Part shown: piece after piece, positions 1 through 32,000 of the stretch
How positions within the stretch are numbered: the first letter of the stretch is position 1
How the letters are laid out: each line of letters starts with the position of its first letter
The notes under the pieces: model-generated
What the model saw: the letters and a program-made list of their open reading frames with translations, nothing else
Databases searched by the model: none
Told to the model about the DNA's origin: nothing
NCBI RefSeq assembly: GCF_019464535.1
Contig: NZ_CP080507.1
Location: 600,001-632,000, forward strand
Length of the DNA stretch: 32,000 bases
From: Horticoccus luteus
GTDB taxonomy: Bacteria; Verrucomicrobiota; Verrucomicrobiia; Opitutales; Opitutaceae
Direction of reading: 5' to 3'
Position numbers and translations under genes: made by a program

Positions 1-516
1 GCGTTCCTCGGCGGGTTGGCCGATGAAGAGCACGGTGCCCGACCAGTGTTCGCGCAACGCGGCGAGTTCGCGCGCGGTGCCGGCGAGGACGGTCATGTGG
101 ATATCGTGGCCGCAGGCGTGCATGACGGGGACCTCGCGGCCGGTGGGATCGGTGGCGCGCGCCGCGCTCGCGTAAGGGAGGCCGGTTTCTTCGGCGACGG
201 GCAGCGCGTCGAGATCGGTGCGGAGGAGGAGCGTGGGGCCGGGACCGTTTTTCAGGAGGGCGACGAGGCCATGGCCGCCAAAGTTTTCCGTGACGTCGCA
301 ACCCGCGGCGCGGAGTTCGGCGGCGAGTTTTTGGGCGGTGCGGGCTTCCTGGAGGGAGAGCTCGGGGTGCGCGTGAAGGTCTTGATAGAAGGCATCGAGG
401 GCGGGGTAATCGGCGGCGACCTTTTCGGCGACGAGCTGACGCAAGGCCGGCGTGGGCGCGGCCGCGAGGACGGAGGTGGCGCACAGAAACAGCAGCGGGC
501 GGAGGGTGGCGGTCAT
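1..516 (-). CDS. M20-family amidohydrolase/peptidase, N-terminal 172 codons (3' end runs off the window)
   Basis: Absent from the ORF track because it has no stop in the window. My translation of the reverse strand from the ATG at 514-516 gives MTATLRPLLFLCATSVLAAAPTPALRQLV...DLDALPVAEETGLPYAS...VMHACGHDIHMTVLAG...TVLFIGQPAEER. It has a signal-like N-terminus plus the HACGHD and QPAEE metal-ligand motifs typical of M20D amidohydrolases. Its start overlaps the upstream gene stop as ATGA (513-516). Confidence 0.8.
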   Translation of the reverse strand, partial: MTATLRPLLFLCATSVLAAAPTPALRQLVAEKVAADYPALDAFYQDLHAHPELSLQEARTAQKLAAELRAAGCDVTENFGGHGLVALLKNGPGPTLLLRTDLDALPVAEETGLPYASAARATDPTGREVPVMHACGHDIHMTVLAGTARELAALREHWSGTVLFIGQPAEER

Positions 517-1640
517 GGTTTTTCGAAGAAGAAGATCAAGCCGTCGAGCATGGCATCGGTTTCGAGTTTGAGGTGTTGCGCGGGCGGCACGGGCGAGTCG
601 GCGGACGCGGCTTTTTTCTGGGCCGCGAAGGCGGCGTCGGCCGCGGCGCGGGCTTGCGCGATGAACGCCTGCTTCGCTTCGTGAAATGCGCCGCTCTTCG
701 TGAATTGCTGGGCGGTGCCGGGCTGGCCGACGAAGCGGGTGACGAGGTCGTCGCCGATCCAGAGGGCCCATTTGTCGATGTCGGCGAAGTAGACGGCGAG
801 GAGGCCGTCGCGTTCGACGTGGAGCTGTTCGGCGATTTTGTGGATGAAGTTGCCGGGGCGTTGCGCGGGCGTGTCGGGCGTGTATTTCGCGAAGAGCCGC
901 GCGCGGACGCGGTGCCCGGTGGCGCGTTCGAAGTTGGCGAGCTTGTAGTTGAAGGCCTGCGCGCGCGGCGGGTCGGTGGGAAGCAGGTGATCGGGGTCGT
1001 CGAACGGCGCGGAGGGGCCGGGTGTTTTCTCCGCCGGGTAGGGTTTGGCGCGGGCGACGAGGGCGGCGAAGGAGGCCTCGGTGACGCGAAACGCGTCCGC
1101 GGCCGCGCCGACGCGGCGAATGCGCACGGCGTAGATTTTATCGCGCGGCTGGATGCGGGGCAGCACGTAGGCGCCGCTCACGACGCGGCCGAAGACGCTG
1201 TGCAGATAGTTGAGGCGATTGACGGGCGCGAGGGTGATGAAGAATTGCGAGCCGTTGGTGTCAGGCCCGTCGTTGGCCATCGAGAGGATGCCGGCGGCGT
1301 CGTGGCGGAGGCCGGGCACGAATTCGTCGGGAAACGCATAGCCGGGCCCGCCTTCACCCGTGCCGAGGGGATCGCCCGCCTGGATGACGAAGCCGGGCAC
1401 GACGCGGTGAAAAAGGAGGCCGTCGTAAAACGGTTTGCGGGGCGCGGGGCCGAGCGTGCCTTCGGCGAGGCCGACGAAATTGGCGACGGTGAGCGGGGCT
1501 TGTTGAAAGAAAAGTTCGGCGGTGATGACGCCACGCGGGGTGGCGATATCGGCGTAAAGGCCGTCGGGGGGCGGCTCAGCGGCGGGCAGGGTGGCGGCGA
1601 AGCAGAGGGCGAACAAACCGAGCGCAGTCGGTAATTTCAT
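513..1640 (-). CDS. Secreted cyclophilin-type peptidyl-prolyl cis-trans isomerase with a C-terminal extension of about 190 aa
   Basis: ORF 513..1868(-), trimmed to the internal ATG at 1638-1640, which gives the signal peptide MKLPTALGLFALCFAATLPAAEP. Cyclophilin motifs are present: FHRVVPGFVIQAGDP, GGPGYAFPDEF, GILSMANDGPDTNGSQFFIT, HSVFGRVV. The C-terminal half is not cyclophilin. Confidence 0.9.
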   Translation of the reverse strand: MKLPTALGLFALCFAATLPAAEPPPDGLYADIATPRGVITAELFFQQAPLTVANFVGLAEGTLGPAPRKPFYDGLLFHRVVPGFVIQAGDPLGTGEGGPGYAFPDEFVPGLRHDAAGILSMANDGPDTNGSQFFITLAPVNRLNYLHSVFGRVVSGAYVLPRIQPRDKIYAVRIRRVGAAADAFRVTEASFAALVARAKPYPAEKTPGPSAPFDDPDHLLPTDPPRAQAFNYKLANFERATGHRVRARLFAKYTPDTPAQRPGNFIHKIAEQLHVERDGLLAVYFADIDKWALWIGDDLVTRFVGQPGTAQQFTKSGAFHEAKQAFIAQARAAADAAFAAQKKAASADSPVPPAQHLKLETDAMLDGLIFFFEKP

Positions 1641-1719
1641 CCGCGCAGGTTGGGGAATATTCGCGTGCGTCACAACGAAACACTCGCCTGCCTCCGTGGC
1701 GTCTGCCTTTCTCGGCGCC

Positions 1720-2469
1720 GTGAAATCCCGTTTCTTCCCCGCGGTGTTCGCTTTGGCGGTTATTTTGCTCCCGGTCGTGCGCGGCCAGGGGAGCGCGATG
1801 GCGGAGCAGGCGGTGGGGATGCGGGCGCCGCACGAGTTTGCGGACGTGAGCACGCTCGAATGGAGCAAGCTCGTGCCGCCGCCGCCGGCGGCGGAATCGC
1901 TGGCGGCCGAGGGCGATCTTTACTCGGTGCTGCAGATGCAGGCGGCGCGGACGCCGGAGCAAATCGAGTGGGCGCAGCTCGTGGAGAAGGGCGATGTGTT
2001 CGCGTTGTTCGGCGCGGAGGGATTGCTGGGGCCGGATTTTTCGAGGGAAAACTTTCCGGCGCTCGACGCGTTGCTGCACCAGCTCACGGCGGAGTTGCAG
2101 CCGATCAAGCAGGTGGTGAAGGAAAAGTATCAACGCGCCCGACCCTTTCTCGCGGACGTGGCGGTCGAGCCGTGTGTGCAGCGGCCCGACAGCGATTCGT
2201 ATCCGAGCGGGCATGCGTTCAATGCGCATGTGTGGGCGCGCGTGCTGGCGGAGATTTTTCCCGAGCAGCGGGCGGCGTTGATCGCGCGGGCCGATTACAT
2301 CGGTTGGGGCCGCGTGATCGGCGGCGTGCATTTCCCGACGGATCTCGTCGCGGGCCGCCGACTGGCGGTGGCGGTGATGGCGCGGGAAATGAAGAATCCG
2401 GCGTTTCGCGAAGCGATCGAGGCGTGTCGCGCCGAGGCGGCGAAGTTGAAGACCAAGAAAGCCGCTTAA
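1720..2469 (+). CDS. PAP2-superfamily (class A acid phosphatase-like) phosphatase, exported
   Basis: ORF 1591..2469(+). All three PAP2 motifs are present: KEKYQRARPF, YPSGHA and GRVIGGVHFPTD. The start is uncertain. I chose the GTG at 1720, which gives a signal-like VKSRFFPAVFALAVILLPVVRG; the ATG at 1798 is an alternative. Confidence 0.85.
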   Translation: MKSRFFPAVFALAVILLPVVRGQGSAMAEQAVGMRAPHEFADVSTLEWSKLVPPPPAAESLAAEGDLYSVLQMQAARTPEQIEWAQLVEKGDVFALFGAEGLLGPDFSRENFPALDALLHQLTAELQPIKQVVKEKYQRARPFLADVAVEPCVQRPDSDSYPSGHAFNAHVWARVLAEIFPEQRAALIARADYIGWGRVIGGVHFPTDLVAGRRLAVAVMAREMKNPAFREAIEACRAEAAKLKTKKAA

Positions 2470-2472
2470 GGC

Positions 2473-3366
2473 TCAGGCGAGTTGCAGGCGGCCGGCGTGC
2501 TCGGTGACGCGGAAGAAGCGCGGGTGCTCGGGCGGCGGATCGTTGGGGGCGTGCAGCGTGAGATAACGCGCACCGTCGAAGCCGTCGAAGAGCATGGCGT
2601 GCCCGCCGTTGTCGCGGAAGAGCGGCTCCGCATCCGCGTGCCACGGTCCGCGCAACGTGCCGCTCGTAGAACGGGCGACGCCGGTGGTGTAGCCGGTGGC
2701 GCTCCAACTGGAAAACAGCAGGCACAATTCGCCGTTGCCGGCGCGAAACGGGAAGGGACCGTCGGATACGTAAACGGGCGGCTGTCGGTCGCGCGCCCAC
2801 GGTGGCACGACTGCCCAGGGCACGGTGCTGATGCGGAAGAGTTCGAACGCGTCGCCGCGGCTGGCGGTCAGGTCGTCATTCAAACCCACGGCGGCAAATG
2901 AGCCGTCGTGAATCTGGAGCCATTCGTGGGCGAAGATCATCGACGGCCGTCCGTCGGCGTCGACAAAGAGCGTGCCATCGAGACATTCCCACTCGGCGGG
3001 AGTGAGTGGCGCGGGGGCGTGCGGCACGAAGGGGCCGAGCGGATGAGCGGCGACGAGGACTTGGGTGCCGCGGCGAACGTCCGCGGCCTTGAAACTCGCG
3101 AACAGGTAGTAGCGGCCGCGCCAGTGATGCACTTCCGGCGCCCAATAATGATGCGTGGCCCAGAAATCTGCGGCGGGGCGAAAGACGGGAAACGGGCCTT
3201 CCCAGGAATGGAGATCGCGGCTGCGGTAGGCGTCGAAGCCCGTGCCCGGCGCCTCCGTGCAGGCGTGCGGATCGGTGGTGCCGTAGAGGTAATAGGTTTG
3301 CTCGGCGGCGACCGGCAGCACGAAGGGATCGCGCAGGTGAATTTCCTGAGGCGAGAGCAGGGGCAT
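2473..3366 (-). CDS. Glycoside hydrolase family 43-like (beta-xylosidase / arabinofuranosidase type)
   Basis: ORF 2473..3396(-). The N-terminal LRDPFV catalytic-Asp motif, YYLYGT, HYWAPEV..RGRYYLF, a CLDGT segment and a further SDGPFPF segment fit the GH43 five-bladed propeller pattern. Start taken at the second ATG (3364-3366, MPLLSPQEIHLRDPFV). Confidence 0.8.
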   Translation of the reverse strand: MPLLSPQEIHLRDPFVLPVAAEQTYYLYGTTDPHACTEAPGTGFDAYRSRDLHSWEGPFPVFRPAADFWATHHYWAPEVHHWRGRYYLFASFKAADVRRGTQVLVAAHPLGPFVPHAPAPLTPAEWECLDGTLFVDADGRPSMIFAHEWLQIHDGSFAAVGLNDDLTASRGDAFELFRISTVPWAVVPPWARDRQPPVYVSDGPFPFRAGNGELCLLFSSWSATGYTTGVARSTSGTLRGPWHADAEPLFRDNGGHAMLFDGFDGARYLTLHAPNDPPPEHPRFFRVTEHAGRLQLA

Positions 3367-3461
3367 GTTATCCAAGGGGCGTTGGCCCGGCGCCAAAAAG
3401 TCGGTGGCGCCGGAGCGGCGAGGGTGTTGTCACGACCTTCGTGACCAAGAGCGAAGCGCGC

Positions 3462-4334
3462 TCAGGGGATGCGCAATTCCGTGCCGACGACGAGCGCGTC
3501 TTCGTTGGTGATGACGTCGCGGTTGGCGTTGAGAATTTCGGGCCAGCGATTGGCGTCGCCGTAGTAATGGCGGGCGATTTTGCGCAGGGTGTCGCCCAGA
3601 ACGACGGTGTGGACTTGCGGACCGGCGGGCGTCGCGGGCGCAGTCGTGGCCGGTGTGGGCGCGGCGTCGGGAGCGGACGCGGGCGCGGGCGCCGTGGTGG
3701 GCGGTGGGGTGGCGGTGGCGGCGGCGGACGCGGTGTTCGGGCGGAGCGGGGCCGCGAGCGTGGAGCCGGGCGGAGGCGCGAGGAGTGCGAGGCGCGTCTT
3801 CAGGTCGTGATTTTGGGCGGCGAGCGCAGCGGCTTCGGCCTGCATCTGGCGGGCCTGCTCGCGCATTTGTCCGGCTTCGCCGGCGGCGGCGCTCACTTGC
3901 TGCAACTGCGTGTTGAGCGATTCGACTTGGGCGCGGACGTCGGCGAGTTGCTGCTGCAGCGCGGTTTTTTCGGCGTCGGATTTCTCGAGCGCGGCGGCGA
4001 GTTTGTCGTGTTCGTCGCGCATGAGCGTATAGCTGCGGAGGGCGGTGGAGAGGTTGGATGCGAGGCGGTCGCGCTCCGCCGCGAGGTCGGCGGTGGGATC
4101 GGCGGGAGCGGCGGGTGCCGCGCTGGCGTCGGCGGGCGATGCATCGGCGGCCGCGGGCGCGGTGGCGTTCGGGGCCGGAGGCGGCGCGACGTCCGGGGAT
4201 GTTTTCGCGGCGGGCGTCGGCGTTTGGGGGGCGGGGGCGGGGGCGGCGGGAGTCGGTGCGGGATCGGCGGCGGCGAGGGCGACCGCGGCGGGCAGGAGCG
4301 TGAGCAGGGCGGCGAATCGGAGGCGGCAGTTCAT
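3462..4334 (-). CDS. Secreted Pro/Ala-rich coiled-coil protein with C-terminal LysM domain
   Basis: This is only the 3' third of the 835-aa track ORF 3462..5969(-). The real start is the ATG at 4332-4334, giving the signal peptide MNCRLRFAALLTLLPAAVALAAA. It has a long heptad-like segment (EKSDAEKTALQQQLADVRAQVESLNTQLQQ) and a terminal LysM (HTVVLGDTLRKIARHYYGDANRWPEILNANRD). Confidence 0.8.
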   Translation of the reverse strand: MNCRLRFAALLTLLPAAVALAAADPAPTPAAPAPAPQTPTPAAKTSPDVAPPPAPNATAPAAADASPADASAAPAAPADPTADLAAERDRLASNLSTALRSYTLMRDEHDKLAAALEKSDAEKTALQQQLADVRAQVESLNTQLQQVSAAAGEAGQMREQARQMQAEAAALAAQNHDLKTRLALLAPPPGSTLAAPLRPNTASAAATATPPPTTAPAPASAPDAAPTPATTAPATPAGPQVHTVVLGDTLRKIARHYYGDANRWPEILNANRDVITNEDALVVGTELRIP

Positions 4335-4389
4335 CGGTGGAAAAACGCTACACGGGCGGGGCGGATAAACAATCCGATCTCGCATTGGG

Positions 4390-5889
<1,500 letters not shown>

Positions 5890-6169
5890 AGGCGGACCAT
5901 AAGGTGATTGGGCTGGCCGCCAAGTCTGCGGTGGCCGGGGCGGGGCGGGACGCGACGGGGAGCTTGCAACAGGAGGTCGCGTGCTTACGAGTTGGCCGCT
6001 TAATGTCTGCCGCACGTCCCGATTTCGATCGTGGCCTTGTCTCCGTGATCGATCACGGGAGGCGGCGGAAGTTGAAATGCGTGGAACCGGAGGGGGCGGG
6101 CGGAAGACGCAAGGCAGATTCCGCGTGTCGGGCCCCGGAGAGCGCGGCGATGAGGAGGGGAACTCTTTC

Positions 6170-7348
6170 ATGAAAACTGGAATCGGTCGGTGTTTTCCGC
6201 GGATCCGGATGCAACTGGCGGCGGTGGGGCTGGCGCTGGTGGCCGGGTGGTCGGCCGGGTGCGACCGAAGCGCCGAGGGCAAAGGCAAGGCGGACGAGGC
6301 GCCGCCGGTGCCGGTGCAAACGGCGGTCGCGGTGCAGCGCGACGTGCCGCGGACGGTCGATTCGATCGGCGCGGTGCAGGCGTTGCGCACGGTGGCGATC
6401 AAGTCGCAGGTGGACGGGATCATTGCGCAGATTCATTTCCGCGAAGGCGACGAAGTGAAGGCAGGCGATCTGCTCGTGACGCTCGACCGGCGGCCGTTTG
6501 AAAACAGCCTGCGGATCGCGCGCGCCAGTCTCGCGAATGCGCAGGCCGAAGCGGAAAAGGCGACGGCGGACCTTAATCGTTACAAGCGCCTGCAGGAGCA
6601 GCAGGCGATTTCGCAGGAGCAGTTTGCCGAGCTGTCGACGAAGGCGGCGACGACCGAAGCGCAGTTGCAAGGCGCGCAGGCGGGGGTGGCCAACGCGGAG
6701 CTGCAACTGGGTTACACGGAAATTCGGGCGCCGATCGCCGGGCGCACGGGGCAGTTGATTCTACACGAAGGTGCGCTGGTGAAAGCGAACGATGTGAACC
6801 AATCGATCGTGACGGTGAACCAGCTCACGCCGATGGGCGTGGCCTACGCGGTGCCGGAGGATGCGTTGCCCGAAATCCGCGCGGCGCTCGCGCAGCATCG
6901 CGTGCATGTGACCGTGGCGGATCGCGCGGAGAGCACGACGCCGATCGAGGGCAAGCTGGAGTTTGTCGACAACGCCGTCGACGCGACGACGGGCACGATC
7001 ACGTTGAAGGCGACTTTCCCGAACGAGGATCACTCGTTGTGGCCGGGGCAATTCGTGCATGTGACGACGGAGACCGGCGTCGATCGCGGGGCAGTCGTGG
7101 TGCCGACCGCGGCGGTGGAAAACGGGCAAAGCGGGTCGCAGGTGTTCGTCGTGGATGCGGCGCACAAGGTGGCTTTGCGCCCGGTGAAAATCGAGCGCAC
7201 GACCGGGGATTTTGCGCTCGTGACCGGAGTGCAGGCGGGTGAAACGGTGGTGACGGACGGGCAGTTGCGACTCGTGCCGGGAGTGCGCGTCGAGGCGAAG
7301 GATCTCAGCGGCCAGGCGCCGGCGGCGGAGGCGGAGGCAGCGCGATGA
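6170..7348 (+). CDS. RND efflux membrane-fusion (periplasmic adaptor) protein, lipoprotein
   Basis: ORF 5981..7348(+), with the start taken at ATG 6170 ([31 protein letters not shown], lipobox). HlyD/AcrA-like features are present: the biotinyl-lipoyl-like [11 protein letters not shown], a coiled-coil hairpin ([23 protein letters not shown]), [13 protein letters not shown], and a beta-barrel/MP domain. Its stop overlaps the pump start as ATGA (7345-7348). Confidence 0.9.
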
Positions 7349-10300
7349 ATCTGCCGGCGTTGTGCATCCGGCGGCCGGTGATGACGTCGCTGCTCACCGC
7401 GGCGTTATGCGTGTTTGGCGTGATGGCTTACCGGCTGCTGCCGGTGAGCGATCTGCCCAACGTGGATTTTCCGACGATCGTGGTGTCGGCTTCGCTGCCG
7501 GGCGCCACGCCTGAGACGATGGCGTCGGCAGTCGCGACGCCGCTCGAACAGCAGTTTTCGACGATCGCCGGCATCGATTCGATGACGTCCACGAGCTCGC
7601 TCGGCTCCACGTCGATCACGTTGCAGTTCACGTTGGAGCGGAGCATCGATGCGGCGGCGCAGGACGTGCAGGCATCGATCGCCGCGGTGCAGCGCCTGCT
7701 GCCGCAGGACATGCCGGCGCCGCCTTCCTTCCGGAAGACCAACCCGGCCGATCAACCGGTGCTGTATCTGGCGCTGAGTTCGCCGACGCTGCCGCTTTCG
7801 GTGGTGGATGAATACGCGGAAGCGAATCTCGCGCAGCGCATTTCGACGGTGGAGGGCGTGGCGCAAGTGCAGGTGTTCGGTTCGCAGAAATACGCGTTGC
7901 GCGTGCAGCTCGATCCGCGCGCGCTCGCGAGCCGCGGCATCACGCTCGATGAAGTGCAGACGGCGCTGGCGGCGCACAACGTGAACCTGCCGACGGGCGT
8001 GCTCGACGGCAACCGGCAGGCGATGACGATCATCGCGACCGGGCAGCTCACGAGTGTGGCGGAGTTCAACCAGATCGTCGTCGCGTATCGCAATGGCGCG
8101 CCGGTGCGGCTCGGGCAGCTCGCGAAGGTGATCGACAGCGTGCAGGAAAACCGGGTCGCGAGCTGGTATTACGACCAGAACGGCGGCAACCGTGCGGTGG
8201 TGCTCTCGATCCAGCGGCAGCCGGGCACGAATACGGTGGAAGTGGTGCAGCGCGTGAAGGCGTTGATCCCGGCGTTCAGCGAACAACTGCCGGCGTCGGT
8301 GAAGCTCAACGTGCTCTTCGACCGCTCCACGACGGTGCGCGAGTCGGTGGACGACGTGCAGTTCACGCTGTTGCTTTCGATCGCGCTGGTGGTGCTGGTG
8401 ATCTTCATTTTTTTGCGCACGCTGACGGCGACCATCATTCCGGGCGTGGCGATTCCGATGGCGCTGCTGGGGACGTTCATCGCGATGTATTTCTTCGGCT
8501 ACACGCTGGATAATTTGTCGCTGCTCGCGCTCACGCTCTCGGTGGGCTTCGTCGTGGACGACGCGATCGTGATGCTGGAAAACATCGTGCGTTACATCGA
8601 GCAGGGCATGTCGGTGCGCGAGGCGGCGTTCAAAGGCGCCGGCGAAATTGGGTTCACGATTTTGTCGATGACGCTCTCGCTCGTGGCGGTGTTCATCCCG
8701 GTGCTCTTCATGGGCGGCATCCTCGGGCGGTTGCTGCATGAATTCGCGGTGACGATCACGGCATCGATTTTGGTGTCGGGCGTGGTGTCGCTGACGCTGA
8801 CGCCGATGTTGTGCAGCCGTTTTTTGAAACCGCACCGGGGGCATGACGCGACGAGGCATGGGAAACTCTACCAACTGAGCGAACGCGGCTTCGAGGCGAT
8901 GGTGGCGTTCTACGAGCGCACGCTGGGGCACGCGATGAAGCACCGGTTGCTCACCGTCTGCGTCGCGTTGGCGATGGTCGTGCTCACGGTCGTCGTCGCC
9001 CGGCAACTGCCGACGGGGTTCATCCCGACCGACGACACGGGCCAGATTTTCGCGTTCACCGAGGCGGCGCAGGATGTGTCGTTCGCGGAGATGACGGCGC
9101 ATCAAGAGGCGGCGGCGGCGGTGGTGGCGAAAAATCCCAACGTCGAAGCGTTCATGTCGGCGATCGGCGCGAGCAAATCGTCATCGACGGGCAACCAAGG
9201 GCGGATGTTTATGCGCCTCAAACCGCGCAATGAACGCCCGCCGGCGGCGGAGATCGTGCAGGATCTCCGGCACGAGTTGTCCGCGATCCCCGGCCTGAAG
9301 GCGTATCCGCAATTGCTGCCGCCGATCCGCATCGGCGGTTCGCTGACGAAGGCGTTGTATCAATTCACGTTGTTCGGCAGCGATCTGAAGGAGCTCTACG
9401 CCGCGGCGCAAAAGATGGAGGTGAAAATGCGCGGGATCGCCGGGTTGCAGGATGTGAACTCCGACTTGCAGATCTCAAATCCACAGTTGCGCGTGAACAT
9501 CAAGCGCGACCGGGCGGCGGCGCTCGGCATCACGCCGCAGCAGATCGAGGATGCGCTCTACAGCGCGTTTGGCTCGCGCCAGGTTTCCACGATCTACACG
9601 CCGACGAACCAGTATTACGTCATCATGGAGATGGCGCCGGATTTCCAGAAAACCCCGGAAGCGCTGGCGCAACTCTATCTCCGCAGCCGTGGCGGGAAAA
9701 CGGTGCCGCTCGACACCGTGGCGTCGCTCGATCGCTCGGTCGGCCCGTTGACCGTTAATCATCTGGGGCAGGTGCCGGCGGTGACGATTTCGTTCAACTT
9801 GCGACCTGGCGTATCGCTTGGCGAGGCGTCCAGCGCCATCACGGAGCTCGCGCGCAAGGAATTGCCGGCGACGATCAGCTATGGGTTTCAGGGCTCGGCC
9901 CAGGCGTTCGCGTCGTCGATGCGCGGGCTCGGCTTGCTACTCCTCATGGCGGTGCTCGTGATCTACATCGTGCTTGGGATTTTGTATGAGGATTTCATCC
10001 ATCCGCTGACGATCCTCTCGGGATTGCCGGCGGCGAGTTTCGGGGCGTTGGCGACGCTGTGGCTTTTCCACCAGGAGCTGAATGTGATGGGATACGTGGG
10101 CATCATCCTGCTCGTCGGCATCGTGAAGAAGAATGCGATCATGATGATCGATTTCGCGCTGGCGACGCGCGCGCAAGGGGAGATGTCCGCCGAGGTGGCG
10201 ATCAAGCGGGCGTGTGTCGTGCGCTTCCGGCCGATCATGATGACGACGTTCGCGGCGCTCGCCGGTGCGATTCCGATTGCGCTCGGCTTGGGCGCGGGCG

Positions 10301-10476
10301 CGGAATCGCGCCGCCCGCTGGGCCTCGCGGTGGTCGGCGGCCTCATCGTTTCGCAGATGCTGACGCTTTATATTACGCCGGTGATTTACGTGTATATGGA
10401 CAAATTCACCGCGCGCTTGCGGCGGCGGCCGACGCTCCCGCATTTGATGGAGCCGATCGAAGCCGGCGCGAAGTAG
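7345..10476 (+). CDS. RND (AcrB/MdtB-type, HAE1) inner-membrane efflux transporter
   Basis: 1043-aa ORF with a typical RND N-terminus (CIRRPVMTSLLTAAL..G..AY..LPVSDLPNVDFPTIVV), 12-TM topology, two large periplasmic loops, and conserved VGFVVDDAIVMLENI and GIVKKNAIMMIDFA segments. No outer-membrane factor gene follows it. Confidence 0.97.
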   Translation: MNLPALCIRRPVMTSLLTAALCVFGVMAYRLLPVSDLPNVDFPTIVVSASLPGATPETMASAVATPLEQQFSTIAGIDSMTSTSSLGSTSITLQFTLERSIDAAAQDVQASIAAVQRLLPQDMPAPPSFRKTNPADQPVLYLALSSPTLPLSVVDEYAEANLAQRISTVEGVAQVQVFGSQKYALRVQLDPRALASRGITLDEVQTALAAHNVNLPTGVLDGNRQAMTIIATGQLTSVAEFNQIVVAYRNGAPVRLGQLAKVIDSVQENRVASWYYDQNGGNRAVVLSIQRQPGTNTVEVVQRVKALIPAFSEQLPASVKLNVLFDRSTTVRESVDDVQFTLLLSIALVVLVIFIFLRTLTATIIPGVAIPMALLGTFIAMYFFGYTLDNLSLLALTLSVGFVVDDAIVMLENIVRYIEQGMSVREAAFKGAGEIGFTILSMTLSLVAVFIPVLFMGGILGRLLHEFAVTITASILVSGVVSLTLTPMLCSRFLKPHRGHDATRHGKLYQLSERGFEAMVAFYERTLGHAMKHRLLTVCVALAMVVLTVVVARQLPTGFIPTDDTGQIFAFTEAAQDVSFAEMTAHQEAAAAVVAKNPNVEAFMSAIGASKSSSTGNQGRMFMRLKPRNERPPAAEIVQDLRHELSAIPGLKAYPQLLPPIRIGGSLTKALYQFTLFGSDLKELYAAAQKMEVKMRGIAGLQDVNSDLQISNPQLRVNIKRDRAAALGITPQQIEDALYSAFGSRQVSTIYTPTNQYYVIMEMAPDFQKTPEALAQLYLRSRGGKTVPLDTVASLDRSVGPLTVNHLGQVPAVTISFNLRPGVSLGEASSAITELARKELPATISYGFQGSAQAFASSMRGLGLLLLMAVLVIYIVLGILYEDFIHPLTILSGLPAASFGALATLWLFHQELNVMGYVGIILLVGIVKKNAIMMIDFALATRAQGEMSAEVAIKRACVVRFRPIMMTTFAALAGAIPIALGLGAGAESRRPLGLAVVGGLIVSQMLTLYITPVIYVYMDKFTARLRRRPTLPHLMEPIEAGAK

Positions 10477-10510
10477 GGAAGTCCCGCGGGCGGGGATGGT
10501 GGTTTGGCGG

Positions 10511-10528
10511 CTACGTATTCATACGTAG
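10511..10528. repeat. Perfect AT-rich 18-bp palindrome CTACGTAT-TC-ATACGTAG (candidate operator)
   Basis: Read directly from the sequence: 8-bp arms with a 2-nt centre. It lies 35 nt after the RND pump stop and 200 nt upstream of the lipoprotein operon start. Confidence 0.6.
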
Positions 10529-10656
10529 GCAGCACGCGTTTACCTATGAGCCGCGGGTCTAGGCCGACGTGCCCGGCCGCTTGACTTCGATTTTATCAAT
10601 AGGCGTGGTTAATCGCGTCCTATTCAACTTATCGAATCGAGCCATTCGCTGTAGTC

Positions 10657-10686
10657 TCGACTGCTTTAGTGTTCCGGTTATATAAT
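10657..10686 (+). promoter_or_regulatory. Candidate sigma70-type promoter (TCGACT-N18-TATAAT) for the lipoprotein operon
   Basis: A perfect TATAAT lies at 10681-10686 inside the only markedly AT-rich intergenic stretch (about 10590-10700). A near-consensus -35 box lies 18 nt upstream, and the element is about 40 nt from ATG 10728. This rests on pattern match only. Confidence 0.3.
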
Positions 10687-10727
10687 AATCGGCAGGCGGT
10701 CGGATTCTGGCGGCGCTCACTCCGCTC

Positions 10728-11870
10728 ATGTTTCATCTCATTGCACGTGTCTTAACGGTGGGTATTTTGGCCGCCGGGCTACTCGCCGGTCGCGCCTCCG
10801 CGGCGAAGCCTGGTGCCTCCACGGACGACGGCGGCACGCAGGTCCGGGCTGCACTCAAAGCTGCGATCTTCGTGACGAATCGCGCGGGTGCTGCCTATGA
10901 TGACAAGCTCGGCACGCTGGAAGATCTCGTGACCGGAGATGTGACGAACCAAGGGGTGTCGGTCATCAGCCGGGAGACGGCGATCAGCGCCGTCGGCTCG
11001 CTCGATCCCCAGGCGACGGAAAACAAACTCGATCAACTGCTCAACCAAAGCACGTCGGCCGTGCGGCTCGCGCAGACGTTGGGGGCGGACTATATTTTGC
11101 AGGTCACGCTGACGAGCGTGGGCACGAAGAAGAATTCGTTGAACGCCTACGGCGTGAACACGACGAACGAACAGCAGACGGTGCGCGTGGGCTACAAGAT
11201 TCTCGATGGCAGCACCGGAGCGAGTCTCAGCGCGGATACGGTCAAGGCGTCCCGCAGCGTGCAGCAGTCGAAAACGACGAGCGAGGACACCTCGGATGTC
11301 GTCAACGATTTGCTCGAAGAAGCGGCCCGGAAAGTGGCCGTGAGCCTGAAGCAGCGCATCGACCGGGGTGGGATCGCCGCACCGACGGCGGCGGCGACGC
11401 TCGCGACTCTGACGCTCCGCACGGAAGCAGCAGATCTCGTGATCCCGGACGTGCGGATCGGGCCGGACAACACCGTCACGATTTCCGAAAGCAAGTTCAA
11501 GGTGGTGCCACTCGCGGCGAGCGTCGAGGTGGACGGCATCGCGGTCGGCACGGCGCCGGGGGTGTTTCAAATCCGTCCGGGCCTGAGCAAGATTCGCGTG
11601 GTCCGTGAGGGCTTCGCGCCGTGGCAGCGCACCGTGAACGTGGTTAACGATCTCAAGCTCACGGCGACGCTCGTGATGGACGACGCGGGCTATGCGAGGT
11701 GGAAGGAGGCCACGGCGTTCCTGAACGGCTTGAAGAACGACGCGAAGCTCACGGATGCGGAGGTCAAGAGACTCGAGGGCGAGGCGCGGATGCTCGAGCA
11801 GAGTGGATTCAAGGTGGATACGAAGGACGCGCCGCACATCGAAGATCACCGGTCGATTTTCGGTCGCTGA
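10728..11870 (+). CDS. Secreted protein: CsgG/LpoB-like N-terminal domain plus C-terminal PEGA domain
   Basis: Signal peptide MFHLIARVLTVGILAAGLLAGRASAAKP. The N-domain follows the CsgG/LpoB/TolB-N pattern (IFVTNRAG...LEDLVTGDVTNQGVSVISRE...LGADYILQVTLTSVG). The C-terminal VEVDGIAVGTAPGVFQIRPGLSKIRVVREGFAPWQRTVNV matches the PEGA-domain pattern. Confidence 0.7.
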   Translation: MFHLIARVLTVGILAAGLLAGRASAAKPGASTDDGGTQVRAALKAAIFVTNRAGAAYDDKLGTLEDLVTGDVTNQGVSVISRETAISAVGSLDPQATENKLDQLLNQSTSAVRLAQTLGADYILQVTLTSVGTKKNSLNAYGVNTTNEQQTVRVGYKILDGSTGASLSADTVKASRSVQQSKTTSEDTSDVVNDLLEEAARKVAVSLKQRIDRGGIAAPTAAATLATLTLRTEAADLVIPDVRIGPDNTVTISESKFKVVPLAASVEVDGIAVGTAPGVFQIRPGLSKIRVVREGFAPWQRTVNVVNDLKLTATLVMDDAGYARWKEATAFLNGLKNDAKLTDAEVKRLEGEARMLEQSGFKVDTKDAPHIEDHRSIFGR

Positions 11871-11896
11871 ACGGAAACTACCTAACGTTTTTCGCC

Positions 11897-12790
11897 ATGA
11901 AAATCTTTCGTTTCGCCGCTCTGATCGGACTCTCCGCCGTGGTGCTCGCCACTGCGCTGGTGGCGCAGGACGCGCCGCAAAAAAAGAAGCTCGCGATCAC
12001 CAAGATCTCCGCCACGGACGCGCTCCGCACGCGGATGACGAAGCAGGGCGTCGCCCTTTCGCTCGATTCCGTGCTGCAGGCGCTCGAGTCGCAGGTTTAC
12101 GAGCGGATCGTCAACACGCGGCGCTTTGAGGTCCATGAACGTGCCGATGCGGATGCGCTCGCCACGGAGGCCGCGGCGACGGGCGGCACCTTCAGCTTTG
12201 AGGGCGTCGACTATTTGCTGACGATTCGCGTGGATTCGTTCAACGACCGCGTGGAGACGCGCAAGCTGGCCGCGCTGGGCAAGACGCTTCGAGCGCGGGT
12301 GATCGAACTCTCCGCGGTCGCCAAAGTGACCGAGGTGGCGACGCAGCGCGCCGTCGTCACGACGAACTTCCAAGTCACCCAGCGCGATGCGGAGAATCGC
12401 TCCGACAACACCACGGAGCGGGTCGGTGAGGCGAGCGATGGGCTGATGATCGCGGCGACGCGCGAAATGGCGCAAAAAATTGCGAGTCGTGCCGCCGATG
12501 CGATTTATCCGGCGCGCGTGCTCGCGAAACGCGACCGGCTGGTGACGATCAATCGCAACGATCAGTCCGGGGTGAAGGTGGGCCAGGTGTGGGAAGTCTT
12601 CGTGTTGGGCGATGAGCTGGTCGATCCCGACACGGGCGACAAGAGCCGCGAGGAAGTTTTGGTCGGCCAGGTAAAAATCAGCCGCATCACGCCGCAGAAT
12701 TCCCAAGCGGAGATTCTCGAAGACACCGGCATCGATCGCGGCGCCTTGGTGCGCCTGAAGGACGACGTCGCCGACGACACGGAAAGTTAA
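11897..12790 (+). CDS. Secreted CsgG/LpoB-like protein with C-terminal small beta-barrel (SH3/OB-like) domain
   Basis: ORF 11699..12790(+), trimmed to ATG 11897 (MKIFRFAALIGLSAVVLATALVAQDA, signal peptide). The pattern KKKLAITKISA...LESQVYERIVNTRRFEVHERAD...GVDYLLTIRVDSFN is the CsgG-family layout. The tail LVTINRNDQSGVKVGQVWEVFVLG...VGQVKISRITPQNSQAEIL looks like a small beta-barrel. Confidence 0.65.
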   Translation: MKIFRFAALIGLSAVVLATALVAQDAPQKKKLAITKISATDALRTRMTKQGVALSLDSVLQALESQVYERIVNTRRFEVHERADADALATEAAATGGTFSFEGVDYLLTIRVDSFNDRVETRKLAALGKTLRARVIELSAVAKVTEVATQRAVVTTNFQVTQRDAENRSDNTTERVGEASDGLMIAATREMAQKIASRAADAIYPARVLAKRDRLVTINRNDQSGVKVGQVWEVFVLGDELVDPDTGDKSREEVLVGQVKISRITPQNSQAEILEDTGIDRGALVRLKDDVADDTES

Positions 12791-12853
12791 TTTCAGCCGC
12801 GCGGCGTGCTCAAGCGGCCGCGTTCGGCACCCAATCAATCTTCAACTCAACTT

Positions 12854-14440
12854 ATGAAATCGACCATCACCTCTCGCGCGCGACTGCCGCTGATTGCCGG
12901 CGGCCTCGCGGTGCTTTTGTTCACGGCGGGTTGCCAGACCTATCAACAGCAGACCACGCAATTCACCTCCGCCACGCGGTCCGGCAGTCTCGCCACGGCG
13001 ATCACGACGATCAACAAGCAGGCGGATTCCCATCAAGGTTCCAAAGACGAAATCGTGTGGCGGCTGGAACAGGGCCTGAGCCTGCGCACCGGAGCGCTGG
13101 CGGACGCCGGGGAAGTGGCGGGGTTGATGCCTGCGCCCGCCCCGCAGAACGATCCGGCGAGCAAGGATGCCCCGATTCTGCCGCCACCCCCGCCACCCAC
13201 GCCGGACGAAGTGCGGGTTTACTTTCTTGAACAATCGATCGTGGCGTTCGACCAGGCCGAAGCGCGGGTGAACCACTACGAGGAGGAAGCGAAGGTCAAG
13301 GTCGGCAGCGAAGTGGGCGCGGCGTTCACCAACCAGGCCAATCTGCCTTACCGCGGCCGGGCCTATGACAAGGTGATGATGAACGCCTACAAGGCCATGG
13401 ATTACCTGCAACTCGGCAAGAAGGACGACGCGCGCGTCGAGCTCAACCGCTCGCTGCAGCGCCAGCGCGATGCCGTGGCGGACAACGAAAAGCGCATTGC
13501 CGAGGCCCAGAACATCGCCGCGCAGGCGAAGGCCGGGAAGGTGAAGACGGCGGAAGGCAAGAGTGCGGCTTACGATACGAACAAGGCGCTGAACGACGCG
13601 AAGACCGGCCCGGCGTTGCAGGCCGCGCTCAATGAATCACTCGCACCGATGAAGCCTTATGGCGACTACGTGAACCCCTACGCGGTGTTCTGGGACGGAC
13701 TGTTCTTCGTCAACCTCGGCGAAAATGGTTCCGACTGGGAACGCGCGCGCAAATCACTCGAACGCGCCGCGCAAATCGTCCCGGAGAATCCTTATCTCAA
13801 GCAGGACCTCGATCTCGCGACGCACGTCGCCGAGGGCAAGGCGCCGGAGAATCTCACCTACGTCATCTTCGAGACGGGCACCGGTCCCGCCCGTGATCAG
13901 GTGCAGATCAACATTCCCACGTTTCTGATCGGCGGCGGCCCGGCTTACGTCGGAGCCGCGTTTCCGAAGCTGAAATTCAACAACGACTACATCGCTTCGC
14001 TCGCCGTGTCGGGCGGCGACCAAACGTGCTCGACGTCCACCATCGCGAGCATGGACAGCATCGTGGCGAACGACTTCAAAAATGAGTGGCCCAGCGTGCT
14101 CACGAAGACGCTCGTGACCACGGCGACCAAGGCGATCACGCAAGCGGTCGTGGAGAAAACGGCCAACAACCGGGGCGGCATGTGGGGCGGCCTCGCAGCG
14201 AAAGTGCTGATGAGCGCAATCAACGCTTCGACCAACGTCGCCGATACGCGCACGTGGACGAGCCTGCCGAAGGAGTTCCAATATGCACGAATCACCACGC
14301 CCGCGGACCGCAAACTTGCCCTCAACGCCGGGGGTGTCGCGCACACCGTCGATCTCGTGCCGGGCTCCGTGAACATCGTCTACGTCAAGAGCACGTCGAC
14401 GACCGCTCCGCTCCTCGTCTCCCAATTCGCCCTCCGATGA
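12854..14440 (+). CDS. Large lipoprotein, TPR-like N-region, COG3014-like (tentative); module part A1
   Basis: ORF 12806..14440(+), trimmed to ATG 12854 (MKSTITSRARLPLIAGGLAVLLFTAGC, lipobox). It is visibly paralogous to 17693..18886. Shared motifs: Y-x-x-R-A-Y-[DE]-[KR]-x-M...Y...G...[DN]AR, [IV]FE-x-G-x-GP, and ADTRTWTSLP versus ADIRTWDNLP. The family name comes from memory only. Confidence 0.65.
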   Translation: MKSTITSRARLPLIAGGLAVLLFTAGCQTYQQQTTQFTSATRSGSLATAITTINKQADSHQGSKDEIVWRLEQGLSLRTGALADAGEVAGLMPAPAPQNDPASKDAPILPPPPPPTPDEVRVYFLEQSIVAFDQAEARVNHYEEEAKVKVGSEVGAAFTNQANLPYRGRAYDKVMMNAYKAMDYLQLGKKDDARVELNRSLQRQRDAVADNEKRIAEAQNIAAQAKAGKVKTAEGKSAAYDTNKALNDAKTGPALQAALNESLAPMKPYGDYVNPYAVFWDGLFFVNLGENGSDWERARKSLERAAQIVPENPYLKQDLDLATHVAEGKAPENLTYVIFETGTGPARDQVQINIPTFLIGGGPAYVGAAFPKLKFNNDYIASLAVSGGDQTCSTSTIASMDSIVANDFKNEWPSVLTKTLVTTATKAITQAVVEKTANNRGGMWGGLAAKVLMSAINASTNVADTRTWTSLPKEFQYARITTPADRKLALNAGGVAHTVDLVPGSVNIVYVKSTSTTAPLLVSQFALR

Positions 14441-14874
14441 AGAATTTCTCCCTCCGCATTCCGGTGGTTTCGCGCGGTCGCGCACTGCTGGCCGTCGCCG
14501 TGGGGCTGCTCGCCGGCTGTGCGACCAACGTTAACACTGTGGAGCGCGCCCAACCGCAGGCTGCTCCCACCTACATCGCCGACAAGCGCGTCGTCACCGA
14601 CAACACACTTGCCGGCATGGTGCGGGTTGTCGCGATCAACCAGTCGACCGTGTCGGGCAACCTGCTGAAGGTGCAAGCGACCATCGAGAATAGAAAGAAC
14701 TCGCTGCGCACGCTGAACTACAAGTTCGAGTGGATCGACCGCGATGGCATGGCCATCAACTCGCCCAACGAAACTTGGAAATCCGTCCAACTCCAAGGCC
14801 GCGAGACGACGACCATTGCCACCGTCGCCATCAATCCGCGCGCCGTCGATTTCGTCCTCAAACTTCGCGAATAA
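14437..14874 (+). CDS. YcfL/DUF1425-like small lipoprotein; module part B1
   Basis: ORF 14086..14874(+), trimmed to ATG 14437, which overlaps the A1 stop as ATGA. Lipoprotein signal MKNFSLRIPVVSRGRALLAVAVGLLAGC. The core LLKVQATIENRKNSLRTLNYKFEWIDRDGMAI...TTTIATVA...AVDFVLKLR matches the E. coli YcfL pattern (..VHYRFYWYDARGLE..). Confidence 0.7.
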   Translation: MKNFSLRIPVVSRGRALLAVAVGLLAGCATNVNTVERAQPQAAPTYIADKRVVTDNTLAGMVRVVAINQSTVSGNLLKVQATIENRKNSLRTLNYKFEWIDRDGMAINSPNETWKSVQLQGRETTTIATVAINPRAVDFVLKLRE

Positions 14875-14886
14875 CCGTCTCTCTTT

Positions 14887-15492
14887 ATGAATCCTCCACA
14901 TTTCTTCCGTCCGCTGCTCGGGGCTTGCTCCGCGTCGGTCCTCTTCTTCGCCGGCTGCGCCACAGCGCCAGAGACGCGCACCATCGATTCGAAGGGGCCC
15001 GAAGCGCTTAACACCGCGAGCATCAACTCGCAGGACTGGGCCAGCGCCGCCGACCAGCTCGTGCAATCGTTGCTCACGTCCAACGCCCTCGACCGCGTCC
15101 GCACGCAACCGGCCGTGCTCGCCGTCGACCGCATCATCAATAACACCACGCTCTCAGTGGACACGGACTTGCTCATCAAGAAAATCCGCGTGGCGTTGAC
15201 GCAGACCGGCAAGGTCGCGGTGACGAATACCATGGGCCTGGGCGAACGTGCCGTGGTGGCTTCCGAAGCGGCCGAAATGGAAGAAATGACGACCGGCAAG
15301 AAACAAAAACTAAAGGCGCCAGACTTCACGCTATACGGGAAACTCATCCAGCAGACCGACCGCGCGAAGAGCGTCACCCAAAACACCTACACGTTTCAAA
15401 TGTCGCTGGTGGACGTGAAGAGCGGGCTCACGGTGTGGGAAGAGGAGCGCGAAATCGCGAAGCAGACGAAGCGGTCCAGCGTCGGCTGGTAA
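14887..15492 (+). CDS. LpoB/COG3417-like lipoprotein (penicillin-binding-protein-activator family); module part C1
   Basis: Lipobox SVLFFAGC. It shows the LpoB-like layout: SQDWASAADQLVQSLL, PAVLAVDRIINNTTLSVDTDLLIKKIRVALTQTGKV, PDFTLYGKLIQQ, YTFQMSLVDVKSGLTVWEEEREIAKQ. It starts 12 nt after B1. Confidence 0.75.
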   Translation: MNPPHFFRPLLGACSASVLFFAGCATAPETRTIDSKGPEALNTASINSQDWASAADQLVQSLLTSNALDRVRTQPAVLAVDRIINNTTLSVDTDLLIKKIRVALTQTGKVAVTNTMGLGERAVVASEAAEMEEMTTGKKQKLKAPDFTLYGKLIQQTDRAKSVTQNTYTFQMSLVDVKSGLTVWEEEREIAKQTKRSSVGW

Positions 15493-15567
15493 CGCGACGC
15501 CTACGCGGATCGCCCTGTCCGCCAAGCGCGTGAGATTATCAAGGGAGGCGTGAGCGAAAGGAGTATC

Positions 15568-15598
15568 AACCCCGGCCGTGGTGCCGGGGTTTTTCTTT
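15568..15598 (+). terminator. Rho-independent terminator ending the first lipoprotein operon
   Basis: AACCCCGGC-cgtggt-GCCGGGGTT forms a 9-bp stem with a 6-nt loop. It runs into TTTTTCTTT and lies 76 nt after the C1 stop, between convergent genes. Confidence 0.8.
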
Positions 15599-15699
15599 GG
15601 CTGAATGACGCGACGACAAGGTGCCGGCGTGTGCGGCAGGCACGGGCGCGAGCGCCGGCGATGGGCCGATGCCGGGAGTGGCGCGGTGCCTGGGCGCCG

Positions 15700-16041
15700 T
15701 CACTTCGTGAGCGGTCGCCCCTGTTCGTCGACTTCCGTTTCCACGGGCACTTGGATAGTGCGCCCGTCGGAGGTGGTCTCGGTGCGCCAGGTGCGCACAA
15801 TCCGGTGCTCGTTGGCAAACGGGGATTTTGCCGCGGCGCTCGCTCCCTCAGCAGCGCCCACCGCCGCTCCTGCGACGGTGCCGGCCACGGCGCCAACGAC
15901 GGTTCCAGCGGCTTCGCCAAGCGCGGGGCCGGGATGGTTGGGGTTGGTGATCCGGCTTTCCGCGGAGCGGGTGGCGCACCCGGAAAGCAAGGCGATCCCG
16001 AACGAAAAGGCAGCGGCGAGTGCGGTGGACCGAGTGGTCAT
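15700..16041 (-). CDS. Small glycine-zipper lipoprotein (SlyB / 17-kDa-antigen-like)
   Basis: ORF 15700..16083(-), trimmed to the ATG at 16039-16041 (MTTRSTALAAAFSFGIALLSGC, lipobox). It carries the GxxxG ladder GTVVGAVAGTVAGAAVGAAEG. Third codon positions are G/C-rich in this frame. The overlapping + strand ORF 15605..16240 has no export signal and is Arg-rich. Confidence 0.7.
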   Translation of the reverse strand: MTTRSTALAAAFSFGIALLSGCATRSAESRITNPNHPGPALGEAAGTVVGAVAGTVAGAAVGAAEGASAAAKSPFANEHRIVRTWRTETTSDGRTIQVPVETEVDEQGRPLTK

Positions 16042-16167
16042 GGAAGTGACTGGTGAGCATGGGCCTGCCGCGGATTTCGACAAGCGTGAAGCGTGGATTC
16101 TGCCGGAAGGGTGGGGGGAAATCTCCGTCCGCTGGTGGAGTTTGTGCTCTGGGCTGCTATTTTCCCC

Positions 16168-16196
16168 GCCAACTCGCGTTCCGAGCGCGAGTTGGC
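16168..16196. repeat. Perfect 11-bp inverted repeat GCCAACTCGCG-N7-CGCGAGTTGGC (candidate operator or 5' UTR hairpin)
   Basis: Read directly from the sequence. It sits in the divergent intergenic region between the two glycine-zipper genes, 73 nt upstream of ATG 16269. Confidence 0.6.
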
Positions 16197-16268
16197 ATCC
16201 TCACTGGACCACGCCTTGTTTGGTGAAACCTCATGAGTAACATCCTGTCTCCGAAACTTCCCAACCGC

Positions 16269-16880
16269 ATGAAAACGCTTCTCACCCTCAGCCTTGCCCT
16301 TGGCTTGTTCGCCTCGGCGGACGCGCAAGCGTTTCGGCCGCATTGGGGGCATGCGGGACACGGGGGAGCGCATTATCACGGCGGGGCGTTTCATCACGGC
16401 TCGCATCGTGGCTGGGCGCGGCCGTCTTTCTCCTTTTACTACTCCGACCACGGTTGGAATCCGGCGCCGTTATATTCGTATCGTTATGCCAGTGCGCCGG
16501 TTTACGTCTCGTCGGACTACGTGTCGCCCGCACCCAGCCGGGCGGCGTCGGGGTTGTTTTGGGGCGGGTTGCTGGGGGCAATTGTAGGCAACAACAGCGG
16601 CAGCCTCGGCCACAATGCGTGGCGCGGAGCCGCCTACGGCGCGGGTGCGGGTTTGCTGCTCGGCGCGCTGAGCGACCATGCGGCTTCCGAACGCGAGGCG
16701 GCGGCGGCCCGCACGGTATCTTACGTGCCCACGCCCTCCAGCCCGGCGCCGGCCATCGCTGCCGCGAACGTCGAAGACTCCGCTGCCGTCCGTGATCAGA
16801 CGCCCGACCCGGCGCCCCGCGTGCGGCGGCGTCCGGCGTCCGCGATGAGTTCGGCGAATTCCCTGTTCGGCCGCAACTGA
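16269..16880 (+). CDS. Secreted His/Gly-rich glycine-zipper protein
   Basis: ORF 16233..16880(+), with the start taken at ATG 16269 (MKTLLTLSLALGLFASADAQA, signal peptide). The mature N-terminus FRPHWGHAGHGGAHYHGGAFHHGSHRGW has 8 His. A glycine-zipper core follows (GLFWGGLLGAIVGNNSGSLGHNAWRGAAYGAGAGLLLGAL), then a Pro/Ala-rich tail. Confidence 0.7.
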   Translation: MKTLLTLSLALGLFASADAQAFRPHWGHAGHGGAHYHGGAFHHGSHRGWARPSFSFYYSDHGWNPAPLYSYRYASAPVYVSSDYVSPAPSRAASGLFWGGLLGAIVGNNSGSLGHNAWRGAAYGAGAGLLLGALSDHAASEREAAAARTVSYVPTPSSPAPAIAAANVEDSAAVRDQTPDPAPRVRRRPASAMSSANSLFGRN

Positions 16881-16905
16881 CGCAGCCCTGGGCCAACTTT
16901 TTCCC

Positions 16906-17541
16906 ATGATGAACCTCACCACTCGAATCGTGCCCCTTTCCTGCTTGGCGGCGCTGGCGGCGTTTTCCGCCGGCTGCACGTCGTCCGGCGTCAAAAATCC
17001 TTCCGGCGTGCCCGTGACCGAGATGAAAGCCGATGAACGCGGCTTCGTCGCCGGCACCGGCGTCGAGTCGCAGGATCTCGTGGCCGTCACCGACAAGATG
17101 GCGCGCAGCATTCTCGCGATTCCGGAAATCGCGCAGGCCAAAACGCCGCCGCGCATCGCCCTCGATCCGGTGATCAACGAGACGCGTTTCCCGATCAACA
17201 AGGACATCTTCAACGATCGCATCCGCATCCAGCTCAACACCAAGGCGGCGGGCAAAGTGCGGTTTCTCGCGCGCGATCGCATGAAGACCCTCGAGCACGA
17301 ACGTGAGCTCAAGCAATCCGGCCAGGTCACGGCGAGCTCCGATCCGAACGTCGTCGAGTTTCGCGGCGCGGATTACTTCCTGACCGGCAAACTCGCCGGC
17401 ATGTCCACGCGCACCTCCGCCGGCACCAGCGACTACGTCTTGTATAGTTTCCAACTGATCGACGCGCGGACGAGCGAAGTGGTGTGGGAAGATGCGTCGG
17501 AGATCAAAAAGCAGGGTCTGGAAGACGCCGCCTATCGGTGA
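16906..17541 (+). CDS. LpoB/COG3417-like lipoprotein, second paralog; module part C2
   Basis: Lipobox AAFSAGC. It aligns by eye with C1: SQDLVAVTDKMARSIL, PRIALDPVINETRFPINKDIFNDRIRIQLNTKAAGKV, ADYFLTGKLAG, YVLYSFQLIDARTSEVVWEDASEIKKQG. It starts 25 nt after the preceding gene. Confidence 0.75.
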   Translation: MMNLTTRIVPLSCLAALAAFSAGCTSSGVKNPSGVPVTEMKADERGFVAGTGVESQDLVAVTDKMARSILAIPEIAQAKTPPRIALDPVINETRFPINKDIFNDRIRIQLNTKAAGKVRFLARDRMKTLEHERELKQSGQVTASSDPNVVEFRGADYFLTGKLAGMSTRTSAGTSDYVLYSFQLIDARTSEVVWEDASEIKKQGLEDAAYR

Positions 17542-17692
17542 GCCCTGCGGCGCGGCTTCGTCGGCGCGGCTCTTCCTCGATCAACGAAGGGCCGGGCGCG
17601 ATGAGTCGCCCGGGTGAATTTATCGTCGGAAGAGCAGGCGAGCCTCGTCGCGGGGCTCGCCGTTCTGTCTGACCCAAAACGTTTCCTCTGCT

Positions 17693-18886
17693 GTGCAACT
17701 GCGTTTCCCGAGTTTTCTTTCCGGCTCCCTGCTGGCGGCGGCCATCCTGCTTGCGGGCTGTGCCACCACGCCGCAAGCGCCGCGCTTCGCGCTCACGGGC
17801 GATCCCGTGATCGATGGCAACAACGAGCAGGCCGCCGGTCCCAAGCAGGATCGCGTGCTGTGGGATTACCGCATCGCGGCGTCCGCGATGCGCCTGGGGC
17901 GCTTCGATGAGGCCAAGGCCAAACTCGACGACGCCATTCTCACAATGGGCGGCATCATCGCCGATTCCGCCGACGCCAAGCGCGCGCGCAGTCTCTTCGC
18001 CGCGGAGAGCGCGAAGACGTTCATCGGCGAACCGTATGAACGGGCGATGGCGTATTATTATCGCGGCATCCTCTATTGGCGCGACGGCGAGCCGGACAAC
18101 GCGCGCGCCTGTTTTCGCTCGGCGGAGTTTATCGACAGCGATGCCGACAACGCCGAATACAAGGGCGACTACGTGCTCTGCGATTACCTCGATGGCTACG
18201 TGACGGCCCGCCTCGGCGGCGATGGTTCCGATGCGCGCCAGCGGGCCGAGCGCAACCGCCATCGGCCGATGCCGCCCTACGATCTCAAGGCCAATGTGCT
18301 CTGCTTCGTCGAATACGGTCGCGGTCCGCGCAAATACGGTGGCGGCGAATACGGCGAGCAGTTGCGTTTTCAAGTCACCGATTCGCCGGCGCATTACGCG
18401 CGCCTCACGGTCGAAGGTCGCACCTACGAACTGCCGCCTTACGATGATCTCAATTTCCAAGCGACGACCCGCGGCGGCCGCGTGATGGACTACATTCTCG
18501 GGCACAAGGCCGTCTTCAAGCAGGGCGCGGACACGGTCGGCAACGTCGGCCTGCTCGGCGCGGCCGCGGCGTCCTCGGGCATTTATCGGCGCGACGGTTC
18601 GAAGAATCACGACGCCGAAAACGCCACCGTCGCCCTCGCGGCGATCGGCCTGATCAGCAAGCTGGCCGCGGCGGCGACGACGCCGCACGCCGACATCCGC
18701 ACGTGGGACAACCTGCCGCAGCGCCTGAGCTTTGCGGCGTTGCGCCTCGCGCCGGGCGAACATCGCGGCGTGCTGGAATTTCTCGACGAACGGCACCATG
18801 TTCTGGGTGATCGCTCCCGGGAAATCGTGCTGCAAGTCAACGCCGAGGGTGACACCGTCGTGTTTCTCAGCGAACTAAAATCCTGA
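17693..18886 (+). CDS. Large lipoprotein, COG3014-like (tentative), paralog of 12854..14440; module part A2
   Basis: GTG start at 17693 gives a lipoprotein signal (QLRFPSFLSGSLLAAAILLAGC). It shares these segments with A1: GEPYERAMAYYYRGILYWRDGEPDNARACFRSA, VLCFVEYGRGPRK, and ADIRTWDNLPQRLSFAAL. Confidence 0.65.
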   Translation: MQLRFPSFLSGSLLAAAILLAGCATTPQAPRFALTGDPVIDGNNEQAAGPKQDRVLWDYRIAASAMRLGRFDEAKAKLDDAILTMGGIIADSADAKRARSLFAAESAKTFIGEPYERAMAYYYRGILYWRDGEPDNARACFRSAEFIDSDADNAEYKGDYVLCDYLDGYVTARLGGDGSDARQRAERNRHRPMPPYDLKANVLCFVEYGRGPRKYGGGEYGEQLRFQVTDSPAHYARLTVEGRTYELPPYDDLNFQATTRGGRVMDYILGHKAVFKQGADTVGNVGLLGAAAASSGIYRRDGSKNHDAENATVALAAIGLISKLAAAATTPHADIRTWDNLPQRLSFAALRLAPGEHRGVLEFLDERHHVLGDRSREIVLQVNAEGDTVVFLSELKS

Positions 18887-18912
18887 CCGCAAGTCTCACC
18901 GCTTCTGACGCC

Positions 18913-19332
18913 ATGAACACCAAGCCAATCCTCGTCCTCGCTCTCGCCGCCACCCTGGCCTTTCTCACCGGTTGTGCCTCCGAGCCCGGCCCGTATGCGC
19001 CGCAGGACACCACGAAATTCACCGTCGAGAACACCGATAAATTCGTGCTCCTCGACAAAGCCACGCAAACCTCCGTGACCTGCACAGGCTTGCAGGAGCG
19101 CACGCTCTCCGACGGCCGCTTCGAAGTGGTGGCCAACATCAAGAACCGCGAAGCGCGCCGCATTCAGGTGCAGGTCAATTGTGTGTTTAAGGACGAACAA
19201 GGTTTCTCGACGGGCGACGAAACGCCGTTTCAGACCTTGATCCTCGCGGAAAACGCGACGGAAGCCGTGCGTTTCACCTCGGCGAATGCCAACGCGCACA
19301 AATACACGATCCGCGTTCGCCAGGCGCGCTGA
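18913..19332 (+). CDS. YcfL/DUF1425-like small lipoprotein, second paralog; module part B2
   Basis: Lipobox LAFLTGC. The core GRFEVVANIKNREARRIQVQVNCVFKDEQGF...ATEAVRFTSANANAHKYTIRVR has the same layout as B1 and YcfL. It starts 26 nt after A2. Confidence 0.6.
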   Translation: MNTKPILVLALAATLAFLTGCASEPGPYAPQDTTKFTVENTDKFVLLDKATQTSVTCTGLQERTLSDGRFEVVANIKNREARRIQVQVNCVFKDEQGFSTGDETPFQTLILAENATEAVRFTSANANAHKYTIRVRQAR

Positions 19333-19557
19333 GGGAAAGCAGGGAAACGGCGCGGCGCGCGCGCTCCGCATTGACGAAAACCTGACGGCTTCCACTGCGG
19401 CGATCGGGCTCACGCGCATCCCTTCGGGATGCGCAAGGCGTGAGCGTATCGCGCGCACGGGCGCGCCACCGCCTCCGCGCAAAGGCGGCCCGCAAAAATG
19501 CGGCGCGAGTGGCGAAATTTCCGGTCAAATCCACGTTAACTCACATCCCCTTGTCCT

Positions 19558-20553
19558 ATGAAAATCCGTGCTTTTCTCTCCGCCGCGTTCGCCTCCGCTC
19601 TCTTCACCAGCGCCTGGGCTCAGAGCTCCACGCGCGCGCCGGAGCCGCCGGTGCCGGTCGTGACTGCGCCCAGCCAAGGGGCGGTCGTGGCCCCGCCAAC
19701 GGAAAACCAGCGCTTGTATGGAGCCGATGCAGCGCCGCTCGTTTCGCGCGAAGCGGCGGATAACGTGGTGCGGAAATTCCGCGCCACCTACGCGACCGGC
19801 CAAGCGCCGCGCGTGGTGATTTATGTGAACCGCCAGCTCGTCGATTTCGACAGCGGGCTGAAGCTCACGAAGCACACGGAGTATTACGATCGCACCGAGA
19901 CGAAGACCAGTAGCGGGATATCCTCCACCGTGACGCCGCCCGCGCCTGCCGCGGGCGCATCGACGACAGGCGCAGACGCCGCGACGAACGCTCCGGCCAA
20001 CGCCGGCTCCGTCACCGCGCCGGTGCCGCCGCCGGCGTCGACCAACGGCACGTCGAGCGCCACGACGCGCACGAGCGGGCAGAACACTTACACGATGGAG
20101 AACAAAACCCCCGCGACCCTGGCGGACCGCCAGACCGTGCGCGATGTGGAGCGCCTCTTCGGCCGGGTCTTTCGCAATGCGGGCGCGCGCCTGGCGGATC
20201 AAAAGGTGGCGACCGACGTGCTGGGCAATGAACCAGGTCAACGGCTCGTCGGCACGCAGGCGGCGCAGGAACGCGCAGCGTTGAGCAAGGTGGCGGACAT
20301 CGCGGTGGAAGTGCTCATTTCGAGCCGCAACCTCACCGTGCCGGGCATCACGGGCGCGCAAGTTTACACCGTGCCGGACATCCAGGCGACGGCGATCCGG
20401 CTCTCGGATGCGGCGATCGTGGGGCAGGCGAGCGCGAGCGATATTTTGGGCCGCGATCAGGAAGCGGCGCGGCTGGTGCGCCAGTTCGACGTCAACGACA
20501 TCACGGAAGCCGTCGCGCTCGCGTTGCTCGAAGACATGACGACGGGCCAGTGA
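19558..20553 (+). CDS. Secreted two-domain protein with S/T/P/A-rich linker; C-terminal domain CsgG/LpoB-like (tentative)
   Basis: Signal peptide MKIRAFLSAAFASALFTSAWAQS. A central low-complexity linker is present (TSSGISSTVTPPAPAAGASTTGADAATNAPANAGSVTAPVPPPASTNGTSS). The C-domain VERLFGRVFRNAGARLADQK...VADIAVEVLISSRN...ATAIRLSDAAIVGQA follows the same pattern as the 10728 and 11897 gene products. Confidence 0.6.
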   Translation: MKIRAFLSAAFASALFTSAWAQSSTRAPEPPVPVVTAPSQGAVVAPPTENQRLYGADAAPLVSREAADNVVRKFRATYATGQAPRVVIYVNRQLVDFDSGLKLTKHTEYYDRTETKTSSGISSTVTPPAPAAGASTTGADAATNAPANAGSVTAPVPPPASTNGTSSATTRTSGQNTYTMENKTPATLADRQTVRDVERLFGRVFRNAGARLADQKVATDVLGNEPGQRLVGTQAAQERAALSKVADIAVEVLISSRNLTVPGITGAQVYTVPDIQATAIRLSDAAIVGQASASDILGRDQEAARLVRQFDVNDITEAVALALLEDMTTGQ

Positions 20554-20761
20554 CGCGGGGCTGCGGTTGGGGCTACCGCGCTCGGAGGAGCGCACGCATC
20601 GCGCTGCCTGCTCCCGGCATCTCGCCGAGGGGTGTTCGGAGGTTCGGAGACTCCGGCGGAACGCCCCGGCCGAGGCCTTGGCACAACGCTTGCCGGTTAT
20701 GCTCTTCTCCGACGCGCGCAGTCCCAGAAGCCCGCACCGTGTGCGAGCGAGTCCGAACGGA

Positions 20762-22123
20762 TTATTTGAGCGACTTCATCCGGCGGCGACGGATGGCCAC
20801 CCAGCCGAGCATCGCCCCGCCGAGCAACGCGGCGTAGGTCGACGGCTCGGGAATCGCGGACGCGGTCCAAGTGAGGATCTGGCTGTTGGAGCCACTCCCG
20901 CTGGTGCTGAAGCTGCCGTAGCTGCTCCAGCTCGAATTATTGATCGTGAACGACCCCGTGATCGAACCGCCGCTGCCGTTGGCCACGATCGTCCACGAAT
21001 GGTTGGAATTCCAAAACGCATTGGAGCCTGGAGCGACCGCCGGGTCGATGAATTCGGGAGCGAGGAGGCCGCTGGTCGCGATGAGCGACGCGCCGCTGGA
21101 AAGCGTGATCAAATCCCAATTGGATCCGGCGGTGCCGCCGGTGTTGTCCGTCAGGCTATCGAGCTGCCAATTGAACGTTGAGCCGGAATCGAAGGTGAGA
21201 GTGCCACCATTCGCGACCGTCAGATTACCGGGACTGTTGCCGGGGGCGAGCGAGCCCCCGCTGCCGATGGTGACTGTGCCGCCCAAGCTGCCCGTGCCGC
21301 TGATGGTCCCAGTGAACACGGAGGCGGCTCCGCCGGTCAACGTGCCACCGGAGGCGACATTGATGTTGTTGGCGACCGTGAGTCCGCCGCCGACGGCCAA
21401 GGTGCCACCGGAGTTCACGATGGCCGAGCCGGAGCCGAGGGCGCTGTTGTGGCCGGTGCTAAGCGTCCCGGCATTGATCGTGATCCCGGCTGTAAAACCA
21501 TTCGCGGCGTCGAGGACAAGCGTGCCGGATCCACTTTTAATTATGCCGCCGTGATGCGATCCATCGAAGTCGTTTATGGCCGATGAAATGTGAATTGTGC
21601 CGCCGCTTGCTACATTTACTATGCCATTGGAATATAGGGATAAAGATAGCAAGCCAGTCGAGGTAGTTGGTACTAGGCTGATTGTTCCTGAGTTTGCGTT
21701 GTCAGTGATGTTCCAAGTTGTAGGCGAACCACCGCCACTTCCAGAGCCCGCACCAAGAACAAGTGCATTACTGGTCGCGCCTCCGTTAGAAATAGTAGTG
21801 GTGTTCGTATCATTGAAGTTATTCTGAAATGTGATGCTAGTTGCATATATATTAACACTCGAAATTGTCATAGTAGTCTTTGGTGCGGCGCTATTTGTGC
21901 CTGTGCCGGCAAATATGAAGTCATATGTATTATTGCGCTTGCTGGCGGAGTTGAGATTAATTGCAGCGGCTGTGTTGTTATCGTACCAAAAATTACTGCT
22001 GCTTGTCCAACTAGACCCAGACGCACTATTCCATTGTAAGCTATCGCCGTTATTTTGAGCATTTGTCGCAGGCGCAAACGTAAGAACGATTAGCGTCAGT
22101 ACCACGGCCATTAGGCGCGACAT
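20762..22123 (-). CDS. PEP-CTERM-anchored surface protein with autotransporter-associated beta-strand (PATR) repeats
   Basis: ORF 20762..22165(-). The start is probably the ATG at 22121-22123 (MSRLMAVVLTLIVLTFAPATNAQ); 22165 and 22111 are alternatives. PATR-like repeats are present (IIKSGSGTLVLDAANGFTAGITINAGTL; GGTLAVGGGLTVANNINVASGGTL). The C-terminal sorting signal IPEPSTYAALLGGAMLGWVAIRRRR is a PEP motif, a TM helix and an Arg cluster. Confidence 0.85.
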   Translation of the reverse strand: MSRLMAVVLTLIVLTFAPATNAQNNGDSLQWNSASGSSWTSSSNFWYDNNTAAAINLNSASKRNNTYDFIFAGTGTNSAAPKTTMTISSVNIYATSITFQNNFNDTNTTTISNGGATSNALVLGAGSGSGGGSPTTWNITDNANSGTISLVPTTSTGLLSLSLYSNGIVNVASGGTIHISSAINDFDGSHHGGIIKSGSGTLVLDAANGFTAGITINAGTLSTGHNSALGSGSAIVNSGGTLAVGGGLTVANNINVASGGTLTGGAASVFTGTISGTGSLGGTVTIGSGGSLAPGNSPGNLTVANGGTLTFDSGSTFNWQLDSLTDNTGGTAGSNWDLITLSSGASLIATSGLLAPEFIDPAVAPGSNAFWNSNHSWTIVANGSGGSITGSFTINNSSWSSYGSFSTSGSGSNSQILTWTASAIPEPSTYAALLGGAMLGWVAIRRRRMKSLK

Positions 22124-22509
22124 TTGAATGGATGCTTTGTCTAGAGAAGAAGCCGCGGCGTTCATAGGCGTGAAGGGGTAAAGTTAGAGGTGTGTGAGTG
22201 TAAATTCCTAAAGCGAATCAAATGGGGCTTGATTAGAAACCGCAGGTCCGGGCAAAAGCTCGCAACCTACAACGCAATAACACGGGGCTAGGACATGGGG
22301 GGCGATTGAAAATAGGCCAAGTGTCTCACTTGGCAGCAACGTCAAAATGCGTATTTCATTGTCCGGGAGGAGAACAGTCCGGTGTCGGAGTTGAATTCCC
22401 CTTCTGCTATTAGCTCGGTGCGTGAGAGACTAACTCCACGTAGGGAAACCTGCGCGCAGAGACCGGCGTTGACACGTTCCGCAATCAGCCAAGGGTTCGG
22501 GCCGCGTCG

Positions 22510-22586
22510 CGGGGTGTAGCTTAGCCTGGTAGAGCGCCTGGTTTGGGACCAGGAGGTCGCAGGTTCGAATCCTGTCGCCCCGACCA
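22510..22586 (+). tRNA. tRNA-Pro (anticodon UGG)
   Basis: The 77-nt sequence CGGGGTGTAGCTTAGCCTGGTAGAGCGCCTGGTTTGGGACCAGGAGGTCGCAGGTTCGAATCCTGTCGCCCCGACCA folds as a cloverleaf. The acceptor stem CGGGGTG/CGCCCCG has 7 bp. The anticodon stem CCTGG/CCAGG closes the loop TTTGGGA, giving anticodon TGG. The T-loop is GGTTCGAATCC and CCA is encoded. It closely resembles E. coli tRNA-Pro(UGG). Confidence 0.95.
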
Positions 22587-22864
22587 TTTTGTCGTCCGTC
22601 CGCTACAACGGACATCGAACCGTGGGGACGGAGCGGTGAGAGAACGAGGCGCTGACGCGCTCCGCTACGCGGAAAATGACGCGTGACCTGTGCAACAATC
22701 CAGCGGACGGGGTGGACCCGTTGGGATCGACGCGTGCAGGGACCTGCGCCGCGACCACGGGAACGAAACGCTCGCTGCCGGACGTTTCCCGAGAGGAAAT
22801 GTGAGCAATCTCTGCTTGCTTCGCCCCCTGTTTCTACTATCGGTCGCAAACCATCTCTACTTCC

Positions 22865-23383
22865 ATGGACACTATTTCTCGGGAAAATAACAGCATGCTC
22901 CCCGTCGGCGGCATTATCGTCGGGGTCATTGCCTTGTTGCTGAGCGGCTACGCCGCCATCAGCCTGGCCAAGGTGAATCGCACCTTGGCTGCACATGAGG
23001 AGAAGGTGGCCCGCATCGATACCCTCGAGTCGCAAGTCAACTCCTCCTCGGCGGCGAGCGAGAAGGCGTCCCGCGACATCGCGGCGCTCACGCGTTCGAC
23101 GCAGGATGCGTTTAACCAAGTCGGCGGCGACTTGGGCAACATCCACGCTTCGCTCACGAAGCTGGAAGAATCCGCCAAGGCGGCGCCGGTGAAAGCCGCG
23201 AAGGGTGGCAGCAGCGGTCCCGTGGTCGCGGGCGAAGGCGAATACGTGATCAAGAGCGGCGACTCGTTTGCGAAGATCGCGCGGTCCCACGGCACCTCGA
23301 TCGCGGACATCCAGGCGGTGAACCCGGGCGTCGATTCCTCGAAGCTGCACGTCGGCCAGAAGATCAAACTGCCGAAGAAGTAA
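22865..23383 (+). CDS. Membrane-anchored coiled-coil protein with C-terminal LysM domain
   Basis: One N-terminal TM helix (LPVGGIIVGVIALLLSGYAAISLA) is followed by a coiled-coil-like segment and a terminal LysM (YVIKSGDSFAKIARSHGTSIADIQAVNPGVDSSKLHVGQKIKLP). An alternative start lies at ATG 22895. Confidence 0.85.
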   Translation: MDTISRENNSMLPVGGIIVGVIALLLSGYAAISLAKVNRTLAAHEEKVARIDTLESQVNSSSAASEKASRDIAALTRSTQDAFNQVGGDLGNIHASLTKLEESAKAAPVKAAKGGSSGPVVAGEGEYVIKSGDSFAKIARSHGTSIADIQAVNPGVDSSKLHVGQKIKLPKK

Positions 23384-23414
23384 TTTCTGCGGTCCACACG
23401 CTGGATCGTAAACG

Positions 23415-23447
23415 AAAACCTCCCGCCAAAACGCGGGAGGTTTTTTT
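23415..23447 (+). terminator. Rho-independent terminator after the LysM gene
   Basis: AAAACCTCCCGC-caaaac-GCGGGAGGTTTT is followed by a T7 run and lies 32 nt after the stop codon. Confidence 0.85.
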
Positions 23448-23714
23448 GTGGTTTCACGGCGGCGGGCAGGCGGATTTTTGGGTCACAGAGTGCAGCGAGT
23501 CCGGAACCGAGTCCACGGAGCCGGACGAGGCGAAGATCGGAGTCGAAACCCTCGCGCAGGGCGGATGGGTCCGCTGCGCACGCGAACCGTGGCAAGGGCG
23601 AAGGCGGTGGCTCGTACAAGCCGCGCGCGGCTGGCGCGGTGAGGCGCGGGGGCGAATCGCGGGAGGGAAAATACGCGTTGGAAAGCGGGACACGTTAACC
23701 TACACGGTGGGCGC

Positions 23715-24299
23715 ATGGCGACGAACGAACCGACGGATCCGGCGAAGATCGCGCGTTGGGAAAAGCTCGGGCACGCGTTGCTCGCATCGACGCGGGTCTT
23801 TGAACTGCGCAGCACGCGCTACCGGCATCCGGTGCGGCTGACGGAGCGGGACTTCATCGTGGCGCATCCGCCGGATTGGGTGAACGTGCTGGCGCTGACG
23901 CCGGACCATCATCTGGTGTTGGTGCGGCAGTTTCGTTTCGGCACGGAGGCGTTTTCGTGGGAAATCCCGGGCGGAGTGATGCACGTGGGCGAGGACCCGC
24001 TGGTCGGCGGGCCGCGTGAGTTGCGGGAGGAAACGGGGTTCATCGGCGCACCGGCGCGCCTGCTGGGAAGCGTGCATCCGAATCCGGCGATCCAGAGCAA
24101 CCGGTGTCACTTCGTGCTGGTGGAACAAGCCGCGCAGACGGCGGCGTTGGAGTGGGACGCGGACGAGGAGATCGAGGTGACGACGCTGCCGGTGGAGGAG
24201 GTGCTGGCGCGCGTGCATGCGGGCGAGATCACGCACGGCCTCGTGCTCAACGCGTTGCTTTTTTTTCAGAAGTATTGGGAAACGATGCGGCCGCGGTGA
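23715..24299 (+). CDS. NUDIX hydrolase (ADP-ribose pyrophosphatase-like)
   Basis: The Nudix box GGVMHVGEDPLVGGPRELREETGF fits Gx5Ex7REUxEExGU. The overall layout is NudF-like (VLALTPDHHLVLVRQFR, EIPGG). Confidence 0.9.
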   Translation: MATNEPTDPAKIARWEKLGHALLASTRVFELRSTRYRHPVRLTERDFIVAHPPDWVNVLALTPDHHLVLVRQFRFGTEAFSWEIPGGVMHVGEDPLVGGPRELREETGFIGAPARLLGSVHPNPAIQSNRCHFVLVEQAAQTAALEWDADEEIEVTTLPVEEVLARVHAGEITHGLVLNALLFFQKYWETMRPR

Positions 24300-24493
24300 G
24301 GGTGGCGGGCGCGAGGGGAAGGGCATTCGTTCAGCGTGGCGGCGGCGAGAGGCTGGCGGGAAATTGGCGCGCGGCATGAAGAAGCGCGGCGGCGGAGAAA
24401 ACGAAACGCGGACGCGTGCCGCCACGTAGGGGAGACCGGGCGCAACGTTTGACTTGCCAGTTGAGGCACGCATACCTTGCGCCCCGTTTACCC

Positions 24494-25747
24494 ATGCCTG
24501 CGCTTGAATTTGCCAACAGCCCGGCCGCCCTTGCTCCGGGCGTGGCCGATACTTTGCCCAGCCCGCTCGAAACCGAGATTCGGGCCATTTACGCGCGGAG
24601 TCCGCTTTACGGCCAACGCTTTCCGCTGCACGCCGACCCGTTGAAGTGGTCGTGTTACAGCGAGATCCCGGTCCTCTCGAAACAGGAAATCGTGGAGCGC
24701 GGGCACCAGGCGTTTTTCGGCGATTACGCCGAGGTGGAGCGCGGCCTGCGCGACAAGCGTTTCGAATATGAGGCCACGGGCGGGACGACGCAGAGTCCCA
24801 TGACCGTCATCATGGAGGATGGTTGGTGGAATGCGCAGACGGAGCGCGCTTACCGTGCGTCGCCGATCCTGCGGGAGTTCGTGGGGCGTCCGTATCGCAA
24901 GTGTGTGCTCGCGCCGGTGGGCTGCTCCAGCAACCTGTGTCCTTACGAGGACCATCCGTTTCCGAACCGGTATTTTGACGGCACGGTTTACCTCAACCTG
25001 TCGAGCGATCCGTTCGCGTTTTTGGACCCGGAGTGGGATCGCATCGTGCTGGAGTTGCAGGCGACGCAGCCGGAGGTGCTCGAAGGGGAGCCGGTTTATT
25101 TGTCGCTGCTGGCGCGCGCGGTGCAGAAGCGCGGTGTGAAGGTGCCGAGCATCCGCGCGGTGATTCTCACGTATGGCAAGGCGAGCGCGCAGCACGGGCG
25201 GCGGATCGCCGAGGCGTTTCCGGCGCCGCAGGTCGATCTCTATGGCTCGACGGAAGCGGGTTACCTGTTTGTGGGCGAGGCGTTCAAGGACAACTCGCAG
25301 GTGATCGATGAAAACGCGTTCGTGGAGCTGACGCCGTGGCAGGGGTTGAGCGATGTGTTTCAAATCGCGGTGACGACGCGCGGGCGCGAGGCGATGCCGC
25401 TGCTGCGCTATCGCACGGGCGACATCGTGCAGAAATTTCCGACGGGTTATCGCGTGCTCGGGCGCGAGTCGGGCCTGTATTTTCGGCCGGATGGCTCCTT
25501 GGTCTCGCCGACCGACATCGACGCGGCGCTGCCGGCGAATTTCGCGTGCTGGCATTACATGCTGGTGCAGACCAGTGCGGTGCGTTGGGACTTCCACTAC
25601 GTGGCGGATCACACCGCGACGAGCGAGGTGGAGACGCGACTCGCGGGGTTGCTGGGCGAGGGCGTGCGCGTGAACGCGTTTCGCCGGAAGTTCATCGCGC
25701 CGGCGGCGAGCGGGAAGTTTTCGCTGCTGAAGCCGTTGGCGAAGTAA
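24494..25747 (+). CDS. Adenylate-forming enzyme, phenylacetate-CoA ligase / coenzyme F390 synthetase (CapK-like) family
   Basis: ORF 24416..25747(+), trimmed to ATG 24494 (MPALEFANSP). Motifs present: ATGGTTQSPM (the P-loop-like A3 motif), DLYGSTEAGYLF, and LLRYRTGDIV. The substrate cannot be inferred. Confidence 0.75.
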   Translation: MPALEFANSPAALAPGVADTLPSPLETEIRAIYARSPLYGQRFPLHADPLKWSCYSEIPVLSKQEIVERGHQAFFGDYAEVERGLRDKRFEYEATGGTTQSPMTVIMEDGWWNAQTERAYRASPILREFVGRPYRKCVLAPVGCSSNLCPYEDHPFPNRYFDGTVYLNLSSDPFAFLDPEWDRIVLELQATQPEVLEGEPVYLSLLARAVQKRGVKVPSIRAVILTYGKASAQHGRRIAEAFPAPQVDLYGSTEAGYLFVGEAFKDNSQVIDENAFVELTPWQGLSDVFQIAVTTRGREAMPLLRYRTGDIVQKFPTGYRVLGRESGLYFRPDGSLVSPTDIDAALPANFACWHYMLVQTSAVRWDFHYVADHTATSEVETRLAGLLGEGVRVNAFRRKFIAPAASGKFSLLKPLAK

Positions 25748-25779
25748 GCGGGGTTTAGCGAGTGAGGGTGCGTGAGGGC

Positions 25780-25906
25780 GCCGTGGCGGCACGGCGGGAG
25801 AATGCGGGGTGAGGGCACCCCGCCCACAGATTGGCGAAGAATGCGGGGTGAGGGCACCCCGCCCACAGATTGGCGGAGAATGCGGGGTGAGTGCACCCCG
25901 CCCACG
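25780..25906. repeat. Intergenic hairpin array: one GC hairpin plus 2.7 tandem copies of a 39-bp unit, each holding an 8-bp stem-loop
   Basis: Units start at 25801, 25840 and 25879 (AATGCGGGGTGAGGGCACCCCGCCCACAGATTGGCG[A/G]AG). Units 1 and 2 differ at one base. Unit 3 is truncated and has one loop change. Each unit contains GCGGGGTG-aggg-CACCCCGC. The array is preceded by (C)GCCGTG-gcgg-CACGGC(G) at 25779-25796. Confidence 0.9.
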
Positions 25907-26020
25907 CGGCGGCGGATGCGGACGCTGACGAGACGCTGACGCGTCACGCGCGGTTGGGCTGGCGGGGCCGCCAAGTTCAACTCGCTTTCGCGGCGGGGGT
26001 TGAGCTAACTGCGCGCCACG

Positions 26021-27280
26021 ATGAGCAGCGTTTCCACGGTCTCGCCGTTTGACCCTCCGCCGGTGCGCAAGCGCGAGATTTTTGGGTGGTGTTGTTTCGA
26101 CTTCGCCAACTCGGCGTTCACGACGGTCATCATCACGGTCGTTTACGCGGTTTATTTCATGCGGGTCGTGGCCGGCAACGATCCGCGGGGGCCGGGCTGG
26201 TGGGGCACGGCGCTCGCCGTTTCGCAGGTGGTGGTGATTTTGCTCGCGCCGTTGTTGGGCGCGGTGGCGGACGTGACGGCGCGCAAGAAGACGTTTTTGA
26301 TGGGTTCGGCGGTGGTGTGCTCGATCGCGACGGCGGCGCTGTATTTCACGGGCGCGGGGGACGTGTGGCTGGCCCTCGCGCTGGTGATTGTGGCGAACAT
26401 GACGTTCTCGCTGGGCGAGAATTTTTGCGCGGCGTTTCTGCCGGAAATCAGCACGGCGGAGAACGTGGGGCGCATCTCGGGTTTCGGGTGGGCGTTTGGT
26501 TATCTCGGCGGGCTCGTGAGCCTCGTGCTGGCGCTGGTGATCTTGCAGAGCGGCGAGGGGCGCGCGCCGTGGACGTTTGTGATGACAGGCGCTTTTTTCC
26601 TGCTCGCCTGCCTGCCGACGCTGTTGTTGCGCGAGCGCGCACGGCGGCGGTCGCTGGCGAAGGGAGAGAGCTACGTATCGCTCGCGTGGGGCCAAATCCG
26701 GGAGATGCGGCGCGATCTGCCGCAGCACCGCACGCTCGCGCGGTTTTTCCTCGCGATGACGCTTTACATGGTGGGGTTGACGGCGGTGATCGCGTTCGCC
26801 TCGGTGTTTGCGACGCAGACCCTGCACATGACGCAGAGCGAAGTGATCGTGTTGTTCATCGTGTTGCAGGTCGCGGGTGTGGCCGGCGCCTACGGGTTCG
26901 GGCTGCTGCAGGACCGCCTCGGCGCGAAGGTCTCGCTGGTGCTATCGCTCGCGCTGTGGCTGATCGTGTGCGGGTGGGCGGCGGTGTGCCACACGAAGGG
27001 AGAGTTTTACGCGATCGGGGTGATTGCGGGCGCCGCGATGGGCTCGCTGCAGTCGTCGGGGCGCGCGGTGGTGTCGGGCCTCACGCCGCCGGGGCGCGGC
27101 GGGGAATTTTTCGGCTATTGGGGTTTCTTTGGGAAACTGGCGGGGGTGTTTGGGCCGTTCATGTTTGGATGGGTGACGACGGGGTTTGGCTTTCAGGCGG
27201 CGATCGTCGTCACGGGTTTGTTTTTCGCGAGCGGGCTGGCGGTGGTGGCGGCGTTGCCGTTCGGCGCGCGGCGACGTTGA
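26021..27280 (+). CDS. MFS transporter, UMF1 / Atg22-like family
   Basis: The 419-aa ORF is a multi-pass membrane protein. Its N-terminus REIFGWCCFDFANSAFTTVIITVVYAVYF matches the UMF1-family signature (W..YD.ANSA..T.I). About 12 hydrophobic segments are visible. Confidence 0.8.
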   Translation: MSSVSTVSPFDPPPVRKREIFGWCCFDFANSAFTTVIITVVYAVYFMRVVAGNDPRGPGWWGTALAVSQVVVILLAPLLGAVADVTARKKTFLMGSAVVCSIATAALYFTGAGDVWLALALVIVANMTFSLGENFCAAFLPEISTAENVGRISGFGWAFGYLGGLVSLVLALVILQSGEGRAPWTFVMTGAFFLLACLPTLLLRERARRRSLAKGESYVSLAWGQIREMRRDLPQHRTLARFFLAMTLYMVGLTAVIAFASVFATQTLHMTQSEVIVLFIVLQVAGVAGAYGFGLLQDRLGAKVSLVLSLALWLIVCGWAAVCHTKGEFYAIGVIAGAAMGSLQSSGRAVVSGLTPPGRGGEFFGYWGFFGKLAGVFGPFMFGWVTTGFGFQAAIVVTGLFFASGLAVVAALPFGARRR

Positions 27281-27820
27281 GCGAACGGGCGCGAAGGCGA
27301 GACGCGCGGTGACGCGGCGGCTGGCTAGTCATCGTCCGCCGCAATGCGGACGAACCGGGCGCAGTGGAGTGCGAGGTGCGAACGTCCAGCGCAGGGCCCC
27401 GCGGCGGTTTGGCCGCGCGATGGAGCGCACGGCCCACTATTTCCTATCGTAGAATCCTACGGCGAAGCGTCACCTCACGGGCCGCCGGGTTCGGCGTCGG
27501 TGAGGACGAGGACAGTGAGTAAAGCGAAGAGGACAACGGGCAGTAGCATGGTGTAGTCAGCGACCGGTGTAACCCGGCCGAGGGACAAAGGTTGCAGGAA
27601 TTCTGCCACTCGCCAATCCCTCGTTGCCCGGCAACGGAGTTAAGAGGGCCGCTAATCCAACGGCATCGCGCACGAATACCCGACCGACGCAGAAAGTGGC
27701 GGAAACGGTCGATGGGAAACGCGTTACGGCGAAAAATCCGTGCTTGGGAACGGCCGGGCGAGAGGCGGAAACCTGCGGGTCTCCGCGCAGGAAGAAAGGC
27801 GCGTCGACGACGCGGCGTTT

Positions 27821-28717
27821 CTAGTCGAGGGCCAGCCAGAACACGGTGGCGAGCGCGAGGCCGGCGGCGACGAAGGCGAGGCTGAAGGCGTAAGCGAGGG
27901 TCGCGGCTGCGGCTTTCAGCGCGGATTTTTTCCACGATTGCCGATAAACCGTGTGAAACGAGGCGAGCAGGTAAGCGACGAGCCAGACGCCGAAGGCGAA
28001 GCGAAAGCCGCCGGCGAGCCAGCGGGGACCGAGGGCGAAAAGCTGGCCGTAGCCGTCGCCCAGGAGGGAGGCGAGAAAGGCCCACGTGTGCAAGTGGAGC
28101 GAGAAGATCAGGTGCTCCACGTAATAGCGTCCGGAGCCGAGGTAGAGCAGACGCAGCAGCAGGGCGAACAACGGCACGCCGAGGAAGAAAAGCGTGGGCA
28201 CGCGATGCTCCAACTCGTGGACGATTTGCACGGCGTTGAGCTCGCCGGACTTGAATTTGCGTTCGAGTCGGGCGTCGAAATTGTCGCGTGGCGCCGGCGC
28301 TTTCGCCGACGCGGACGCGGATGCGGGCGCGGTGGGATCGAGGTGAATGAGCGCCTGCTCGTCGACGTTCACCAGGTGGCCGTGGTTGAGGAACGTGACG
28401 ACGAGGAAGAAGAGGACGCTGACGAAGAGGTAAAACCGCAGGGGGTTGAGCTGGCTCTGCCGGCGGCCGGCGATGAACTCGCGGGTGAGCTGGCCGGGTT
28501 TCGCCAGCAACAAGGCGACGCTGCTGAAAAACTTTCCCTCGAAGTGAAACACGTTTTCCAGCAAGTCGTGGGCGACGTGGTGGAACGACCGGTGGTAGTC
28601 GATATCGTGCTGGCCGCAGTGTGAGCAATAGGGACCGTGCAGCGCGGCGCCGCAATTCTGACAAACGTGGGGAGAGGCGGATGTCGCGTCGACGTCGCGC
28701 GAGGTGGAGCTGGACAC
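27821..28717 (-). CDS. DUF3667-like membrane protein with N-terminal CxxC...CxxC zinc ribbon
   Basis: ORF 27821..28807(-). The zinc ribbon is CQNCGAALHGPYCSHCGQ, followed by HDIDY..F.HV..DLLE..F..EGKF and several TM helices, as in DUF3667. No ATG precedes the ribbon. I chose the GTG at 28715-28717; the track start at 28807 is also GTG. Confidence 0.6.
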   Translation of the reverse strand: MSSSTSRDVDATSASPHVCQNCGAALHGPYCSHCGQHDIDYHRSFHHVAHDLLENVFHFEGKFFSSVALLLAKPGQLTREFIAGRRQSQLNPLRFYLFVSVLFFLVVTFLNHGHLVNVDEQALIHLDPTAPASASASAKAPAPRDNFDARLERKFKSGELNAVQIVHELEHRVPTLFFLGVPLFALLLRLLYLGSGRYYVEHLIFSLHLHTWAFLASLLGDGYGQLFALGPRWLAGGFRFAFGVWLVAYLLASFHTVYRQSWKKSALKAAAATLAYAFSLAFVAAGLALATVFWLALD

Positions 28718-28855
28718 GCGCGAACGAGAGCAGGTCGCGGGGCAAAAGAAAAGGCCGGCCCGGAAAGGGCCGGCGGGAAAACGAAGGAGGCGCAGCGAGA
28801 CCCGCACGGGAGAAACGGCGGCGCGGGCGCCGGGCCGCCGGGGCGCGACGGAGAC

Positions 28856-29923
28856 TTATTTGTCGGCCGTTTTGCCGTCGTATTTCCGGAAGGTGATGTC
28901 GCCGTTCATGGTCGTGACGCTGACGTCGACGCCGCCGCCGTTGAGCGTGCCGGACACGAGTTTGCCTCCGGTCATGGGCGGGAGCGGGGGAATGGGCGGC
29001 ATCGGGGCGACGGCATCCGGCGGGGAATTTTCATCGGAGCTGTCGTCGGCCGCGGGGGCGTCGTGATCGGCGACGGCGCCGTCGCGGGCCGCGCGGGCGG
29101 CCTCACGGGCGGCGCGGGCGGCATCGCGAGCGACTTCGCGGGCGACGCGGACGCCTTCGCGCACGGCGGATTGGATTTCGGCGGTGGAGACGCCGTGGGC
29201 GCGATTCGGACTGCCGAGGGATTGGGTTTTGGTGACGAGGGCTTTCTCGTCGAAGTCGGTGAGGACGGCGCCGTTCTGGGTGCGCAGTTTGAGATTGGCC
29301 TTGGCATCGGCCGGGACGCGGAGGTGCACCTCGCCGTTCATGGTGGAGAACGAGAGAGGTTTCCCGGCGGTGAGCGTGGGGAAGTTGGCGAAGATTTCGC
29401 CGTTCATGGTCTCGATGAGCACGCTGCCGCTGACGCGGTCGAGGTGGATTTCGCCGTTGACGCTTTTGGCTTCGATGTCGCCGGTGACGTCGGCGATTTT
29501 GACGTCGCCGCCGTACGTGGAGGCGATCGCGATGGCGGTGTGGCGGGGCACCGTGATATCGAACTCGCCGGGCTGGCTGGGCCAGGAGGTGTAGCCGAAC
29601 TCGAGCGTGGCGACGTTGCTCTTTTCGTTGAGCGAATAAGAAGCGGAGGAGGAGAGCACGCGCAGGCCGTCGGCGCGAGGGGCGGGGCGTTCGGAGGTGA
29701 TGCTGGACTTGACGGTGATTTCGGCCACATCGGCGCCGTGAATGCGAAAGTCGCCCATGTTGGCGCGGATTTTCAATGTGCCGGGCTGCGCGGGATCGGA
29801 GAATTTAAGGGTGGCGATATCGTCGGCCGCGTGGGCAGCAGGCACGGCGAAGGCGGCGGCGAGCAGGATCACGGCGGCCGCGGCCGCAATGAGGAATGAG
29901 GAATAGAGCGAATGGGTTTTCAT
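28856..29923 (-). CDS. Exported DUF4097-like (putative adhesin / LiaG-YvlB-like beta-helix) protein
   Basis: Signal peptide MKTHSLYSSFLIAAAAAVILLAAAFAVPAAHA. It has repeated beta-solenoid-like units (GDVKIADVTGDIEAKSVNGEIHLDRVSGSVLIETMNGEIFA...STMNGEVHLRVP; VSVTTMNGDITF), interrupted by an Ala/Arg-rich helix and a PPIPPLPP segment. Confidence 0.7.
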   Translation of the reverse strand: MKTHSLYSSFLIAAAAAVILLAAAFAVPAAHAADDIATLKFSDPAQPGTLKIRANMGDFRIHGADVAEITVKSSITSERPAPRADGLRVLSSSASYSLNEKSNVATLEFGYTSWPSQPGEFDITVPRHTAIAIASTYGGDVKIADVTGDIEAKSVNGEIHLDRVSGSVLIETMNGEIFANFPTLTAGKPLSFSTMNGEVHLRVPADAKANLKLRTQNGAVLTDFDEKALVTKTQSLGSPNRAHGVSTAEIQSAVREGVRVAREVARDAARAAREAARAARDGAVADHDAPAADDSSDENSPPDAVAPMPPIPPLPPMTGGKLVSGTLNGGGVDVSVTTMNGDITFRKYDGKTADK

Positions 29924-30007
29924 AGGGTGAGGCGGCGGGGCCGCGGTGAGACGAAGGGTGGGCGGGTGGTGGCAGTCTCAGTGGTGAAAGGGAGCCGGGT
30001 GCGGCGA

Positions 30008-30841
30008 TCAGAGCTGGGCGAGGCCGCGCTTGGCGGCTTCGCGCACGGAGCGGTCGACGGCGGTGTCGCGCGTGAGTTGCTCGAGGGTGCCGGCGGCCTC
30101 GCGGTCGCGGGCGGCGACGAGAAAGTCGATCATCGACACTTGGACGAGGGGGCTTTGTTCGCGGGGGAGTGACGCGAGCACGCCGGCGCGGACAACGTCT
30201 TCGCCGGCGTGCGGGTAAAGCGCATCGAGGGCGGTGAGGCGGACGTTGACGCTGGGATCGAGGGCGAGTGCGCCGATGAGTTGAGTGAGCACCTGCGGAT
30301 CGGCTTTCGCGGCGGCCATGGAGGAGAGGACGCCTTGCAGGCGCTCGGGCGTGGAGCGTTCCTGCAGGAGCGAATAACTGACGAGTTGGCCCATCGAATC
30401 GACGCGGTGCCGCAAGTCCGCGAGTTCGCGCGCCGTGGCGGGATCTGCGGCGGGAGCGGCGGCCGGGATGACCGCGGGTGGAGCGTAGCGGGTGCCGGCG
30501 AGGAAGCCGACGATGAGCAGGCCGCAGGCGGCGACGGGGGCGAAGATCCAGCGCAAGAGCGTAGAGCGCGTGCGTTGCGAGGCGCGACGCGCGGCCGCGG
30601 CGACGCTGGCGGCGGAGTTTTTCTCCTCTTCGAGCAGCGCGTAAAAGTGGGTGCGCAGGCGGGGACTGGGGGCGGGGGCGGGCAGGGCGTCGAGGGCCGC
30701 CAGGGTTTTATTGAGGGCGGCAAATTCGCGCTGGCAGTCGGGGCAATGGGCGAGATGCGCGCGCACATCCGCCGCGACGGGCGCGGCGAGGCGTTGATCG
30801 AGCAAGTCCGGAAAGTGGTCGCGGGCCAGGGTGCAGTTCAT
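30008..30841 (-). CDS. Anti-sigma factor: N-terminal zf-HC2, one TM helix, C-terminal HEAT-repeat domain
   Basis: ORF 30008..30931(-), trimmed to the ATG at 30839-30841, which overlaps the sigma gene stop as ATGA. The zf-HC2 motif is HLAHCPDCQREF. The TM helix is LLRWIFAPVAACGLLIVGFLAG. The HEAT-like tail is LDPSVNVRLTALDALYPHAGED...SPLVQVSMIDFLVAARDREA...DRSVREAAKRGL. Confidence 0.85.
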   Translation of the reverse strand: MNCTLARDHFPDLLDQRLAAPVAADVRAHLAHCPDCQREFAALNKTLAALDALPAPAPSPRLRTHFYALLEEEKNSAASVAAAARRASQRTRSTLLRWIFAPVAACGLLIVGFLAGTRYAPPAVIPAAAPAADPATARELADLRHRVDSMGQLVSYSLLQERSTPERLQGVLSSMAAAKADPQVLTQLIGALALDPSVNVRLTALDALYPHAGEDVVRAGVLASLPREQSPLVQVSMIDFLVAARDREAAGTLEQLTRDTAVDRSVREAAKRGLAQL

Positions 30842-31482
30842 GACAAGGGCTCCTTTTGCAGTTGAAAATAGTGGTCGCGCAAGGCGCGGAGGGCGCGGTG
30901 CGCGCGGACTTTCGCGGCGCCGACGGAGCATTCAAGGATGCCGGCGATCTCGGCGAACGAGAGTTCTTGAAAGCGGCTGAGGAGGAGGACCTCGCGGTCG
31001 TCGCGGGCGAGGCGGCCGAGCGCGGTGTGGAGCAGCGCATGGTCGTCACGGGTCGTGGCGCGGTCGCTGGCGTCGGGCGCGTCGTCCGCGTGCGTGTGCA
31101 GGATAGCGGGATCGGTGGCGGTGGGCAGCCGGGTGGACTGGCGAAAATGGTCGGCGGCGCAGCGGCGGGCGAGTTGGTAGAGCCAGGCGGTGAACGACCC
31201 TTCATCGCGGTAGGTGTGGCGGTATTTGAGAATGCGTTGAAAGACGATCTGCGCGATGTCTTCCGCAGCCGCGCGCTGGCCAGTGAGCTTGTAAAGAAAA
31301 CCGAAGAGGGGACCGTGGTGGCGTTCGAAGAGTTCGCCCAGTGAATCGAGTTCCCCATCGCGAACGGCGAGCATGAGGGCGTGATCGGAGGCGGGGGTGG
31401 CGGTGTCCACGGCGAAGCGGGCGCGAGCGTTAGCCGCCGGTGGGCGGGAGGAAATGCGGAAATCGGTCAGGTCGGCGATCAC
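30838..31482 (-). CDS. ECF (group 4) RNA polymerase sigma-70 factor
   Basis: Region 2 reads LFERHHGPLFGFLYKLTGQRAAAEDIAQIVFQRILKYRHTY...FTAWLYQLARRCAADHFR. Region 4 reads DDREVLLLSRFQELSFAEIAGILECSVGAAKVRAHRALRALR. The start is uncertain: GTG 31482 (maximal), GTG 31410 or ATG 31374. Confidence 0.9.
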   Translation of the reverse strand: MIADLTDFRISSRPPAANARARFAVDTATPASDHALMLAVRDGELDSLGELFERHHGPLFGFLYKLTGQRAAAEDIAQIVFQRILKYRHTYRDEGSFTAWLYQLARRCAADHFRQSTRLPTATDPAILHTHADDAPDASDRATTRDDHALLHTALGRLARDDREVLLLSRFQELSFAEIAGILECSVGAAKVRAHRALRALRDHYFQLQKEPLS

Positions 31483-31650
31483 GGCGATACATGGAGGTCA
31501 GTGGCGAGGGAAACCGAGGAGGCGGCGAAAGGTTACAGAGAATTTCCCGGCCGCGTGGGACGTGCGTTGGGCGCGCGAGCCGCGCGGGAGGAGGCGAGCT
31601 TTCGTGCGGCGGGAGATTGCGTCGGGCGGGAGGTTGCGCATGGTCGCAGC

Positions 31651-32000
31651 ATGAACCGACGCGATTTCCTCGTAAGTTCCTCGGCCGCGATGTTCACGGG
31701 TTGGGCAGTGGGAAAAGGCAAGGAGTCGGCGTCGTCGGCCACGGCGTCCGCAGCAGGGCAGAAGGCCGCGGCGAGCGCAGCGACGGCCACGGAATTTCGA
31801 ACCCTACGGCGCGACGTGGGGGTGTTTACAGGCCGGGGCGGCACGATCGGCTGGCTGGCGGACAAGGACGCGCTCGCGATCGTCGATACGCAGTTTCCCG
31901 ACACGGCAGGGATCTGCCTGGGCGGATTGCCGGGGCGCAAGGACCGGCGGATCGACGTGGTGTTGAATACGCATCACCACGCCGATCACACCAGTGGCAA
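31651..32000 (+). CDS. Tat-signal MBL-fold metallo-hydrolase, N-terminal part (runs off the window)
   Basis: Absent from the ORF track because it has no stop in the window. My translation from ATG 31651 gives MNRRDFLVSSSAAMFTGWAVG...EFRTLRRDVGVFTGRGGTIGWL...IDVVLNTHHHADHTSG. It has a twin-arginine signal (RRDFL) and the HxHxDH metallo-beta-lactamase motif. Confidence 0.75.
   Translation, partial: MNRRDFLVSSSAAMFTGWAVGKGKESASSATASAAGQKAAASAATATEFRTLRRDVGVFTGRGGTIGWLADKDALAIVDTQFPDTAGICLGGLPGRKDRRIDVVLNTHHHADHTSG

Follow-up and report, generated by a model that had tools for sequence, protein, structure and literature searches.

In E. coli, LpoB activates PBP1B, which it reaches through a linker of roughly 58 residues (PMC6220978). 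At the E. coli locus ycfL and lpoB alone are adjacent, as a first reading of the present DNA (hereafter the sequence-only reading) had stated. In a K. pneumoniae Tn-seq experiment, cells become more sensitive to cefiderocol when ycfL, lpoB, mrcB or nagZ carries insertions, but the MIC is unchanged in a clean ycfL deletion (PMC13436387); hence a polar effect on lpoB may account for the ycfL signal. The HP0018 mutant of H. pylori has chained outer-membrane vesicles and loses its helical shape, and AmiA and MltD co-precipitate with HP0018 (PMC11394524). Finally, Campylobacter jejuni possesses a three-gene lipoprotein operon, cj0089-cj0091, also correctly named in that reading; for Cj0091 the reported phenotype is one of adhesion, and Cj0089 was recovered in the inner-membrane fraction (PMC3100323).

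We analysed a window of 32,000 nucleotides from Horticoccus luteus (Opitutaceae, Verrucomicrobiota), in which a 10-kb block had been proposed to encode an undescribed system. Its core does have published relatives (the C. jejuni operon, H. pylori HP0018 and E. coli LpoB), although no function has been assigned to the trio as a whole, and we found no name for these cassettes in the literature. The block consists of two independent, separately conserved operons, called here modules A and B, each arranged around one trio. Its members are a TPR lipoprotein whose C-terminal domain is conserved (G3 in module A, G9 in module B), a YcfL/DUF1425 protein of Ig-like type (G4, G10) and an LpoB-fold protein (G5, G8).

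The features of the block are collected in Table 1. The coordinates given in the sequence-only reading were right but not its count of ten genes, nine on the + strand and one on the - strand: there are eleven, ten of them on the + strand. The parts list of that reading (2+2+2+3+2) sums to 11 too. As it had claimed, every product carries an export signal (in 11/11 a basic n-region is followed by a hydrophobic core) and seven have a lipobox: LLFTAGC in G3, LLAGC in G4, FFAGC in G5, LLSGC in G6, FSAGC in G8, LLAGC in G9 and FLTGC in G10, those of G3 (T at -3) and G8 (S at -3) satisfying the looser PROSITE-type rule only. Outside the signal peptides, the 11 proteins have no strongly hydrophobic segment, and G9 and G6 have borderline ones. 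We reproduced the ATGA overlap (14437-14440) as well as the gaps of 26, 63, 12, 25 and 26 nt; two wider gaps can be added, one of 151 nt (G8-G9) and one of 225 nt (G10-G11). RefSeq labels most of these parts hypothetical. Domain and profile searches detected no enzyme or NTPase among the products of the block, again as claimed, and since they revealed no ATPase, inner-membrane component or beta-barrel protein encoded in the block, the modules are not self-contained transporters.

Table 1. Genes and predicted signals of the block (positions in the window)
Feature	Positions	Strand	Description	Module
Sigma-70-like promoter candidate, upstream of G1	10657..10686	+	TCGACT, 18-nt spacer, TATAAT	
G1	10728-11870	+	380 aa	module A
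G2	11897-12790	+	297 aa	module A
G3	12854-14440	+	528 aa, lipoprotein	module A
G4	14437-14874	+	145 aa, lipoprotein	module A
G5	14887-15492	+	201 aa, lipoprotein	module A
Intrinsic terminator ending module A	15568..15600	+	9-bp GC-rich stem and U-tract	
G6	15700-16041	-	113 aa, lipoprotein	convergent with module A
G7	16269-16880	+	203 aa; alternative start 16233	module B
G8	16909-17541	+	210 aa, lipoprotein	module B
Very stable stem-loop without U-tract, G8-G9 gap	17630..17672	+	-35.5 kcal/mol, z = -5.7	
G9	17693-18886	+	397 aa, lipoprotein	module B
G10	18913-19332	+	139 aa, lipoprotein	module B
G11	19558-20553	+	331 aa	module B

The strong intrinsic terminator announced after the fifth gene was found again (15568-15591 with the tail UUUUUCUUU, -22 kcal/mol); it is predicted to act on the + strand only, the - strand having no U-tract. 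The promoter before G1 is a candidate by its consensus match alone, 10 of the 12 positions agreeing. As for the stem-loop between G8 and G9, none of 200 shuffles (0/200) reached an equal folding stability.

The trio is indeed present two times, as G3-G4-G5 and as G8-G9-G10. The sequence-only reading spoke of a doubled and much-expanded version; the doubling holds but not a recent expansion. Identity is 25% between G5 and G8 and 22% between G4 and G10, and G3 and G9 are related at the profile level only (hhalign probability 93.8%, E 1.7e-7). These low values mark an ancient paralogy.

Module A comprises G1 to G5 and the convergent G6, the order of its trio being COG3014-type TPR lipoprotein, YcfL/DUF1425, LpoB. 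Ahead of the trio stand two accessory genes of Opitutaceae type, paralogues of each other, G1 being invariably the first gene and G2 the next in the module A loci compared. G1 is a secreted non-lipoprotein with an N-terminal alpha/beta domain, a PEGA domain (1.7e-6, present in 9/9 orthologues tested) and a helical C-terminus ending in RSIFGR; it has weak FlgT_M and GNA1162 matches besides. In some related Opitutaceae, a trypsin-like protease domain is inserted in the G1 orthologues. G2, also secreted, has an N-terminal domain related to that of G1 (probability 89.7%, E 1.8e-6; 15% only when the alignments are shallow), a small barrel-like C-terminal domain and an acidic tail. It has no Pfam match, and an Azospirillum protein with a C-terminal domain of this type comes near the Pfam LpoB threshold (21.7 bits vs a cut-off of 22.3). 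The orthologues of G1 and G2 give weak FlgT_M, LptE and CsgG matches. G3, which ends with the motif ADTRTWxxLP, is 100% identical to H. luteus K0B96_02465, and NCBI names its orthologues "COG3014 family protein". G4 is an Ig-like lipoprotein (Pfam DUF1425, 1.9e-24, 85.8 bits; PDB matches 3o0l and 4gio, the latter being Cj0090), and E. coli YcfL is nearer to it than to G10. G5 is an LpoB-family lipoprotein with a short linker (Pfam LpoB, 3.3e-27), its PDB matches being LpoB chains only. G6 has a conserved C-terminal region, a weak glycine zipper and an N-terminal part resembling PA1041/YiaD; in 23 of the 25 metagenomic loci with room for it, as well as in the loci L001 and L002, it comes after module A and is encoded on the other strand.

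Module A is the canonical type of the trio: its parts score higher than those of module B in comparisons with E. coli YcfL, with E. coli LpoB and with the curated models. Its gene order matches that of C. jejuni cj0089-91 and is also seen in Aeromonas, at the hinT locus, and on a plasmid of Azospirillum. There the profile of G3 finds the TPR genes (3.7e-26 for the Aeromonas gene, located between hinT and ycfL, and 2e-50 for the plasmid gene), and the PGAP names of the genes that accompany them are "YcfL family protein" and "penicillin-binding protein activator LpoB". E. coli ycfL-lpoB is a reduced form of the trio. The E. coli and Aeromonas loci adjoin nagZ or hinT.

Module B, G7 to G11, combines an LpoB/CsgG-like protein, a TPR protein, a DUF1425 protein, a fourth protein of LpoB/PelC fold and a glycine-zipper protein. 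The last of these, G7, is secreted, with a His-rich N-terminus, a Gly-zipper_YMGG match barely over the cut-off (5.9e-7) and a tail ending in SLFGRN. G8 is a divergent LpoB/CsgG-HfaB-like lipoprotein (Pfam LpoB 4.4e-20; CsgG 8.5e-4, under the cut-off). G9, identical to K0B96_02495, has an N-terminal TPR part, to which its PDB matches are confined, and a C-terminal beta domain that includes a hydrophobic hairpin of helices, and it bears the motif ADIRTWDNLP (AF2 model: pLDDT 84, pTM 0.78); its family has 1602 cluster representatives at E<=1e-3, most of them carrying a motif of this type. G10 is a divergent DUF1425 lipoprotein (1.8e-9, 37.8 bits vs a Pfam cut-off of 28.3). G11 is a secreted protein without any Pfam match, the homologues found being all annotated "hypothetical"; in its AF2 model, an LpoB/PelC/CsgG-like alpha/beta core (pLDDT ~90) is interrupted by a disordered insert of about 90 aa, rich in T, A, S and P (residues 96-185). 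The best Foldseek matches are LpoB 4q6l, PelC 9h80/5t0z/5t10, CsgG 4uv2 and GNA1162 4hrv, and no significant match to LpoB was obtained by sequence profile. The families named in the sequence-only reading thus stand for G3-G5 and G7-G10, the glycine zipper of G6 being weak, while the "CsgG/LpoB-like" domains attributed to G1, G2 and G11 reduce to a likeness of fold in G11 and to sub-threshold sequence matches in G1 and G2.

The trio is found in many bacterial phyla, and the module B cassette in Verrucomicrobiota, Alpha-, Beta- and Gammaproteobacteria and Desulfobacterota. In 74/78 module B loci the TPR gene has an LpoB-like gene upstream, and in 68/78 it has a DUF1425 gene downstream; 32 of the 73 loci with room for it contain a G11-like gene, and in Verrucomicrobiota, Alphaproteobacteria and Desulfobacterota the cassette is accompanied by a flanking G7-like gene. 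A Sphingomonas plasmid carries the same four genes (LpoB-like, TPR, DUF1425 and G11-like). Unlike the seven lipoproteins of the block, the proteins of this cassette have no lipoboxes, which means that outer-membrane anchoring is not universal. Profile searches and synteny uphold the view that these are poorly understood envelope families in co-oriented, conserved operons; because synteny is conserved, a chance grouping is excluded.

We think, tentatively, that the most likely function is an action on peptidoglycan enzymes: each of the two operons may encode an outer-membrane-anchored periplasmic complex acting on peptidoglycan synthases or hydrolases. We propose this because there are precedents, LpoB acting on PBP1B and HP0018 apparently on AmiA and MltD; in the Opitutae genome L006, module B lies near PBP2-mreDCB. 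The Tn-seq result in K. pneumoniae and the nagZ or hinT neighbours of the E. coli and Aeromonas loci also speak for a link to peptidoglycan. Several observations count against this reading. The linkers of G5 (from the lipidated Cys to the domain) and G8 have about 26 and 33 residues, vs roughly 58 in E. coli LpoB, and both proteins are below the equivalog cut-off of NCBIfam TIGR02722 for LpoB (110.55 bits), slightly for G5 (106.7) and more for G8 (65). Further points against it are the likeness in fold of G11 to the secretion components PelC and CsgG, the unchanged MIC of the clean ycfL deletion, the findings on Cj0091 and Cj0089 in C. jejuni, and the missing lipoboxes of the Sphingomonas cassette.

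The modules could instead have a structural role, tethering or stabilising the outer membrane; their loss would then lead to vesiculation and leakiness, with no direct control of enzymes. The hypervesiculation of the HP0018 mutant (PMC11394524) is consistent with this, as are the placement of cassettes among core housekeeping genes, the resemblance of the G6 N-terminus to that of peptidoglycan-anchoring lipoproteins of PA1041/YiaD type, and the glycine zippers of G6 and G7 together with the borderline-hydrophobic hairpin of G9, which suggest membrane contact. However, none of the 11 proteins has an OmpA-like, LysM or other peptidoglycan-binding domain, and LpoB, the sole biochemically defined member of these families, is an enzyme activator (PMC6220978), so that we consider a tether unlikely.

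It seems to us quite improbable that the modules are accessories of outer-membrane polymer or amyloid export, in which rings of LpoB/PelC/CsgG fold would lie under a pore with the TPR protein as a PelB-like scaffold. The G11 model is as close to the subunits of the PelC dodecamer, CsgG and GNA1162 as to LpoB, but all these fold matches are marginal (E ~1e-2). The sub-threshold CsgG match of G8, whose Sphingomonas counterpart PGAP names "CsgG/HfaB family protein", and the weak matches of the G1 and G2 orthologues point in the same direction, yet the LpoB-like domains, with about 150 residues, are too short for the CsgG transmembrane hairpins. The Sphingomonas cassette adjoins a nucleotide-sugar dehydrogenase and a diguanylate cyclase/phosphodiesterase; in Verrucomicrobiota, however, housekeeping genes (kdsB, pyrG and his genes, for example) surround the cassettes, and no porin, secretin, glycosyltransferase, polymerase or substrate gene is conserved beside the cassettes.

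The view of the sequence-only reading, in which the ten (or eleven) genes would make up a single integrated machine of many lipoproteins, is very improbable. It is true that the genes are contiguous and 10/11 co-oriented, that modules A and B adjoin in L004, L005, L094, L111, L123 and L126, and that the full 11-gene arrangement is seen again in several Opitutaceae contigs (L004, L005, L111, L123 and L126). But the two halves are parted by the strong terminator and a convergent gene, and each module is found alone elsewhere. Oleiharenicola, Rariglobus and most of the metagenomic relatives have module A but not module B (L001 to L003 and at least 11 metagenomic loci with at least 2.7 kb of sequence past G6), and module B is by itself in L006 and in each of the 80 genome loci from other classes and phyla. 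The modules are side by side in some Opitutaceae only. As to surface-exposed adhesins, proposed for Cj0091 after its mutant proved less adherent to INT 407 cells and weaker in early chick colonisation, the idea is scarcely credible here, as surface exposure was not demonstrated in that study (PMC3100323), conservation of the cassettes extends to free-living bacteria from soil, freshwater and the sea, and no adhesin-type repeats or domains were detected.

If a role in peptidoglycan metabolism is retained, the proteins of each module would assemble in the periplasm, anchored in the outer membrane, with the TPR protein as the scaffold and the LpoB-fold and Ig-like proteins as the working surfaces. 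More speculatively, the TPR grooves might be docking sites for the S-L/I-F-G-x tails conserved at the C-termini of G1 and G7 and for the acidic tail of G2. At the interface between outer membrane and peptidoglycan, such complexes would regulate or position peptidoglycan synthases or hydrolases, and modules A and B may serve different enzyme partners or different sites.

The block of envelope-protein genes had been read as ten genes; the ORF listing and the inspection of start codons gave eleven, called here G1 to G11, of which G3, G9 and G11 match Horticoccus luteus K0B96_02465, K0B96_02495 and K0B96_02505 at 100% identity. G1 to G5 and G7 to G11 lie on the + strand and G6 lies on the - strand. 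All 11 products start with a basic n-region followed by a hydrophobic core, which agrees with the export signals proposed for them; the seven lipobox strings quoted by the sequence-only reading were each found in the block, and G1, G2, G7 and G11 have AxA-type signal peptides without Cys. Beyond the signal peptides none of the 11 proteins has a strongly hydrophobic segment, borderline ones being seen only in G9 (311-329) and G6. As had been said, the block contains no gene for an enzyme, an NTPase, a regulator or a membrane transporter. The ATGA overlap, the terminator and the gaps of 26, 63, 12, 25 and 26 nt are also as described, and two gaps which had been missed must be added, of 151 nt between G8 and G9 and of 225 nt between G10 and G11. 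A search of the intergenic gaps in Rfam returned no match. The G8-G9 gap measures only ~35 nt in related loci, and its stem-loop could serve in processing or stabilisation, or act as an attenuator.

Features of the window and of the comparison loci (positions are those of the sequence named in the second column)
Feature	Sequence	Positions	Strand	Remark
RND efflux pair	window	5981-10476		membrane-fusion protein and AcrB-type pump; directly upstream of block; unrelated flank
Envelope-protein block, G1-G11	window	10728-20553	+ except G6	
G1 C-terminal tail	window	11853-11870	+	
ATGA overlap	window	14437-14440	+	
Terminator	window	15568-15591	+	with U-tract; acts on this strand only
G7 His/Gly-rich part	window	16330-16420	+	residues 22-50
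G7 C-terminal tail	window	16860-16880	+	
Stem-loop	window	17630-17672		in G8-G9 gap; -35.5 kcal/mol, z = -5.7; no U-tract
PEP-CTERM/PATR protein and tRNA-Pro	window			downstream of block; unrelated flank
GC skew of flanks	window	1-9000, 23000-32000	+	0.12 to 0.28, strongly positive
GC skew of lipoprotein block	window	11000-20000	+	~0 or slightly negative, despite mostly + genes
GC content minimum	window	21-23 kb		falls to 55%, near PEP-CTERM gene and tRNA-Pro
RND genes	L001 (module A alone)	1-1476		
Trypsin-type long G1	L004 (both modules)	2484-4496		
Trypsin-type long G1	L005 (both modules)	2479-4485		
MarR, fusion protein and pump	L006 (module B alone)	3690-8470		directly precede module B, same strand
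ycfJ	L007 (E. coli K-12)	7600-8139		glycine-zipper protein (PF05433); ~4 kb downstream of ycfL-lpoB
Secreted trypsin/HtrA-like protease	L041 (labelled Kapaibacterium)	9400-10533		after LpoB-TPR-DUF1425 trio
Module B cassette, four genes	L133 (Sphingomonas plasmid)	4071-7449		

The block had also been taken for one integrated system. We abandoned this view, as the block is made of two modules which occur separately. G1 to G5 with the convergent G6 (module A) are found without G7 to G11 (module B) in Oleiharenicola lentus and Rariglobus hedericola, and module B is found without module A in one Opitutae genome (L006), right after a MarR-RND operon and near PBP2-mreDCB, while all 11 genes stand in the same arrangement in some metagenomic Opitutaceae. 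In the 45 loci given by a metagenome scan seeded with G2, the order G1, G2, TPR gene, DUF1425 gene, LpoB gene is constant wherever the contig permits, down to 34% G2 identity, and G6 comes next after module A in 23 of the 25 metagenomic loci which have room for it. Module B adjoins module A in only 4 of the G2-seeded loci; at least 11 of them extend at least 2.7 kb past G6 and have no module B. We concluded that a known, functionally unexplained type of lipoprotein operon is present in the window in two variants: module A is a variant extended by Opitutaceae-type accessory genes, and module B is part of a widespread, undescribed five-component form. In four loci (L095, L098, L099 and L105) an extra DUF1425-like ORF lies past the G6 orthologue, the rest of module B being absent.

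Each module contains a trio, made of a TPR lipoprotein, a YcfL/DUF1425 protein and an LpoB-type protein (G3, G4 and G5 in module A, G9, G10 and G8 in module B), and the two copies announced for each family were confirmed. G4 and G10 both pass the cut-off of Pfam DUF1425 (PF07233, 28.3 bits), with 85.8 and 37.8 bits respectively; the best two PDB matches of the DUF1425 profile are 3o0l (5.6e-6) and 4gio (1.2e-3), the latter being the structure of C. jejuni Cj0090 (PMC7857515). G5 and G8 likewise exceed the gathering cut-off of Pfam LpoB (PF13036, 22.3 bits), with 95.6 and 72.5 bits respectively, and the only PDB entries found by the LpoB-type profile are LpoB chains (E 0.003). Both proteins miss the LpoB equivalog cut-off of NCBIfam TIGR02722 (106.7 bits for G5 and 65.4 for G8, against 110.55), and G8 stays under the Pfam CsgG cut-off (PF03783, 19.1 bits against 20.8). 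Neither has the long periplasm-spanning linker of the LpoB type, though both have a lipobox: from the Cys to the domain there are ~26 residues in G5 and ~33 in G8, against roughly 58 in E. coli LpoB, where the linker is proline-rich and the partner is the UB2H domain of PBP1B. G3 and G9 both have a lipobox and TPR matches, and the orthologues of G3 are called 'COG3014 family protein' by NCBI. The two families are homologous at the profile level (probability 93.8%, E 1.7e-7), with a GEPYER..YYYRG TPR stretch and a conserved ADxRxWxxLP motif common to both, and in the model of G9 a beta domain comes after the TPR domain. With the synteny, these features make G3 and G9 TPR lipoproteins of the COG3014 type; sequence and profile searches of the PDB found no relatives of them. 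The paralogues are 25% (G5 and G8) and 22% (G4 and G10) identical, and the pairs are old.

As for the other components, G1 scores 28.3 bits against Pfam PEGA (PF08308, cut-off 20.8), a domain present in 9/9 of its orthologues, and Pfam has no match for G2 and G11. Two glycine-zipper proteins had been proposed: G7 is just over the Pfam cut-offs (PF13441 and PF13488; 29.5 against 28.9 bits and 26.4 against 25 bits), whereas G6, with 13 bits, is below and belongs to this type only weakly. Three proteins had been described as CsgG/LpoB-like. For these (G1, G2 and G11) we found no Pfam CsgG match, or one weak match among orthologues, and the comparison of their sequence profiles with the LpoB profile gave nothing significant. 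For G11 the description is supported at the level of the fold but not of the sequence. Its AlphaFold2 model has a confident core (pLDDT ~90), split by a ~90-residue T/A/S/P-rich disordered insert, and its best PDB matches, which are marginal (E ~1e-2) but form a consistent list, are the LpoB C-terminal domain, PelC, CsgG and GNA1162; with PelC chains, E is 1e-2 to 1e-1 and the TM-score ~0.4 on the target. The LpoB-like fold of G11 is thus read from the structure match, since the sequence profiles are null. G1 and G2 found no relatives in sequence and profile searches of the PDB. Their N-terminal domains are related (probability 89.7%, E 1.8e-6, with alignments of 36 and 41 sequences; only 15% with 5-sequence alignments), their orthologues have scattered sub-threshold matches to FlgT_M, LptE, LpoB and CsgG, and an Azospirillum protein with a G2-type C-terminal domain is almost at the Pfam LpoB cut-off. 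The fold assignment is therefore plausible, but weakly supported for G1 and G2. Local hhalign with -norealign gave a probability of ~99% for every pair, even for G11 against DUF1425, over few columns, and was discarded as an artefact.

The first protein of each module (G1, G7) carries a conserved C-terminal tail. Among G1 orthologues it reads [R/H/N/K]-S-[I/L]-F-[G/N/D]-[F/W/L/R] (34 distinct tails) and among those of G7 in Verrucomicrobiota A-N-[S/A]-L-F-G-R, the conservation being seen in the orthologues of comparison loci L001-L006, L030-L082 and L088-L132; every G2 orthologue ends in an acidic tail. The tails of G1, G7 and G2 may be peptides which dock into TPR domains. The N-terminal part of mature G7 is His/Gly-rich (HWGHAGHGGAHYHGGAFHHGSH), and a second glycine-zipper copy replaces it in other G7 orthologues (L005 and L048 were compared). 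In some Opitutaceae the G1 orthologues reach 670-850 aa and have a Trypsin_2 domain (GGASGSP) between the N-terminal and PEGA domains. Besides the two trypsin-type genes of the table, long G1 ORFs occur in L097, L111, L114, L116, L123 and L126; the inserts of L097 and L114 had no trypsin match in the Pfam scan and may differ. G1 of Horticoccus is without this trypsin-like serine protease domain, which is echoed by the protease gene of L041.

The G9-orthologue profile matched 1602 cluster representatives at E<=1e-3, of which 556 remained at the stricter limit of E<=1e-30. A one-genome-per-species scan with a single conserved peptide pattern gave 466 relatives; 80 loci were kept and annotated with iterated profiles of the window proteins and of their orthologues. 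They come from several Verrucomicrobiota classes, Alpha-, Beta- and Gammaproteobacteria, Desulfobacterota and Methylomirabilia. The LpoB-like gene is directly upstream of the TPR gene in 74/78 loci, the DUF1425 gene is downstream of it in 68/78, a G11-like gene is present in 32/73, and a G7-like glycine-zipper gene is next to many cassettes. In Betaproteobacteria the order is LpoB, DUF1425, G11, TPR. G11 is an accessory component, since it is missing from one Verrucomicrobiota clade, where kdsB occupies its position. Beyond the cassette the neighbours are only lineage-specific housekeeping genes, none of them common across phyla. The survey shows that in Verrucomicrobiota, several Proteobacteria classes and Desulfobacterota, LpoB-family genes are almost always accompanied by genes for a YcfL-type protein and for a large TPR protein, and in many cases by two more. 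The cassette on the plasmid NZ_CP117027 of Sphingomonas hankookensis is annotated as a 'CsgG/HfaB family protein' and three hypothetical proteins. Its products carry signal peptides without a lipobox Cys, and it adjoins genes for a nucleotide-sugar dehydrogenase and a diguanylate cyclase/phosphodiesterase. An apparent G9-G11 fusion (P0259) is not a real one: its sequence reads through a frameshift and contains an internal signal peptide.

One of the closest published relatives is the cj0089-cj0090-cj0091 operon of C. jejuni, which had been named as related, and rightly so: it encodes three co-transcribed lipoproteins of 453, 122 and 207 aa (PMC3100323). G3-G4-G5 are of similar sizes and follow the same order: first the TPR lipoprotein, next the Ig-like DUF1425 protein, last the LpoB-like one. 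In the window, G3 and G4 overlap by 4 nt and G4 and G5 lie 12 nt apart; in module B the order is permuted to LpoB, TPR, DUF1425. The C. jejuni operon, however, contains the trio only once and lacks counterparts of G1, G2, G6, G7 and G11. It is regulated by CmeR, the regulator of the RND pump CmeABC (PMC3100323), and in the window an RND pump sits immediately upstream.

In E. coli, ycfL and lpoB are indeed adjacent (hinT-ycfL-lpoB-thiK-nagZ), and they belong to the same Pfam families and stand in the same order as G4-G5. Against the curated models, as well as against E. coli YcfL and LpoB, G4 and G5 outscore G10 and G8, and module A is the canonical YcfL-LpoB type. Aeromonas caviae has a G3-type TPR gene between hinT and ycfL-lpoB, which bridges the arrangements of E. 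coli and of module A. An Azospirillum plasmid has a TPR gene, a 'YcfL family protein' and a 'penicillin-binding protein activator LpoB', then a DUF6844 protein and a G2-like protein. Since the order is the same in Aeromonas, Azospirillum and C. jejuni, the E. coli pair looks like the reduced form, or remnant, of an older, larger set, the TPR gene having been lost. The E. coli gene ycfJ is matched by the G7 profile at 1.8e-8; it may be what is left there of the cassette's glycine-zipper part, unless this is coincidence.

No catalytic activity is evident in the sequence, so we took the mechanism from the relatives. Each module would give rise to a complex in the periplasm which positions or regulates peptidoglycan enzymes and which, in Horticoccus, is anchored to the outer membrane. 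We regard this as the best reading, at slightly less than an even chance, on the basis of work on three organisms. First, E. coli LpoB is an outer-membrane lipoprotein which activates PBP1B via the UB2H domain, thanks to a long disordered linker (~145 Å), and the TPR protein CpoB modulates this action (PMC6220978). Second, the H. pylori homologue of Cj0089, HP0018, is a TPR lipoprotein whose loss leads to chains of outer-membrane vesicles and to less helical cells; it co-precipitates with AmiA and MltD, and enterohepatic Helicobacter species have it in synteny with an LpoB homologue (PMC11394524). In H. pylori itself the genes are scattered, the LpoB homologue being HP1457. From the COG3014 naming and the synteny we infer that HP0018 is homologous to G3 and G9, for which its phenotype would be the best functional lead. 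Third, in K. pneumoniae, insertions in ycfL cause cefiderocol sensitivity, as do those in lpoB, mrcB and nagZ, but a clean ycfL deletion leaves the MIC unchanged (PMC13436387). As the clean deletion had no such consequence, the insertions were probably polar on lpoB and we did not retain this signal as an effect of YcfL. The missed equivalog cut-off, the linkers of ~26 to 33 residues and the adhesion phenotype reported for Cj0091 (PMC3100323) speak against G5 and G8 simply being LpoB.

It is unlikely that the modules are a purely structural tether. That they are a PelC/CsgG-like secretion accessory is quite unlikely: the core of G11 resembles PelC and CsgG in structure, at the fold level only and with marginal scores, and PelB/PelC, like the cassettes, pairs a TPR protein with a lipoprotein of this fold, but the porin domain, the polymer-synthesis genes and the transmembrane hairpins of these systems are absent from the block. 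A preprint counts a COG3014 protein among its predictors of which Vibrio phages and hosts pair; we dismissed this as too thin a basis for a role in defence.

LpoB is a textbook regulator of cell-wall synthesis, usually seen as an enterobacterial speciality. Going further than the action on peptidoglycan enzymes which we favour, one could imagine, although we find it rather doubtful, that the cassettes are an unrecognised cross-phylum machine of the periplasm, associated with the outer membrane (TPR scaffold, Ig-like subunit, two LpoB/PelC-fold subunits which maybe form a ring, glycine-zipper membrane element). In that case the machine would originally have served some purpose other than PBP1B activation; E. 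coli LpoB would have arisen late, by reduction, and the acquisition of a long linker would have brought it to PBP1B. Literature and full-text searches on the component families found no paper which describes the cassettes as a unit, only the C. jejuni and H. pylori studies: the trio operon type was already known from this work, and the five-component form of module B is previously undescribed. Through the co-occurrence of the trio, YcfL and LpoB gain concrete candidate partners; Aeromonas, in which a TPR gene still separates hinT from ycfL, is a tractable bridge organism, and a widespread group of envelope proteins, still annotated as hypothetical in genomes, is now identified.

Follow-up and report, generated by a model that had tools for sequence, protein, structure and literature searches.

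Two anciently diverged types of lipoprotein operon lie side by side on the Horticoccus luteus chromosome

Introduction

Operons that encode a large TPR lipoprotein (A), a small YcfL-like lipoprotein (B) and an LpoB-like lipoprotein (C) are a poorly understood part of the cell envelope. The chromosome of Horticoccus luteus carries two such trios, 1.4 kb apart and on the same strand, within the 32,000-nucleotide stretch of contig NZ_CP080507.1 analyzed here (the window). An initial, sequence-only reading took them for an old duplication of a three-gene module, one copy in the order A-B-C and the other cyclically permuted to C-A-B. How did the two sets come to stand together, and what might they do? 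The two trios belong to two anciently diverged operon types. As a whole, the best explanation, to which we give a probability of about 0.6, is that two ancient trio-based units became neighbors secondarily and that each encodes an envelope lipoprotein complex.

Organization of the two units

All six trio genes and their lengths are confirmed by the ORF list, and each translation begins with a signal peptide that runs into a lipobox cysteine (A1 ..TAGC, B1 LLAGC, C1 FFAGC, C2 FSAGC, A2 LLAGC, B2 LTGC). Neither unit, however, stops at the three genes first described. Unit 1 adds a PEGA-domain protein and a protein of about 297 aa, while unit 2 adds a 331-aa protein and a Gly-zipper protein.

Unit 1 (10728-15492, + strand; PEGA protein, possibly CsgG/FlgT-like protein, A1, B1, C1; plus a divergent Gly-zipper gene)
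10728..11870, + strand: gene 1, secreted PEGA-domain protein, 380 aa, signal-peptidase-I type signal
11894..12790, + strand: gene 2, secreted protein, 298 aa, possibly CsgG/FlgT-like, between the PEGA gene and A1
12854..14440, + strand: A1, COG3014-type TPR lipoprotein, 528 aa (NCBI naming of orthologs; weak TPR matches)
14437..14874, + strand: B1, DUF1425/YcfL-type lipoprotein, 145 aa (PF07233 E 1.9e-24, 85.8 bits)
14887..15492, + strand: C1, LpoB-family lipoprotein, 201 aa (PF13036 E 3.3e-27, 95.6 bits)
15568..15591, + strand: terminator-like hairpin 3' of C1, 9-bp stem with 7 GC pairs, then TTTCTTT
15700..16083, - strand: divergent Gly-zipper lipoprotein, 127 aa, lipobox LLSGC and Gly/Ala-rich core

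The PEGA gene is found upstream of A1 at every unit-1 locus examined, and the gene of the 297-aa family sits between the two at all of them. The PEGA protein matches PF08308 (E 1.7e-6), its N-terminal part weakly matches FlgT_M and GNA1162-like proteins, and there are weak LptE and LpoB matches too; its orthologs at loci L001-L004 have an added Trypsin_2 domain. A Pfam search with the 298-aa protein of H. luteus gave no match. Its orthologs match CsgG weakly, at E 2.7e-4 and a score of 20.8 bits that is exactly the cut-off, and FlgT_C faintly, giving a hint of CsgG/FlgT likeness. The start codon of B1 overlaps the A1 stop codon as ATGA (14437-14440), an overlap kept in orthologs, so the suggested translational coupling of A and B holds for this pair; it does not extend to A2 and B2, which are separated by a 26-nt gap. 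The hairpin beyond C1 likely marks the end of the unit-1 transcript, as judged by its consensus match only. Orthologs of the 127-aa Gly-zipper protein, annotated Gly-zipper_YMGG, come after C1 in L001-L004, L085 and L086, and a gene for a LysM protein lies near unit 1 in H. luteus, L001-L004 and Rariglobus.

Unit 2 (16233-20553, + strand; Gly-zipper protein, C2, A2, B2, 331-aa protein)
16233..16880, + strand: gene 1, secreted Gly-zipper protein, 215-aa ORF (Gly-zipper_YMGG E 5.9e-7; Gly-zipper_Omp E 6.5e-6)
16906..17541, + strand: C2, divergent LpoB-family lipoprotein, 211 aa (PF13036 E 4.4e-20, 72.5 bits)
17637..17661, + strand: GC-rich hairpin, 11-bp stem and weak T tail, in the 151-nt C2-A2 spacer
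17693..18886, + strand: A2, second-type TPR lipoprotein, 397 aa (TPR_2 E 1.3e-7)
18913..19332, + strand: B2, divergent DUF1425/YcfL-type lipoprotein, 139 aa (PF07233 E 1.8e-9, 37.8 bits)
19558..20553, + strand: last gene, secreted protein, 331 aa, fourth component, 3' of B2 in most loci

At the conserved core of unit 2 are the genes for C, A and B together with a fourth one, for a secreted protein of the 331-aa family, which follows B2 at most Verrucomicrobial and distant type-2 loci. This fourth protein accompanies the unit both in Verrucomicrobia and in distant lineages; the Gly-zipper protein accompanies it in Verrucomicrobia, where 69 ORFs were found upstream of C2 among 84 loci; a comparable gene is present at only 10 of 55 distant type-2 loci. 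The true start of the 215-aa Gly-zipper ORF is probably the Met of MKTLL, ORF residue 13. The 331-aa protein matches no Pfam or NCBIfam family. Its AF2 model (pLDDT 65) finds the LpoB C-domain, HpaA, PelC, CsgG and GNA1162 (DUF799) as its best Foldseek matches, all of them weak (E 5e-3 to 0.1), so that an LpoB/PelC/CsgG-like fold is weakly supported by the prediction. Both this protein and the 298-aa protein of unit 1 have ordinary signal peptides without a lipobox.

Homology of the A, B and C pairs

The proposed paralogy is borne out for all three pairs, which are each homologous. In BLASTP alignments, C1 and C2 are 25% identical across 152 residues (E 3e-15) and B1 and B2 21% identical across 98 residues (E 3e-5). 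Comparison of ortholog alignments by hhalign gives 98.4% probability for the C pair (E 5.9e-15, 175 columns) and 93.5% for the B pair (E 2.4e-7). As in E. coli LpoB and YcfL, both C proteins and both B proteins are lipoproteins that score above the Pfam cut-offs for LpoB (PF13036, 22.3 bits) and DUF1425 (PF07233, 28.3 bits), respectively. For A1 and A2, at about 18% identity, BLASTP gives local matches only (E 8e-4), and homology appears convincing at the profile level only, where ortholog profiles align over 223-226 columns at 94-96% (E 1.5e-7 and 2.9e-9). The hhalign matches between different families span signal peptides only.

Merging the A1 and A2 alignments leaves several columns invariant in both types (A1 numbering): G168, Y179, A193, E340, G342, P345, D401, D464, R466, W468 and P472. 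Of the motifs first picked out by eye, AD[TI]RTW..LP, those of the C pair and IxNR[KE] stand, while YxxRAY[DE] and [IV]FE are not literally present in A2, which reads PYERAM and FVEYGRGP at these sites. The roughly 130 additional residues noted in A1 are accounted for by a Pro-rich insert (~85-125) and a charged helical insert (~197-275).

Several tests suggest that unit 1 is the canonical type of trio operon. The orthologs of A1 carry the NCBI name 'COG3014 family protein', the B1 profile matches the DUF1425 structures PDB 3o0l (1.2e-7) and 4gio (1.5e-3), and C1 scores 106.7 bits against TIGR02722, slightly below the equivalog cut-off of 110.55. PDB 4gio bears the database name 'Putative lipoprotein' and corresponds to Cj0090. 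In the same tests the module-2 proteins score lower or have no match: C2 reaches 65 bits against TIGR02722, far below the cut-off, and PDB sequence searches with C2 and with B2, for the latter including a profile search, gave no match to the canonical structures. Unit 2 appears to represent another type, widespread and of ancient divergence, whose large family is apparently undescribed. The A2 family comprises 1,638 clusters at 50% identity (E<=1e-3), Lysobacter included. In the AF2 model of A2 (pLDDT 71.6), a TPR-like N-terminal half is followed by a C-terminal beta/helix domain, for which there is no PDB match at Foldseek E <= 0.001.

Age of the split and co-inheritance

When the A proteins of 80 distant metagenome loci are compared with both copies, the median score is 160.6 bits for A2 and 0 for A1, and A2 is favored in 81 of 81 comparisons; for the C proteins the scores are 107.3 bits with C2 and 27.2 with C1, and C2 is favored in 69 of 69. 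The B proteins of these loci lean to B2 in 41 of 58 cases, at very low scores that give no clear branch assignment. A2 and C2 resemble Lysobacter-type homologs far more closely than they resemble A1 and C1, so the split is older than this lineage and did not occur in place. Judged by these affinities, types 1 and 2 appear to have separated long before Opitutaceae arose. The unit-2 genes are co-inherited, in keeping with a common history of the module: the affinities of A2 and C2 agree, and pairwise distances in A, B, C and the 331-aa family rise and fall together. Their matrices correlate with r 0.92-0.95 across all loci and 0.69-0.85 when distant loci are compared with each other, values reached by 0 of 300 permutations.

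It is possible, though rather unlikely, that unit 2 was transferred horizontally from Proteobacteria to Verrucomicrobia or in the reverse direction, making the apparent paralogs xenologs. Among the carriers of type-2 A proteins are Lysobacter (Gammaproteobacteria) and many unassigned metagenome contigs, at 35-47% identity, and the genomic position of unit 2 varies among Opitutaceae. However, type 2 is spread across Verrucomicrobiota (contig titles name Opitutaceae, Pedosphaera, subdivision 3 and Verrucomicrobiia), so any transfer would be old, and no mobile-element genes lie beside the unit at annotated loci. Such a transfer is compatible with two ancient types and differs from our conclusion in route only.

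Likely role in the cell envelope

The closest described counterpart is the cj0089-cj0090-cj0091 operon of C. jejuni, which has the A-B-C gene order of unit 1 and encodes co-transcribed lipoproteins: a large TPR protein of 453 aa, a small one of 122 aa and an LpoB-like one of 207 aa (PMC3100323). Cell fractionation places Cj0091 in the outer membrane and Cj0089 in the inner one (PMC3100323). HP0018 of H. pylori, described as a Cj0089 homolog, co-immunoprecipitates with AmiA and MltD, and its deletion alters cell shape and produces outer-membrane vesicles in chains (PMC11394524). The same paper describes Cj0091 and HP1457 as homologs of LpoB, and it cites E. coli LpoB as an activator of PBP1B (PMC11394524). 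Compared with the C. jejuni operon, unit 1 has two additional conserved secreted proteins upstream and a divergent Gly-zipper gene, and A1 is longer by its two inserts; unit 2 has a different gene order and a conserved fourth gene. The putative kinship of A1 and A2 to Cj0089/HP0018 rests on NCBI naming, gene order and the B and C matches.

By analogy, the units most likely encode membrane-anchored periplasmic complexes for envelope and peptidoglycan maintenance, a role suggested by the six predicted lipoproteins, the data on E. coli LpoB, HP0018 and Cj0089/Cj0091, and the nearby LysM gene. Each unit would form its own complex, in which A may act as a TPR scaffold for B, C and one or more further subunits of LpoB/CsgG fold. 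Acting on the envelope, the complexes would most likely position or regulate enzymes of peptidoglycan remodelling and could thereby keep the outer membrane connected to the cell wall. The two types would serve different partners and would not be redundant. Genes for peptidoglycan synthases or hydrolases are not among the conserved neighbors of type-2 units.

A more specific proposal is that C1, C2 or both are genuinely orthologous to LpoB and stimulate a class A penicillin-binding protein, as LpoB does in E. coli, with A and B as accessories. C1 and C2 lie well above the Pfam cut-off, C1 comes close to the equivalog cut-off, and ycfL adjoins lpoB in E. coli. Both proteins nevertheless fall under the equivalog cut-off, and pairwise comparison with E. 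coli LpoB (2mii) gives E 0.069 for C1 and no detectable similarity for C2. The stretch between lipidated Cys and domain is, by eye, only ~25-35 residues in C1 and C2, whereas E. coli LpoB has a disordered linker of roughly 55 residues, and the first ~50 residues of the 2mii chain lie outside the aligned domain. LpoB and the PBP1B docking domain UB2H are, moreover, reportedly confined to some Gammaproteobacteria (Typas et al. 2010). E. coli is not known to have a COG3014 partner. We regard true LpoB orthology as unlikely.

It is equally doubtful that the proteins of each unit assemble into an oligomeric ring at the inner face of the outer membrane, comparable to PelC, CsgG or FlgT of the flagellar H-ring. 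Such a ring would be a funnel for the export of a surface polymer or appendage, or a structural collar around it. PelC, CsgG and GNA1162 are outer-membrane-associated lipoproteins of LpoB/TolB-N-like fold, some of them ring-forming, and several proteins of each unit apparently belong to this fold class, including the 331-aa protein by its model and the 298-aa and PEGA proteins by their weak family matches. Gly-zipper proteins are adjacent, and clusters of CsgG-like, GNA1162 (DUF799) and DUF4810 lipoproteins have a similar make-up. Against this, the accessory matches are all weak (Foldseek E > 1e-3, or at or below Pfam cut-offs), and the long hairpins of the 331-aa model are polar, of low confidence and unlike transmembrane strands. 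No polymer-synthesis, porin or secretion gene is conserved beside the units.

Secondary adjacency and gene order

Returning to the two ancient units, their adjacency is derived and limited to a subclade that includes H. luteus. Counted per locus, units 1 and 2 adjoin at 7 loci, and unit 2 stands alone at 40 of 47 informative Verrucomicrobial loci, in each of which the sequence extends at least 8 kb upstream. Unit 1 without an adjoining unit 2 is found in Oleiharenicola and also in Rariglobus, where its downstream neighbors are MatE, PF1765-like, Cys_Met_Meta_PP and Exo_endo_phos genes, with CinA two genes further. At L001-L004 the same five genes lie downstream of unit 2 and keep this order relative to each other. 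It is these separate distributions and the matching flank that indicate secondary adjacency, in which the unit-2 block would have come to adjoin unit 1 within the H. luteus subclade. The idea of an old duplication therefore survives as deep paralogy with both sets kept in many genomes, but not as a local event, and the cyclic permutation does not hold up as a conserved arrangement, as the position of A in unit 2 varies (CABE, CBEA, ACBE). Tandem duplication in this lineage, with one copy rearranged to C-A-B and both diverging fast, would suit the short same-strand spacing and a block kept whole in several related contigs, but is very improbable, being contradicted by the affinities of A2 and C2 to distant non-Verrucomicrobial homologs and by the separate occurrence of the units, whose accessory genes also differ with no detectable similarity between them.

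The C2-A2 spacer is merely ~35 nt in L001-L004, so the hairpin at 17637..17661 is not conserved; in H. luteus it is a possible attenuator or terminator.

Gene content of the two units

The lipoprotein genes described here belong, with a probability of about 0.85 by our estimate, to two ancient types of unit that were brought together secondarily. The sequence-only reading had taken them for two diverged copies of a three-gene module. Both units are in fact larger, and the whole block returns in related Opitutaceae contigs. Genomes of Opitutus, Opitutaceae and Opitutae supply the nearest relatives of the window's proteins, which marks the window as part of the chromosome of an Opitutaceae bacterium (Verrucomicrobiota). 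Unit 1 (type 1) is made up of a PEGA-domain protein, a 298-aa protein, and the lipoproteins A1 (TPR), B1 (DUF1425/YcfL-type) and C1 (LpoB family). Unit 2 (type 2) comprises a Gly-zipper protein, C2, A2, B2 and a 331-aa protein. All six lipoprotein ORFs were confirmed in position and length, and each contains a lipobox.

Features of the window, by position and strand
3462-5969, minus: LysM protein
5981-7348 and 7345-10476, plus: RND efflux pair (HlyD-type membrane-fusion protein; AcrB, 1037 bits)
10728-11870, plus: PEGA-domain secreted protein, 380 aa
11894-12790, plus: 298-aa secreted protein
12854-14440, plus: A1, lipobox
14437-14874, plus: B1, lipobox
14887-15492, plus: C1, lipobox
15568-15591: terminator-like hairpin after C1, consensus match only
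15700-16083, minus: Gly-zipper lipoprotein
16233-16880, plus: Gly-zipper secreted protein
16906-17541, plus: C2, lipobox
17637-17661: GC-rich hairpin with an 11-bp stem in the unusually long C2-A2 spacer (151 nt), consensus match only
17693-18886, plus: A2, lipobox
18913-19332, plus: B2, lipobox
19558-20553, plus: 331-aa secreted protein
20762-22165, minus: PEP-CTERM/PATR protein

The two hairpins are consensus matches only and suggest that separate transcripts may be made. The hairpin in the C2-A2 spacer appears to be lineage-specific, as this spacer is only about 35 nt in L001-L004, four related Opitutaceae contigs carrying both units, versus 151 nt in the window.

Homology of the three pairs

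Paralogy of the A, B and C pairs, first proposed from shared motifs, is borne out by pairwise BLASTP and by hhalign comparison of ortholog profiles. C1 and C2 are 25% identical (BLASTP E 3e-15), their profiles align at 98.4% over 175 columns (E 5.9e-15), and both pass the LpoB PF13036 gathering cut-off of 22.3 with 95.6 and 72.5 bits, respectively. The B pair is 21% identical (E 3e-5), with a profile-profile match of 93.5% over 127 columns (E 2.4e-7) and DUF1425/YcfL PF07233 scores of 85.8 bits for B1 and 37.8 bits for B2 (gathering cut-off 28.3). A1 and A2 give local matches only by BLASTP (E 8e-4) and align by profile at 94-96% over about 225 columns (E 1.5e-7 and 2.9e-9). Both have TPR matches only in Pfam and NCBIfam. 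When the two A types are aligned together with distant members, eleven columns stay invariant, including ExGxxP and ADxRxWxxxP. All remaining hhalign matches across families are limited to signal peptides.

The motifs originally named for these pairs hold approximately, although not literally. A1 is indeed longer than A2 owing to two inserts, one Pro-rich and the other charged and helical. Translational coupling of A and B applies to unit 1, where the ATGA overlap of A1 and B1 is real and conserved, but not to unit 2, where A2 and B2 lie 26 nt apart.

In the AF2 model of A2 (pLDDT 71.6) the N-terminal half is TPR-like and is followed by a beta/helix C-terminal domain. Foldseek gives this model no PDB match at E <= 0.001; its top matches are generic TPR proteins with E > 0.02. 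Two Gly/Ala-rich helices in the model, H274-294 and H306-328 (residues ~274-330), stand directly before the invariant ADxRxWxxLP, and A1 contains a matching part. In the A2 model these helices resemble a glycine-zipper hairpin. The stretch between the two units also has two Gly-zipper genes of its own, and membrane insertion or mutual interaction is possible.

Unit 1 is of the canonical type

The cj0089-cj0090-cj0091 operon of Campylobacter jejuni encodes lipoproteins of 453, 122 and 207 aa (PMC3100323). Unit 1 falls within the definition of an operon of this kind, with consecutive lipoprotein genes for a TPR, a DUF1425 and an LpoB-like protein (A1-B1-C1), a 4-nt overlap between A1 and B1, and a 12-nt gap between B1 and C1. 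Unit 2, in contrast, does not fit, as it has the order C-A-B plus a fourth gene and its order is variable among relatives. The trio is already known as a Campylobacter operon, and unit 1 is the canonical type and a new member of that kind.

Orthologs of A1 at 61-62% identity bear the NCBI name "COG3014 family protein", while the tie of A2 to COG3014 runs only via profile-profile homology to A1. The B1 profile matches the PDB DUF1425 structures 3o0l (E 1.2e-7) and 4gio (E 1.5e-3), neither of which was matched by the B2 profile; we take 4gio to be the structure of C. jejuni Cj0090, its record title being merely "Putative lipoprotein". Against TIGR02722, the penicillin-binding protein activator family, C1 scores 106.7 and C2 65.4 bits, both under the equivalog cut-off of 110.55, and in pairwise comparison E. 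coli LpoB gives a weak match to C1 (E 0.069) and none to C2. In every such test A2, B2 and C2 score lower than A1, B1 and C1 or not at all, a pattern in keeping with the module having diverged as a whole. A functional LpoB equivalog would be expected to have a cognate class A PBP with a UB2H docking domain in its genome and a long disordered linker behind the lipidated Cys. The linkers of C1 and C2 after this Cys appear short, at about 25-35 residues as judged by reading the sequences, and the 32-kb window contains no PBP genes. That either unit works strictly as an LpoB-type PBP activator is improbable in our judgment.

Oleiharenicola lentus and Rariglobus hedericola carry unit 1 alone (PEGA, 296 aa, A1, B1, C1), with no second trio within 10 kb of it. 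A divergent Gly-zipper gene directly follows C1 in Rariglobus and lies two genes further on in Oleiharenicola.

Spread and inheritance of type 2

A search with an HMM built from A2 orthologs yields 1,638 clusters (50% identity) at E <= 1e-3, and 557 of these reach E <= 1e-30, including one from Lysobacter soli. A metagenome scan seeded with distant A2-type members gave 80 loci, in which the A proteins are mostly 35-50% identical to the Lysobacter-type protein, with five at 68-92%. Distant A proteins have a median score of 160.6 bits against A2 and 0 against A1, with A2 favoured in 81/81, and distant C proteins reach 107.3 bits with C2 and 27.2 with C1, with C2 favoured in 69/69. The distant B proteins have diverged too far to be assigned, 41 of 58 leaning to B2 (about 11 versus 6 bits). 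By the A and C scores, A2 and C2 have a history in common that sets them apart from A1 and C1, and the split between types 1 and 2 is older than the spread of type 2 over lineages. Distance matrices of the four type-2 components are closely correlated (r 0.92-0.95 over all loci, 0.69-0.85 within the distant set), and none of 300 permutations gave values as high. This is consistent with inheritance of type 2 as a unit, although shared species phylogeny adds to the correlation.

Species-representative genomes were scanned with A2-type sequences, and the best 80 of 555 confirmed matches were followed up. These are all from Verrucomicrobiota and by contig title mainly Opitutaceae, Opitutae and Opitutus, with Pedosphaera, subdivision 3 and Verrucomicrobiia also represented. 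ORF calling and jackhmmer gave Gly-zipper, C2, A2, B2, 331-aa family as the usual arrangement. Unit 1 is also present at 7 of these best 80 loci and absent at 40, absence being called where at least 8 kb of sequence lies upstream of C2; the flank is too short at the other 33. In L001-L004 the block reads Trypsin_2+PEGA, ~297 aa, A1, B1, C1, Gly-zipper (minus strand), a further gene, C2, A2, B2 and a protein of 245-290 aa. In L003-L004 the further gene is annotated as Gly-zipper and lies on the plus strand; L001-L002 have an unannotated gene of 179 aa at this place, which was called on the minus strand. Unit 1 of Rariglobus is followed by MatE, PF1765-like, Cys_Met_Meta_PP and Exo_endo_phos genes and, two genes further, CinA. 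The same five genes lie downstream of unit 2 in L001-L004 in identical relative order. Most simply read, the block of unit 2 sits as an insertion between unit 1 and the MatE-to-CinA genes in the subclade of the window.

With E denoting the 331-aa family, gene order at the Verrucomicrobial loci (from the best 80 of 555) is CABE in 53, CBEA in 5 and CABEA in 1, and at distant loci CABE in 27, CBEA in 8 and ACBE in 2. Since the order of unit 2 varies, the "cyclic permutation" that the sequence-only reading saw between the units is one of the arrangements in which a mobile A gene accompanies a C-B-E core, and it bears no meaningful relation to unit 1. Two A2-type genes are present at some type-2 loci (L050, 7230-8348 and 9941-11164; L118, 5722-7116 and 7306-8568); in one case the two copies bracket B and E (CABEA), and in another they form a tandem pair. 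Such loci could be intermediates in relocation of A within the unit. Fusions of A to LpoB or DUF1425, which would speak for physical association, were sought among the unusually long A2-type proteins and none was found. One distant A2-type protein of 541 aa, P0319, contains a PDZ insert (PDZ_6 E 5e-15). Conserved neighbours of distant type-2 units are limited to a small Gly-rich protein at 10-12 loci and sigma/anti-sigma-like genes at a few, with no others found.

Accessory proteins

Neither the window copy of the 331-aa family nor any of five orthologs matches a Pfam or NCBIfam model. An AF2 model of the window protein is of moderate confidence (pLDDT 65.3) and finds no Foldseek match at E <= 0.001. 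Its best match is the LpoB C-domain 4q6l (E 5.5e-3, probability 0.99, target-normalised TM 0.44), and its weak matches (E 5.5e-3 to 0.1) belong to one fold class, comprising the LpoB C-domain, HpaA, PelC, CsgG and GNA1162. Matches to BubCD were set aside as an unrelated ubiquitin-like system. Residues ~117-165 form a low-complexity Ser/Thr/Pro/Ala-rich insert inside a predicted beta-hairpin. Its length is variable, with orthologs of 245 to 350 aa (most 276-331).

The 298-aa protein of the window does not match CsgG (PF03783); its orthologs score 20.8, 17.8 and 12.9 bits (cut-off 20.8) and have faint FlgT_C matches. The N-terminal part of the PEGA protein faintly matches FlgT_M, LptE and LpoB. 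Given the weak 331-aa, 298-aa and PEGA matches, each unit may contain several LpoB/CsgG-fold subunits, which is a hint and not a result. A PelC/CsgG-like ring or export collar is quite unlikely as the role of the units. Pairing the 298-aa and 331-aa proteins as a fourth set of paralogs has no sequence support, as BLASTP among the 380-, 298- and 331-aa proteins gave nothing and hhalign of their ortholog profiles against those of C1 and C2 stayed under 20%.

PEGA orthologs at L001:2484-4496 and L003:2479-4485 are 668-670 aa long with a Trypsin_2 protease domain, which is missing from the PEGA proteins of the window (380 aa), Oleiharenicola and Rariglobus. Together with the PDZ insert of P0319, the trypsin-domain orthologs hint at some connection with proteolysis in the periplasm or with the binding of C-terminal peptides.

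Possible function and significance

To our knowledge, LpoB is known almost solely as the enterobacterial PBP1B activator, and YcfL/DUF1425 and COG3014 have no established function. Full-text literature searches found no functional study of the A-B-C module. Our comparisons show two co-inherited sets of exported, mostly lipid-anchored proteins; each set would assemble into a complex of its own, scaffolded by the TPR protein. Relatives offer the best functional lead. LpoB of E. coli activates PBP1B, and Helicobacter pylori that has lost HP0018, described as a homolog of Cj0089, shows outer-membrane vesicles in chains and a changed cell shape, with AmiA and MltD co-immunoprecipitating with HP0018 (PMC11394524). 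Cj0091 localises to the outer membrane, and Cj0089 fractionates with the inner membrane (PMC3100323). Several genomes have a LysM protein gene close to unit 1. By analogy with these relatives, and because of the LysM gene, we tentatively favour envelope and peptidoglycan maintenance as the specific role, at somewhat less than even odds.

The searchable literature gave no description of type 2, with its conserved fourth protein, variable order and wide distribution. It is conceivable, if rather doubtful, that the type-2 unit (C2, A2, B2, the 331-aa family and often a Gly-zipper protein) is a widespread, so far undescribed multi-subunit lipoprotein envelope machine with its own dedicated partner, parallel to the canonical cj0089-91-type complex. 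In that case, LpoB-family proteins would ancestrally have been subunits of such assemblies, and enterobacteria would have specialised theirs for PBP1B activation only late.

The finding is real, comparative and descriptive, offering a useful comparative framework and no new mechanism. COG3014-like TPR, DUF1425 and LpoB families form a conserved module with at least two ancient types able to coexist in one genome, the second nearly always accompanied by a fourth protein that lacks a family assignment. This provides a defined gene set in culturable hosts (Lysobacter, Opitutaceae isolates) for LpoB-like lipoprotein roles outside Enterobacteria, and the two units are a natural cognate versus non-cognate pair for interface mapping.

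Surroundings of the units

The RND pump of the window sits between the LysM and PEGA genes and looks like a local insertion, as related loci have no counterpart at that place. The efflux regulator CmeR controls the C. jejuni cj0089-91 operon (PMC3100323); the pump beside unit 1 as an echo of this control is probably a coincidence, the pump being missing from related loci. At 20762-23000, GC content falls from ~0.65 to 0.55 across the PEP-CTERM/PATR-repeat gene (20762-22165, minus strand) and the next kilobase. GC skew is about 0 over 12-21 kb and +0.1 to +0.28 across most of the flanks at 1-9 kb and 23-32 kb.
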